The position numbers and the translations under genes are program-made. The notes beneath the pieces are model-generated. The model saw nothing but the letters and a program-made list of their open reading frames with translations. It did not search any database and was not told the origin of the DNA. A DNA stretch of 63,996 nucleotides, the filler included, from Rhizaria sp. SCN 62-66 (lineage: Eukaryota), in assembly GCA_001724265.1 (NCBI GenBank). It is 3 parts of 3 records of this genome, joined end to end, with 100 filler letters (N's around TTAATTAATTAA, not from the genome) between each part and the next. Parts side by side here need not be neighbours in the genome. Positions count along the whole stretch, not along the records: positions 24,886 to 49,620 come from MEDY01000417.1; 2 more parts are not named here. One strand, 5' to 3'. Shown here one piece after another: positions 1-63,996 of this stretch (positions within the stretch are counted from its first letter, which is position 1; the number at the start of each line of letters is the position of its first letter).

Positions 1-563
1 GACGCAGTCAATCACAGGGACCTTGCCGTCCTTGCGGGTCTGAGCGTTCTCGAAGGTCTGCTTGGAGACGAGGGTCCAGAGCTGGTTGACGTTGACGGCA
101 GGGCAGAAAAACTTCTGCTGGGTCTTGTGGAAGTAGCGCATACCGAGCTTGCCGAAGTAACCGGGGTGGTACTTGTCGAGCAGAGTACGGTGGTGGTGCT
201 GACCACCGGCCATACCACGACCACCGGGGTGGCAGCGGTGCTTGCCTGAAAAGCGAAGAGTTCAGATGCAAAGATCATGACGACGTAGGAGAGGGATGAG
301 CGGTGGTGCGAGAGCGACAGCAAGCATGGTCTGCGCAGTGTTCTTGCAGATTACTTTTCCAGACGCTGGTGCAAGTGTAATGTAATGACAATGCGAAGAT
401 AGGTTTGAAGAGAACTATGAGGATAATACAAGTACGTACCGACACGACCGTGACCGGCGGAGACGTTACCACGCTTGTGGCGGTTAGCCTTCTTACTAGT
501 CGTCTGGGCGTTGAGCAGGGTGAGGAAAAGGCGTAACTTATGAGGCATTGTCCACATGACCAT
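1..563 (-). CDS. RPL27A: 60S ribosomal protein L27a (uL15); 3' part runs off the window start
   Basis: Spliced translation [61 protein letters not shown] is the L27a signature. Exons 503-440 and 245-<1, intron 439-246 (GTACGT...CAG). Probable ATG-only first exon 563-561 (less certain). Confidence 0.93.
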
Positions 564-1369
564 GCAATTTCCAAGAGCTACAATTTACTTATAAGATAGT
601 TTGCAAAATGAACTATTCAGAAATTAACCATACGTACCATATCTATGAAAGATGTGCGATTAACTTGCCCAACAAGATTGCCGCTACTTGAGCTCTGCTC
701 TTCAACCCCCCGACCAGCGCCACTGCCGCAGAGCAAAGTGACCGTGAGCACACTAGCACACTGGAGGATGGAATAGCATGGAAGATAAATTGGCAGATAA
801 GAACAACAGATTCATTCATTAATGTATTATTATTGTTTACAGACACCACATACAAATGAAAAAAACTAACCCATATTAAAGCGGCGGCCGCAATGCCGCA
901 TTTACGCAACATTCGCACCAACAGGTTCGTTACGTATTGCTGTGTCGCGAAAGCTAGTGCTCAAGACAATAACGTTACCTTACTTATGATGACTCCAAGA
1001 TGTCGCAAAACAAAGACAAAAGAAACAAAAAGAAGCCAGACAGTAGCAATAAGCTACCAACAACATGAAGATGATAAAGAGAAAACAAAGATGAAAGAAG
1101 ACAGAAGACAAGGTTACCCCAAATCTTCGTGCTTTTGAGTTTTAAAGATACGACCTCACAAGTCATAAGTCGCACGACTCACAGTAAAGCATTTGTTGTC
1201 ACTGCTGCAAGCACATCATGCCACTTGTGAAGTACAACCCAACTTCCAAAAGGAAAGAAAAAAAAACCAAGCCAGTCACATTTCAGTCAGTCGCGTCAAG
1301 AATGACCAAACAGCACTGCATGGCAATCCACGACGATCGCGTTTTGCGACTACAGGGCTGTTGTTTCGC

Positions 1370-4300
1370 TTAGCCGTTGTGGCGCAGAATGTGGATATAG
1401 TTGTCGATGCGGCGGTACGTCGAGTTGAGCGACTTGTCGATCTCGGCCTCGAGCTCCTTCTCGGCCACGCTGTTGGGCAGCTCGACGTTGAGCTTGTTGC
1501 GCAGGTACAGGATGTCGCTCTCGCGCATCAGCTCCGGCATACCCGCGGCCACCATGAGGATGAAGAGAGTCTCCAGGATGCCCGCGTTGGCGCGCAGCAC
1601 CTTAAACGCATAAGAGCACGTGCGCAGGAACTGGAGGAACACGTTGGACTTGCGGTAGTTTTTGCCGCCAATGACATAGGCCATTTCGGGCGTGAAGACG
1701 AACGCCGCGCGCTCGCGGTTGACGCCGAACTTCTTCTTGAAGTTGCCAAGGAAGTGTCCGAAGTCGATGTGGAAGAGGTGTCCGGACTTGGTGACCATGA
1801 TGTTGCCGTTGTGGCGGTCGCCGATGCCGAGCACGTAGGTCGCCACGCAGTAGCCCGCGCACGAGCGGATGAAGTTGTCGACGGCGTTGTAAAAGGACGT
1901 GCTGTCCTTATTGTGCTCGCGGATGAAGTTGTCGATGGGGTCGAGCTTGAGCGCGCCCATGGCTCCGCCGCCGTACTTGTGCTGGATGCCTGACGTCGTG
2001 TCGGAGTTAAGCACGATCTCGATCATGCCAACGCCGTCGCCATTGTCGTTGACGCCCGTGGCAAGCACGCGGTACGGCTTGAGGCGCATGTCGAGCTTGT
2101 TGCTGAGCCACATCTGGTCCATGACGCGCAGCAGCTGCAGCGTGAGCAGGTCCTGGCGCAGGTCGTCGCCGGACTTGAAGATGACGTAGATGGGAGGGCC
2201 GTCCTCGTCGGCGTTGCGGAACACAAGCCACAGCGGAACCATCTTGCTCGACATGAAGCGGCACTTCTCCACGATCAGCCCCGTCGCCTCCCACTTGGGG
2301 TTCAGCGGGATCTGGAAGCGGCCCATAGGCTGGAAGAAGGTCTTGTTGACGCGCTCAATCTCCTTTGTGTACTCGCGCATCGCGTCGGCGTCCGAGTACT
2401 GGAGGTCGCGTTTGAGGTGCACGATCATCTCGGCGATGCGCTGCAGCTTGTGCACCGTCGCGGCCTGCTTGTACAGCTCCTCCACGTAGTATCCGGCGTG
2501 CGAGAGAAACTCCTCGATGATCAGGGCGAAGCGCTCGCAGATCAGCGGGTCATGCACTTCGGCCTTGAGGTGCCAGAAGAACGAGTGGCCGACCTGAGGA
2601 GAAATCAAAGAAGAAAATGAAGGGGTAAATACATGAGTTTTGGACGACTCGGAAACAAAAAAATATAATACACAATAGAAGACAGAGATCGAGCAATACA
2701 AATCCAAACTTATTTCCGGAGCAATCCAGTCGAAATATATCGTTGTTCTTGCTATTGTCGTTAAAGCGTACCTGGTAGGGTGCCTTGAGCGCGCGCTCGA
2801 GCATGAAGCGCGAGAGCGGCGAGTCGTGGTAGGGCTCGAACTTGAGGCACTGCGTGAGCTGGAGCAGGTATAGCTGCAGCTCATCGTCCGTGAGGCGGTA
2901 CAACTGCTCCACAGCCCACTTGCGCACGGTGTAGTCGGCGTACTTGGCGTCGAGGAACTCGAGCGCGCGCGCGGGCTCGCTGGGCTGCGTCCAGAGCTTG
3001 AGCAGGCGGTGTGCCTCGTTGCGGAAGTCCTGCTGCCCCCAATCAACGCACTGCAGCACCTTGGCCAGCGCGGAAAAGTCGTCGACGAGATAGTGGCGGT
3101 AGCTCCACAGCAGCTGCTTGGTTTCGCTCGTGAGGCGGAAGAGCGGGTCGGCGCCGATGGCGTGGACCAGCGCACGCGACTGCTCCAGCCCCAGACGGCC
3201 GCGCGAGTCCGGCACCTGATGGCCCACCACGCGCGAATTCGGCACCGAGTAGGGCGCCGCAAGCGGGGCCACGACGGGCAGCGCGAAGCGCGGCATGTCG
3301 ACCACAAGCGAGGCCACGGGCGCGCCGACCGACTTGTTGTCGAGCGTGGTGGCGCGGAAGAGGAAGTCGGGATCAAGGTCGCGCTTCTTGCCGTGCTTCT
3401 TGCCTTCGGTGGCCGGGAAGGGCCAGAGCTTGAACTCGACGCGGCCCGTGCGCATGACGCCCATGTGGTCCACCAGCACCGAGGTGACCCACGCCAGCGG
3501 CACTTCCTTGTCCTTATCTGCGCGCTTGGCGATGACGACGAAGCCCAGGCGCACTTCGCGCGGCAGCAGCGAGTACTGCGATGAGTAGCCGCCCTGTAGC
3601 ATGGCGTCCCAGCGCACCGTCTCGCCGAGCTCCTGCGCGGGCAGCTCGTGCGACCAATCGAGGTACTCACAGCCGTGGAACAGACACGCGCGGATGTAGA
3701 TCGAGCCGATGTTGGGCGTCAGGCGCGGGAACGTCTCGGTGTTGATGTTGTCAATGCCGACAACCTTGAGCGAAAAGGGCGTGTGCAGCGCCGCCATCGG
3801 CAGCGAGCGCAGTTGCCACAGGTCAGCCTTCGGGTTCATGGCGAGCTTGTACGCGGCCACGTGCGTCTCCGCCGTCACGAGGCGGATCGAGCGGTCGATC
3901 TTGTTGCGGTAGCTCGTAACCAGGGCGGCGGCCTGTGCGACGGCGGTGGACTCGGACGCCGGTCCGGGGTCGGGGCGGCGCACCAGCAGCAGCTCGATGT
4001 CCTGAAAATTGTGACAACAACAAAAGAGCAAGGATATACCTTGATGAGATATAGTCAGGTCACAACAAAACTTGGAAAATAAATATAAACACAATCAAAC
4101 AACATTTCACATTATTTAATTTTTTAAACGATATTATCATTATGGTCTAAGAAGCCATAAGAACAGGACCTACCTGGTGGTCGCGGAGGCAGTGGCGGAC
4201 GTGGGCATACGAGAAGAACGGGTCGTCGCCGTCCATATACTCGTGGTGGCCGGCGACCTTGAGCACGTACTGGTCCATGTCGAGCACGTCCGGCGAGCCG

Positions 4301-5634
4301 CGGGGCTGCTTGGCATAGGCGCGCTGAATCACGTGTGCCGCCGTCTCGCTCGCGTCGACCTCGAGCTTGGTCTGCTTAACCGGCCCGTCCATGCGCACGA
4401 CGCAGCTGGCCTTGATCGAGAGGTGCTCGTTGGCCGGCGGAGGCAGCGCCTGCTGCGAGTAGTAGCGCGGCATGTGGTACTCGCTGTACGCGAGCTCCTC
4501 GTGGTTCGTCAGCTGCGACGTCGCGCGATAGTAGTCAATCGCGCTCACGCTCGCGGTGCCAGAGAAGGACTTGCTCGCGTCCCGGCGCGCCGCCCCTGTG
4601 GCCGCGGAGCCCGCGCCGCCGTTAGCCGAGACCGAGGGCGAGTTGTCGTTGCCGAGCCCGGCGCTGGTGGCCGTGGAGGCGAAGTCCCACCGCAGCGTCT
4701 TGGGAGCGAGCAGGTAGTCGATCGGTGCCTGTTCCTGCGCGATCGAGCTCTGCAGCGTCTTCATCGCCTTGATCGCCGCGGCCAGGTTCGTGCGCGCGAC
4801 CGAGATGGCCTCAGTCAGCTTCGTCGCCGCGGGCTGGCCGCCCGCCCCCGCCGCGCCCGCGCCCGCCGCGCCCGCGCCGGAAGCGTTGTTGGCGCTGTTG
4901 GCGCTCGACTCGGCCGCGGCGAGCACCTCGATGTGGCGCGCCACGTCCGTCAGCGAGAGCTGGATCACGTCCACGAGCCGCTCGCGGTTGTTCTTGATTC
5001 TGCCGGTGCCAGCGTCGGCGCCCGCGCCGTCGGCGCCGCCGACGCCGCCGCGGCGCGACTCGCGCAGCGTGATGTTGTTGAGGTCGTTGCCCCAGGCCTC
5101 GGAGAGTATCGAGGAGCCGCGCTTGAGGGTCTTGCCCATCGTGGCGCCCGGCGGGGGGTCCTTGTAAGCCGCCTGCTTCGTCGCGAAGTTGTAGTACACG
5201 CGCTTAGTCTGGTCCTCGGGGGAGACGAAGAGGTGCCATGCGTCCTCGGTGGGCTCGTCATCCTCTTCGTCGTCGTCCTCGTCGCTGGCGCCGTCGTCAT
5301 TGTCCTCGACGACCGTAGGCGCCGCGGGCGTGTGCGACGCGTATTCCTTGCGCTCGGGACCCGTGCGCGGGGAAGCGGCCGTGACAACGGGCGAGTCGTC
5401 GTCGTCGTTGTCCCCACGGGCGGCGGCGGCGGCGGCGGCGGCGACGATGTCGATCGACACGGGGGAGTTTACGCCGCCCTCGTCGCCGCGCATCGAGAGG
5501 AGTCTCGACGGGATCGGTGGGGGCACGCGGGAAGAGCTGCTGTGCGGGTTGTGGGTCACGAGCGTGGACACGCGCTTGGAGGAGCGGCGGTAGTTGTTGA
5601 GCTCGCGGTCCCAATCCTCAATCTTGGGCTGCAT
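1370..5634 (-). CDS. Class I-like phosphatidylinositol 3-kinase catalytic subunit (Ras-binding, C2, helical and kinase domains)
   Basis: Exons 5634-4174, 4001-2772, 2593-1370 with GT-AG introns. Motifs MSSKMVPLW, FKSGDDLRQDLLTLQ, SCAGYCVATYVLGIGDRHNGN, HIDFGHFLG; helical-domain YLLQLTQCLKFE. Stop TAA. Confidence 0.95.
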
Positions 5635-6846
5635 GGTTCGCGCTGATTAACGAGGCGTGTTGAGACGCGCGTGTAACAGAGGCAAGAAGGAGGGAAAAGG
5701 ACAAAAAAGCGGGCGAGCGCAGGCTAGGACGCTGAAAACCGGCCGGGGAAGCGCGGGAGAGCGGCCCGAGAGCGATATAACGACGGCGCCCGGTTGCTAT
5801 CACGGCGGGTGGTTGAGAGGAGAGAATTGACGGAGAGCGGCAAAGTGGAGAGGAAGAAACTGCGAAACAGAGAGCAAAGAAAGGCACCAGAATTGTAGCA
5901 GTTGAAGAGGAAGATGAAATGTGAGCGTAAACATATGATTATGCTGTTGCGGAGTAAATCGGCGATTTTCTACGCACGGGGTAGAGCGCGAGACGTAGGA
6001 CGAACGTGAGGGCAAAAGGGGGAGACGTTCGAGGCAGATTACAGAGCGCATAGAGCCCCTTCAGCGGCCACACAAGCGCAAAAAATAATTCCACCCTGTT
6101 AACCAGCAACAAATTTATCCGTAAATCGAATCCCAGCACCGAATCACGGCGTGCAGCACCCACAACCGCTCCTCTACACATGAATCTCGTCGCGAGCAAG
6201 CGAGGCGAGCGGCGCCCTCTCTCTGATCGAGGCTGCAACCGCTGGCACGATCTGGAGACTGCCGGCCGGCCAGACTGGGGCGACCTGACTTTCGGAGTCC
6301 GGTCCACGGGCGAGAAGTCAGACTGCGAGAGGCAGTTTTACCAAGGTCGAGGTCACCGACTGGGTTTCGTGGTGGCCTATGTGAGAATTCGCGGGATCGG
6401 ATTGTTTGCCGAGCGGCGCATTTGGGAGCGGAATCTACGTGCATGCTGGGTTGGGGCATTTCCAATTGTGTATTTTAACATAGTGCGGCTGCGGCGCGCA
6501 TTTGTTTTGTGAGCGCAGTTTGCTTTTCCAAATAGTCGCGAGACCGGCTGGGCCCTTCCAAAATCCGAAGGTCCGGCGGACTGAAGCTTCGGAAGAGCGT
6601 TTCCTTGCCCTGTTTTGGGTCGTTTGAGACTGCAATTTAGAAGAATGTCTTGTCGCACTTGTCGTGCAAAAAGTTTCGCACCACATGCGTTGTTCCTCAA
6701 GTAGGATGCAGCCCAAATCCCAATGGCGTCATCGCCCCCGACCCCTCACCCTCTCACTAACTCGCCCATCGCTCACTTCCCCACACTTCTCCTGCCCCCG
6801 ATTCTTCACTTTCCACACTGTTTCTTTTTTCAGACTGTCGTCCACA

Positions 6847-9800
6847 ATGTCTCGCATTGTGAGCGCCACCCGCACCACTTCCAAGCTTGCTGGTGGTACG
6901 TTTTTACCTTCTTTTCTTTCTCGCTAGCATCGTATCTCCCCACTGCGACCCTGCGCAGCGCATCTCTCCGGACATACTTTTAAAGCTCTTTCTATCTATG
7001 TGTCGTCCTAATGTTACCTTTATGTATAACAAACTAGACCAATCTACCACCAACTACTCTTCTTTTAAACACCGCACTAACTTTTTGCTGCATAAACCCG
7101 TTTTTTGTTCCCCATACGGTCTCGACGACGCCCTCCCCCTGCACTTTGCGTACATTTTAGCCGTCACCCGCGCTGCCCAGCGCAGTGTGGCGGTCGCCCA
7201 GCCTGCTCGCGCCGCTTCCACGACTGCTTCCGCGTCTGTCTTCACCAGCTCCGCGTCCCTCGTCGCCCCCAAGGCCTCCGTCGCTGCCCCCGCCGCTGCC
7301 GCCGCCGCCTTCTCCACGCCTGTCGTCGCCGCCCCCGCGATGGCCTTCGCCACCACGGCGACGGCCACCGCGGCCGAAGTCAAGCCCGAGGCGATGTGGA
7401 ACACCCAGTCCACGGTCTCGTCCATCCACGCCTCGCTCTCGGTCATCGCGTCCCGCGTCCCGTCGATCGCGTACGCCGAGACCTGGATCCCCTCCGCCGA
7501 CGGCAAGACCTTCACCGGCTCCGAGTGGTACCTCTGCGCCGACCTCGCCGACGGCTTCGGCGCCATCGCGCGCGAGAACGTCGGCCGCGTCGAGCGCGAT
7601 GCCGAGATGAACGAGCTCTCCACCGCCCTTAAGACCCAGGAGCCCGTCGTCCTCCCCACCATCGACAAGCACCAGGTACGCTCAAAAAGACATAAGATAT
7701 TTTTTTTTGATATTTGTTTAACTACACCGTCCTTCGCTTTTAAACAGCACAACACATCTTGAACAATTTTTAGCGCACGCAACGCTCTTGGTTTTGCATT
7801 GACGCGATTTTTTCAAACTAAATCACAATTGCTTTACTCACTCTCTATTTCTATTCTTTTCCTATCTTGCGCCTATTCTTTTCCTATCTTGCGCCTTTGC
7901 AGGTCTACCACAAGTTCATCGAGAACAAGCCCCTGTTCCAGTCGGGCGTCGTGGTCCCCATCGTCAACAACGGCGTCGTCCACGCCCTGATCCGCTTCTA
8001 CGCCAACGCCTCGACCTCGGTCACCCCGACCGACGCCAAGGCCCTGCAGGCGCTGTCGACCAACATCATCGCCGCCGGCATCTACGGCTCCACTCCCGCC
8101 CAGTCCGCGCTGACCTTCACGCAGCACCACCCCGAGGTGCCGGTCAAGCTCCAGGAGGAGGTGTACCACATCCTCGTCGCCAACGGTGTCTTCTCGCCCC
8201 AGCGCTGCTTCGCCGAGGTTGACTACTTCTTCAAGATGGGCCTCGCGCCCGTGTACTTCAACCGCTTCGGCGCCGAGCACGTGGCGAACCACATCCAGGC
8301 CTACGTCGCCTCGAAGCAGTTCTCTACGGCGTCGCAGAACCCCGACGACATCTGGCTCGCGATCGAGAACAACGTCAAGTTCATGGGCGGCCTGCCCCCG
8401 GAGCAGTCGCTCCACATGGTGCCCTACGAGCCCCGCAAGATCTTCGCCGTCGAGCGCAACATCACCCGCCGCATCAAGAAGATCCCCGCTAACAAGGCCT
8501 ACTCGCTCGAGATGTCCGTCTCGTCCAAGCCCCTCTCGCCCGGCTCGAGCAAGAAGATGGCCATGTACGTGCTGCAGACGCACGACTACGCCAACCCCGC
8601 CAAGCTCGGCGACGAGAAGGTGACCGACATCAACGAGATCGCCTCCACCGTCTTCCTCAAGGAGAAGACCCAGCTGATCAAGGACCGCTACTCCGAGGTC
8701 ATCGCTGAGGCCGCGGGCCGCCTCTCCCCCGTCGCCAAGGTCTACCCCGCCTACCGCGACGGCACCATCCCGCTCATGTTCGCCTTCCGCTACCGCGACC
8801 CCGCCGGCCCGACGACCAACTACATGCTCAACCTCACCCAGCTGCTCGTGCGCCACAACCTCCAGCCCGTGCGCAAGTTCGTCGAGACGTTCGCCAACAA
8901 CCTCATCGTCTTCTCGCTCTACCTCTCGCCCTCCGCGCCCCAGGCCCAGATTGCGCGCCTCATGAAGCAGTTCTCGATGCTCCACCTCGTGCCCCAGAAC
9001 GAGATCCTCACTCCCAAGTTCCTCGACGGCTCGCTCAGCGCCGAGGAGTATACCTACCTCTCTGCCGCCGCGCGCGTGCTCTACTACATCATTGGCCAGC
9101 GCCCCGACGAGTACAACACCCTCTCGAAGCAGTTCAAGAACGACGCGCTCAACATGGGCCGTCTCCGCTCGCTCTACACCTCGCTGCGCCGCGAGGCCGT
9201 CTCGCTGGACATGATCATGCACACCATGCTCATGCACCCCCAGCTCGTCAGCAAGATCTACCAGGACTTCGAGCTCCGCTCCACCACGGACCAGGTCGAG
9301 CAGCGCCTGCCCCGCAACGCCGAGCTCGAGGCCGAGGTCGCGCGTGCGTGCAAGGGCAACATGTCCTTCCAGATCTTCAACTCGCTCCTCGCCTTCAACC
9401 GCAGCGTGCTTAAGACCAACTTCTTCCGCGCTGCCAAGGCCGCCATCTCGTTCCGCTTCGACTCGCAGCTCTTCTCCGGCATGGACCTCCCCGCGCTGCC
9501 CTACGGCGTCTTCTTCGTCATGGGCGCCGACTTCCAGGGCTTCCACGTGCGCTTCGCTGACGTCTCCCGCGGCGGCATCCGCCTCGTCCGCTCCCGCGAC
9601 GACCTCGCCTACAACAAGAACCTCTCGACCCAGTTCCAGGAGACGTTCAACCTGGCCTTCACCCAGAACCTCAAGAACAAGGACATCCCCGAGTTCGGCT
9701 CCAAGGGCACCATCCTGCTCAACCCCGAGTCGCAGACCGAGGGCATCATCTCGTTCCAGCGCTATGTGTCTGCTGTGCTCGACCTCATCGTGCCCGCCAA

Positions 9801-11091
9801 GGAGGCCGAGAACGCCATCCTCAACAACCTCGGCCGCGAGGAGGCGCTCTTCTTCGGCCCCGACGAGGGCACTGCCGGCGTCATGGAGTGGGCTGCGCTC
9901 TACGCCAAGAAGCGCGGCTACCGCTACTGGCGCGCCTTCACCACGGGCAAGCCCCCGTCCCTCGGCGGCATCCCGCACGACACGTTCGGCATGACCACCA
10001 CGTCCGTGCACCGCTACGTCGTCGGTTGCATCGAGAAGCTCGGCATGAAGGAGGAGGAGTGCACCAAGATCCAGACCGGCGGCCCCGACGGTGACCTCGG
10101 CTCCAACGAGATCCTCATCTCAAAGGACAAGACCACCGCGGTGATCGACGGCATGGGCGTGGCTTACGACCCCGCCGGCCTGAACCGCGACGAGCTCACC
10201 CGCCTTGCCAAGGCCCGCGTCACCATCGACAACTTCAACCGCTCGCTCATCGGCCCCGGCGGCTTCCTCGTCACCGTCAACGACGTCGACATCACTCTGC
10301 CCTCCGGTGAGAAGGTCGAGAGCGGCGTGCAGTTCCGCAACGACTTCCATCTTCACCCTCTGGCGACGGCGGATCTCTTCGTGCCCTGCGGCGGCCGCCC
10401 GGAGTCCGTGAACCTCAGCAACGTCAACAGCCTGCTTGACGCTAAGACCGGCAAGCCCAAGTTCAAGGTCATTGTCGAGGGTGCCAACCTTTTCATCACC
10501 CAGGACGCCCGTCTCGTCCTCGAGGAGGCTGGCGTTGTGCTCTTCAAGGACGCCTCCACCAACAAGGGTGGTGTCACTTCCTCGTCCCTCGAGGTCCTCG
10601 CCGCGCTCGGCGTCGACGACACCAACTTCGCCAACAACATGGCTGTCCACGATGGCAAGATCCCCGAGTTCTACAAGAAGTACGTCGAGGAGATCAAGGA
10701 GCGCATCACCGCCGACGCCGGCCACGAGTTCGAGTGCATCTGGCGCGAGCACCTCCGCACCGGCCAGCCCCGCTTCCTGCTCACTGACCGCGTTTCGAAC
10801 AAGATCAACCAGCTCAACTTCTTCGTCCACGACTCGAACCTGTGGGACAACCAGCTGCTGCGCCGCGTCGTGCTCGAGGAGGCCATCCCCAAGCGCCTGC
10901 AGGAGCTCGTCGGCCTCGACGGCGTCATCAAGAACGCCCCTGAGTCGTACATCCGCGCTATCTTCTCCGCCTACCTCGCGTCCCGCTACGTGTACAAGTA
11001 CGGCGTCGAGGCCACCGAGTTCGCCTTCTTCGACTTCATGCAGCCCTACGTCAAGAAGGCCATCGACCTCGAGGCCAAGCTCAAGCACTAA
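6847..11091 (+). CDS. GDH2: Large NAD-specific glutamate dehydrogenase (fungal GDH2 type) with a probable mitochondrial presequence and a GAF-like domain
   Basis: Exons 6847-6895, 7161-7675, 7903-11091. Motifs GFHVRFADVSRGGIR, KNKDIPEFGSKG, FFGPDEGTA, QTGGPDGDLGSNE, VEGANLF, NKGGVTSSSLEV. Arg/Ser/Ala-rich acid-free N-terminus. Stop TAA. Confidence 0.95.
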
Positions 11092-12403
11092 GTGCACTGA
11101 CTGTTGCCGCTACGGGGACTCTGCATCTGCGGTTGAGTCGCTATCGTAGGAGCGCTTGCGCATGACGTCTGCGTCATGATATGAGGTAAGCGTGTATTGT
11201 GGGGGGTTTCCGGGTGGTGCGAGTGTGTGTGTCGTTTTGTTCTCGGCTGCTGGTCTATCGTTGCTGTGAGGACTGATGTTCTTGTTGCTTGTTGATGTTA
11301 GATTAGAGTCTTGTCTCACTTCGCCGTCATGCGGCAAGTTCTAGCTTTGTTTCAATGTGTCTGCATATATGCTTTATTCGTGTTTTCTTTCCTCTTTTTC
11401 GTTGCTATCGTGCTTGTTTCAGTGTTCTATATGCCTCTTAAGTGTTCGTGCACTGTGTGTTGTCTGTCATAATAATTGTAGCGTGCCTTTATAAAGAGCA
11501 GCTTGCGACATTGCCGTCGTTTGTGCTCTTGCCGTTGCTCATCCTAAGACTAATCACTCGCACGCAACGTCACTTATAGACACGAAAACAAGTCGAGAAT
11601 AACGAGGGGGGTTGTCACCATGAGTAAGTGCAACTGCGAGCCTGTCGGAACAGGGTTGGTTCTGTCACGTGAAACATAGGCAAGCAACAGCTTCAGTTTT
11701 GACGGCAGCAATTGTAATTGCAGTAGAAAACGAACATGAAAACAACATTGAAAGATGCTGCGTGTAGTAACTTTCGTTCGAGCCGTTCTGGGGGTTAGGA
11801 GGGGATTTTCATAAGAAGTTAATGATAAGTGAAGTGTTGTGAGACATCTTACACACAAGGAGTAGAAAAGAGTTTTTGAACCAGAGGACCGTTAACCGCG
11901 ATTTTCCAGTCACCTTTACACGTACTTGGAATGGGGAAGGGGGTAACATGATAATGACGAGAATCTTTTTTTATATTTAATGCTTTAAACGCGTCTTCAC
12001 CTCGCTCTTAAGACGAGCAGTGCTATTGTCAAAAGTATCGCTGTGTAATCTGTGGAGCGAAGTGACGATGCGGGGCGGGCTAACGGTCATAGCACATAAT
12101 TCTATGACATTGAACATAATAATAACATCAACATCACTAATACACATGATATTGAGAAGAATTAACCAACATCTACTTATACTGTTGCTAATCACAACAT
12201 GAAACAAGAGATGTGTGTCGTCACCTTAAGCTAAATATGTGTGCGATATTTTAGAGTTGATAAACCCATAGTGCAATGGATTTTCGGTTAAACACCATTT
12301 ATTGTTTGGAAAACTAAACTGCTTGGTGAAGCAACCCTTGCTAAATAGCAAAAAATATTGGGACAAGAGGCAATATACACATTGATATCACGATTAGTGC
12401 GAC

Positions 12404-15400
12404 TTAGCCTAGCGCGCCGTTGGTCCAAATCGTCGCAGGCGGCCTGCTCTCAGAGTATTTCTGCGGATGGACATCATATGGCAGCGGCGCAAGCACAGCG
12501 CAGCGCAACACCGCCCTTGGGCCAGCACTGCCAGGTGTGCCGTCACTAGCAACGAGCTTCTGCCTCTGCGCTTCAGTCGCATCGTCCTCGAATGACGGCG
12601 GCAACAACAAGTTCGACTCGCTAGTGCGCGTGTTGTTGCTCCAATGCGATGTGCTGTTCTTGTCGGCAAACCGCCACCACGCCAGCTCCGCCACTAGTCC
12701 GGTGACGTCTTCAGCGGGATGCGCCGGAACAGTCCTCATCATTCCGCCAAAAGTGCCCGCACCGCTGCTGTGGCTGCCCATACCACTCGCGAGCCAGGCC
12801 TGGTTCTTGCGAAGCCGCTCGTCAATATACTGCTGGTGACACATAAGCGGTTGCAGCACCATCGCATCAACTACAGGCCGCTCGGTGCGCGAGCCCGCCG
12901 GCAGCGGCACACAGCCCCACTTGTTCCTGTCGGCGATGGTACTGCCTGCGACGTTGAGGTTTAGGCCCATCGCCGACCCCAGCGCCGCCGCGACCTGCGC
13001 CTCACTCCGCTGGCGGACCGAAAAGCTCGCTAGCACGGGCGGCAGCCGGCCGTCAGCCAGCAGCGCGCGCGCGCGGCTCTCGAACGCGGGCGCGGCAACG
13101 ACGCCCAGCTCGAAGTGGTTGATCGCCTGGCGGGTGTACGCTGGGTGGCCGTGGACGGGGGCCGCGGCGCCAGAGGAGGCCCAACGCTGCATTTGGGTGT
13201 GTTCGCAGACAGCGCGATTGCTCGAGTTAGTGTCACTGCCAGGGATCTCACTGAACGGGTATTGTTTGTCATCGTTGTTGCCAGACGCTTTGTACATGGC
13301 AGGGTCGTACGACACCAAGCCCCACGCGGACTGCGTCAAGTTAGCGCTAGTCAGGACGACATACGCAAGCGGCACACCCAGCCCTTGCCACCAAGCACGA
13401 GGTGGTGATTGCTGCTGATGCTGCAGTCCATGCTGTTGACCCGACTGCGACAGCGGCTCGAGCGTCTGCGTGTACGTCTTGATGTGGGGCATCGCCCTGT
13501 GGCGCCCCGTGCTCGCGCCCTGCCACCGCGCGGCCATCTTGACCAGCGCGGGCGTGGCCCCGGAGCGATCCAGCAGCAGCCACGGCCCCGCGGCGCGGCC
13601 CTCGACACTGGCGGTCACGTCTTCCACGCTCGGCCACACGATCTGCACACGGTCCAGCTGCGACGGGACAGATTTCCACTGCAACGCAGCAACTGCGACG
13701 GGCTTGTGGTCGAGCTGCGCCGCACCGGAGTGCAAACCTTGTGCCGCACTGTCCGCGCAAGGCAGCGTGGCCGTGCCGTGAGCGAGCGACTCGGCGACGG
13801 AGCTCAGGAAGTGCTCTTTGACGCCGTACCCGAGCGAGCTCACCTGGCACGTCAGCGCGCTGCCGAGCTTCAGCCCGTTCCTGGCGGCCCACGCGCCGAC
13901 GCCCGCGTTAGCGACCGACAGCACGCGCCGCAGCCGCAGCAGTCCGTAGTGGTACAGCTCCGCAGCGCGGGTGCGGCCGTCTTTGGCGCCGCCAAACGCG
14001 CCGGGTGAGGAGCCGACAAGTGCGACGCGGGCGCCACGGAAGTCGCACTGCTGCAACAGCGGGATCAGGGCCAACAAGCGGCCCGGAGCAGGGCTGGAGG
14101 CGGTGGGGGGCGCGGGGACGCCGTTGAAGCCGGCGCCGTAGCCGGTGCGCGGTGCGCTGCCAGTGGCAGTGCTAACGTTGGCGGTAGAGTTGAGGAACTT
14201 TGACGATTGGCCTGGACACAGAGTCACTAGTGTCATAATGAAGCGGATTAGGTCAATGCCAAAGTTCGACAGGATTGAGTCGATCGCTGATTCACGTGGG
14301 GTGTCGAGAAGTTTCGCCGCATTCACTGCAGCTGCGCGCTCTTCCGGACTCGGCGGCTTCACTTCCGCTATGGGAGCACGATGAGCAGTTTCAGTGGAGT
14401 CTGCTTTAATGTCACTTCCAGCGGTGTCATTCGTGTTGATACTAGCGTTGAGAGAGTTGATGATACCCGTATTCCTCTGTGTTGCAGCTGTTGGTGACGC
14501 TGCAGTCGCTGCCGCTGTCGCAGTTGCAATTGCAGCCGCTGCACTGGCGGGGTTAAGGCGTGACTGCATCGCTTTGAGTCGCGCCATGCGCATCTCGTCC
14601 GCACTCGACACAGGCTCACCGCTGACAACGCCGCTCGACGCGCCGCTGCTGCTGCCGCTGCCACTGCCATTGATGCTGTTGGCCGTGTTGCTCGCGTCAC
14701 TGGGGGAGCGCGGTAGCAGCGAGCTGCCCGAACGCCCTGGAGCACCGCCCAGAACATTGCCACTGGCAGCAGTCATGCTGCCACTACTAGTGATCGAGGC
14801 ATTGGTGTTGATGGTCAGGGGTGGCTTCGTGTTGTCGTACCCACCAACACCAGAGACAGCTTTGACAGTGGAGATATACGGGAAATCCTGCATCCACACG
14901 CCCTGGTTCTTCATGATGAGCTCGTTGGGCACAAGGTTCGCCGTCATCACGACAACCCGGACGCCCATCCTATACCACAGCACGATCATCTTGCTGTGCT
15001 GCACGCCGTATGAGCTCGGCATCACCGGGTGGTGCATCGCCGCCTTGGGCCCGAAGAGCGTTTTGACCAGGGCTGCCTCTTGCAGCAGCTCGCGCGGGTC
15101 GGCCCCGCCGCCGCTGTGCGCGATGATGTCGATCGGCACGCCGTGGTGCGGCAGCAAGGTCTGCGTCAGCGCGGCGGCGATCGCGGCGGCGGCGTCCTCG
15201 CTTGCGCCGCTGGCGACCGCGAGGGACGCGACGCTGCGCGCGTGCGATGTGGCGACATGGGAGCCTGCACCAGAGCCCGAACTAGAGCCCGAGCCAGTGC
15301 CAGAGCTGGCGCTGGCGCCGTTGCTGGCTTGCGGGGGCTTCATGAATGAGCCCGTGGCCAGATCCGGCGCGGCGGCCGCGTTGCTCTCGAGCCGCGCCTC

Positions 15401-16048
15401 GACGCCCGAGAAGAGGAGCTGTGGTGCCAGAGCCGCCAGGGCGAACATGTCGATGCAGGCGGTGGTGAGCAGAGCACGCGAGAAGCCGGGCTCGATCACG
15501 CGGAAAAAAGACAGCGCGTAGCGGTTCGGCGATGGCTGGCCAGAGCCCTGACCCTGGCCGACTGCGCGCTGAGGAGACTGCGACTGCTGCTCGAGAGCGG
15601 GCACGGAGAGGAGAGTGAAGGCGACCGAGACGTCGCAATTCAGGGAGGCTGATGCAGATGGGGACCGAGGTTGCGTGCGCTGCTGCGACGGATGCCCGCG
15701 GTTACGCTGCTTGCGGGCAAGCTCTTGGTCCGCAGCAGCAGCAATATCCGTAGCAGCGGTGTGGCGAGCAGGAAAGCCTGCTGCTGCCGCGCCACCGATG
15801 ATGGACTCAGAAGCAGGACGTCCGCGCTTGACAACGTGCGCAACTTCAAGGTCGTCGTCGCCATCGCCAGCGTCGCGATGTTGCTGCACTTGTGCCTGTG
15901 CTTGCTGTTGCTGTTGCTGTTGCTGCTGCTGTTGCGCGCGCTGCTGTTGCTGTTGCTGTTGCTGTTGGTGCATCGCTTGCTCTTCGGCTTGGAGGCGGCG
16001 GGCAAAGTCCTCATCAGATTCGCCAGCGCGTGCGGTCCAGTCGCTCAT
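12404..16048 (-). CDS. TDP1: Tyrosyl-DNA phosphodiesterase 1-like protein (PLD fold) with long low-complexity insertions
   Basis: Two HKN motifs: YGVQHSKMIVLWY...VVVMTANL and AMPHIKTY...LTSANLTQSAWG; also QVSSLG, IVWPSVEDV and NHFELGV. Single open frame, probable ATG at 16048, stop TAA. Confidence 0.88.
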   Translation of the reverse strand: MSDWTARAGESDEDFARRLQAEEQAMHQQQQQQQQQRAQQQQQQQQQQQAQAQVQQHRDAGDGDDDLEVAHVVKRGRPASESIIGGAAAAGFPARHTAATDIAAAADQELARKQRNRGHPSQQRTQPRSPSASASLNCDVSVAFTLLSVPALEQQSQSPQRAVGQGQGSGQPSPNRYALSFFRVIEPGFSRALLTTACIDMFALAALAPQLLFSGVEARLESNAAAAPDLATGSFMKPPQASNGASASSGTGSGSSSGSGAGSHVATSHARSVASLAVASGASEDAAAAIAAALTQTLLPHHGVPIDIIAHSGGGADPRELLQEAALVKTLFGPKAAMHHPVMPSSYGVQHSKMIVLWYRMGVRVVVMTANLVPNELIMKNQGVWMQDFPYISTVKAVSGVGGYDNTKPPLTINTNASITSSGSMTAASGNVLGGAPGRSGSSLLPRSPSDASNTANSINGSGSGSSSGASSGVVSGEPVSSADEMRMARLKAMQSRLNPASAAAAIATATAAATAASPTAATQRNTGIINSLNASINTNDTAGSDIKADSTETAHRAPIAEVKPPSPEERAAAVNAAKLLDTPRESAIDSILSNFGIDLIRFIMTLVTLCPGQSSKFLNSTANVSTATGSAPRTGYGAGFNGVPAPPTASSPAPGRLLALIPLLQQCDFRGARVALVGSSPGAFGGAKDGRTRAAELYHYGLLRLRRVLSVANAGVGAWAARNGLKLGSALTCQVSSLGYGVKEHFLSSVAESLAHGTATLPCADSAAQGLHSGAAQLDHKPVAVAALQWKSVPSQLDRVQIVWPSVEDVTASVEGRAAGPWLLLDRSGATPALVKMAARWQGASTGRHRAMPHIKTYTQTLEPLSQSGQQHGLQHQQQSPPRAWWQGLGVPLAYVVLTSANLTQSAWGLVSYDPAMYKASGNNDDKQYPFSEIPGSDTNSSNRAVCEHTQMQRWASSGAAAPVHGHPAYTRQAINHFELGVVAAPAFESRARALLADGRLPPVLASFSVRQRSEAQVAAALGSAMGLNLNVAGSTIADRNKWGCVPLPAGSRTERPVVDAMVLQPLMCHQQYIDERLRKNQAWLASGMGSHSSGAGTFGGMMRTVPAHPAEDVTGLVAELAWWRFADKNSTSHWSNNTRTSESNLLLPPSFEDDATEAQRQKLVASDGTPGSAGPRAVLRCAVLAPLPYDVHPQKYSESRPPATIWTNGALG

Positions 16049-16826
16049 ATTGCCGATCACGTCGACGAGAGCGTTCAGATCCGTACGGATGCAGTGGACC
16101 AGTGACAAACGCGAGCACTGTGGGCAAGACAACTGAGGAGATATGGATAGAAAAAGAAGCGTGATTTGTAAGACAAAGACGCGAGATTCTAAGATAAAAT
16201 TTGACGGAAAGTGTCAAATTTTGATATCAAATAGAAAAAATTACGTAAACTGTCAGATAACGGATCTTACACTTCAGTAGACATTAGTGATAATGAGATT
16301 CAAGATGCGCCTTGAGGGCGCCACAATGTGTCATCAAGTTCGTCGCATCGCAGTAGTCCCAAGTTACACCCGCTGTTTTGTATATGTTTTGTATTGTTTC
16401 GACCCTTATCGGAAAAACGTCCCTAACAAGGGTAAAGTAATTGTGATCCAAAATAAAAATAAAATGTCTTACATCATCAGTCTGTTGGTTCCCCCCTAAA
16501 GGTCACGCAGTGCAATGCACCTTGTTGTGACTCTTTTCTTCAAACCAATGTCATCTTCATCATTATTGTCATTGTCATAAAAGAATTAACATCACCATCT
16601 TCATTCACCCCCTGCCACTAGATTCACCATCGTTCACCATCTTTACAATTGCACTATGGTTCAATGACACACGCAACACAAACGACTAAAGCAGACACAG
16701 AATGCTAAGTCTTACTTTACAGTCAGTCATGTCGTACCACACATACGCCACTTGCGCCCCTCAGCCTTAACATCACCGCACCAGCCGACACAGACACGCA
16801 TTTGAACGCGCTTACGAGGAGCACAC

Positions 16827-19800
16827 TTACGCGGTCTTGCCACCCTCAGCCTTGAAGTCACGGGAAATGTTCTTGAAGTTGCGGTGGAACTGAGCGAAGA
16901 TGTACTTGACGCAGCGCGCCGTGCGGGCATGCATGGCGCGCGTGTTCTCGGGCAGCAGCTTGATCTTGCTCTGCGACGCGCGGCCCTTGCTGGCCTCAGC
17001 GTACATCGCCGCCTCCTGGCCCTCCTCGTCGTCGTCGTCATCCGACTCATCGCCGTCACCCGAGGAGAGCTTGAACAGCGCCTTCTTGAGCGCCTGCAGC
17101 ACCTGGTACATCTTGAACAGCGCCTCCCAGCAGGCCGTCTTGTTGATGCCGTGGGTCTTGATGATGTCATAGTAGTCGCCGTGCACGTAGAAGTCGAGCG
17201 CGTAGGCCGACAGCACAGCGCCCTCCATCGACGTCTCGGTGTTGATCGGCAGCTGCACGTTCTCGAGGCTGGCGTCGCTGCGCACGGCGGCGACCAGGTC
17301 GGCCAGCGTCGTGAAGCTGTCGTCACTGCCGCCGAGCGCCGCGAACGGCGAGCGCACGACAGTGGTCAGCGCAGTCTTGCTGACGTCAGCGAGCAGCGCA
17401 GACACGGCGGAGTCGGCGGCTGACACCGCCGCCGTCTCGGCCACGTCGGCGGTCGTCGCGGCGGAGGGCTGCGTCTGCGAGAGCGGGAGCTTGTACGACA
17501 TGCGCGTCGTCGCCTCGGCGGCCTCGCGCGCGGCGTCGGCCGTGGTGGAGCTGGATGCGGCACGGATCACCTGCGCGTTGGCCGCGGTCGAGTTGGACAC
17601 TGCGGCGCAGTAGCGCGAGAAGACGCGCACGACCAGTGCCTCGTGCTCGGCGCACGCCGCGGCGACGTCGGGCGAGATAGTGTCGAGCGCGGGGAGAATG
17701 ACCGCGGCCGGGGACGTGGCGGAGAACTCGCTGCGCATGGACCCGTTGCGCAGCAGCATGGGGTGGAAGATGTGGCACAGCAGCGTCATGAGCTTGGTCG
17801 CTGAGCCCGACTTGTCGCGCGCAGTCTCGTCAAGCTCGAACGACTCGCAGAGCCGGTCGATCACGCCGTTGCGCAGCAGGTAGGCCAGAGTGAAAGCGCC
17901 GTCGCCGCCGCCAGCAGTGGTGACCATGGACATGAGGTACGCGATGCCGGAGGGCGAGTTGTTGGGGAACAGACGCATCTGCTGGAAATAGGCCAGGCAA
18001 TAGCGGAAGTGGTGCACCAGCGTCAGGCGCGTGTGCTCGGGGTACTGCTGCGTGTAGGCATAGAAGGAGCGGAAGATGAGGTTGTCTTGCTCGACGAGCG
18101 CGAGGTTCGTCGACTGCTTGTTGGCGTTGTTGTCACGCATGAAGTAGTGCTTGATGAGCACGCGCAGCACGGCCGTGCACGAGAGGTGGAAGTGGCCGCG
18201 CAGCTCAGACAGCGACGACGTCATGAGGCGGCATGCCGCGCGCGGGTCGACGCCGAAGAAGACGACCTGGCCCTTGTCGTCGAAGCCGCGGCGGCCGGCA
18301 CGACCGGACATCTGGCGGTAGTTGAGCGGGTTGAGCTCAACCGAAGAGAAGGCGAACACAGCCGTGCGACAGGGCATGTTGACGCCGAGACCGAGCGTCT
18401 CGGTGGCGATGACGAACTTGAGGTTGCGCTGGCGGAACATGACCTCGACGAGGTCACGGTACACGCGGTCGACGGCGAGCGAGTGGACGCCGAAACCGCG
18501 CATGAGCGCCTTGATCAGCGGGTGCTGGCCGGTGAGCCCGGCGGAGCGGCGGCGCGAAGCGCGGCCCTCCCAGTAGGCCATGTCGTCGCCGCTCATGCGC
18601 TCGGTGTCGTTGATGAACGAGAAGCTGAACAGGGATAATATATCGCAATAAGAAAGCAAGAACATAAGTATCGAGTGAGCAAGAGAGTTCGCATAAGCGT
18701 TGTTTGATGTTTCAAAGACATATATGCACAGAACACATCAAACAGGAAGACGATGCAATGTTCGTAAAAAGCTGACGTACCGGTCGTCGGGCATGATGTG
18801 TCCCCAGGCGTCGGGGTTGAGCTCGCGCGCGCTGGGGCCGGAGATCTCAGCCTCGGCCAGGCCCATGCGCTCCTCGGCCTCCTGCTCCTTGCTGGCCTCG
18901 GCCGAGCCGGCGCCCTTGGCATCGCGGCTCTTCTTGGCGGCCTTGATCTGCTTCGCCAGCTCGCGCTCGCGGTTCTTGGGGTCCAGCCGCGGGTTGTTCT
19001 CGGCCTGCCACTGTGCCAGCTCGTCGGCCGCAAGGTCCGCCTCGAGGCGGACGGCGATGTCGGAGCAGAACGCGCGATCGAGGCAGAAAATGATGGCGGG
19101 GAACCAGTCGCGGTCGCGGAGCTGGCGCACCATGGGCAGCAGCTGCGCCATCCACTTCTCGCGGCGCACGCGCGTCGCCACCGTCAGCGGCTCCAGCACG
19201 GCGCGGATGTCCTTGCCGAGCGTGTCGATGATCTCGAGCAGCTCGGTGTCGAGCACGGCTTCGTGCCAGCGCACCAGCTCCGCCTTGAGCGCGTCCTCAT
19301 ACTCGAGCACGTGCAGCTTCTCCATCTGGAAGCCGAAGTACGCGTCAGGATCCAGCGCCTTGAGGCGCGTGGCCAACGACGCGATGTCCGCCGCCACGGC
19401 CGCGCCCGCGGGCGGGTGAAAGCGCGGGGACTTGGAGGCCACATTGCACATGACGGTGTAGACCTGGGGTGTGAGGGATAAAAAAGACAAGGCGATTTTT
19501 TTGGTGAGAAACATGACATTTCGAGATTAGAATCAACAGCAAGAGTATCACGAGTTGTTGTTATGTTTAGATTGTGTGAGAGAAGTCAGAGAATGTAGGT
19601 AAGATGTGTAAGCACCAAGTGCGGTAGCCAAGCGACAAAGTCGCTGCACCGTATGCCACGGATATGTAATCATCATATAAGTACACACAAAATAAACTAG
19701 TCAACGAGTTTCGATGTTACGATATTACGCACCTGGAGGAGGTCAGCGGAGGAGAACTCGACGTTCTTGAGCAGCGAGACGTCCTTGCGGCGCTCCTCAG

Positions 19801-22178
19801 ACTCGAAGGCGACGGTACCGCAGGGGTGGAGCGGGACGAAGCTGCCCACGTCCTGGCCGGTGTAGCCCTGCTCCTTGAGCGCGGTGAGGTCCAGCGAGGC
19901 GCCCGTCTCCTTGATCATCGAGTCGAGGAACGACACCGGAGGCACGTAGAAGTAGTGGTGCAGGTGGCCCCAGCGAATGCTGGTGACGACCTTGTGCACG
20001 GCGGGGCTGGGCGGGGCGAAGTTGGTCAGCGTCAGGCCGCCGACGGTGACGCCGTTCTTGGAGATGTAGGCGGCGCGCATGTATTGCAGCCAGTGGTGGA
20101 AGCGGTCCGCGCCGCCGACCGTGGCCGAGAGCGCAAGAAAGGGCGCCTGCGAGATGAGGAGGAAGATGCGCTCCCACGTGGGGCCGGCCTGCGTGGTGCC
20201 GATTGAGTGCACCTCGTCGAAGACGACGTACTTGATGCGGGACACCCAGGGCGCGCGCGCGGGCGACATGAGGAGGTTCTCCATGCACTGCGGCAGCGTG
20301 ACAAGCACGTCGAAGTTCATCGACGACGGGAGCTGAATGTTGGGGTCGTGTACGGCCACCGACGCCGACGAGCGCATCATGATGTCTGACTCGATCTGGC
20401 GCGCCAGCGCGAAGGTCGGCGCAAGGAACACGACGACGCCGCGCTGGGCCGCCGCCTTGAGCGTGCGGTTCATGCGCGCCACCTGCTCGACCGTGTAGAA
20501 GGACACGAGCGTCTTGCCGGCCGACGTAGGCGCGACGACGAGTGCCGACTCGTTGCGGTCGACGATGTCGAGCAGCTTGCGCTGCCAGCGATCCGGGTAG
20601 AAGCCCGACACGCGGGGGTCCTTCGCGGACTTGACGTTGCGGATCAGCGTGTGGCCGCAGTGCTGCAGCTGGAACCGGGCGCGGGAGAGCCCGACGTGGT
20701 AGCGGCGCTCGGCGGTCGACTGCGCGCGGCCGGAGTCGAAGCGCGACATGACGGCCAGTGCGTCGGCCGGGTCGGCGTCGGGGCGCTCGGCGAAGTACTT
20801 CTCGGCCAGGTCCGACGCGGAGTCGTTGAAGCCGAGCAGCGAGAAGGCGCGCATCGTCTCGTCAAGCTGGTCGACCGTCATGTGGGGCGTGAAGCGGCGC
20901 GCGATATCGTTAAGCAGCTGCAGCAGCCGCACAGCGACCTCCATCTGCGCGTCACTCGCCGCAGAGAGCGCCGACGCCGACGTGCTCGCCGTCTTGACGC
21001 GGTTCTCCACGCGGTCCTTCCACTGCGCGATGCGCCAGCGCATGAGCTCGAGCAGGCCGTAGAGCGCAGACTTCATATCCGAGTGCGCCAGCAGCTTCTC
21101 GTCGAGCTTCTCCACGCGGTCGTCGGCCGACATGCGCGACGTCAGCAGCGAGTTGATGAAGCGCTCGACTTCGGTCTGCGCCTCCTGCGCGTGCTTCTCC
21201 TGGACCTCGCGCGCCGCCTTGGCCTGCACCGTCTCGGGCGCGGCGGCCTTGACGGCCTTAGCCTTGGCGGCGTTGCGCTTCGCCATAAGCTCCGCCGCGG
21301 CGTTGTTGCTCTTCTTGACCTCCTTGGTGTTGGCCTTGGTCTTGTTGGCGTTGCTGCTGGCGGTCGCGACGGCGGCGGCGGCGGCGGCGGCCTCGGCCGA
21401 GACCATGCCGTTGTCCTCGTCGTCCGACACCTCGTCGTCGGCGCCCTGCTGCGTGGCGACGACGTCGCGCAGAATGATCTTGCTGGGCGTCTTCATCGAC
21501 TTAACGTACTCGTTCTTGGTGGAGTCGGCGCGGATGGCGTTGCGCAGCAGCGTGCGCTTGATGCGGATGTCGATGTACGACTTGAACCACAGCATCGCGC
21601 GGTCATGCGTGAGCTCGCGCGACGCGAAGCGCACGGCGTTGCGCACCTCCTCAGGCGGAGGGATCGAGTACTGCTTGGTGATGTCGGCGTCGTTGCGGCG
21701 GTACTTCTCGACCATCTTGATCATCATGTTCTTGGTGTCGCGGCCCAGAGACACGGGGTTGGATCCGATCACAGTCTCCTTGATGCTCTTCTTGAACGTC
21801 GCGCCGTCGGGCAGCGGCAGATTCGTGTCCCAATACTTGATCGCACCGGAGTCCTGCTTGGTCTCGGCGTTGGCCTCGTCCTCGTCGTCACCGTCGCCCT
21901 CGGCCAGCGCCAGAGGGCCACCGAGCAGCGTCGCGCTGTTGACGAACTCGCCGCCCGCGGAGCCGGCCTTGGCAGCCGCGGCATTGGCGGCCTCGGCTTC
22001 GGCGGCAGCTTTGGCGGCGGCGGCCTCGGCCTCGGCGACGGCGGCCGCGGCGGCGTCGCCGTCGGCCTCAGCCTCCCAGTCGTCCTCGACGGCCTCCTCC
22101 CAGCTGTCGGCCTCGGCCTCGGGCTCAGCCGCCTCGGCAGCCTTCGCGGCAGCGGCCGGGGCAGCGGTGGCAGAGGCA

Positions 22179-22213
<35 letters not shown>

Positions 22214-23871
22214 CTTCTTGCCCTTGGCGCTGGCGTCGCCGATGGCGGTCGCGATGGCGGCCAGCGCAGCGGGCGAGTTGTCCGACGCCGAGTCGAGCAG
22301 CACGCGCATAATCTGGCTGTCAATGGGCGGCAGCGCGGTCCACTGTGCCGCGAGCGTCTGGATCGAGCCTGCGGGGCCCGTCTCGGTCGCCGCCGCGGGC
22401 ACGGGCACCGTGGCGCGCGCAAGCGGGGCGACGGGCGCGGCCAGCTGCTTGCCGCCGAGCGCCTTGAGCGCCTGCGCGGGGTCCGCGGGGGCAGCGGCGG
22501 CGGCGGCCGCGTCGGTGACCTTAAGTGCGGCGAGCGCGGCGGCGTAGAGAGCCTTGAGAGCGGCCGAGTCGACGGCCGAGGCCGCGAGCGAGCCGTCGAG
22601 CGCCATCACCAGCACGCGGTGCCACAGGCGGCCGTCGACGCAGTCCTGCAGCGCGAGCGTCAAGGGCGCGGCCACGGCGACGTCGGCGGCCTCGGCGGCG
22701 GCGAGGGACGCCGCCAGCGGGGCCAGGTGACGGTACAGAGCAGTCGCGGAGGCGCGCAGGGCAGCAGAGGCGGCCGCGGCGGCGGCGTTGTCGGGCACGT
22801 CGATAAGTTCGTCGGGCTGCGCGCGCGCGGACAGGGGCAGGTCCTGTTGGTGTGCGGAGCAAGAGTACGGGGAGGATACAAGGTGAGTGATACGAAAAGA
22901 TTAAAAAACACATTTCAATATTTAAAGCAATTATACGATTATTCAAGTTAAATCAGGATGTACGACCATGCGTATGCAAAGATATCATGATGATAAGGAC
23001 GTACCTGGAGGAGGATGGCGTGGATGAGCAGGAGCACGGCGTGCGCGGCGGCGGCAGGCGTCTTGAGCGCGAGCAGCGCGCCCGCGGCCACGGCGGACGC
23101 GGCGAGGCGCGGCGTGTACAGCTTGGCGGCCGTGAGCGCGGTGGCGGCGGCGTCGTAGGCGGCGGCGGTAGCGGTAGCGGGCGGGAACGCGGCGGCCGCG
23201 GCGGCGGCGCGAGCGGCGGCGTCGGCGGCGGGCGTGCAGGTGAAGGAGAAGAGCTGCTCTGCGTCGTCGGCACGCGTGACCACGAGGCCGCGCAGCATGC
23301 CGTCGGACGCGATGAGCTCGTTGAGGCGCACGCAGCGCACGTCCTTGGTGTAGAGGTCCGTGAGCAGCGACGTGTAGAGCGCGGGCAGCGCGGCAAAATT
23401 CACCTTGGCACCGGCGTCGAGGCCGAAGGTGGAGAGCGTACGGAGACGCGTCTCCTGGGCGGGGGTCAGGCGACCGTCGCCGATGAGCATGAAAAGCGGA
23501 GAGGACTCCTGGACGTAGGCGATGAAGTCCTCGTTGGGGGAGTTAAAGCACGTCACGGTGGTGTGGAGGATGTGGCGCGCGTAGGCCTTGACGAGGTTGC
23601 GCAGGAAGGAAAAGTACGGCGACGGCTGCCACTCGCTGGCGAGGTAGTCAAAGAAGACCAAGTGCGCCGTGCGGTGGCCCTCGGTAATGCGGATGAGGCG
23701 CTGCTCGAAGACAAAGAGGAAGTGGAGAAGCTGACCCGAGTGCGTCAGGTCCAGGTTCTTCTCCACGAGCGTGTGGAGGAGGAACGAGTCGCCTTCGATG
23801 AAGAAGGGCTGCACGGAGCGACCGGAGTCGTCCATGATGTTGGCCGGGGTGTCTACAAACGACGTGGCCAT
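16827..23871 (-). CDS. DDX60: DDX60-like Ski2-family DExD/H RNA helicase
   Basis: Exons 23871-23005, 22843-19733, 19463-18781, 18624-16827. N-terminal FFIEGDSFLL...GQLLHFLFVFE and LPLSARA. Helicase core FYPDRWQRKLLDIVD, APTSAGKT, DEVH, LSAT, ATETLGLGVNMPCRT, QMSGRAGRRGFD. Stop TAA. An upstream exon is possible (CAG directly before the ATG). Confidence 0.85.
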
Positions 23872-24640
23872 CTGAGCAAAATGGTCACAGGAGCAAGGGG
23901 TGAGGTTGTGAAGCAGGAGAGACAAGTGGAGGTGGGAAGGTGAGTGAGTGAGATTCAACGGAGACACCGGGTTCATAAAGTACGACTACGCAAGTCAGGA
24001 ATAGCGTCGCACGGCTACAAACCAGCACGAATAGCACCCAAACCGAGTTATTAACCAATTTGATGGCGCATTAGCGGCGATATGAAGGATTTCGGGTGGC
24101 TGGGAAGGGATATTTGGTGGATCTTGGCAGGCGCGGGAGGCACTGCGCATCGCACGCAGTCGCCAGCTAGAGGATAATACGGGCCCATAACGGGCATTGT
24201 TAAAAACATGATCAATTTACACAAACACGAAGTATTCAGATCTATATCACAAATCCCTGTTGGTCGGTGCTGGAGTCGCGAAACTGTGTATCTGATTGAG
24301 ACGCGAGAGTCTAGCCCCGGTCTATGCAAGCAGCGACTGTGTTGTGGCTGCAGCAAGTTCGGTCGGTCCGCCAGTCTGCTGGCTCCGGTCAAAGTTAAGC
24401 CGCATGTCTTAGAGTTGATATTTGAGGATATAGATGGGAGGGAAATACACACATATTTATATGCCAGTGAAGTTTGTGTATTTGGATATTGTTTTGTGAC
24501 GCCGGCGTGGGCACCGTCAGCTTACTAGCGTCGGGATATCCCTGCCAGTGCCGAAGTCAGGGAGACTAGAGAATGGGAGCTTGACTTGGGGGCGCTCCTC
24601 GCCCGATAGCAGCAACAGCAAGAGCCAGTCTGTCGTTTGC

Positions 24641-24784
24641 TTAGAAGAAGCAGACGGGGCGGTTGGCCTTGTAGGTGGTGCGGAAGGCCTTGGAGGAAGG
24701 ACGGGGCTTGCGCTGGGTGAGGCGGAACTTGAGGTCGGGCTTGATGAACTGCGCGACAGCGGGGCGCTTGAGCTGGTTGGCGCG
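24641..24784 (-). CDS. RPL18A: 60S ribosomal protein L18a (eL20), C-terminal fragment cut by contig end
   Basis: Reads RANQLKRPAVAQFIKPDLKFRLTQRKPRPSSKAFRTTYKANRPVCFF*, matching the eL20 C-terminus pattern (RP..QF...KF...RP.TFF). Strong codon bias, stop TAA. Confidence 0.85.
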   Translation of the reverse strand, partial: RANQLKRPAVAQFIKPDLKFRLTQRKPRPSSKAFRTTYKANRPVCFF

Positions 24785-24785
24785 G

Positions 24786-24885
24786 NNNNNNNNNNNNNNN
24801 NNNNNNNNNNNNNNNNNNNNNNNNNNNNNTTAATTAATTAANNNNNNNNNNNNNNNNNNNNNNNNNNNNNNNNNNNNNNNNNNNN
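24786..24885. other. Artificial contig spacer (N-run with TTAATTAATTAA)
   Basis: 100-nt N block containing an all-frame stop linker. Confidence 0.99.
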
Positions 24886-24984
24886 GGCGGCAGCGGCTGC
24901 AGCCGCCGCGGCTGCCGCAGCGCGGGCTGCGGCAGCGGCGACGTCCTTGCGCGGTCGACCGTGAGGCCGCTTCGGCTCGTCCGC

Positions 24985-25017
24985 ACCCTAATAACCCTAA
25001 TAACCCTAATAACCCTA
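24985..25017 (-). repeat. Telomere-like array (TTATTAGGG)x~3.7
   Basis: + strand reads ACCCTAATA ACCCTAATA ACCCTAATA ACCCTA. Confidence 0.8.
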
Positions 25018-28000
25018 TATTCTGCTGGGGAATCGACGCGGCGGCTCCGTTGTAGCCAGCAAGAAGGCCCGTACTAACTGTGTATGTGTTGAAGAGCTCC
25101 ATATACTGCGCGTATGTTGTGAGCACTGGACCGAAGCGAAGAATGCGCGGATTGAACAGGTAATTGCTGCCAGAGATAGCAGAGCAGCCGGAAAAACGCA
25201 CGACCGTGTCAGAAACGCGCGTAGTCGTGTCACAGCTTAACTTCGTCATTGGTGATGAAAACCCCGTTGTTGTTGCATTTGTAGTCGATTGCATCACAAC
25301 ACGCGGAGCCATCACAGCCTGCGCTGATGATATGTCAAAGCCGAATGCAGCCGGTAACGCAGTGTGTGCGTAGACAATGCACTCCCAGTCCACCAGGACG
25401 GGTGCAGCGCCGTGGTCGTCAAGGGCGGGGTTTAACCCTGTTGCAGTCAGCCTGGCGGCGATTGGATACGCAACAAAATCAAGGTGGCGCGAGTAACTTG
25501 ACAGCGCAAGTGTCGCACTTTGAATGCGACGGGTGCTGCCAGCGGTGCTGGTGACGGAGAGACAGTCGAGGCTAAGGCTGTAATGAGTCGAAACAGCTAC
25601 ATCAAACTCAACGCCGCTGTTAACACCGGAGCTAACGCGAAAGCCGTCAACTGAGAGTGGTGTAATGCTGCTGCTCGCAGTAAATACATTCAGATCTGAG
25701 CACGTTGACGCAATGGTGTACGGAATCGTCGCGTCAACAGGATTGGTTGAGTAAAAATAGAGCCGCAAAGTCGTGCGTAGCTGCCGCGAGGCAACAATAG
25801 TCGCACTTGGCACAAGTACGCGGTCAATCTGCTCTGCGTACCAGTAGTAGTTGATTGCGTTGGCGGGCCGCAGCGTAATGGCATACTCAGCAATATATCC
25901 GGCGTTGTAGTCTGGGGTGCGCACCATGATTGAGGTAGGCTTAAGTGTGTAGGGATCCAGAGCATTCTCACGGCTAACCTGATTGGCATAAACAACTGAG
26001 ATGCCACCAATGGTGCACGACACAACATCATCGCTCTGTGCGCCTTTACTAGTGGCTGTCACTATAAGTCGGATTTGTGAGGCAGAGGCCGAAAAAAATG
26101 AACATTGACCACTAATCACCGCAGCGGAAGCAAAATTTACAGAAGTCGTAGCAGGAAAGTACTCGATCCAGCTACCAACTGAAATCGGCAGACGCGACGT
26201 AAGAATAAACGTCCCTGAAACAGTCGTCGCAACGTTTGTTAACACGGTGCCCGGTGACAGCTCAAGCGATATGGCTGAGTATGTAAACGAAACGGGGAGC
26301 AAGTTTGCATCAAATGCATTTGCCATTGACGTCGCCAGTACCACAGACCACTCTGTGTTGCCCGTTGTCGACTCAAGGTAAATCATAAGCCCATAAGCTG
26401 GAATCGTCGTCTTTGATGACGCGGATGGAGCAGCGACATTGGTGACGTTGAGTTCAATCATGTTGCTGCCAAGCGTTGCCCCGGCCGCGCATGTAAACTC
26501 CAGTGTGTTCGTGCTTGCAATAGTGGTCATACAACCGGCGTTGGTGATCATAGAGTTTGTGGAAAACCGCATAGGACACGCGGCTGACGTGCGAATTGTG
26601 CCACGATACGTGTACCCCGCTCCACTGAAGACGCCTTCCATTCCGGTGCCGTACCAGGTGCGGAAGCCCGCAGTAAAGAGATTGTCACTGCCGGAGACAC
26701 CTGAGCGGACGTGGCCTTCAATGTTAAGCTTGAGCTGTTCGGGTGTGAAAACTCGAATAGCACCTTGGTAGTTGCCGCAAGAGAAGGTGTAAAGCAGCGT
26801 ATACGTATAAGTTGGGTTGACGCGAGAGAGGAAACCGCCTAAAACCCTAGAGCGAGAATCGTACCACGAAGCAGCGGGCCGTGCTGAGACTGAAAGGGTT
26901 GCCCCGGCATAACTCTGAAGGTTGCCGTTAGTGACCGTGCAGCGGAACCGGGCTGCGAGAGTTTTCGCCGTGTTAATGTAGAAAAATCGCGTGCCAACGT
27001 TCATGCGAATATAATACGAAGTGCCTGAGCGCTTTACGGCGGCGCCAAAAGTTGGCGTAAGCTCATCTGAGATTATAGGTGCTGAAAACGGTAGCATTGC
27101 GTGCATAGGTGCAATACTCTCAATGCTACTGATGAGTTCGCCGTAGCTGGTGGTGATTTCAAAGAGCAAAAATGACTCTGTCGTTGAATGATTCAGTGGG
27201 GCGACGATTGTTGCCATTTGTGATAGCGCATGCGCATCCCAATATCGCATTTTAATTTCTAGAATAAAGCTTGACTCAGCCGCGTAGAGAGTCGAGCCAA
27301 TGCTCGTTACAGACGCCGTAAGTTGATACGTTGGTGTGAATGTTGGATTGCCGCTTGAGGCATAGCTATTGACGTATAAGTTCGTCCGTGAATTGCCAAC
27401 AATACTGCCATACCAGTCGACAGCGTTGCAGCCCACGGCTACTGGTCCACCGCTCAGCGCAGCAAAGTAGGTTCCTGTCCAATAAGGCCTGGATGTGCCA
27501 AAGTTGCCCGTGCATCCATAGACATAGAGACGATCAGGCCCAGTTGTTGAGCCCTCGTCGCTAGTCGTCGGAGACAGCACAACGTAAGCGCATCCTGAAC
27601 CCCCATTTTGATACACTGGCGCCACTGCGTAGAAAACATTGTTTAATGGGGGTCCAATATAAACCGATGAGCAGCGTGATGTGCAAGGGTGGTAAATTTG
27701 CGAGTGAATATATGTGTTCGTGACGCTATAATAGGTGACTCCATTAGGATTAAGCCATGACATGTGAACAATGGGCTTGATACCAGAGTACGTCACTGGG
27801 GAGATACCCGTGGCCAAACCAAAAGCCTGCGTTCGAAATTTACTACTCGTATTGGCGCTGTGCATGCCAGACTCGCTAGTGCCGGCATGATGGTAGACGT
27901 TATCGTCATCGGGACGGGATGCATCGTATGAGCTGTTGCTGTTAACATTGTCGTTACGGCTCTTGGGAGTCGTATTAGAGTTGTCGGTTTTGTTTGTGGT

Positions 28001-28333
28001 GTCTTTTGGAGGCTCGAAAAAGTCAGGATCATCGGCCGTAGCCACATAGTGTAGCGGCTCTCCGAACTCGCCGAAAGAATCGACACTCGGCGCGCCTTCT
28101 GATGGGGCATTATAGTCCGGATGTGTAACCCCCATCGCAGCGTATGTCTCACTAGACTCGGCTTGGACGACAACTTTGGCGTCAGGAAAGTCGGGATCCG
28201 GCTCGTAGTTGGACAACAGCCTCGGTTCAAATCTGTTGATGTCAACGGCAGGGGAGATTGGCGGGAGCGCGGCCATGGCGACGTGGGGCATGAGACACAG
28301 CGTGGAGAACGCAATGAAGAGGGCAAGAAACAT
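25018..28333 (-). CDS. Large secreted/surface protein, Ser/Thr/Tyr/Gly-rich; 3' end truncated at the telomere-like array
   Basis: About 1100-codon intronless frame; signal-peptide-like start MFLALFIAFSTLCLMPHVAMA; lower GC than housekeeping genes; no family recognised. Confidence 0.65.
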
Positions 28334-29607
28334 CAGGATCAAGTGTGTGCAATGCTGGTGATAGCGTCGGCGTGAGACAACCAGCTGTGCAAGCAACGAA
28401 CTATGCGTGATGAGGAGACATCTGGTGTCTGGAGACACTGCGGTTGGAGTTAAGTCCGATACGGCTGGGCACAGCGTCGGTGCGACAGACCGCATGATCG
28501 ACGACAAAAGCGGGCACGACGAGTGACAGTCTTGGACAGCACACATGTGAGAAGTACGCGCCGAGACTCAATTCCCGCTCCACTGCTGTGCTACTCAACA
28601 GCTGGACGCAAAATGCCCCCAGGATGTTGAGGTGTTGGGCTCGGCTAAAGGAAGATGCAGTTTGTCGCCGGGAAGACAGCAGACAGCAGGTGGTATGGAA
28701 GCTGCAGTGGTAAAGGAAACCTGGCGGGTGTAGCGTAAACAATGGGGAAATTGATGCAATAAGGTCCAACACGACTATAAGGCGGAGTTAGCGGTGTGCC
28801 TGGGGAAGAGTCGCCAAGGAGGAGAGGCAATAAATGTGAGAGCGTTGTGTGGCGTAGGGGGGTTGTGAGCGGGAACGAAACCACAATTTTGAAATATAAA
28901 CGATATTAATAAACACCCTCATTGTTGAATTTGTTCTTCGTATAGTGATCACAGCGAGAAACAGTCGGGGAAATGCAAAACCACGTGAGCTCCACAACCC
29001 TGACACGTAGATTAACTGTCCCGGAAGGCCCCTGGGATACGTCGCAAGTAGAATAGCAGTAGCTCCAAACCATCAACATCATCACATCACAGAAAAGTAG
29101 AATGGCCGTGATTGAATTTGAAACCATGTCTATCAAAGTGCACACAAGGTCTTTTAAAATCTGATGACCCAGGCACCTCGCTTATCAGTCTTTCCTTGTC
29201 ATGACACACTGTCTGAGAAGCCTCCAGTGACTATGTTGTCATCCCCGAAAGTCGTTTTGTCAACACCTGATTTTCAAGTTGTCAAAATAACACATATCTT
29301 TACAAAATCAGGACTTTTTTGCGTGAAAGAAACTTATCACAGAGTAAAACATATGTCCGTACATAGTGATATCATTTTCATCAGTGTTGTATTTAATCTA
29401 TATGTGAATATAGAAGATTATCCTGAGATCAGAGGCATCCGCGATGATATGTTGTCAGTTCTCTCTAAATATCGTGTTAACTATCAACAGCAATCTAATT
29501 CGCATATATATGAGTTAAATATATGCTACATGTAGATTATAATGGCACCGGACTTCCGACTACGTTTTTGTTCAAGTGTTGGTTGACCTGTCAACATCTT
29601 CGTAAGG

Positions 29608-29792
29608 TCACTCTGTCTGGGCGGTACTCTTCTTTTTCTGCGCCACATTGTCCCAAAACGCAGGCCGCCAAAATGGGCCCATCCCACCTGCATTATCTTC
29701 AACCCCCGACTTTGCGCTCCAATTTTTCGTCCTCGCACATTGCGCACCGTCAGCATCACCACTCACACGAACAGATGTGTTTGCACTGGCCG

Positions 29793-29823
<31 letters not shown>

Positions 29824-32800
29824 ATCTGCGTTTGCCACTGCAGCGGCAGAAACAAGAACAATCCTGCGCGCGCGCTCACTGGTGGACGCGCCGCGGCGCA
29901 CATATTCGCGCCACGACCGCGACTGCCGCGCCGCCAACACTGCTCGATAACCCGCAAACGCCTGCTGCGCCTCCTTGTCACCAGCGCTAGAATCGCCGGC
30001 AACGCCATCGTAAGTGTTCCAGCAATTGCTGTCCGGATCACTGGCGTTGTTGTACGGAGCGTTCTCCCACGGCATACGGTACAGCGGCGCGAACGTGTCA
30101 TCCTCCCTTTCGGCGCGACTCAGCGTTTCATACCGGCCGCGCAACGGGCCGTACGCCGGCGCTGCAAACGTCCCCGTCCCCAGTCCGCCCGCCCACCGGC
30201 CCGCAGTGAGCGTGACGCGGCCTCCGGCGCCGGTGAGCGTAGCGCCCGGCAGCGCGTACTGCGGGCGTCGCCATAGTAAGTCCCCGGGTTGGAAGAGCAC
30301 GGTGCGGCGCGTCACCGCGCGGCCCATTGGTGGCGGCGGGGCGGGGCGCAGCGGTGGCAGCGGCGCGGTGGCTGCCAGAGCGCGCAACACGGACGCGGCC
30401 TCGCTGTCGGTGTCCGCCACTGTAACGCTCTGCTCGCGGTCAATTAAGTCTGCAATGCAAAGTCGTGCCATATCGTCCATCGGGCTATTGTGTGAGACGC
30501 CGACAGTAACGCCCCAGCGTTGGGAGCTCTTAGTGTTTGTGCGAGTTTCGGTCGTCGCAGAGCGGGGCAAGCAAGACTGTGTCGCAGCAGCAGTGTCGGC
30601 AATCTCAGGAGGATGAGAGGTCGAATCAGTGATGATTGCAGGATTGCTTGAAGATTGTTGCGCTGCGTTAACTGTATCTGCAAGAGAGTCACTTGACAAC
30701 GTGTTCGCAGCTAAAGTTTTAGCAACATTAAGCTGTGGCTTTGAGTATGCTTCCGAGCGTTTCTTATCTCCTGGAACGCAGACATCAAGTGCAGCGGCGC
30801 TATTTGCGAGGGATAACGCAGAGTGCTCGTTTTGCTACTGCGCTAACGCATTTGTCGCTTGTTGTAACTCGGGAAACACAGCAAAGTCATCTTTCTCACT
30901 GCCACGGCGCGATAAACCCTTCATAGTAGTAGCAGCGGGTTTCAACGGCCTTGTTGTAGTTGCGCTCTTGGCGCTAGCGCGAGCCGCGATGCGCGTGTGC
31001 GCGTGGCTGGCCTCCGCAGCAAGCCCCGCACCGCCGAAAAAGGGCGCGGCAACAGCGCTCACCACAATCGCCTGCTATGAGGGACTCAACATGCTGGCAA
31101 CTGAGCGGGCCACGGACCGCAGTGTCGGCCGCCGCAGCAGCGGAGGCGCAGCGCGTGGGTGCTGTGGACGCAATGACTGTGAGCGTTGCAGCGACTGTGA
31201 GCTCTGCAATGACCGTGACTGTGATTTTGACTGTGACTTGGACTGAGGCGGCGAGAGTGAGTTAAGCGGAGACGGGAGAGTTGCATCGCTTGCAGAGGGT
31301 GTAACTGTCTTTAGAGTTGATGCATTCGCAGCAGCTTTGGAGCTTTGCTGTTGTTGCTGCTGCGATGTCTTGGTGGCAACAGTAGATTGTTTCGCAGTAT
31401 TATCATGTGCCTTAGCGTCCGTGGGCTCAGCATTGACAAAAACAACAACATCAGCAGCTGCAGCGTCAATTGTCTCAGCGGCACCGCTATCATTACCACA
31501 GCTGCCATCACTGTTTGTTGCAACGTCGTTGCCGTTCGCAGCATCGACAGCGCGCTGCTCAAACGCCGCCACAGCAGCATCCCTCTCAGACAAAGTCGCC
31601 ACGGCGGCCTCGGCCGCACGAGCGACTGCGACCGCGAGCGCACGCCTCTTTGCCTCAGTCGCCACCGTCGCTGCACTGTGCGCCGCTGTGTCTGACTGCA
31701 AAAACGCGCTCGTGGTGGATGTAGTCAAAGAAGTGTTCGCAGTGGTGCTGGGTTGCGCAGTGAGGGAGTGTGCAAGGCCGGCAGAGCGCGCGCGCCGTGA
31801 CCGCCATTGCGGTGAGCTATGGTAAGACTTTGATGCAGTCGGCGCGGGCTGCGAGCGCAAAGGGGACTTGTGCAGCGAAGACAAAGGCTATGAGCTGACA
31901 GAATCGCGACTTACAGGCGCGTTTGTCGTTGCGTTAGCGTGGGCCTCAGTACCACTCAGGCTCAGTGATGCTACTTTTGCAGCGTTTGTGCTTGAGTTTT
32001 TGCTTGGTTGGAAGCGTGCGGATGTTTCTTGGAGAACTAGCGCTTTGTGAGCGCGCACAGTAGCGCTACGACTCACTGCCGCATTGATCCCAGAGTACAG
32101 TGCGCGTGACAACACTCCGGTCATGTCATGCGGCTCACGGTCGCGCTGTGGACGACGATCTGACTGTGGGCGGCTCAACTTCTCGCTCTCGTCACTTTTA
32201 GCGCCGCCTTTCGGCTTTGACAAAGCAGTGGCATTAACAGCGCGCAGCAGTGAACGTTGCTTGCGCTGTAGCGGCTGCTGCTGCTGTTGTTGTTGTTGTT
32301 GATCTCGTTCTTGTGGCTCTCCCTGCTGCCCCAAATCGCTGCTGTGCGAGCTCTTGTTGTTACTCTCTGTGTTCCCAGTCCACGCCGCAAGCGCAGCGGC
32401 GAGACACCGTGTCGCCACCCGCGGCGGCAACGGCAGCCTGTGCGGGCGCGGCGGCTCCAGACTGGGCGCGCTGGCAGTCGCTGCGCCAGGCACGTGCGGT
32501 GGCTTTGCGTGGATCTGTAAGAGGGCAGGGGCGCGGGCTGAGAAACCGAGGCAGCGCGCGCATAGTGCAGCAAGAGTCTTTAAAGCTACGGGGTCAAATA
32601 AAGACTAATCACGACATTCACGCTGCCGCTGTGTAGTAGTGTTCGCATAAAATGTCGTTAAAACAGTTGCATCATTAGTTGCGTACGGCTTAACTAAAGC
32701 CAGGCTTGAAGTCGCAGTGGCATTGACATCTGGACAGCTAACATCACTTGTTGGTGATTGTTGCGATGAGGTTACAGCTTCACTGGTGTTTGTGCGATGA

Positions 32801-33477
32801 TTACTGTTGTTTGTGGCTATGTTGCGGCGCGCATTGGCGTGTTCCCACTACAACTGTCCCAGCAACGTATGCCAGTCAGCCGCTGTAGCCGGCGCGATAG
32901 ACAGTACAGTAGACTGTGGCTCACGGTCACGAGGTGTCTCTTCAGATACAGGCGCTATGACGGGCTCTGTTGCAGTCGCAGCCGGAGCTTGAGCCTCAAG
33001 CTCTGGTTTGGTATCCACAGACCTGTCCGTGGGCGTTGTCACTAAAGCGGTTTCATGCACTGCTGGAACATCAGTACCAGGGTCAGTGGGAGCAGCAGTT
33101 CCAGCAACAGTATCAGCAGAAACAGCAGTCTCAGCAACAGAGCTCGGCAGCGTCTCCGCAGCGGATGCTTGCGGTGCGCCCCGTTGTGCGTTATTCTGCG
33201 CCACCAACGCGGCCGCGTCGGTCTCCGAGTGCAGCGTGAGAGAAAGCAGCGCACCCGTGTCAGCGTTCACAGTCGCAACCACGCGGAACGCTCCAAGTGC
33301 AGAGAGGGCCATGAACGCCGACTCATGGTCACGGGTGAGTGGGACAACAATGCGCAGCACGAGCGGGGGCGGGGGACCGAATGGCGCAGTCGCAGAGCAG
33401 TGCGACAGCCCACTCGGCAGTGGCGCTTGGGGCGACACCGGTCCCAGATAGTCCAGGGACTGTGATGGGGTTGCCAT
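29608..33477 (-). CDS. Hypothetical low-complexity protein (~1290 codons) with five in-frame TAG codons
   Basis: Track ORFs 32848-33552, 31888-32493, 31075-31884, 30835-31065 and 29608-30699 share one frame. The only interruptions are TAG at 32848, 32605, 31888, 31075 and 30835. Ends at TGA 29608. Confidence 0.7.
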
Positions 33478-34910
33478 TGACGGGCGAGGCAGAGCGAGCG
33501 GTGAATTCACTCTCGCCGCAACGACAGATGGAGCTGAACAGGGGCAAATCAAAAGTTATATGGTTGTAATATAATATTGCACTTGTCATACTGTGATGAT
33601 TAACTCATTTGTGCCTTTTTGCGCTGATTAGAGCGACATTTGTGTAGGGCAGTTTAAGATAGCATGGCCGTTGAACTGTGTGCTCGATTGAAGCCCCTGA
33701 AAGGTACAACGACACAAAGTAATATATTATAAACGGGTCACATACAAAAATGCATTTAAATTATCATATCAAGGCAAACTATGCGGTGACGGACATTTTA
33801 TGATGTGGCTGTCATTTTTGTTTTAGCTCTCTGCCAGCTTGGCGAGGTAGCCGTTACCTGGAGTAAAGTGCAGGAAGCGAACAATTCAAGTCATATCTTG
33901 GCAGCGTCATCATAGTTGATAACATCTACAGTCCGTATAATATACCATGTTAAGTTGTGTCTTTTTAGCTGGGTGATTGTTCTTGAAGCCTGGTTTACGC
34001 AAGTGCATATCTTAGATGGATCTATTTTCAAGTGACACACTTGTGACAATGTCGCCGCATGTGTTCAAACAGAACCCAATTGCGACGACTACTCGTTTCC
34101 AACAGGATTATTAATTTGTACAACCCATGTTGCAGTTATGTAATAGTACATGTCTACCAAACCTAGTACCGTGCTCTATTGTCAACAAGCAATGCAAAGT
34201 TTCACAATCATAACGTGTATCGCCGTATCTAGCTCAGCAGGATACACATTTAAAGATAATATGTCCTACTAATTTATGAAAAACCGTATATACGACCATG
34301 CTGTTGCAATCAAACGTGGTGTAGCAAGAAACGTATGCGAAAGCAGAGTCAAAGGTTTCGTTACTCTCGGCACGAAGATTCTCAATGTGCGATGACCGTT
34401 TGTTGCGGCATTTGAGGGCATATCAAAATTACCAGAAAGAAAACAGCACTTTAAAAACAAAATAGTGTTATATCCAGAGCTTATAGGATTGACAGTTGAT
34501 ATAGCCCCGGTTCGAGTGAGTTATAACGCGTTTTTGGCCTCCTTTCTGCGCTGCGCGTGACTGCGCGCGGTAGCGGCGAGCCGAGTGGTCACCTGGTGAC
34601 TATATGGTGAGCTACGACGAAGATTCGAGGGGAAAGTTTCACCTGACTGTGTGCATCACATTAACCGTAAAGCACTAAATGTGCTCACTGTTGAATTAAT
34701 ATGCTTTGGTAGCTGTCTGGTTTTATTATTGGCACTTTTTGAATTTGCGCTTGAGAGACTTTATGCTATGCTTTTCTATCTGCCGCGTGCCGATGGGCAG
34801 ACGGCGCATGCACTTTCTGCCTCGCCCCTATCGACCATCATGACCTTACCCACTCACACCACAAATGCTTGCTATCGATATCTCCGTTTGTCTCGTTTTG
34901 CTTTATGTAG

Positions 34911-35342
34911 ATGAACGCAATTGACGCTGACACCCTGTGGGCGTGGGAGGATTCCTGGAAGGAGAAGGACGAGACTCTGCAAAAGTCCCTCAAGATCGAC
35001 GACTTGCGCCACGTTTTCCTCTGCCTGGGCAAGGATCTCTCGCAAAAGGACCTCAAGGACGTCTGCAACGGCGGCAACTCGTGCTCTTTTGAGGCCTTTA
35101 AGCAGTTCATGTCGAACCAGCCCCGCCAGGCTGCGGCCGCGATCGAGATCAAGAACTCGGTCCACGTCCTCGCCCAATCCTCTGGCGGCACTATGCGCAC
35201 TGCAGAGCTCCGCTTGCTGCTCACGTCACAGGGCGAGAAGCTCGCGCACGACGAGGCCGCCACTGTCGTTGCCGATGCGGACCCCCGCAAGACCGGCTTC
35301 GTCGATGTTGAGCCCTTCGCTGACCTCATTACTTCCGCGTAA
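34911..35342 (+). CDS. Calmodulin-superfamily EF-hand protein (myosin light chain-like, degenerate Ca-binding loops)
   Basis: DDLRHVFLCLGKDLS, GTMRTAELRLLLTSQGEKL, DADPRKTGFVDVEPF; 143 aa; stop TAA. The ATG follows a possible acceptor TAG. Confidence 0.8.
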   Translation: MNAIDADTLWAWEDSWKEKDETLQKSLKIDDLRHVFLCLGKDLSQKDLKDVCNGGNSCSFEAFKQFMSNQPRQAAAAIEIKNSVHVLAQSSGGTMRTAELRLLLTSQGEKLAHDEAATVVADADPRKTGFVDVEPFADLITSA

Positions 35343-35739
35343 GCAAACACACAGCTTCACCGCAAAGCAGAACACTCACTTTTACCCATATCACTGAATC
35401 TCTTTACGAGCTTATGCACTACTGTGTCAGGTGCCTGGATAGAAATGTGTTTGCTTTCTTTTGCAGAAACACCTATATGCGCGCTGTAATCGCGCTTTTG
35501 TACATGTAACACTTTACGTAGATACCTACAAACAACAACACGCTACCCTACAGTCCATCGTAGTGCGAAACAGCTGACAATACACATAAACAAAATCAAA
35601 TTACTCCACAAAACCTTCAGTTCACATCGAGATACTTATATCTATACAATGTATTGCGAAAAATCCTCAAAAATAACAAATCCGACATATCATAAGCCGA
35701 CACAAACTGACTCACTCTCTTGCTACCGTAGTAATGACT

Positions 35740-36832
35740 TTACTCGCAGGAAGAAATGCAGAGCGAGCCGTCATCAGCGCCCGACGCGACCTTTGCGCCA
35801 TCGGGCGAGAAGGCCACAGCCCACACCTTGCCAGTATGCGCTTCGACAGCGGCCCTCAGCGCGCGGGACGCCAAGTCAAACACGCGCACTTTCCGGTCAG
35901 CGCAGGCTGTCGCCACACGGGCCCCGTCGGCCGAGACAGCGGCGGCAAGAACCCATGACTGGTGGCCCTCGAGCCCGCCCAGTGCGGCGCCGTCCGCCGC
36001 GGCTGTCACGCGCACCGTGCCGTCGTCGGAACCCGTGACCACGGAGGCTGAATCGGGCGCCCACGCCACGGCACGCACGGGCTTCGCGTGGAGCGAGCGG
36101 GACCAACGGGCCACGCCGGTGGCGGCGGAAAGAACGGCGACCGTGCCGTCAGCGAAGCCGGCTGCGATGAGTTCGCCGTTGGGGGAGTAGCTAAGGGAGA
36201 AGGCGAGACAGCTCTCGCCGGTAGACGCGCTCAGCACAACGGCGCCAGCGCCAGCGCCGCTCGGGATAGCGGCCGAGTTGGCGTTGTCGCCGGAGTCGGA
36301 GGTGTGGCCAGTGGAGTAGACCGAGAGCGTGCCGCGGTGGGAGATCGTCGCGACGCGGGTGCCGGCAGGGTTCATCGCGACCGCCCAAGACTGCAGAGGG
36401 CCGGCGTTGATGTCGGCGGTCTGCGACACTGAAGCGCTCTTGGAGGAAGCAGCGGCAGCGGTGGTAGAGTAGAGACGCAAGTGGCCGTCCATGGAGCTGG
36501 TTGCCACGCGGGAGCCGGACTTATCGCACGCTATAGATATAAAAACAAGGTGATATCGATGTCGGAGACGGAAAGAGAATACGAATGAGATCTCAGCCTG
36601 AAGGAGAAAGAGTTAAGTTTGGTTGAGGAGACAAGCAGAGATACGTACAGATAGCAACAACGCTAAGCTCCTGGTCCTTGATGGTGTCGATAGGGCGGTC
36701 AAGCGCGTCGGGACGCCAGCACTTGACGGTCTCGTCGATAGAGCCGGTGAGAATGACATCGGCGGTAGTCCAGATCAGGGAAGTGATCGAGTCCTCGTGG
36801 GCCGCGGCGTTGGACGCGAGCAGCTTCGACAT
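35740..36832 (-). CDS. WDR61: WD40-repeat protein WDR61/SKI8 (SKI and PAF1 complex subunit)
   Basis: Exons 36832-36649 and 36530-35740. AHEDSITSLIW, TGSIDETVKCW, TSSMDGHLRLY, INAGPLQSW, HAKPVRAVAW, LEGHQSWVL and HTGKVWAV follow WDR61 repeat order. Stop TAA. Confidence 0.88.
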
Positions 36833-37476
36833 TTCGGTTGATAGCACACGCAAGGGTTGAGCAACAAGGTGATAAATCGGCTGGGGAAAAGAGAGTTGCT
36901 GGGGGAGAAAGCGCTGGGTGGGAGTGAAGCAAGGGACCACGAAAGATAGCAAGAGGAGGCGAAAGTGAGGACCGGCAAGTTAAGGGCCAGTTTGTGTGCC
37001 ACGATGTAGAGGAGAACGCAAAAACAAGATTAAAACCAAAGTCCAACTGTTATTTTAGTCGGATCTCATGCGTGCATAAAGAAGTACTTAACAGGGAGTC
37101 CTCACAGAGGACGTGAATGTCGTGAGTCGGAAGGACGTGAGAGCCTGCGGTAGATTCGAGTGTCAGCCACACTATTGCGGAAGAAACATAGCGACTGCAA
37201 GAGACGTAAAAAGAGAGATATGCCAAACACATCGCTTTAACGTCCGAAGTCCATATCATGGTGCTACTGACGGAGGATAGAGCTCACCAGAGTCATGCAA
37301 AAGAAGCGCGGACGCTAATGGTCGCCAAGACGGCTCCACTCTCAGCTCCTCGGCATATGCTGGTTTCTCTTCGATGAGCATCTTAAAAGAATACCATCTC
37401 AATATCAATGTATTTTTCAATTAATATTCACTCTCATATAGTTTTTCATAAATTGATATCTTCACAGAGCGTCTTT

Positions 37477-40216
37477 ATGGCGTCCAACTGCGCGTTAGAG
37501 CGCGCGCTGAAGAATCCGTTGGAGGTTCTCCACGAGCACGTCGGCTCGCTACCTGCCCACGTCCTGCGCGAGACCTCCAATGACTGGGGCATCCCTGAGC
37601 TCTTTCAAGCTGCGTTTACACCCGCGATTTTGAGCCGTATTCCGTCGCTGAACCTCGGCAGCAGCAACGCGGTGCACCACCGCCTCATCCGCTTCCGCGG
37701 CATGGTCCAGGTCCGTTGCCCTTTCACCTCACTAAACACGCGCTCTGATACCATATATCCCAACGGATCAACTTCAAACTGTATAGAGATATTTCAATAT
37801 GCGTGTTATATGTTTCATGTGAGTTCTGTGTTAACATGTATCTATTTGTCTGTTTTGCGTCCGATAATAGGACTCGTTCGAGGCCGAGTACTTCCCCGGT
37901 TCCTACGACGAAGTCGACGAGGCCTCCGGCACCCGCACTCCTCGCTGCGCGCGCTACCACGACGATCCCGCGCTGCCACTTGGCCGCCGCGCCGAACCGC
38001 ACCTCGGTTTGTCCTCGCGCCGGCTATTCCATCTCGTCTCCGTGCCCGGCGAGGCGTCGTGGCTGGCTGCGCTGCTCGAGAAGCAACTCCGGTCAAGCGC
38101 CCCCACGCCCGCAACCACGGTCACCGCCGCCGTTGCCGCCGCCACAGGCGCTGTCAACAGCGCGAGCACGAGCCGCAAGCGCACCGCGGCTGACGGTGCC
38201 ACTCCTGCTGGTGATAGCAACAACAGCGCTGCCGCCGCCGCCGTAACTGCTGCGGCGGCTGCAACTGCCACTACTCCCGTTGCTAAACTCGGCCTTGCCC
38301 CTGCTACCGCGACTGCAATTGCGATGGCGGGGGCTGGGGCTGAGCACGGTGACGGCGATGGCGAGGGTTTGCTTGCTGCGCGTGGCCCCGCCTGCGTGGC
38401 AGCGTTCTACGGCGGCGAGTCATTCCGTCTCGGCGAGGTTATCGAAGTTGTCGCCGTTGCCGCGATTGACGCGTTTGACGCGTTCCCGATGCACCAGTTG
38501 CAGCATAACCACGGCCGCGGTAACGCCGCTAAGCCTATGGGCGACGATGACGCCGACGACAACAACTGCAGCTCTTCCAACAACAACGGCAACAAGAAGA
38601 ATAAGCGTCGCGCCTGCGGTAACACTACTAAGTGCTCCGACAACGATCACGACGACGACGACGGCATTGATGCCAAAGAGGAAGAGGGGGAGTGTGGCGA
38701 GTTCATCGCGAGCTACGGCAGTGTTCTCAGCGGTGGCATGTCTTGCGAAGACGAGGACGGCGTTTACGCTGCCGCCGCGCGCGGACCGCTGAGGCTGCAC
38801 GTCCTGGCGTGGCGCACAGTCGCCCCCGGCGCCGGCCTCATCCCCCCGCCCACCCCCGCCACAGACTCTGACTCTGCCTCCGCCTCTAGTGCGAGTGCCA
38901 ACAACAAGAGTAAGATGAACAGTGATGGCAACTGCGACGATGGTGAAGAGGATAGTCAGGCAACGAAAAGCTGTGACGTGTCTGTGCGCACCTGTGACGG
39001 CGGCGCCGCCTTTGCCGCGGCGCACGCGAGACTCCTCGCCCGCCCGCTCACTATGGGGGCCACTGCTGACTCGGTAGCAGCAACGAATCCGACCGTGAGC
39101 CCCGCGACTGGGTTCGACGCCATGCGGTCGGCGCTGCTCACGGTCATTTCCCCTCTGCTGGGCGGCGACGCGCTGGCCTCAGAGGTGCTGTTGCTGGCCC
39201 TGTTGTCACGCGTGACTGCGAGGGTCGATGAACGCGTTCTCGGCCGGTTTAACCTCGCGCTTTCTGACTTAGACCGCGCTACAGTCACTCACTGTAACAA
39301 CCGCACGCACTCTAACGCGGCGACTGCGACTGCAGCTGCAGCCGCGCCTGGTAGCACTAACGACGCGAGTGCGAATGCTGTTGCTGTGAATGTGGCTGGT
39401 TTAGTCCGCGCGCTTGCGCCGCGCGCCGTGTTCCGCTCTGTGACGATCGACTCCCTCAACGCGCGCCGCTGGGGCCCTGTTAAAGACGAAGCGCGCGGCG
39501 TGCTTTCGATTGCGCCGCTTCAGCTGGCCCGCGGGGAGACCGTCGTCGTGTTGGATGAGACGGCACTCGGGCCTGGCCAGCTCGCTGACACTGGCGTGCG
39601 CAACCTCCAGCTGCTGTCGCGGCTTGCCAAGGAGGCCGTGGTCGAGTACGAGTTTCCGTACACCGACGGACTGCGTTTTCCCGTCGACGCAAGTCTGCTG
39701 GTGCTGGCGCGGAAGCGGCCGCTGCTGCCGTACGATGTAAGGGTGCCCTTAGCACCCGTCGCGCAGGCCGCGGCGCTGCCCGAGTGGGTGGCGCGCGCCG
39801 CGGCGGTGTCTGCGGGGGTGAGGAAGCAAGGCCAGGCAATGAGCGACGGCGGGAACAAAGAACAGCAGCCAGGGACTGATGTGGCGGCGGCGGATGGTGC
39901 GGAGGAAGAGCAGGAGGGGGAAGACCGGCTGTGGCAGTTGCGCGAATACCTCCAGCTCTGCCGCCACACGGCCACGGCGTTTGACGAAGAGGCCTCCGAG
40001 CGCGCGCTGGCGGACATGGTGGCACGCATGCAGCGCGACGGCGCCGGGGGCCGCGACGAGGAGAGGCTGCACTTGCTCATGACGCTGGCCCGGCTTATCG
40101 CGGCCTCACATGGAGAGGTTAAGATCTCTGAGCAGCGGTGGCGCCGCGCGACGGAGATGCTGGACGCGATTGTTGCGCGCGACGAGAACGCGGCGACGGC
40201 GGCTGCGGCGGTTTGA
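37477..40216 (+). CDS. MCMBP: Mini-chromosome maintenance complex-binding protein
   Basis: Exons 37477-37710 and 37871-40216. IPSLN...LIRFRGMVQ|DSFEAEYF, LGGDALASEVLLLALLSRV, LQLARGETVVVLDET, GVRNLQLL, YEFPY, LHLLMTLARLIAASHG. Stop TGA. Confidence 0.9.
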
Positions 40217-41260
40217 GGGCGAAGTGGCTCGTTGTGTGTTGGGGGAAACAAGTACTTGAAGTGAAGGGGCCAGGGTTTGCGGGACTGCTTTTGGGAGCAG
40301 TACCCGTTACTTACGAAGTTAACCTCGTGATTTAATACATAACTAGTGCTCAACTACTACGAACCGACGTTCATTTTTGAAAATATTTTGATTTTAATGC
40401 GTTAACGATTGTTTTATTCAAGAGATCCCATGGACCGAAAAAAAGAGCCCCAGAAGCGGCAGAGCAAGCGACGAGTCCGACAACCGGCCAACCGGGATTG
40501 GGGCTGCGAGATGGCGCGAAATTTGCGTGAGTTCCTGCCGAGTCTTGATCGACGACCCACAATTCTAGCAGAAATTTCACACGAACCGTGCTGAATTTAT
40601 CTGTTTCTCTTTAAATTCTGTCCCTGAACTTCGCTCCTTGGCGGTTTATGGCAGCTCTTCGTTTCCCCAGCACGCCCGTCCACGCTTCTCCGCTGTTATC
40701 TGGCCTTACTCCCTCGGGTCGCCGGTACGTCTCACTCCTATATTACACTACCGCGGTCTATAGTTGTCTCACTCTATTATGTTACTGATCCGCGCGTAGG
40801 GGCGCTGCTTGCGCTTTTTTCGCTGCCGCATCGCTACCTTTCTCAAGGCCAACGTCGCCTTTCTCCGCACTGCTTGTCTCTTCCCCCGACCACCCATACG
40901 GTACCATCCTGAAACGCATGCATACTTCCCACACCCCTCGCTGTCTCCCACCTCTCTGTCTCACCCCTGTCCACCTCTATCCTCCACTTGCCCTTGCTTC
41001 CGCTCCTGTATTGCCCGCCGCCACAGCCAGGACCACTTCTGACTGCCCGGCCTCTCTCGTGCGCCGACTTAAAGACCGCTCGCCCGCTCGCTTGTTCGTT
41101 GTTCCCTTTGTCGGTGTGCACGCGCGCTCTCAAAGCGCCCCTCTGCTACCTGCCTCGTCAGCGCCCTATATAAGTTCGCAACTGCACCTCAGCTCTCTCT
41201 CAACCCGTCGCAGTCCTTGTGTTTGATTCCGCCACCACAAACGGCTTTGTGACTACACCA

Positions 41261-42388
41261 ATGTCTAACGCGTCTTTCGGCAACGGCGGCAAGCTCGTCA
41301 ACAAGCCCTCCTTTATCGAGGCCCTGGGTGTCCGTTTTCTCATCATGGACGCCCCTACCGACTCCGTTCTCCCCGCGTATCTTGAGGTCCTCCGCAAGCG
41401 CCACGTTTCCGTCGTCTGCCGTGCGTGTGAGCCGACGTATTCGACGCAAATGCTCGAGCGCGCTGGCATCCGCGTCGTCGACCTGCCGTTCCCGGACGGC
41501 GACGCGCCGCCACCCGCTGTCATCGCGACCTGGCTGTCCATCCTGCGCAAGGTGTTCCCTGACCTCTACAGTACCGGGCCCGGCGGGGCGAGTGCTCACA
41601 CCAACACAGGCGCCGGCGCAGGAAGCACGCATAACGCTGCCGCTACGAGTGGCACTGGCGCGGGCGCTGCTGCTGGACCTGTGGGCTCCCCTGTCTCAGA
41701 GAGTCACGGTCTGAACACCGCCGGCTCCGGCTCGGGTTCTGGCGCTGGCGCTGGCGCTGGCGCTGGCGCTGCGGGAGGCACGACTGCTCACAGCCACGGC
41801 CACGGTCACGGCCACTCGGGCAACACACAGTCACTCAACTCCGCCTCTGCCTCCGCCTCCGCGACTGCGGGTGGGAATGCGAACGCGAACGCGAACGTGA
41901 ACGCGAACGGCGCTGCTGGCGGGGGACTGCACGGCGAGCTTGACCCGAGCCGCAGTCACAGTCAGGGCTCAGCGCACCCCCACAGCGACAATCACACCGC
42001 GAGCGACGCTGCTGCTGCATCTACCGCTGCTCTTGTCGCGGCCTCCGGCACTGGTGCTGGCGCTGGCGCTACTGGGAACAACAACAACTCGTCGCTCTCA
42101 ACCCCCGCAGTCGCGAGCAGTGGCAGCGCAGTCACAGCGGTCTCTGGCAGCAACAGCGGCGGCAGCAACAAGGCCACCATCGCCGTGCACTGCGTCGCCG
42201 GCCTTGGCCGCGCCCCCGTGCTTGTCGCAATCGCGCTCATCGAGGCCGGAATGGCGCCGCATGACGCCATCACGCTTGTGCGAACGAAACGGCGCGGCGC
42301 GCTGAATAGCAAGCAGTTGCGGTTTCTGACCAAGGTTTATAAGCCGCGGCGCGCGGAGGCTGCGGGTGGGTGCTGTACGATCATGTAA
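41261..42388 (+). CDS. PTP4A: PRL-type prenylated protein tyrosine phosphatase (PTP4A family) with ~200-aa low-complexity insertion
   Basis: [26 protein letters not shown], catalytic [33 protein letters not shown]-terminal CaaX CCTIM; stop TAA. Confidence 0.93.
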
Positions 42389-43246
42389 GGCTGCTGTTGT
42401 TGAACTGTGCCACACTGTGACTAAAACTGAGCAAAAGCACGATTGGTCAAGCAATATGCACTCTATTAAACGTTTTTGATCCGCGTGTGGCCGTCAACGT
42501 GTCATCATCGCCCAGTGGTTTCTCTGTGCTTTGTTCCAAGTTGGTTTGCTTTGGCTTTAATACGTTTATTAGCTTTGAAAGCGACTTGCTTTATGGTGTT
42601 GCAGTTGGAGCTGTGGTTGTGAGTCTGTTGCTGTTCTGCGCTTGGTGTTGTTTGTGTGTTATTTCTACCTATACCTTTTCTGTGTTTTATGTTGCTTTTC
42701 TGTCCTTGAAGGTCTCTGTTACACGTTTTCAACCTCTGAGCAGCTTGAGGCCTATCACTCTTTTTTTTTACATCATAACGCTTACGTAGTCTTTTTACCT
42801 CGAAATAATATGTCAATAAACCGAATTGTCCATTTTGTCTTACACTACATCATATTCACGTTTTACCGTGACTAACGCGTATTTAGCACGGAATCTGCTT
42901 GCTTTTCAATTATGTTTCCATCGTGCGTTGACTTGCCAAGCCGTTGTGGCGCAAAAGCGGGGCTACGTGACTGGACAAGTCTCGAGCAGTTCGGCTCTCG
43001 CGGTTCTTTCGCAGAAGCACAACTTCTCAGAATGTTCGTAAATACACATGTTGGTAAAATATAATACTGAAATCACACTTAAATTTGATATTTATTTTTA
43101 ATTTTCCTACTCACAGGCCAGGTTATCGCCCGGTACTACCCGAAAGACATCTCCGCTCGGTGTCTGGTGACGCCACCTTGCCCGCCGCTTCCCCGCTCTG
43201 GCCCTCCCCCCGCGCGCGCCGCCCGTGCGCTGTTCCTTGCATCGCT

Positions 43247-45783
43247 ATGCTGCAGCCTTCGCACCAGTCTAGCGCGACGGTGATCAAGTTCCAGGCGCTC
43301 GTCTTCTTCCTCACCTGGTGCTCATATGCGTCGAGTAACCTCATCCGCAAGCCGTTGTCCGTCTCGAAAGCCTCGATGGGTGCAGAGCTCCACCTCTCCA
43401 TCTCCCAACTTGGTCTGCTCGATACGGCGTCACTGCTGCCTTACGCCGTCTTCCAGATTTACGCGGGCGCTCTTGGCGACAAGTACGGCGCTCGCCTAGT
43501 TCTCGCCGCAGGGTTAACCCTCTGCTCTCTCTCCACGATGGCGATTGGCACAATGACATCGTTGTCAAGCATCATCGCCGTCCTCGTCCTCTGTGGCATC
43601 GGCCAGGCGCTCTGCTGGCCCGCCTGCGCCAAGGCTCTCTCCCCGTGGTTCTCCAACGAGACGCGCAACACTGTGTTCGGACTCTGGGGCACGTGCCAGG
43701 CTGCCGGCGGCTTGCTCGGCACGGTCTTCGCGTCCCACCTGCTCGAGTCTGCAGGCTGGCGCTCGTCCTTCTTCCTGCCCTCGGTGCTCGTCATGGCCAT
43801 TGCGTGCGCCAACTACATGTTGCTGTTGACGCCCTCCGAGGTCGGTCTGCGTGCCCCGAACGCCACCGCTGCGTTAGCGCAGATGAAAGAAGAGTTTGAC
43901 CACCGCAATAAGGCCGCGCTCGCTGCCTTGTCGCGGTCTAACGCGCGCAATAGCACCAACGCGCGACTGCGGAGCAGCGCCGCCGCCGCAGGTAAAGCGG
44001 GGTTTTGCGGCGGGAGTGACGTCACGCTTGACGTGGAGATGCTAGAAATGACCCCTATTAGCAGCAATCATAACAACAACAGTCACGGCAAACTCAACAA
44101 GGGCCCTATTTTTCATTACGATGCTGATCACAGTAACATTGACAACAATGACAGCATCAACGGCGATGAAAACTATGGCAACGACGCGAGTCACCATGGG
44201 TACGGCGATGAAACGGACGCTGATGTGACTGAAAGTGAGACCCGCGGTCTCGTCCCGCTCACCCTCACTCCCTCACGCAAGGCCACCGCTGCGAATAACA
44301 GCAATAACAACGTTGTGTTGGCTGTGGGCACCGAGACGATTGGTATCGCGCGTCGCCGCTCGATCACCAAAGCAAACAGCCACGACAGCAACGAGTACGG
44401 CTATGTCCACGAAGATGACTACGATGACTTCGACGTCAGCTCCACCTCTAGCTCTAGCTCGAGTAGCGGCGCGACTGCGGCGGCTGTGCTTGTGAACGCA
44501 GTAAGCACCGGCAATGAGCGCCCCCGGCCCCGGAGTGCTGGCCACATCGGCTCCAGCGTCAGCGCTCAGAACAAAGGCTTTTTGTCTCGCACCAACACGT
44601 TGACGAACACGAACTGTAGTCACAACCTCAGCATTAATCACAACACCAGCGGTAAGCTTGGCCTTGACATTGCTGGTGCGAATGGCCCCATCTCGGCCAA
44701 TAACCTCCTTTCTGGCCACCATAACTCGCACGCAAGCAGTCCTGTTGCTAACACCAACGGTAACACCGTTACCGCTAGCACGAGCGCCATGACCGGCAAC
44801 GCCACGTGCGAAGCCGTGGTCGCCGGCGCCGCAAACGTAACTCTCTTGGACGCACTGCGCATTCCGACAATGCCGCACGTAACACTCTGTTTTCTCGTGC
44901 TGAAACTCTCGCGGTATGTGTTCATCCTCTGGCTGCCGATGTATTTCGCATCTCTTGGGTACACTGTGCGGATTGCTGGTTTCCTCGCCACTGCGTTTGA
45001 GATTGGCAACGCGCTGGGCACGGCGCTCAATGGACTCGTGATCAACCGATACTTCGGCGGTCGCAAGGTACGCATGGTGGCCGTCACGACGGCGATGCTT
45101 GTGTTCTGGCTCGTTGTGTTCATTGCAGTCACGAGTTCCGGACGCGTGAGTCTCTTTTCAGCTTACTGTTCTGCACTCGTTATCTTCGCCGCCGGGGTCT
45201 GCGAATCTGGCTTTGTCATCTCAGGCCCTATTGCAGCCGAGTTGGGTGAGTACGGAGGCCGCAACGCGCAGGCAGCGCTTGCGGGCATTATCAACGGGCT
45301 CGGTGGGCTCGGCGCCGTCGTCCAAGGACCTCTTGTCGGTACGTATAAAACCGCTATGATAACAAAACGTTGATCAGTGTTTACTTCATTCTTGAGTTTG
45401 TGTTTGGTTTATCTTGATTTGTTCGTTGTTGTTGCAGTGCTCAGCGAACTTATTTCTCGAGCTCATCGTGTTTTGTGACAACGTGTTGATTGTATGTTGC
45501 TTTTTCTTGCTTTTTCTGAACAGGGCTTGTGGTGGACGCGTGGGGCTGGAACGGTGTGTTTTACGCGGTCGCCGGCGTCTGCGCATTGGGTGTGGCCGTT
45601 CTCGTGCCCGCGATCGCAATGGAAGAGGAAATGATGTCGGCACGTGAAAACATCAGCAACGGCACCGTAAGCTCCGCCACTAGTGTGGGCAATAACATTG
45701 GTAACCGCGGTGTTGCTGTTGTTGCCGACTGTGAGAGTGTCGGTGTGAGTGCTAGTGCCAATGATAGAGTCAGTGTTGCTTGA
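43247..45783 (+). CDS. MFS organophosphate:phosphate antiporter family transporter (SLC37/GlpT-like) with a very long central loop
   Basis: Exons 43247-45338 and 45524-45783. YASSNLIRKPLSVSK, GALGDKYGAR, WPACAKALSPWF...RNTVFGLWGT, KLSRYVFILWLPMY, GIINGLGGLG. Stop TGA. Confidence 0.88.
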
Positions 45784-47008
45784 ACGCGGCGGCAATCGAA
45801 GAAAAATCATACCTAAAGCAAGACTGACTGGCTGATAAATGTAGCTCAAGTCAGCTGTGTGTTGGTTTCGAAGCTCTTGTTTGTGTCCTTCGTGTGGCAC
45901 TGCTTCGAAGTTGTCGATGCAATTTCTAAGTGTATTTGCCGTTTCACTTTTTTATGTTCATGCCTTGTTACAGTTTCACGATGCAGGATAAGTTTAAAAC
46001 AATATATTTATACAAATCTTCGATAAATAGTTTATTTATTTCCGAATTTGTACTTTCTTCTCGTGGACTAATTAGTTGATTGACGTATATTGCGATGGCA
46101 TTGGACAGATACGTTCGTATGTGTATTATTTTTGAAAGAGGAACTGACAGCAGTATTGCAAACAGCTAACGTTGTAGCATGCGGAGAAAGCTGTGGTGAA
46201 GCTGCAAAAACGGCATTCTTTTTTGGGAGAACTGTCTGCGAAACAGTGCAGCAGCGGTCAAGAAGAAGCAACGAGTTGCAATAGGCGAGAAAGGAGTGAC
46301 AGTGCGATTACTGTCGAAAATGAAAATGAAGGATAAATGCGGGAAAAAAATAGCGCTAAACAAAGACGGGCGAGTATACCCGGAAACCATCACCGTACAG
46401 AGGCGTACCATCAAAAACTTGAAATGTGAAACTACAACTAGCTATAAGCAGCAGTTGCAAACAAGAAATCAACAAAAGTCGACTCTGCGACGCTAGGATG
46501 TGGCTTGAGCCACAAGATCTTAAAACATATTTTTTGTGTGAATTACTTTTTTTTTCGACTCATTAGAACAAATGTGCGCAGCTACACATTCTAAAAACAC
46601 CAAAGACAAAAGCGCTAGTGTGATAACGCAAACCCTACCAGCACGTTCACAGTTGCAATGGTGCGACTGCAACACAACGAAGGACGAGTGGAACAAAAAC
46701 ACGAAAATCTGAACAGTATCTGAATCTGTCAGAACAGTATAGTCAGTGCAGAAAACGAAGTGTTAACAAAAAAACGCAATCAAAAGCAAAATCACGTTCT
46801 CTTAAAGAAAATACGTCTGATTGTCGGTACTGATGGGCTTCCATTGCTTACGCCCGAGCGGCCGATGGCGCCGTCGTGTCGGTGACCCACTAAGGGTCCG
46901 ACGCACGCTGCCGGCCTCCGCGACGGGCGCACAGGCCGCCATGGCAGCCGCCGCGCTCGCCGAGGACGCGCCCGCTGCGGCCGCGGCACCTTCCTCCCTC
47001 TCACTGTC

Positions 47009-48496
47009 TTAATCGTTGTTGTTGTCGCTAATCTTCAGGGCCGCAATACCCTCGACCAGCGCCTTCTTATCCAGCGCCTTATCCTCCTCCTCATCCTCAT
47101 CCTCATCCTCTTTATCCTTTTTATTATTCAGGTCCTTGACAACGCGCTCCGCAGATTCTTCGACCAAGGAAGGCTTGGGAAGTGCGGAGATTGCGCCAGT
47201 CTTGTTGATGCTTATCGAAATGTCGTAGAGGGAGGACATCTTCTTGTAGTCGCCCTCGAATGTAAGCGCAATCACAGCACCGCGCGACTCTGTACGATCA
47301 TGGCTAACAGCGCACTTGGAGTGGAACATGCACTACAGAGCCGGGTCCACTTCCACTGACTCCGGGTTAGTGTTATTGTTCATTTCAGGGGTGTTCGGCA
47401 CTGCAAGAGGCCACAAGTACGTCGAAACAACGGAGTGGGATGTTTTCCCGAGGTTGAGCAGAGCGCGCCCAGCCTTGTTTGTCGTGCGCGACAGCTACCT
47501 GTTACCGACCTCGGGGATTTTGCGGTACACTCCCAGGAACGAAGCTACAAAGCACGAGCAGAGACAAAGGATCTCGTAGCATGAAATGAGGTAGTATGCG
47601 CGTGCCATGTGGCGCGTAGCCTTCTCCGTGGGATTATTGGCAGGTTGGGCAACCCCGTCCTTATCGACGAAGTAGTAGCCGTCTCCCTCGGTGACGATGT
47701 TTGCAGCGTCGCGAGCACTGTTGCTGTAGTCAAACATGTTGCTATTGGTTTTTTCGACTCGCTTGATGGCGATTGTCTCCTCCATAGCTATCGTCTCGTC
47801 CCCACCGCTCAGATTTGTTCCGAAGGAGGCCCAGCGCTTGTGACAGAGCTCGCATAGCGCAACGAACGCCTTCTGGATCAATTTTGCAGGGGCAAGACAA
47901 AGCACAACAAAGCCATACTTCTAGCGTTCCGTGTCGGCTTCGTCAGTTATGTGTTCCTCTTGGTCAGTTTTGTGTTCCTTGCTGATTTTACGCAGCTTCC
48001 ACAGGTACTTAAACTTATTGTCGCCTTCGCTGTACACCTGCGTCGTTACGCGTTCGCTATCTTCCACCTCAGATTCGTTGTAGTTATACTTGAGGCACGC
48101 AAAACGGCGACCAGAGAGGTACATGATTGCACAGACGACATTCTGGCAATGCTGGGCAGCAACACCGTTGCTATGGTCTCCGGCCTTTGCGTATGCTATG
48201 AACTGGTGCAAAATATTCGTGGCGTTCTCGATCGAGGTGCGCACGTTGAAGCGACGAAGAGGAGAGAAATAGCGCGTACTGTCAAGCTTATAAAGCGTCT
48301 CAGGTGTAGAGAGATCACAACCACTACCCTTAAACATCTTGGCTTCCACGATCTTCGTGGGGGAGGTACAAAGCTGTCCGTGCGTAGCGTTGTCCTGCCT
48401 ACCTATAGCGTCGTTCTGCACACGAACTGCAAACTTCGGGTTAGGGTCTTTCTTAGGCGTGGGCACAGTTTTGCTCTTCGCCGATGACGAGGACAT
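47009..48496 (-). CDS. Protelomerase (telomere resolvase)-like tyrosine recombinase with three in-frame TAG codons; intact gene under a variant code, or a pseudogene
   Basis: Track ORFs 47921-48496, 47495-47905 and 47009-47329 share one frame, separated by TAG at 47921, 47495 and 47333. Ordered motifs LSGRR, KYLWKLRK, VLCLAPAKLI, RHMARAYY and LGK-x8-Y. Intronless. Confidence 0.6.
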
Positions 48497-49620
48497 ACCG
48501 TGCCGGGTCTCTTACAGCGGACAATCGAGGGGTGTCGGGTGACCTGTCTGCGTTGTGATCTTAACGAGTTTGGCGCTGTTGAACGAAAAAAGAAGCAAAA
48601 ATATGACAATGGTGCGTGAAACAAAAGTGAAGAGTTGAAATGACGCGTGATAGCGTCTTTGTACAGTCTTAATTACATATCTCGCCGCGAAACTGGTGTG
48701 AAAAGAAAGTTAGTGGTGAGAGGTTGAATGCACAATGCCAAGCTCGTTGCAGTTATCTTGTACTACACCGTGAAGTGATAGTGTATCGCATAAAACGCAC
48801 GGAATCTACATGCAAGTACAATGTGTGTGATGGATGTCACTCTTTTTCTTTCATTCTAATGTGTTCTCACGTGACAAGAGGAAAGTCAAGAAGCGATCCT
48901 TGGGCAATCTCCATCGTTTGAAGGCTCTTATTCTCGCCACCAAACCCAGGCGTAGAAAACGACAAACGATGTTGTCACATTTGAAAATGAATCTAAACAA
49001 CGATGTTCTTTTGTTGCAATGATGAGAAATCCTGCTTCACTGATCCAATATGCCGGAATGCGATAGGTTTGGAAGGTGATGGTGACCTCCATAATGACGG
49101 CTTAGCTTTCACATCGCGAAAAACAGAAAACCACGTGATCAGTCTAAGTGCTGTGGTGCTCACAGTCAGTTTTTTCTTCGCTTTGTGGTGAGATTGATAA
49201 AACAAGTTCCTCAGCACCGTAGACATAATCAGCTACTGCAAAAGCAAAATATAATCCATCAATTGACAAAGTATGTAATACTACACATTACAATATTGTT
49301 TTTAGAAGACGCTTTGATAATCAACTACTAAAGCTAATTTATCATTCGGGCTATCCTCAAACTCGAAGATATTTGCCAGTAAGCATTAGCACTCAACAAC
49401 AGTTTCGAAACGCAGTTGTTTAGCTTGATCATTCGGTTTCTTTCTATGATACAGCCTGCGTATGTGCGTGCGCAAAGCTTTCTTCAGCTGGGCCAATGTC
49501 CAATGTCCAATGCGAAGTACAGTACCCCTGATGTAGAGGTTTATGGAAAACGCAAAAACGCGCCTGGAAGGGGCAGTTTGAAATAGCCATACAACTTTGT
49601 CAAACTTCCGTCAAATAAAA

Positions 49621-49720
49621 NNNNNNNNNNNNNNNNNNNNNNNNNNNNNNNNNNNNNNNNNNNNTTAATTAATTAANNNNNNNNNNNNNNNNNNNNNNNN
49701 NNNNNNNNNNNNNNNNNNNN
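49621..49720. other. Artificial contig spacer (N-run with TTAATTAATTAA)
   Basis: 100-nt N block containing an all-frame stop linker. Confidence 0.99.
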
Positions 49721-51175
49721 CCGGCTGCGGTGGTGGTCGACGGGGGCATGACGGGGAACTGGATGGGCACGGGCGTCGACACGGGCGGGATGGCCGAGTT
49801 GGTCGCGATGAACGACAGCGTACCCTGGCGCAGCGTGTGCGCGAGCTGCAGCTGCAGCAGGTGCAGCCGCTCCGTCTCGGCCTCAACCTGCGCGCGGCGC
49901 ACCACGCTGTCGTGCGACTCGACCGCAAAGCCGTCGGCGCCCGTTGCCGCGGCGGCCAGCGCAGCGGCCGCGGGCGCGCCCAGGATGCTGCCGCCGCCGC
50001 CACCGAGCTCGTCAAGAGCGAGAATGGCGGCGTCCAGGTCGTGGAAGGACGCCACGCCGCAGCGCAGCGAGCGCGGGACCAGCGGCGGCGGCGCGTGGGC
50101 CGGGTTCACCGACACCACGGACGAGCACGTGGGGCTCATGCTGCCGCCGCCGGCGCAGGGCACCGCAGTGCTGGAGTTGCTGCTCGTGGTGCTGCTCGTG
50201 GTTGCTGTGGCGGCAGCGGTAGAGGGCGCAAACGACTGCGGCAGCGTGCGCGGCAGCGGCGCCGCCAGCTGGGCACGCGCAGCGTTGCTAGCGCCGGGGG
50301 CCAGCGTCGTCGCCGACTGACCGGCGCCGACGCCCGCAGCAACAGCAGCAGAAGACTGGCTCGCCGCGCCAACAACAGCGCCGGCAGGCGCGCGGCTGTC
50401 TGAGTCGTTGGCGGGCTCAGCGCTCGCGCCAGAGGGCGCGGCCGCGGAGCCGTCGACGGCGCTGGCCGTGGCCGCGCCGCCGCCCACGCGCCGCCGGTTG
50501 CGCGCCGCGGCCGCCGCGGCAGCGCCGGACTGGCCCGCCGCGCCGACGGCGTTGCTGCTGCCCGCGGGCGACACGGCCTGCCCGGCCGCGGCCGCGGCGG
50601 CGGCGTTTGTGGGGATCGAGGCGAGCGCGACCGATGCGGCGTTGGAGGCCGCAATGGCGGCGGCGGCCGAGGCCGCGGCGGCCTGTGTCTGCGCGTTGAC
50701 CATGAGCGGCAGCAGCACTGGGTACGCGGGCACGCCCAGCGCGAGAGTCGACTCCTCGGACCGCAGCATCGCAGTGATGAGCGGGGACGGGCCGTAGAAT
50801 GCTGCAGTCGCGTGGAGAGTGCCCGCCGCGCCCGCCGCGCCCAGCCCGCCGCCAGCGCCCGCGCCGGGCCCCGCGAAGGGCGCGAAGGTGGGCGTCAGAG
50901 CCGACGACAGCGACGCGCTGGCCGCCGTGGACAAGATCGACGGCGTGCTCAGCGCCGAGAGGATCAGCGAGCCTCCCGTGATGACGCTCGCGGACAGCTG
51001 CGCCGCGCCGGCTCCCGCGGCGGCGCCCGCGCCCGCGCCCGAGGCCGAGGCCGGCGCGAGCTGCGAAGATGGGAACACGTGCCTGTAGGGCGCGGGACAC
51101 GGAGGCAGATGTGCGCTCGCGGTCAGCGTCTCGAATGTGGCCAGCGCGGCGGCGACGTCGGAGGGCGAAACACGC

Positions 51176-51210
<35 letters not shown>

Positions 51211-54200
51211 CTGCTGGTACTTGCTATTGCCGCCGTACATATTGTAGCCGCTGTTGCCACCCGAGAAGCGGTTGCTGTTGTTGTTGTAGCTGTTGTACGC
51301 GTTGTTGTTCGGGTAATAACTGTTGTTGACGCTGTTGCCGCCGCCGTTGTTGTAGTAGCTGCCGCCGCGATCTGCGCCGCCGTTATACCCGCCGCCGCCG
51401 CCGTAGTACGTGTTGCTCCCGTCGCCGCCGCCGCGCTGCGCGAGGTATGCAGTGAGCGCGGACAGGTGGCCGCCAAGCCCGCGCCGGTCGCCGCCGCTGC
51501 CTGTAGCCGCGACCGCGATGGTGTCGTAGCCAGCGGCGTGGACTCCGGCCGGCGGGGCCTGCTTGGCATCCTCGATCGACTCGAGCGTGTGCATCGACGT
51601 CTTGCTGGTGAAGACGTGTGTGTCGTAGCGCGTCCACGCGTCGAGCAGCGCGAGGTTGGCGTTGATGATCACGGGGTCGAACGACATCAGCAGCCGGACG
51701 ATGCGCGCAAACAGGCGGTGGATCGACTGGTGGTAATCGGCCGGCGCGCGGGGCGGAACCACGACGTCTGCGCCGATGACGAAGAGCGCGCAGAACGAGT
51801 GGCGCGCCTCGGACCAGTGCGACAGCGCGGCGGCGTGCTGGCCCTGCAGCATGCGCAGCTCGGCGAGGTTGAGCAGACAGCGCATCATGAGCAGCGGCAG
51901 GAACGCGCGCGTCGCCGTCTCCAGCACCGTGAGCGCCGACGACTCGAGCGTCGCGCAGAAAGTCTTGAGCGACTTGGCCGCGCACGCGTCCTCGGCGGCG
52001 CGCGCCGCCACGGGGTCGTTGGCCAGTGCGATATCCATGAGAGACAGCGGCGAGAAGGCCGTCGTGGGCGGCGGGCGGTCAGTCGCGACCTCGAAGCCCG
52101 ACAGCCGGAGCCAGGGGATGAGCGCGCGCGGCGGGTGCTGCAGCACCACGGTGGCGACGAACGCGATGTGGAGGTAGCTCTCGACGATGTTCTGCAGGCA
52201 GTTGCCCATGCCGACGTGGTCGCCAAAGGCCGCGAAGTGCTGGTATGCAAACGACAGCGCAGACACGCACGCGCGCGGGTCCGGCAAGATGAGCGTGTCG
52301 TCGCCCTCGCCGACCAACGTGGCCTGGTGCGGTGAGTGGCCCCAGTTGAACGGGAACGGGGCGTCGGCGCCCGCGCGGCCCAGACCGCCCGCGGCGCCGC
52401 CGTTGGGCCCGTTGCCGCCGCCATTGGCGCCGCCGCTGCCGCCGCTGTTGCCGCCGTCATTGCTATTCTTGCCACCGCTGCCGGCGCTGCTGCTGTTCCC
52501 GCCGCCCTTGCCGCCGGAGCCAGAAGCCGCGGCGCCGGCGACGACGCCAGAGCCGTTGCCGCCGTTGTTGCCGCCGCTGCCGCCGCCGACGCCGCCACTG
52601 CTCTGCGCAGAGCTGTTGGCGTTCGCGGTCGGCTCGAGAGACTGGCGGTACGTGTAGCCGCGCTCCATCTGCGCGTACAGCATCTCCTGCGATAACATTA
52701 GAAAGTTGCAAGGAGAAAAAATGACATAATGAAAGTGAGATAGTGTACATTAACGATATAAAAGCATACAATCTGAGTCAACTAAAGGATGAATGTGTCG
52801 CATAAGAGAGAATAGAGTTGAAAATGTCACGAACCTGGTGGATGATACCCTTGCGGAACATGAAGCGCGCGCGCAGGTGCAGCGCCGAGGGCGGGCATTG
52901 CGCCTGCGCCAAGTGCACCCAGCCGAGCGCCTGTCCGTGCGATCCCAGCATGGTGAGCGCAATGACGCGCGCCTCGAGGCCGCTGGTATTGAAGCCGCCG
53001 CCGTCGCCGCCGCCGCCGCCGCTGCCGCCCGTGCCTTCGCCGTCGCCGCTGCCGCCGATGCCGAAAAACGACCCCGCGGACCAGGTGTCGGCGGCGTCGT
53101 CGCCGTTGTTGTTGCCGGAGCTGCCGCCGGAGCCGGACGCGAGGCCCCCGAGCGAGCTGCTGTGGCTCGATCCGCGTGCGTTGGCCGCCGCGGCCGCAGC
53201 AGCAGCAGCCGCGGCGGCGGCGTCGCCGCCCGCGGCCGCCGCAGCCGCCGCAGCCACCGCGGCCGCCGCGGAGGCAGCAGCGTGGGGAAGGAGCGAGGCA
53301 ACGATCTGGCGCTCGTTTTGCGAAGCCAGCCAGCGCGCGTCCGACAGCGTGAGCAGGCGGTGCGCGCGGCGGTACAGACCGAGGCGCGCGTAGGCGAGCA
53401 CGAGCATCGAGTCGAGCGTGAGCTGCTTGGCGCGCGGGAGGGCGGCGCCCAGCTTGGCCAGGGTGATCCACGTCTGCGACGCCACGGGCGGCGCGAACGG
53501 CGCGGTCACCATGGCCTGAGGAAGGAAGAAACAGAGCAAAGCAAAGCACAAAAAGTAAACATTGTGAGACATTGTGAGATAAAACGTCAAAATAAAAAGG
53601 CAGTTGAAATCAAAGGAATGGATTCCTTTTAAAATAATACGATTGATATATGTTTAATCACGTACTTGACTGGCGACCTGTGAGGCGACGACCATTGCGC
53701 TGAGGATCGAGCTCGCGGTCGCCGCAGACGCCGAGGCAGCCGTGAGGGCCGTCGCGGCCGCGGAGGCGGCGGCGAGCCCCGCCGTGGAGCCGGTGCCAGA
53801 GCCGGTGGCCGAGCCAGAGACGCTGGCGCTGCCGGAGCCGGAGCCGGTGCCGTTGGTGGCCGCGGCGGCGGTGGCCGCGGCGGTCGCGGCGGCGACGGCG
53901 GCGGAGGCTGCGGCCGCTGCGGCGACGGCGGCGGGTGCGTTGGGGACGAGCCCTGCCGCCGTGGCCGCCGTGGGGATGGGGAATGACGGCACGACACCGA
54001 GCAGCGTGTGGATCTGCGCGATGCGGTTGGTCGGCTGGCCGCTGCCGTCGCCGGTGCCGCCCGCGCCGCCGCCCGCCGCGCCGCCGCCGCCGCCGCCGAT
54101 GACGCCGCCGCCGACCGCGCTCGCGCCCGCGCCCGCGCCGCCGAAGCCGCTGCTGTTGTTGAGGAGCGGCATGGACCGCAGCTTCATCGCCTCAAGCAGT

Positions 54201-57200
54201 GCGACGGCGTGGACGAGCTTGCCGCCCGCGATGTAGATTTTGGCCAGCTCGACGTAGAGGTTGCCCACGGCGGCCTTCATTTCCGACACGGGAACCGTGA
54301 GCAGACGCGTGACGCCAGAGCTGGGCGCCGGCAGCGCGGGCAGCGGGAAAACTGGCGCCGTGGCGGACAGCGTGAAGCGCATCCACAGTGGACTCGTCCA
54401 GCCTGCCGTGCTGAACCCCGCGGACCCGATGGAACCGTTGCCGTGCGAGGGCACTCTACCGGTCAGTTGCGGGGACATCAGCGGCGACATCGGCCCGTTG
54501 CCGCCGCCGTTGCTATTGTTGTTGGTGATGTGCGGGACGCCCGGATGCAGCAGCGGCGGCGGCGACGCCACAGCGGGAGTCGACAGCGGCCGCGCGAGCC
54601 TCTGCGCGCTAGCGCCGTCCGCCGCCGCGGGCCCGGGGCTGGCCGAGCCGGGACTGGGGCCTGGGGCCGCGGGGGCGCCGGTGGCCGAGAGAGGCGCGAT
54701 GGAGACCTGCTTGCCGGAGCCGTTGTTGTTGTTGCTGTTGTTGTTGTTGTTGTTTTTGCCCTTGTCGACCGAGGAGGCGGGGAGTTGATTCACCGCGCCA
54801 GGGCCGGTGGTCGAGCCCATGAACGACCCACGCTGCTGTTGCTGCTGCTGTGAAAGAACTCCAGGCTGCTGCTGCGTGTTGCCGCCGGCAGAGGGCGGGA
54901 TGTACACCTGGTCCCCGCCCGGTCCCACAGCCGCGCCGCCGCTCGCGGCGTCAGCGCCGGAGACGGCGGGCGTGGAGCTGGAGCTGGAACTGGAACTAGA
55001 CGACAGCGGCCGCGAGAGGCCCGTGGCGACCGACGCGACGGCCGAGGGGCCGAGCCGCAGGTCTCCGGGGGGCGCGCGCACCGCGTAGGGCGCGATCACG
55101 GTCGCGGGCCCGCTGGTGGACACGGCGCGCGACACGTTGCCGCTGTTGTTGCCGCTGTTGCCGCCGCTGCCGGCGCCATTGTTGTTGGGCGTGATGGGCG
55201 CGGGCGCGACGCCCATGGCCACGAAGGGGTCGCGGACCGTCTTGAGCAGCGCAGACCGCAGGCGCCCACGGTCATCTTCGGTAAAATACAGCGACAAGAG
55301 CGTGGTGGCGCTCGAGGCAGGCAGCGCGACCATGTTGAGCGCCTCCTGGAACGTGTTGGCGCAGTCAAACAGTGAGTTTGACTCGAGCGGCACGCCCGCA
55401 CCGGTCAGCGACAATGCCATCGGCACGGTGCCACCGCCGGAACCGGCGCCAGCGCCACCCGCAGTGTAGACGCTGGAGCCGTGGCTGAGCGCAGTGACCG
55501 TGGGCGACGCCGGGGGGTTGTTGACGTCCACCAAAGCGTTCTCATTGTTCCCCCCAGCGGCAGCCGCGGTGGCGGCGGCGGCGGCGGCGGCGGCAGCGTG
55601 AGTCGTGCTAAGCGAGGCGTAGGTGTAGTGGTCCGTGCCCGACGTCGAGGTCGTGCTGTGCGCCACCGAGTCTCTCACGGGCGTCAGCTGGCCGTTGTTG
55701 CCAAGCCCCATGTAGTTCCCCGGCGACTGCGCAACGCCGTCGGCACCGAGGTTGCCCATCTGGCCCTGCTGCAGGGCAGTGGGCGTCATCGCGCCTGCCT
55801 GTGCGACGACCACACGCTGCGCAGCCAACCACGACGCCTGCGCAACGGCCTGCACGGCGGCGTCGATGGGTTGGCGGCCGCCCTGCTGCGACGCGTGGCG
55901 TGCCTCGAGCAGCCCCTTGGCGAGCGACTGAGCCGGCACCGCGATGAACGGGAGTAGGAACGCCACAGCCGTCAGCAGATGCTCCTCGGCGCGCTGGTAG
56001 TTGCCCTGCTTGGTGTAGAGCTTGCTGAGTTCCTGCGTCACGAAAACGTACGTGTCGAGGTTGCCCTCGACGACGGCGCTCTGTAGCAGCTTGAGGTAGT
56101 ACATGGTTGCGCAGGCAATGTCGCCGTGCTGCAGACAGACCTCCGAGAGCCGCCGGTGCAGCGCCGAGTGCTCCGACGAGCGCCGGTGAGCGTAGGCCGG
56201 CAGCACAGACTCGTAGGCGCGGATCGAGAAGGCGTACTTGTTGAGTACAAGCAGCACATCGGCGAATAGCTGCAGCGTGTTGAGCCCGAGCTCAGTCAGG
56301 ATCGGGATCGCGTGCACCGGCACCCACGGCAGCGGCGCCAGCGCCTCGGTGTCCGCGCCGCCGCAGCCGCCAGGTCCGGCAGCAGCCCCACCGCCGCCGC
56401 TGTTGGTGGCCGTGGTGGTGGCGGGCGTGCTGTTGGTGGAGCCCGTGCTTGTGGTGCTCGTCGTCGACGCCATCGTGTTCGTGTTGTGCCCCGCACGCAC
56501 CGCGTTCCCCGAGGCGGTGCTGTCGCCGACGCTGACGTTGCTGCCGCCGCCGGAACCCGTGCTGGCGGCGCTCGACGAGCTCGAGTCCTTCTGCGAGTGC
56601 CGTGCAACGCCGCCGCTGCCGGGACGCACCGAGCTCGAGCTAGAGCTCACAACCGCACTCGCGGTGGACGTGGTTGTGGAGCTGGGGACGGTGCCGTTGC
56701 TCTGCACGGCCTGCGGCGGCGTCACCGACAGAGCGGCCGCCATGGCTGCCGCGTAGCCGAGCGGGTTCGGAGCTGAGGCCATGCCGTCGAGCGTGTAGAG
56801 CGCCTCCATGCACAGCCGCTCGGCGAGCAACACGTGCTCCTCGGTCGGCTTCTCGTCTTCGACGAACCACTCGTGACAGCCCAGCACGTACGCCGCCGTC
56901 GCCTTGGTGTAGCTGGTACCCACGGTCAACTTGCTGTACAGAAGCCGCAGCGCCGAGATGCGGTGCTCGGGCGGGCCGCAGAGCCGCCAGACCAGCCCCT
57001 CCAGCCCGCCGGGCGTCGCCGCGGCGGCGGCGGCAGCGGCGGCCGCGGTGGCGGTGGCGTTGGATTTGACCCCGCCGTTCTGCCCGCCGGCGAGCGGGCT
57101 CGTCGCCGCGGTCGCCGCCACGGCCGCAGCGGCCGCAGCCGTCGTCGCCGCGGCGGACACCGCGGTCGGGTTCGAGCTGCCTGTCGCGGCGCTCGCGGCG

Positions 57201-59486
57201 GCAGCGGCGGCGGCGGCCGCGGAGGCCGAGGCCGAAGACGCGGCGGCGGCGGCGGCGGCGGCGGCAGCGGCAGTCGCGGCGGCCGCGGCGTCCCAGGCGA
57301 GCTCGAGCCAACGGAACTCAGGCGCGTCGTCGTCCCACTCGGCGGCCGCACTAAGCGGCGCCGTGGTAAGCGGGGACGCCGACGTCAGGTACAGCTGCAG
57401 CCCAGTCAGCGCGCGCGCCGCGGCCTCAGTCGCGATCGCGCCGCGCGGCACGCCGTAGGCGGTGCAGTCGGCGGCGGCGGCCGCGGCGGCCGCGGCGGCG
57501 GCGGAAGCGGCAGAGGCAGCCGCGTTGCCGCTCGACGCGTTGGAGCCGTAGCTGCTGAGCTTGAATGCGTGCTGCTGTTGCTGCTGTTGAGGCGGCGCAC
57601 GGTCGCGGTCACCCGTGCTTGCAGTGTTGGCAGACTGCGTGGCGGCGGGCAAGTAGCTTGCAGCGGCCTCGGCGACCTTGGCGTAAGTGCCGCAGAGTGC
57701 GCGGAGCAGCTTGTTGGCCTGGCGACCGTCGTTGTGGGCCACGGCCTCGATCTCGAGCAGCTCGACCAACCTAGACAAAGAGCGAAGAAATGCAACGTAC
57801 GAAGATATGAATGTGAGATGCAGATAGCATAAATAAAGGATTTAAAGGATTTAAGTCAGTGGGTAGGCTCAGCATTGGGATTACAAAATAGATTCATGGT
57901 TGAAAGAAATCATCTCAAAGTTTGCGCGAGACGTACCTCGCGTAAGAAGGGAAGAGGCGCGCCTTGACAAAGACGATGATGCGGTAGAACGACGGCGCAA
58001 CACGGTGCGACCATAGCCGGCCCGCCAAGTGCAGCAAATGGTGCACAATTGTCCACGCCGCGGGGTTGTCAACGAGCGCCTGCACGCGCGGCCGCTGGAA
58101 CTGCGCCTCAAGAAACCAGAAGAGCGAGACGATGATGTTCCATGCCTCCTGGTACGACAGCACGCGGTACGCGAGCAGCGCGTGCTGCAGCGCGTAGCAC
58201 AGGTGGTCGTACAGCGCGAACGTGTCATCCGTCGACGGCGGCACGTAGGGCGGCGTCGTCTGGTACAGATCATCGATGCGAGTCTGAGGGATGCGCTTCG
58301 TGGTCAGGTCCGTCAGCCAAGCCTCTAAGTGCTTATCCCCCAGGCCGCGGAAGCCGTCGGGCGTGCGCAGCGTGAAGAGCGCGGGCGGGACAGGGTACAT
58401 CACCAGCTCGATCTGCGGCCGCACTCCCTTAGCATCGGCCTTCCCACCCTTGGCCCCGCCGCCGCCGACCCCGGCCAACCCGGCGCCCGGCGCGGCGTCG
58501 GCCTGCGCGGAGAGCCGCGAAGACCGCAAGCTGTTGCGCAACGACGATAGCAGCTGGTGCGACGGCCGCAGCATGTGCTTCGCGCGCGTCTTGAACGCAC
58601 TCGACGACAGCGGCGCGACGGCAGGACCGAAAAAAGCACCCGGCGCGGTGGACAGCGTGGCGAAGGCCGCCGCGGTCGCCGCCGCGGAGGCCGAGGACGA
58701 GGATGAAGTGAGCGGGACGGAACTGGAGCTGCCACCGGAGGCGGCATTGCTCGCGCTCGCAGTCGCGGGGCCGAAAGCGGCGTTGCTGTTGCCACTGCCA
58801 GTGGCGTTGCCGGCGGAGTTGCTGTGCGAGTGGGCGCTCGAAGCGGCGGCGCGCGCGGCGGCGGCTGCGGCGGCGAGCGCGGCGGCGTTGGCCTCGTCGT
58901 CGTCGTCGTCGTCGCTGTCCAGGCCCTGCAGCATGCGGCGGATGCTCTGCTTCTGCTGCTGCGCCGCCGTGTACACGGCCTGTGGATAAAATGCACGAAA
59001 TCGGGAACATAACACGAAAGATAAAGATTTAGAGATGTGAATTTGACTAATAATATAGTCTCAAACGCATCGTATAGGAAAGCAAAGACAATAAGTGATC
59101 ATAAAAACACGATGTGTCGACAAATAAGTGAATATATCGCTAAACATACCTGGCGCGAGGCGCGGTACGAGGCGTCAGCATCGAGCTCAGCATCCCAGTC
59201 GCTGCCGCTGCCGTCGTCGTCGCCAAAGCCGCCGTCCCCGGCGTCGTTGCCGCCGCCGACGCCGTTGGCAAACGCGAAATCCGCGTCGTCATCGTCGTCG
59301 TTGTTGTTGGCGTTGGCGCTATTGTTGCCGTAGGCCGAGGCGGCGAGGTACGCACGGGACCCGCGGCGCGGACGGCCGCCAACGATGCTGCCGCTGGTGG
59401 GGCGGCCCGTCGCGGCGGCCGCGGCGGCGGCGGCAGCGCCGTTGCCGGAGCTGGGGAGCCGCGCCATGTCCGGCCGCGACTGCTGC

Positions 59487-59524
<38 letters not shown>

Positions 59525-60898
59525 GTGCTGCTGCTGCTGGTGGCCACCGCCGCCGCGCGCGCCGCCGCCGCCGCTGCCGGTGGAGGAGGAGAACGAGGAG
59601 ACCGCGGCGACCGCGGTGACGGGCGGCGGCAGGTGTGTGTTAAGCGACTCGAGCTCTGCGAAGTCTGAGTCGGTAAGGTCGTCGCCGCTGCCCGCCGCGC
59701 CGTCGACGCCGTCGAAACACAGGTTCACGCCGTCCTCATCAGCGAAACCGCCGTCGTCGTTGTCGTCCTCGGGCTCCGCAAACCGCGCCAGCAGCGCCGC
59801 AGCGGCTGTCGTGTTGCCCGAGCTCACGCTCGACGAGCCAGCATTGGCGGAGTTCGCGTTCGTGGTGTTGTTGCTGCTGCTCGAGCTGGCGTTGTCGGGG
59901 TTGATGGCTCTGGGGACGAGCTGAGGCGACTCATCCCAGTTCAGATCGTCGTCGTCGTCGCCGTTTGCGGCGCCCGTCGCATCGCCCGCCGCTGCGCCCA
60001 CGCCGCCGCGGTTGGCGTTGAGCGGCGACGCGCCCGCGAACGAGTCGTCGAGACTGCCGACGAAGGCCACAGTGCCGGAGCCTGGGCCCGCGGCGGGCGC
60101 GGCCGCGGGCGTCGCGGGCGTCGCGGCCGCGTTGGCGGCGGCCGCGGCCGACGCGGCGGCGATGGCGGCCGTCGCGGGCGATAGAACCGCTCTCCCGTTG
60201 TTGTTGAGGTTGTTGGCGAGGGACTGGATGGGGACGTCGTCGTCGTCATCGTCGTCAAAGTCGTTCAGCTCGTCCAGAAACAGTCCCGCGCCAGCGCCGG
60301 CGCCGAGCGCGCTGCCAGCGCCGGACGCGGCAGTGCTTGACTTGCCTCCCAGCCGGTCCTTAGTTGCGGCAGCAGCAGCGCCGGCAGCGGCAGCGCCACT
60401 GACGGCTGTCGCGAGACCGGCGTTTGAGGTGCTAGTGCTGAACTTGCTCTCGGCGTTGGCGAGCATGTCGGTGGGGTTAGAGTCGAGGTCGAAGTCGTCG
60501 TCCCAGGCCTCCTTGTCAAACGGGTCCGCAGCGCGGCCGACGATCTTAAGGAGCCCGCCCGCGCCGGGGCCCGAGCCGTCGTCGGGCGGGCTGGAGGCCA
60601 GCAGTGCGCCCGCGGAAGTGGAGCCCGCGCCGGAGATGTCGAGCGCGTCGGGGGCCGTGCCCGAGCCCGAGGCGGAGTGGGCGCCGGCGTGGGGGCGGTC
60701 GGGGGAGCCCAGAACGGCGTCGCCGCTGTCGCTGTCGGCCGTGCTGGGGAGCGCGAGGTCGAGGTCGGACCCCGTGTTGGAGCGTGAAAGAGGCGGAGAA
60801 GACGCGGAGAGGGCGTCAATGGGAGGGAGACCGGGCGCGAGGGGAAGATCAGGGACGGAGAGGTCCGCTGGCGCCCGGGCGGGGGTCTCGGAAGACAT
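49721..60898 (-). CDS. Giant (>3500 aa) TPR-like helical-repeat protein with extensive Ala/Gly/Ser/Gln low complexity; 3' end cut by contig end
   Basis: Exons 60898-59150, 58979-57937, 57770-53666, 53515-52835 and 52686-<49721, joined in frame by GT-AG introns. TPR-like segments include ELSKLYTKQGNYQRAEEHLLTA, LYVELAKIYIAGGKLVHAVALL and CLLNLAELRMLQGQHAAALSHW. Confidence 0.75.
59481..59539 (-). repeat. (CAG)n poly-glutamine microsatellite in coding sequence
   Basis: (TGC)n run on the + strand; similar tracts near 15903-15967 and 51175-51216. Confidence 0.85.
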
Positions 60899-62458
60899 CT
60901 GGCACGGCGGGTGCCTCGATGCAAGGTTGAATGGGCTGGGTGATAAAAAGAACCGGGGAGAGCCGAAAGGTACCTGTATCGAAGCATAAAAGATATATTT
61001 GAATGAGATTGTGTGAGAAATTGTGTGCGTTTAAAGTTGGGACCTACAGCACGACTAGATAATCCTCTATGTGGCGCGTGTTTTAAAGCATCCTATCTCT
61101 TTGACTTGTCGACTGGGGGGGGGTGGCAGTGACCGTGAGCAGCTGGTCAGTCAGGCCAGACATCAATTCGAAGTTTAAGGAAGCGCAGCTTGTCAGCACT
61201 GTAATAGTATTGTCTTTGTCAATGCCATCGATAACGCGCTTTGGGGAGTTAATATTGCTTGCGAAAACACAATTGTATGCTTCTGTGTTGTTGTCATCCA
61301 GACACCTCTGCGTCAACTTGTTCTTCTTGACAGTCTTGAACAGTTACGCCCGAGTGCGCACTTCCCCCTATCCGGGCGTGCGTGTGAGTTCGTGTTTCAC
61401 AATGAGTGTCAGTAGTGTCAATGCTAGCTGTGCTGCAGCTGGAATTGGTCCTAAACTCTTGCGTGGTGTGTACGTGGTGTTTAGTAGTGTGCGCAGTGGG
61501 TCGGCAATAATATAATAATCAGCTCAACTTCACGTTCAGACCCTGACAGCAAGACTTTGTCGGTGGCATCAACGTGTGATAGGATCACGCCACTAGTTTA
61601 ATATATAGCCCGTGCGTTGGTGTTGTGACTGATGATCACCAAAAAAGATGGCTTCGAATCACGGAGAGCCAGTACTAGTATCAACAAAAAGCATGCGAAG
61701 TTCTTGACCACACAACGGTAGTGTCATGTAGCGTCAACTGTGTGCGTTGTCACACTCGAAACTCCTTGTATGTCGGATCCAACATTTTGGTGAAGTCCCG
61801 CAGTGCTAAACCAGCTTCAAATTCGTCCAAGTTTTATATAATCCGCCATTGCGCTAGGTACAAGGTTCATGACCTGTTCGAGTTAGGGAATCCCAGTCCA
61901 GGTGAACAAGGTCGATTTGTAAATATTGAGTGATGATTATATCATGAATTGCACCAAAGTGGCACCAATTCCATCTGTTTGTTCCGGAGAGTTCCAGAAC
62001 TCTTGAAACTGCTCACCAGTCAGTTAGGCTGTAAATGACAACTATGCCCGCCAGGGTCATTTTTTCGGCAATTTGAGGCACACTTCCCTTTACTCTTGCT
62101 CATGCGGTCCTCGCCACCATTGCAGAATCAGCAGAAGCAGCGACAGGGTCCCTGCTACTGCAGCTGCGCGAGCGCGAACTTACTGCGAGTATTGCGAAAG
62201 AAGACTCACAGCTTGCACAAGCTGGTGGATAGACAATAATCTCTCACGAGAATTACAAAAATATGTAGTACGTGTACGTAAATTTATTTCCTTCATCGAA
62301 GCGCATGAATATTAATATGTCGTAGCTTGTGAGCACTTAATGTCCTCACCTCGACCTCGGGCGTGTCTCGCCCTTTCTCCCCCCATCACATATCAGTTCT
62401 GACTCGGTTGTCATTGTGTTCACTTCGCTCTTGCTCTTTCTGTTGTTGCGCGTGAGAG

Positions 62459-63996
62459 TCACTTGGTGTCGACATTCTCCTCATCAATGACCTCATCATC
62501 GTCGCATTCGCTCACAAAGGCCCGCAGCGCCGCCAGTCCGCGCCTCAGCGCTGTTGCACTCAGTCCCATGTCGGCGACACCATTGTCCAAGTCTGGCCGG
62601 TCGAAACACGAGGGCCAGTTCGTCGCGGCCTGCACAAATACGAGCTCCAGGCTCCGTTCATCAGCACGATTTTGCTCTAGCTCCGCTGCACGTTCATCAG
62701 TCAAATGCTGCGCGTCAGCACTCTTTCCAGCTGCCCTCTCTCCGGCGCTCTTGTCGTCCGTGACGTCGCGCCACTGCACGAAGCCCGCGCGCACGCCCTG
62801 GCGCAGTGTCCACAGCCACGCGCGGTGCCGCTGCGGGTCCGTCATCATAGTGAAAAAGCCCACCGCGGCGTGACCCCTCACCAGCGCGTGCGCCGCGAAT
62901 CCCAGCTGACCGTACGCACTCGGCAGCAGCCGCTGCAGTGGCAGCGCCGATTTCGCAACAGGTTTAACGACCGCCTCGTAGATGAGGCAACGTGCCTACA
63001 CGCAGCGGTTGCAGGAATCTGCGCATGGACGCAGCGTGGCGAGCAGGAGCCGCGCTGTGGCAAGAATGTCGTGCGCGCTGTGCGCAACAGACAGCGACGC
63101 AACAGCACCCGTGAGCAGCGCGTAGTACGCCATGCGCGCGCAGAACACCGCGGGCGGCGTCGCCTGCCTCTCGGTGGCCCGGCGGTAGGCCGCAAGCACG
63201 ACTTCGACGGCGGCCGCATTGGCGGTCACACACAGCGCGTCGAGCAGTGTCAGTGGCGGCAGCTAGGGAAGCAGCGAGCCATCTGTGGTGAGAATACGGA
63301 AGAGGTGCTTCTTCCTGACAGGCTCCAGCTTCGTCGCCGCCACGAGCAGCGTCTCGAGGGCGCGGGCCACGGCGCGCCGCCCAGCGGCCGTGCTGTTGTC
63401 GGCGCCGCAGGTGCCGGAGCGTGGCGGAAGCAGATAGGGCACTGTGTACGGGTCCAGGGGCTTGTGCGTACCATGGCCCATAATGAAAGCGACGGGCACG
63501 CGGTGCACCAAATTTGTCAGCAGGCCGTGACGGGAGCACGCAGCGATCGTGAGCGGCGCGCCAACGGACAGCCCCCACTCAAACGAGGTAGAAAGCGGTG
63601 GCACAGACTTTAGACACGGCTTCTGACGCTGGTGTAGCCCATGAGTCGAGGAAAATTGAAGTGGCACTCGATTTTCCATGCTGCCGCTATCATTATTGTT
63701 TTTCATAATGCTGTTGTTAAAGCCCTCAATGGCACCACAAAGGCGTGTTATAAGCCGGGCAACCCGGGCATCATAGGCTGCAATGATAGAAGGCAGTGCT
63801 GCAAGCGTGTCGCGCACAGGCTCGACGGCGGCGGCGTACGTGGCAGCAAGGGCATCCGGAGTGATTTCTGAGGGAGTAATGTCAACGTTAAGACCAGTGA
63901 TATCGTCGATCACTGGTTCAGTAGAGGTGCTCGTGTTACCGCCAGATGAAGCATTTGTCGTCGATTTGTGAAGTGATAGCAGCTTAGCCGTCGAGA
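62459..63996 (-). CDS. Hypothetical protein, 5' end outside the window, with two in-frame TAG codons
   Basis: Track ORFs 63263-63913, 62996-63229 and 62459-62881 share one frame, separated only by TAG at 63263 and 62996. The frame is open to the window end and ends at TGA 62459. Confidence 0.7.

What the first reader, a model, noticed from the sequence alone, without database searches (positions are those of the whole stretch)
29608..33477. Candidate variant nuclear genetic code: a ~1290-codon frame broken only by TAG (x5)
Seen: five track ORFs lie in one minus-strand frame. Reading the gaps codon by codon, the only stops are TAG at 32848 (GQL*WEH), 32605 (CRD*SLF), 31888 (VSS*PLS), 31075 (SPS*QAI) and 30835 (LAQ*QNE). 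There is no TAA, TGA or frameshift over 3.9 kb, and amino-acid composition is continuous across the stops. Random decay should also create TAA/TGA, since CAA and CGA codons are present, and indels. Established: nuclear codes with UAG as sense and UAA as stop are rare but known (UAG=Leu in a rhizarian, UAG=Gln in the fornicate Iotanema). Inference: this organism reads UAG as an amino acid. Gln is mildly favoured by the CAG-TAG-CAA context, but Leu or Glu cannot be excluded here.
Basis: partly seen in the sequence, partly recalled or inferred. Interest (0 to 1): 0.92.

Follow-up and report, generated by a model that had tools for sequence, protein, structure and literature searches.

The report
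Candidate TAG-sense nuclear genetic code
Three genes of an uncultured wastewater eukaryote are interrupted only by TAG codons, which suggests that this organism reads TAG as an amino acid rather than as a stop signal.

Summary
The minus-strand frame 33477..29608 has 1289 codons, five in-frame TAG at the stated places, no TAA, TGA or frameshift, and it ends in TGA.

It is not an isolated case. A second frame (47009-48496) has 3 TAG. A third gene (window 62459-63994, extended by a 100% identical metagenome contig, L001) has 6 TAG in at least 1375 codons. That makes 14 in-frame TAG, 0 TAA/TGA and 0 frameshifts.

The third gene has a 47%-identical intact homologue. The homology runs through the TAGs and is at least as strong after them. 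One of its TAGs sits inside an ankyrin repeat, at a column that holds K/E/Q/N/D.

None of 18 ORF ends is TAG. Decay into pseudogenes is unlikely (14 of 14 TAG: about 4e-5 to 2e-4, and no indels).

My best reading, at about 0.6, is that UAG is translated, probably as a polar residue, while UAA and UGA terminate.

The main evidence against is that 21 other gene segments (12,557 codons) hold no TAG. In addition, the target gene has no relatives and evolves nearly neutrally. No tRNA, eRF1, decisive RNA data or whole genome could be reached.

The window is three contigs joined by artificial linkers, from an unidentified GC-rich, intron-bearing eukaryote.

The parts
29608..33477 (-). Target gene: 1289 codons from ATG 33477 to TGA 29608-29610. 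The product is a low-complexity Ala/Ser/Thr/Gln-rich protein without relatives. Five TAG lie in frame.
   Evidence: no Pfam family; no relatives
32848..32850 (-). In-frame TAG 1 (codon 210, GQL*WEH)
   Evidence: unchanged in X4
32605..32607 (-). In-frame TAG 2 (codon 291, CRD*SLF)
   Evidence: unchanged in X4
31888..31890 (-). In-frame TAG 3 (codon 530, VSS*PLS)
   Evidence: unchanged in X4 and X5 and in a contig of RNA library X10
31075..31077 (-). In-frame TAG 4 (codon 801, SPS*QAI)
   Evidence: unchanged in X5 and X6
30835..30837 (-). In-frame TAG 5 (codon 881, LAQ*QNE)
   Evidence: unchanged in X4
47009..48496 (-). Second TAG-only frame: 495 codons ending in TAA, with TAG at 47921, 47495 and 47333 (low coordinates). 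It has no relatives. G+C rises over exactly this span.
   Evidence: weaker than the other two (P of no TAA/TGA is 0.003, and the aligned opposite frame has only 4 stops)
62459..63994 (-). 3' part of the third TAG-only gene, with TAG at 63263 and 62996 and a TGA stop at 62459. Contig L001 (100% identical over window 62515-63996) carries the frame upstream, giving at least 1375 codons and six TAG.
24786..24885 (.). Artificial joint between contigs: N44 + TTAATTAATTAA + N44. The finding lies on the middle contig, 24886-49620.
49621..49720 (.). Second artificial joint of the same build

Best explanation
The organism is an unidentified GC-rich, intron-bearing eukaryote found in bioreactor and wastewater metagenomes. 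In at least a class of its genes the ribosome translates UAG as an amino acid, while UAA and UGA terminate. The inferred mechanism is a tRNA that pairs with UAG (anticodon CUA, or a strongly favoured near-cognate tRNA) outcompeting a release factor that recognises UAG poorly. The inserted residue is most likely polar (Gln, Glu or Lys); Leu and Trp are less likely. The five TAGs of the target are then ordinary, rare sense codons in a weakly constrained, disordered protein specific to this lineage. Shown directly: the pattern of stops, its recurrence in three genes, the conservation across the TAGs, and the absence of TAG among ORF ends. Inferred only: the tRNA, the release factor and the identity of the residue.
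For: (1) Across three frames there are 14 in-frame TAG, 0 TAA/TGA and 0 frameshifts in 3161 codons. Composition predicts 14.8, 5.7 and 12.3 TAA+TGA in these frames (P of none: 3.7e-7, 0.003, 4.6e-6). (2) Under random one-step nonsense mutation, TAG would make up 0.45, 0.57 and 0.48 of stops (0.53, 0.65 and 0.52 for transitions only). Fourteen of 14 then has probability 4e-5 to 2e-4, before counting the missing indels. (3) Gene 3 is a real conserved gene. P0006 (661 aa, intact) is 47% identical over 98% of the window part. Identity is 48% (185/384) before TAG 5, 62.5% (55/88) between TAG 5 and TAG 6, and 55.6% (84/151) after TAG 6. (4) P0005, from a lineage 94% identical (315/335), ends at the same TAG 5. 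(5) TAG 1 of gene 3 lies inside an ankyrin repeat that is recognised on both sides (Ank_2, residues 61-121, 30.2 bits against a cut-off of 27.3). Ten of 10 aligned ankyrin repeats carry K/E/Q/N/D at that column. Pfam scores with Q/E/K/N/D are about 3 bits above L and 2-4 bits above W. (6) None of 18 ORF ends is TAG (9 TAA, 9 TGA). The two long ORFs that stop at TAG run into GT-AG introns. (7) The TAGs of the target are the same in contigs from other studies, up to ten years apart. A 12-base in-frame insertion is polymorphic in the gene, whereas a 4-base insertion lies in the flank. (8) Uneven use of reassigned stop codons between genes has a precedent in Amoebophrya sp. ex K. veneficum (PMC6394959, section 19 read).
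Against: (1) TAG is absent from 21 other gene segments (12,557 codons). At the bearers' rate about 45-54 would be expected. These segments include the neighbour gene 24887-28546 (1220 codons, GC3 0.55) and the Gln-rich Tdp1 gene (80 Gln codons). (2) The target and the 47009 frame have no relatives anywhere. Their coding scores are weak (0.08 and 0.17 bits per codon against 0.19-0.35 for training genes). The 22 strain differences in the target are 7 synonymous and 15 non-synonymous, giving pN/pS of about 0.75. The target itself could therefore be a decaying gene. (3) The two TAGs of gene 3 that can be aligned to P0006 face Pro and Gly, which says nothing about the residue. (4) No tRNA gene lies in the window, and eRF1 is not in reach. 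(5) The 0 of 18 TAG ends carries only modest weight (0.8^18 = 0.018 if TAG normally ends a fifth of genes, a share I recall rather than measured). Only 8 of the 18 ends are backed by a Pfam family or a homologue. (6) The window was picked from a very large scan, so the first gene alone is subject to selection bias. The three contigs may not all be one organism.
Confidence: 0.6

Rival explanations
1. Conditional or ambiguous decoding. UAG is still a stop, or a strongly avoided codon, for most genes. It is read through only in certain states (a regulated suppressor tRNA, a weak release factor, a favourable context), so a class of genes carrying 3-6 UAG is expressed only then. Alternatively, this is a reassignment caught at an early, costly stage.
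For: The distribution is all-or-none between genes. TAG is seen at a constant third of the composition expectation in all three bearers (5/14.2, 3/9.5, 6/16.9). The bearers are the genes with low GC3, 0.56-0.64. The base after TAG is C in 7 of 14 and G in 1 of 14 (p = 0.054 and 0.025). From recall, C after a stop is the leaky context in eukaryotes.
Against: With 5-6 UAG per gene, read-through must be nearly complete to give any full-length product. No UAG terminator is seen (0 of 18). The sample is small.
Confidence: 0.15
2. The three frames are recently inactivated pseudogenes whose nonsense mutations all happen to be TAG.
For: The target has no relatives, has low complexity and evolves nearly neutrally. 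TAG is the commonest one-step nonsense outcome, at 45-65%. The window was selected from a very large scan.
Against: Fourteen of 14 TAG has probability 4e-5 to 2e-4. There is no frameshift in 3161 codons, although indels usually outnumber nonsense changes in dead genes (general knowledge). Three such genes occur among about 20. Gene 3 is at least as conserved after its TAGs as before, and a 94%-identical lineage keeps the same stop.
Confidence: 0.08
3. The TAGs are corrected in the mRNA by editing. One model is the UAG-to-UGG A-to-I editing that restores premature stops in filamentous ascomycetes. Another is U-to-C editing to CAG.
For: Only UAG can be repaired by a single A-to-I change after U, which would explain the TAG-only pattern. 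Fungal PSC genes are mostly young genes (PMC10776026, passages read; PMC11156358, abstract in the listing).
Against: In Fusarium graminearum only 6 of 71 such genes have two sites, whereas here there are 3-6 per gene in 3 of about 20 genes. Trp is the worst or nearly the worst fit at the ankyrin column. The one contig of an RNA library that covers TAG 31888 reads the genomic letters; this is weak, because the depth is 3.8, the site lies 8-10 bases from the contig end, and DNA may be present in the library. The class I-like PI3K on contig A is unusual for Dikarya (recalled).
Confidence: 0.07
4. The TAGs lie in small in-frame introns, or the open frame is the mirror image of a gene on the other strand.
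For: This organism has GT-AG introns. Three target TAGs follow TCA or CAG and so resemble acceptor sites. In GC3-rich genes the opposite strand often shows TAG-only frames, for example 30 TAG in 7773-10163 opposite the GDH gene.
Against: The known introns are 156-269 bases long, AT-rich and full of stops. Fourteen stop-free introns of length 3n are not credible. No plus-strand frame over the target is open (12-50 stops). The minus frame scores best in all six pieces. An RNA-library contig is colinear with the genome for 218 bases upstream of TAG 31888.
Confidence: 0.02

Closest known systems
Rhizaria sp. exLh (Sainouroidea): UAG = Leu, with UAA and UGA as stops (PMC5304391; passages read)
   Same: Only UAG is in frame, and terminators are UAA or UGA only (56 and 15 there; 9 and 9 here). 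UAG is scarce in highly expressed genes.
   Different: There, 384 UAG were found in 71 conserved genes, mostly at conserved Leu. Here there are none in the conserved genes sampled, and Leu fits the one informative site poorly. The organism here is unidentified.
Iotanema spirale (Fornicata): UAG = Gln, with UAA kept as a stop (PMC5304391; passages read)
   Same: UAG alone is reassigned. Gln is among the residues that fit here.
   Different: There the residue was established from many conserved sites. Here one site cannot separate Q, E, K, N and D.
Amoebophrya sp. ex Karlodinium veneficum: stop codons used as sense in only some transcripts (PMC6394959; section 19 read)
   Same: Genes fall into two sets, with and without in-frame stop codons. 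About half of the transcripts there lack them.
   Different: There all three stop codons are involved and the genome is AT-biased. Here only UAG is involved and the genome is GC-rich.
Restorative A-to-I editing of premature UAG in filamentous ascomycetes (PMC10776026, passages read; PMC11156358, abstract in the listing only)
   Same: UAG-only premature stops occur in otherwise intact, often young genes.
   Different: There, genes have one site, rarely two, and about 71 genes per genome are affected. The edited residue is Trp. Here there are 3-6 sites per gene, and Trp fits poorly at the ankyrin site.
UAG-only reassignments in phyllopharyngean ciliates (PMC11687900; title and start of the abstract in search listings only)
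   Same: UAG changes its meaning on its own, apart from UAA.
   Different: Ciliate genomes are, from recall, AT-rich with tiny introns. The contigs here have exons of 55-70% G+C and introns of 156-269 bases.

Membership tests
Nuclear code variant with UAG as sense and UAA/UGA as stops | In-frame UAG in several independent genes, with no other stop or frameshift | tested here: met
   There are 5 + 3 + 6 TAG in three frames on two contigs, with 0 TAA/TGA.
Nuclear code variant with UAG as sense and UAA/UGA as stops | In-frame UAG inside conserved genes or domains, with homology continuing across it | tested here: met
   In gene 3 the homology to P0006 runs through 2 TAG, and the Ank_2 match spans another TAG. 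However, no TAG occurs in 21 other gene segments.
Nuclear code variant with UAG as sense and UAA/UGA as stops | UAG not used as a terminator | tested here: met
   None of 18 ORF ends is TAG (exclusions). Only 8 of the 18 ends are backed by a family or a homologue, and the sample is small.
Nuclear code variant with UAG as sense and UAA/UGA as stops | UAG aligns with one particular amino acid at conserved positions | tested here: inconclusive
   One site favours K/E/Q/N/D. Two sites face Pro and Gly in a variable stretch. The remaining 11 have nothing to align with.
Nuclear code variant with UAG as sense and UAA/UGA as stops | A tRNA with anticodon CUA, and an altered eRF1 | not testable with these tools
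   No tRNA gene lies in the window. No genome is held. Scans for more of the organism found only L001.
Nuclear code variant with UAG as sense and UAA/UGA as stops | UAG present, unedited and unspliced, in mature mRNA | tested here: inconclusive
   One contig of a polyA RNA library covers TAG 31888 with the genomic letters. The depth is low, the site is near the contig end, and DNA carry-over is not excluded.
Fungal restorative A-to-I editing (PSC pseudogenes) | Premature stops are UAG only | tested here: met
   14 of 14.
Fungal restorative A-to-I editing (PSC pseudogenes) | The site restores Trp (UGG) | tested here: inconclusive
   At the single informative site Trp scores 2-4 bits below the polar residues, and 0 of 10 aligned repeats have it.
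Fungal restorative A-to-I editing (PSC pseudogenes) | One, rarely two, sites per gene in a small share of genes | tested here: not met
   Here there are 3-6 sites per gene in 3 of about 20 genes. In F. graminearum 6 of 71 such genes have two sites.
Unitary pseudogene | A mix of stop types and frameshifts, with decay after the first stop | tested here: not met
   Only TAG occurs, with no frameshift. Conservation after the TAGs is at least as high as before them.
Ambiguous stop/sense codes (Condylostoma, karyorelicts, Blastocrithidia UAA) | The same codon also ends genes | tested here: not met
   No TAG occurs among 18 ORF ends. The sample is small.

The most novel reading that the evidence does not exclude
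UAG works as a gate. A class of low-GC3 genes restricted to this lineage (3 of about 20 sampled) carries 3-6 UAG each, while all other genes avoid UAG both in frame and as a terminator. In this reading the codon is decoded only when a regulated suppressor tRNA or release-factor state allows it. Alternatively, this is a natural snapshot of the early, still costly stage of a stop-codon reassignment in a lineage of eukaryotes that has not been described.
Probability: 0.2. Interest if true: 0.9.

Novelty: new member of a known kind. Interest (0 to 1): 0.72.

Why it matters
Nuclear codes in which UAG changes meaning apart from UAA are few. Each new case tests ideas on how a stop codon can be captured: by codon disappearance or through an ambiguous intermediate.

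In this organism UAG seems absent as a terminator, absent from conserved genes, and present at a steady low level in a few weakly constrained genes. That would be an unusually early or partial stage, so the order of events could be studied directly.

There is also a practical side. Gene callers split such genes: the public protein collection holds the target as four fragments. Eukaryotic bins from wastewater would therefore be mis-annotated.

No paper describing such an organism turned up in my searches. The terms were UAG, sense codon, stop codon reassignment, activated sludge and metagenome-assembled genomes. Supplementary files were not consulted.

Tried and rejected
**Searches for relatives**
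- Target: a word-index search found none. HMMER against 1.84 billion representatives found only 4 fragments of the gene itself.
- The 47009 frame has no relatives either.

**Searches for more of the organism's genome**
- No genome is held for this window.
- The metagenome scan with the neighbour gene found nothing.
- The second metagenome scan, with gene 3, gave only L001.
- Two scans of genome contigs and one of viral contigs found nothing.
- The repeat search gave only trinucleotide low complexity, so there was no dispersed repeat to use as a probe.

**RNA genes and taxonomy**
- There are no tRNA genes and no Rfam family in the window.
- The two Atlas look-ups, for GDH and MCM-BP, did not place the organism.

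**Structure**
- Single-sequence models of the 47009 product and of the target's C-terminal ORF were unusable (mean pLDDT 34.5 and 39.2). No fold search was run.

**RNA and strain data**
- No RNA holder is listed for the stretch.
- RNA-library contigs cover only 11 of 30 bins, and four of the five TAG sites are not covered.
- The strain differences have no power to tell selection from neutrality (7 synonymous, 15 non-synonymous).

**Explanations considered and rejected**
- Antisense shadow of a plus-strand gene.
- In-frame introns.
- RIP-like C-to-T bursts: these would also make TAA from the 30 CAA codons and TGA from TGG and CGA.
- Assembly error.

**Other points**
- Before L001 was found, the third frame taken alone within the window was not significant (2.9 TAA+TGA expected).
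Full report
**What is there**

Reading window 29608-33477 on the minus strand gives 1289 codons and a stop, with five internal stops. The frame ends in TGA at 29608-29610.

The other five frames of the stretch hold 31, 74, 50, 12 and 44 stops. From codon-position base composition the frame should hold 14.8 TAA+TGA and holds none (Poisson 3.7e-7). It should hold 14.2 TAG and holds five.

G+C falls to 0.31-0.42 just outside the ATG and the TGA. A codon-usage score trained on neighbouring genes ranks this frame first in each of the six pieces between the TAGs, though weakly (0.08 bits per codon overall). It describes one gene-like unit, not the mirror image of a gene on the other strand.

**What the window is**

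The N runs flank the 12-mer TTAATTAATTAA twice. The window is therefore three contigs joined by artificial six-frame stop linkers: A is 1-24785, B is 24886-49620 and holds the finding, and C is 49721-63996. Two ORFs that seemed to end in TAA (24830, 49669) are simply cut by contig ends.

The DNA is eukaryotic.
- Contig A carries a class I-like PI3K (Ras-binding, C2, PIK and kinase domains), a large NAD-glutamate dehydrogenase, Tdp1 and a DEAD/Helicase_C helicase.
- The PI3K and helicase genes are split by AT-rich GT-AG introns of 172, 269 and 156 bases.
- Contig B carries MCM-binding protein, a dual-specificity phosphatase and an MFS transporter.

Runs that hold the stretch are bioreactor, wastewater and microbial-fuel-cell metagenomes from seven studies. 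I could not place the organism: there are no rRNA or tRNA genes and the Atlas taxa were uninformative.

**The target gene itself**

It has no Pfam family and no relatives. A word-index search found none. HMMER against 1.84 billion representatives returned four hits, all 99-100% identical fragments of this same gene, as cut by the TAGs.

Contigs from other runs read the same TAGs wherever they cover them:
- X4 covers four of the five sites.
- X5 covers two.
- X6 covers one.
- A contig of polyA RNA library X10 covers one.

Within the gene these runs differ from the window at 22 places, 7 synonymous and 15 non-synonymous, giving pN/pS of about 0.75. That is no clear sign of purifying selection. 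One polymorphic 12-base insertion inside the gene keeps the frame, and a 4-base insertion lies in the flank. Taken alone, then, the target could be either a weakly constrained disordered protein or a young pseudogene.

**It is not alone**

Reading TAG through across the whole window brought up two more frames.

Frame 47009-48496 (minus strand, contig B) has 495 codons with three TAG and ends in TAA. G+C is raised over exactly this span. It has no relatives. Its significance is moderate: 5.7 TAA+TGA are expected and none is seen (P = 0.003), and the aligned opposite frame has only 4 stops.

Frame 62459-63994 (minus strand, contig C) has two TAG. Unlike the others, it has a homologue. P0006 is an intact protein of 661 aa from another organism, 47% identical over 98% of the query. 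A metagenome contig, L001 (4071 bases), is 100% identical to window 62515-63996 and continues upstream. Its frame 2 is open over all 1356 codons except six TAG, while its other five frames hold 26-61 stops.

In total there are 14 in-frame TAG, no TAA or TGA and no frameshift in 3161 codons.

**Why decay does not explain it**

Given the codons present, a random one-step nonsense change gives TAG in 45%, 57% and 48% of cases in the three genes (53%, 65% and 52% for transitions only). Fourteen of 14 then has probability 4e-5 to 2e-4. From general knowledge, dead genes collect frameshifting indels at least as fast as nonsense changes, yet none is present here.

Gene 3 is at least as similar to its homologue after the TAGs as before:
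- 48% (185/384) before TAG 5
- 62.5% (55/88) between TAG 5 and TAG 6
- 55.6% (84/151) after TAG 6

A lineage that is 94% identical (315/335) has its predicted protein end at the same TAG 5.

**TAG inside a domain**

The upstream part of gene 3 has ankyrin repeats (Ank_2, residues 61-121, 30.2 bits against a cut-off of 27.3). The first TAG, at residue 88, lies in the middle of that match, at the 'LL-x-GAD' column. In the alignments to human ankyrins the ten distinct repeats carry K, K, N, E, Q, E, E, K, D and Q there.

Translating TAG as each of nine residues in turn gives these bit scores for Ank_2, Ank and Ank_3 respectively:

| Residue at TAG | Ank_2 | Ank | Ank_3 |
|---|---|---|---|
| Q | 25.0 | 24.4 | 22.5 |
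| E, K, N, D | similar to Q | similar to Q | similar to Q |
| L | 22.2 | 20.9 | 19.8 |
| W | 21.4 | 22.1 | no match to this repeat (15.8 bits elsewhere) |

This is one site and about 3 bits. It favours a polar residue and speaks against Leu and against Trp, the product of UAG-to-UGG editing. The two TAGs that can be aligned to P0006 face Pro and Gly in a variable stretch and say nothing.

**Terminators**

I started from the ORFs of at least 250 aa. I dropped antisense shadows, the two linker ends, and the ORFs that run into introns: 4147, 19697 and 18738, and 2550, which I dropped only by inference, as an internal PI3K exon whose frame overlaps the last exon. I then added the two TAG-bearing frames that one search does not list as whole genes. 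That leaves 18 ORF ends: 9 TAA, 9 TGA and 0 TAG.

Eight of these are backed by a family or a homologue. If TAG normally ended a fifth of genes (a recalled figure), 0 of 18 has probability 0.018. This is suggestive, not decisive.

**What speaks against a plain reassignment**

TAG is all-or-none between genes. There are none in 21 other gene segments (12,557 codons), where the bearers' rate would predict about 45-54. These include the low-GC3 neighbour gene (1220 codons) and Gln-rich Tdp1.

The bearers are the genes with GC3 of 0.56-0.64, whereas most other genes have 0.71-0.95. In all three bearers TAG is seen at about a third of the composition expectation (5/14.2, 3/9.5, 6/16.9). The base after TAG is C in 7 of 14 and G in 1 of 14, against 0.25 and 0.36 expected (p = 0.054 and 0.025).

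Uneven use has a precedent. In Amoebophrya sp. ex K. veneficum about half of the transcripts lack the reassigned codons, and paralogues range from none to over a hundred (PMC6394959, section 19 read). In Rhizaria sp. exLh, UAG is rare in ribosomal protein genes (PMC5304391, passages read). Still, the contrast here is sharper than in either case. It leaves room for conditional decoding or for an early stage of reassignment.

**Verdict**

The most likely reading (0.6) is that UAG is translated in this organism, probably as Gln, Glu or Lys, with UAA and UGA as terminators.

Less likely readings:
- Conditional or leaky decoding confined to a class of genes (0.15)
- Pseudogenes (0.08)
- mRNA editing (0.07): in Fusarium only 6 of 71 such genes have even two sites, and Trp fits poorly here
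- Introns or strand artefacts (0.02)

Still open for want of more sequence of this organism: a tRNA(CUA), eRF1, a genome-wide codon test, RNA and peptide evidence, and the organism's identity. Supplementary files of the cited papers were not seen. They may hold codon tables that would sharpen the comparison.

Noticed in passing
window 24786-24885 and 49621-49720: Each N block is N44 + TTAATTAATTAA + N44, a six-frame stop linker. The window is three contigs joined artificially, and two ORFs (24830..28546, 49669..52698) 'end' in the linker rather than at a real stop.
   Followed up: yes
window 1370-5634 (-): A class I-like PI3K gene (Ras-binding domain, C2, PIK and kinase domains) is split into at least three exons. 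One intron is 4173-4002 (172 bases, GTAGGT...CAG), and the TAG that closes the first ORF lies inside it.
   Followed up: partly
window 16827-22606 (-): A DEAD/Helicase_C helicase gene has two AT-rich GT-AG introns (19732-19464, 269 bases; 18780-18625, 156 bases). The exons have GC3 of 0.92-0.94.
   Followed up: partly
whole window: GC3 varies very widely between neighbouring genes, from 0.54 to 0.95. The three TAG-bearing genes are among the five with the lowest GC3.
   Followed up: partly
window 31227 (target gene, SQSKSQSK repeat): A 12-base in-frame insertion is polymorphic in run X5. In X4 a contig 'goes back 49' bases at 31218/31170, so this short repeat varies in copy number between strains.
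   Followed up: no
window 47009-48496 (-): The product has a weak, sub-threshold match to the catalytic domain of telomere resolvase ResT/TelK (E = 4.4e-4, 20.3 bits against a cut-off of 27). It may be a tyrosine-recombinase-like gene of a mobile element. It has no relatives.
   Followed up: partly
14 TAG sites (window and L001): The base after the in-frame TAG is C in 7, T in 3, A in 3 and G in 1 of 14. G is depleted (p = 0.025).
   Followed up: partly
L001 1-2100 (upstream of the window's end at 63996): Gene 3 is far longer than its homologue P0006. The same frame runs on for about 700 further codons with ankyrin repeats and four more TAG, and it is still open at the contig's end.
   Followed up: partly
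window 32025 (+ strand T>C, seen only in RNA library X10): One difference seen only in the RNA-library contig would be A-to-G on the mRNA strand (ACA to GCA, codon 485). It may just be a strain variant.
   Followed up: no

Follow-up and report, generated by a model that had tools for sequence, protein, structure and literature searches.

A reading frame of 495 codons on the minus strand of this stretch (P0001, 47009-48496) is more than a product of chance, and it is complete only when three in-frame TAG codons are read as amino acids. The account that we favour, tentatively and with a little less than even confidence, is that of an intact, single-copy, lineage-restricted nuclear gene which is translated through its three UAGs by UAG-sense decoding and whose product is filed as an orphan. 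In this host UAG most likely acts as a sense codon of rare use, and code variants of this kind are known. The apparent likeness of the protein to protelomerases, for which an earlier note had singled it out, consists of a sub-threshold match to half a domain and about ten motif residues. Since this likeness is taken as not demonstrating homology, the protein is filed among the orphans.

The window, i.e., the whole stretch of 63,996 nts that was analysed, consists of three contigs from a metagenome, with N44-TTAATTAATTAA-N44 linkers between them at 24786-24885 and 49621-49720. The host is an uncultured, GC-rich eukaryote with introns, sampled in bioreactor/wastewater metagenomes, and the GC3 of its genes lies between 0.7 and 0.9. 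Four GT...AG introns were identified in the window, with known lengths of 155-270 nts and a GC content of 0.29-0.40; they have the donor pattern GT[ACG][CG]GT in common and their coding score is negative in every frame. Together with the eukaryotic gene families present, these introns bear out the claim of the earlier note that the gene lies on a eukaryotic contig, although the window as such comprises three of them. A trypanosomatid origin, which GC-rich ORFs poor in introns had suggested at first, was rejected on account of the same four introns. No tRNA gene of any kind was found by ARAGORN in the 64-kb window, and an Rfam scan returned no family. The right end of the middle contig (49495-49620) is a high-copy repeat, the k-mers of which are absent from the rest of the window.

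The TAGs are real sequence. Contigs of three runs, two of which possibly represent one data set, span the gene with 0 differences, and the TAG at 47921 recurs in a fourth run, which belongs to a different study, on a contig of 151 nts. A scan of JGI metagenomes yielded one identical contig (L092, 1611 nts, corresponding to window positions 47779-49389 with 0 mismatches), which carries the same TAG and adds no new flank; TAG 1 (47921-47923) is identical across the contigs of runs X1-X4 and L092. The gene sequence is the same in samples dated 2015-2017 and 2025.

The frame opens with an ATG at 48494-48496, five codons downstream of an in-frame TAA (48512-48514), and closes with a TAA at 47009-47011. 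Between these two points the only interruptions are TAGs at codons 192 (47921-47923), 334 (47495-47497) and 388 (47333-47335), the first within the stretch matched by a Pfam profile and the other two with coding signal on either side. Reading through them gives 495 residues, in agreement with the frame of about that length which the earlier note had obtained by joining across 47921, 47495 and 47333; no other stop lies inside. The predicted protein begins with a basic tail rich in Lys and Pro, continues with a core of some 290 residues and ends in an acidic tail. From base composition, 14.9 in-frame TAA and TGA codons would be expected, compared to 0 observed, and 7.4 TAG codons, compared to 3; there are no frameshifts. 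A codon table derived from 10 further genes in the window gives this frame +0.22 bits per codon and the other five frames -0.24 to -0.77; for reference, the gene of the MCM-binding protein has 0.25 and the MFS gene 0.27. Each of the four pieces bounded by TAGs scores between +0.17 and +0.41 in one shared frame, the last piece being the highest, and all other frames are negative. The 53 codons between TAG 2 and TAG 3 have a coding score above that of 4998 out of 5000 nucleotide shuffles.

In-frame TAGs are found in two further ORFs of the window. A low-complexity ORF of 1315 codons on the middle contig (29608-33555, minus strand) contains TAGs at 32848, 32605, 31888, 31075 and 30835 and no TAA or TGA, of which 27.2 would be expected; its codon bias is weak (-0.12), yet this is the best of its six frames. 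The P0007 gene on the third contig (62459-63994, minus strand), which is cut by the end of the window, has in-frame TAGs at 63263 and 62996. Its homologue P0009, an intact protein of 661 aa with 47 % identity, aligns across both TAGs without a gap at either, and identity amounts to 46.6 % before the first TAG, 62.5 % between the two and 55.3 % after the second. The residues of P0009 that face these TAGs are Lys and Gly, and thus no amino acid can be named for UAG. Taken together, the three TAG-bearing ORFs contain 10 TAGs and no TAA, TGA or frameshift. A survey of the whole window for stops that interrupt the best coding frame and are flanked by coding signal on either side recovered five TAGs, no TAA and one TGA; three of the TAGs belong to the 495-codon frame and two to the P0007 gene, and the sole TGA is inside an in-frame intron. 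Terminators were tallied in nine genes with an assigned family or a recognisable end in the last exon (PI3K, GDH, Tdp1, a DDX60-like helicase, EF-hand, WD40, MCM-binding protein, PRL-type phosphatase and MFS), a small sample of gene models made in this analysis: seven end with TAA, two with TGA and none with TAG. The two ORFs that do stop at a TAG (4147 and 19697) reach it inside introns.

It is because of these TAG-only ORFs, the homologue aligned across TAGs and the fact that no family-assigned gene ends with TAG that UAG is most likely a rare sense codon. The proposal of the earlier note that the gene needs UAG to be read in order to be complete is thereby borne out, and it fits the host's own decoding as seen in the other TAG-bearing ORFs and the alignable homologue. 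Codes in which UAG alone has become sense and UAA is kept as the main stop are documented (PMC5304391, PMC11687900). That all interruptions are TAGs is by itself weak evidence, since TAG makes up 54-58 % of the one-step nonsense changes across the TAG-bearing genes. Moreover, TAG is very unevenly spread: ten occur in three ORFs (about 2,320 codons) as against none in 20 other coding ORFs (about 12,900 codons), which would not be ordinary behaviour of a sense codon unless it were strongly selected against. Codon bias is lowest in these same three ORFs (-0.12, 0.07 and 0.22), as it would also be under relaxed selection. In the proposed decoding scheme, UAG would be read as an amino acid by the host and UAA and UGA would end translation, UAG would be rare and confined to weakly codon-biased genes, and it would presumably be decoded by a tRNA with the anticodon CUA and/or spared by a release factor that ignores it.

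The gene is single copy in the organism, because its read depth (39.0) equals that of the adjoining DNA (39.4). No homologues of the 495-residue protein were found in collections of 1.8-5.8 billion proteins. Among 1.84 billion representatives there were five matches, namely three fragments of the protein itself and two long proteins that match the acidic tail only; 6322 candidates of near length gave 0 matches, and among shorter proteins only the three fragments turned up. The best hits in PHROGs and NCBIfam (E 0.017 and E 0.11, respectively) were to unrelated or unnamed families. Structure prediction was not informative: the AlphaFold2 single-sequence model is unusable (mean pLDDT 35.5, pTM 0.24), the Protein Atlas model of the first uninterrupted piece has a pLDDT of 0.35 and its best score in the Atlas, 0.88, is noise. 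Judged from composition alone (Lys/Pro-rich tail, core, acidic tail), the product fits a nuclear protein associated with nucleic acid or chromatin.

The surroundings show no viral context. The neighbouring genes are cellular and encode an MFS transporter, a PRL-type phosphatase, an MCM-binding protein and a WD40 protein, and the gene has no match in phage, plasmid and IMG/VR collections. With host-like codon usage and a depth equal to that of its flanks in addition, the endogenised virus or linear element suggested as a source in the earlier note finds no support, and the cellular genes on the middle contig led us to reject the idea that this contig is itself a linear plasmid or virus. Inspection of the flanks for viral or transposon genes and long palindromes yielded cellular genes and no exceptional palindrome: neither direct nor inverted repeats flank the gene, and no long inverted repeat exists in the 24.7-kb contig. 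Close to the stop codon, in a GC tract at 46900-47000, there is an imperfect palindrome (46914-46969, 74 %), but the window has 18 of this sort in its GC-rich tracts, and it was rejected as a special site, being ordinary for such tracts.

The foremost competing explanation, which we consider possible but doubtful, is that the frame encodes a very divergent DNA breaking-rejoining enzyme of the ResT/TelK type, which would either have been domesticated or have come from a virus or linear element, and would be read through UAG. The active site would comprise Arg131, Arg295, a basic residue within 167-170, Lys351 replacing His, and Tyr360 as the nucleophile; such an enzyme would cleave the two strands of a palindromic target and close them again into hairpins, or perform a similar reaction of cleavage and religation. 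The motifs listed in the earlier note are indeed where it had placed them: SGRR at residues 128-131 (48104-48115), FKYLWKLRK at residue 162, YGFVVLCLAPAK at residue 194, ATRHMARAYY at residue 293 and LGKTSHSVVSTY at residues 349-360 (47417-47452, minus strand), the last with Tyr360 encoded at 47417-47419 and followed by the acidic tail. This reading further draws on a match to the Pfam family ResT-TelK_cat (PF16684), which covers residues 83-215 (47852-48250, minus strand), holds SGRR and spans TAG 1. It is the only match among 24,736 Pfam models even at E<=10, and its E value of 4.4e-4 is nominally significant. However, the score of 20.3 bits is under the gathering cut-off of 27, and only the first half of the profile is covered (positions 5-91 of 181), whereas N15 TelN reached 84.5 bits over positions 22-181. 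When searched separately, the TAG-bounded pieces had no Pfam match, and residues 193-369, the half with the proposed Arg, Lys-for-His and Tyr, returned nothing at E<=10.

Comparison with individual enzymes likewise fails to sustain a ResT/TelK-type identity. BLASTP gave a best E of 0.56 against N15 TelN and of 0.011 against Borrelia ResT, the latter upstream of the ResT catalytic block; hhalign against eight phage enzymes reached a probability of 0.7 %; a custom HMM of 24 protelomerase catalytic domains scored -0.8 bits, a value that 498 of 2000 shuffles attained; and phmmer against the PDB had 0 matches at E<=10. The TelK_N, muzzle and stirrup domains, all three of which are detected in TelN, are missing from the 495-residue protein at E<=10. 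A search of IMG/VR for more protelomerases brought TelN-like phage enzymes only and no added diversity. What does speak for such an enzyme is its alignment by MAFFT --add to the 24 catalytic domains, in which it has the family residue at 10 of the 13 invariant columns (G, R, R, E, R, N, R, L, G and Y) and a different one at the other three (Lys to Arg, His to Lys and Asp to Ser); 10 or more such matches arose in 0 of 150 shuffles and in 1 of 725, i.e., in 1 of 875. On the other hand, agreement at columns conserved to at least 80 % is 14 of 43, which 32 of 150 shuffles equalled, and all these motif statistics are post hoc, the sequence having been chosen for those very motifs. The alignment puts Arg131, Arg295 and Tyr360 in invariant columns and Lys351 at the His column, although the second half has no profile support. 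The Tyr in LGKTSHSVVSTY and the exchange of His for Lys that the earlier note had proposed can be seen only by eye and with MAFFT, and in this alignment the column of the invariant Lys holds an Arg. The profile check against the telomere-resolvase family, which the earlier note had suggested, gave a score below the cut-off. Altogether, reading the protein as a protelomerase-like tyrosine recombinase is weak and unproven from the sequence comparisons available.

One further point in favour of a ResT/TelK-type enzyme is that endogenous phaeovirus elements in eukaryotic genomes carry protelomerase genes, as described in PMC13236599. The more ambitious proposition, that a free-living eukaryote possesses a single-copy, host-adapted, non-viral nuclear gene of protelomerase type, with Lys for His and UAG-sense expression, for the making or resolving of covalently closed DNA hairpins, seems to us unlikely. 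Literature searches on protelomerases in eukaryotes yielded no cellular one outside viral elements, which is not proof that none is published.

The frame might also be a young pseudogene, in which three recent nonsense mutations struck a lineage-specific gene that has had little time to decay, at most a 191-residue N-terminal piece being made; we hold this to be quite improbable. TAG is the commonest outcome of one-step nonsense changes (57-58 % in this gene), the gene has both a lower GC3 (0.64) and a weaker codon bias than most of its neighbours, no homologue was found anywhere, the TAGs of the window cluster in three weakly biased ORFs, and the TpA/ApT ratio of 0.96 is the highest among 16 genes compared. 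All of this would suit a decaying gene. Usual ratios of indels to substitutions lead one to expect several frameshifts alongside ten nonsense changes in dead genes, yet the three ORFs have zero frameshifts and zero TAA or TGA next to their ten TAGs. The coding signal is undiminished past each TAG, being highest in the last piece, conservation in P0007 is higher past its TAGs than ahead of them, and the persistence of one sequence from 2015-2017 to 2025 also counts against recent decay. A RIP-like C-to-T process was rejected as well: the ratio (CpA+TpG)/(ApC+GpT) is 1.05 in the 495-codon gene, the remaining TAG-bearing ORFs have values of 1.31 and 1.32, and all three lie inside the range of the other genes (0.98-1.39).

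Splicing is the weakest of the explanations and has very little probability: an in-frame intron of 177 nts (47333-47509, minus strand) would remove TAG 2 and TAG 3 together with the LGK...Y motif and its proposed Lys and Tyr, so that a single TAG would remain, which would either be decoded or cut the protein short. Its donor GAG|GTCGGT at 47509 is the gene's only strict match to the four known introns, TAG 3 falls within the acceptor-like CTCTGTAG|, and the length keeps the frame and lies inside the known range. However, with its GC content of 0.56 and its coding score of +0.16, specific to the frame, the segment is unlike the AT-rich known introns with their negative scores, and its interior codes better than nearly all of the shuffles mentioned above. 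The intron is therefore unlikely, and it would leave TAG 1 unexplained, as well as the TAGs of P0007 with continuous homology across them; introns as the cause of the TAGs were rejected, the single candidate being coding-like.

If UAG is sense in this host, as in the favoured reading of an intact orphan gene, the organism would be one more example of a nuclear code in which UAG and UAA part ways, which is rare. What would set it apart is that UAG is scarce and restricted to weakly biased genes, a pattern that might be expected of a reassignment that is at an early stage or costly. There is also a practical side, for standard gene calling truncates genes that contain UAG: as the earlier note had predicted, public protein collections hold this one as three fragments only, of 181, 96 and 88 aa. 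A true protelomerase would have far greater significance, since it would be a cellular eukaryotic hairpin-forming enzyme, but the present evidence is insufficient for that; hairpins might then be made or resolved in a protist at, for example, chromosome or extrachromosomal ends, or in palindromic replication intermediates.

Cryptons and DIRS-like retroelements are mobile elements of eukaryotes that encode tyrosine recombinases. The present gene would resemble them as a eukaryotic nuclear gene for a tyrosine recombinase; it differs from them in that it is single copy and has no Phage_integrase-type domain, nearby reverse transcriptase or terminal repeats. With the protelomerases (N15 TelN, phiKO2 TelK and Borrelia ResT) the protein appears to share a series of motifs that runs from G-R-R..E through a basic residue behind a hairpin-like stretch, a hydrophobic helix with Arg at its end and Arg-x-x-x-Arg/Tyr to L-G-x with a Tyr nine residues on. 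Unlike them, it has Lys at the invariant His and Arg at the invariant Lys of the family in the MAFFT alignment, and insertions of about 25 and 23 residues. It also stays below the family cut-off, is devoid of N-terminal, muzzle and stirrup domains and of an exceptional palindrome next to its gene, and is set in a eukaryotic chromosome. Protelomerase genes of phaeoviruses, together with endogenous copies in brown-algal genomes, are part of large viral elements that also contain viral core genes, according to PMC13236599. The likeness to these copies is that a putative gene of protelomerase type resides in a eukaryotic genome; the difference is that here it lies among cellular genes, with host codon usage, single-copy depth and no IMG/VR or phage match.

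As regards the genetic code, nuclear codes in which UAG is sense and UAA and UGA are stops are described, in PMC5304391 and PMC11687900, for the rhizarian exLh (Leu) and for Iotanema spirale (Gln), as well as for several phyllopharyngean ciliates with UAG as Leu or Gln and UAA and UGA as stops. In comparison, UAG is rare here (in 3 of about 23 ORFs in 64 kb), no suppressor tRNA is present in the window, and the genome is GC-rich with short AT-rich introns. Nevertheless, as in those codes, in-frame UAG occurs in coding genes and UAA and UGA terminate translation, with a preference for UAA (7 of 9) despite a GC3 of 0.7-0.9.

The gene under study runs on the minus strand from the ATG at 48496 to the TAA at 47009, a frame of 495 codons whose sole interruptions are TAG codons at 47921 (TAG 1), 47495 (TAG 2) and 47333 (TAG 3), as the earlier note had described; the motifs it proposed are also located where it placed them. 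In-frame TAA and TGA codons are absent, compared with 14.9 predicted by composition. Scored with a codon table derived from ten further genes in the window, the four pieces of the gene each reach +0.17 to +0.41 bits per codon and the other five frames are negative. The 53 codons separating TAG 2 from TAG 3 outscore 4998 of 5000 shuffles. This is a genuine coding frame along its full length. Nor are the three TAGs assembly errors: contigs from sequencing runs X1, X2 and X3 cover the gene without differences (the X2 and X3 figures are identical and may represent one data set), and the TAG at 47921 is also found in a 151-nt contig of a different study and in a JGI contig. Since its depth (39.0) equals that of the adjoining DNA (39.4), the gene is single copy and belongs to the same organism. 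Immediately 3' of its stop codon, an 81% GC tract (46900-47000) is the place where the run contigs break, overlapping by just 15 nt (46958-46972), and where contigs of other organisms accumulate (depth 272 versus 39). Because of these breaks, the join of the gene's 2.4-kb piece to the remaining contig rests on assembly; equal depth on either side supports it.

The window, of 63,996 bases, derives from bioreactor and wastewater metagenomes. It comprises three separate contigs connected by N44-TTAATTAATTAA-N44 linkers (24786-24885 and 49621-49720), so that adjacency across the linkers is meaningless. Eukaryotic genes are present on all three, and those recognised encode a class-I-type PI3K (Ras-binding, C2, accessory and kinase domains), NAD-glutamate dehydrogenase, Tdp1, a DDX60-like helicase, an MCM-binding protein, an MFS transporter, a WD40 protein and a PRL-type phosphatase with the C-terminal end CCTIM. 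The PI3K, with its Ras-binding domain, and the helicase may be of use in placing the organism. Four spliceosomal introns were read directly in the helicase, PI3K and MCM-binding protein genes (19464-19731, 18625-18779, 4002-4172 and 37711-37870; donors listed as GTGCGT, GTACGT, GTAGGT and GTCCGT, of the form GT[ACG][CG]GT; acceptors YAG). They measure 155-270 nt, with a GC content of 0.29-0.40 against an exon GC3 of 0.7-0.94, and led us to abandon our first guess of a trypanosomatid affiliation. The gene under study belongs to the middle contig (24886-49620), whose right end is about 1.1 kb away. Near the left end of this contig, roughly 100 nt inward, a telomere-like unit with an extra TAA, CCCTAATAA, is repeated about 3.5 times (24989-25020); the repeats fall inside a 1245-codon open frame. 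The right end (49495-49620) is a high-copy repeat with several sequence variants, whose summed contig depth in run X1 is about 6,244 versus 39 for the gene; it has no second occurrence within the window and no Rfam match.

That the gene is complete only if UAG is read, as the earlier note claimed, is supported by further evidence. A scan of the whole window for stops that fall in the top-scoring frame of the six, flanked by coding signal on either side, yielded five TAG, no TAA and one TGA; the helicase gene contains the TGA within an in-frame intron, three of the TAGs are those already described, and two (63263 and 62996) lie in P0007, a minus-strand gene of the third contig (62459-63994) cut by the window end. 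P0007 shares 47% identity with P0009, an intact homologue of 661 residues, and the alignment is ungapped across both TAGs, with 46.6% upstream of the first, 62.5% between the two and 55.3% downstream of the second. The parts following the TAGs are thus under selection as protein, and no other single observation speaks as strongly for UAG read-through in this organism as this alignment. Finally, the terminators of nine genes with a family-assigned or recognisable last exon are TAA (7/9) or TGA (2/9) and never TAG; in two ORFs the reading frame does run to a TAG, in each case inside an intron. TAA is the commonest terminator despite the GC3 of 0.7-0.94. A further five in-frame TAGs occur in a minus-strand ORF of the middle contig (29608-33555; 1315 codons, low-complexity, rich in Ala, Ser, Thr and Gln), which has no TAA or TGA versus 27.2 expected, shows weak codon bias and was assigned to no family. 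The best reading of the combined evidence is that the organism would decode UAG as an amino acid and keep UAA and UGA as stops; the UAG requirement of the gene probably reflects this genetic code.

Several observations were counted against a UAG-sense code. All ten TAGs are confined to three ORFs (about 2,320 codons), with none in the remaining 20 coding ORFs, which total about 12,900 codons, and the same three have the weakest codon bias. TAG makes up 54-58% of one-step nonsense changes in the TAG-bearing genes, and the P0009 residues facing the two P0007 TAGs, Lys and Gly, indicate no single amino acid. There are no tRNA genes within the window. Among rival accounts of the TAGs, a candidate in-frame intron of 177 nt (47509-47333) would excise TAG 2, TAG 3 and the Lys/Tyr motif proposed for the second half of the putative catalytic domain. 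Its donor is the sole strict one of the gene, and its 3' end is CTCTGTAG, but its GC content of 0.56 and coding score of +0.16 are unlike those of the four real introns, and it leaves the other TAGs unexplained. If instead nonsense mutations in pseudogenes explained the TAGs, frameshifts and other stops would be expected beside ten nonsense codons, and none was found. Dinucleotide indices lend no support to a RIP-like process.

The protelomerase-like tyrosine recombinase identity proposed in the earlier note survives as a sub-threshold lead. Pfam ResT-TelK_cat is the sole match among 24,736 models, even at E≤10 (E 4.4e-4, residues 83-215, spanning TAG 1), but its 20.3 bits fall below the Pfam cut-off of 27, only profile positions 5-91 of 181 are covered, and residues 193-369 alone have no Pfam match. 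With MAFFT, residues 83-370 were added to an alignment of 24 catalytic domains from phage, Borrelia, Pantoea and IMG/VR; 10 of 13 invariant columns were identical (G, R, R, E, R, N, R, L, G, Y), the exceptions being Arg for Lys, Lys for His and Ser for Asp. At least 10 identities were reached by 0/150 and 1/725 shuffles; these motif statistics are post hoc, the sequence having been picked for the same motifs. Well-conserved columns agree at only 14/43, equalled by 32/150 shuffles, and an HMM built from the 24 domains gives -0.8 bits, equalled by 498/2000. BLASTP reaches E 0.56 at best against TelN, and E 0.011 against ResT outside the catalytic block; hhalign against eight phage enzymes returns a probability of 0.7%, and a PDB sequence search no match at E≤10. 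TelN accessory domains are absent from the protein, and the two hydrophobic "motifs" are its two strongest hydropathy peaks. A single-sequence AlphaFold2 model (pLDDT 35.5) is unusable for fold comparison. The putative identity is therefore a lead that fails the family threshold and every independent comparison run, and we regard true homology to protelomerases as rather unlikely.

An origin from an endogenised virus or linear element, also suggested earlier, is not supported. The neighbours of the gene are cellular rather than viral or transposon genes, its codon usage is host-like, no repeats or long palindromes were found on the middle contig, and phage, plasmid and IMG/VR collections contain no match. 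An imperfect palindrome just 3' of the stop codon is unexceptional, being one of 18 alike in GC-rich tracts. No collection searched contains a relative: the only matches in protein collections are the gene's own fragments of 181, 96 and 88 aa and two long proteins matching the acidic tail, and the organism supplying P0009 offers no relative among the matches. Eukaryote-resident protelomerase genes are known from endogenous phaeoviruses, as described in PMC13236599; those stand in a viral setting, whereas the present gene does not.

The proposed code is of a documented kind. According to PMC5304391 and PMC11687900, UAG-sense nuclear codes that keep UAA and UGA as stops occur in the rhizarian exLh, Iotanema spirale and some phyllopharyngean ciliates, and in the UAG-sense phyllopharyngean ciliates UAA is the preferred stop, as it is in the genes of the window.
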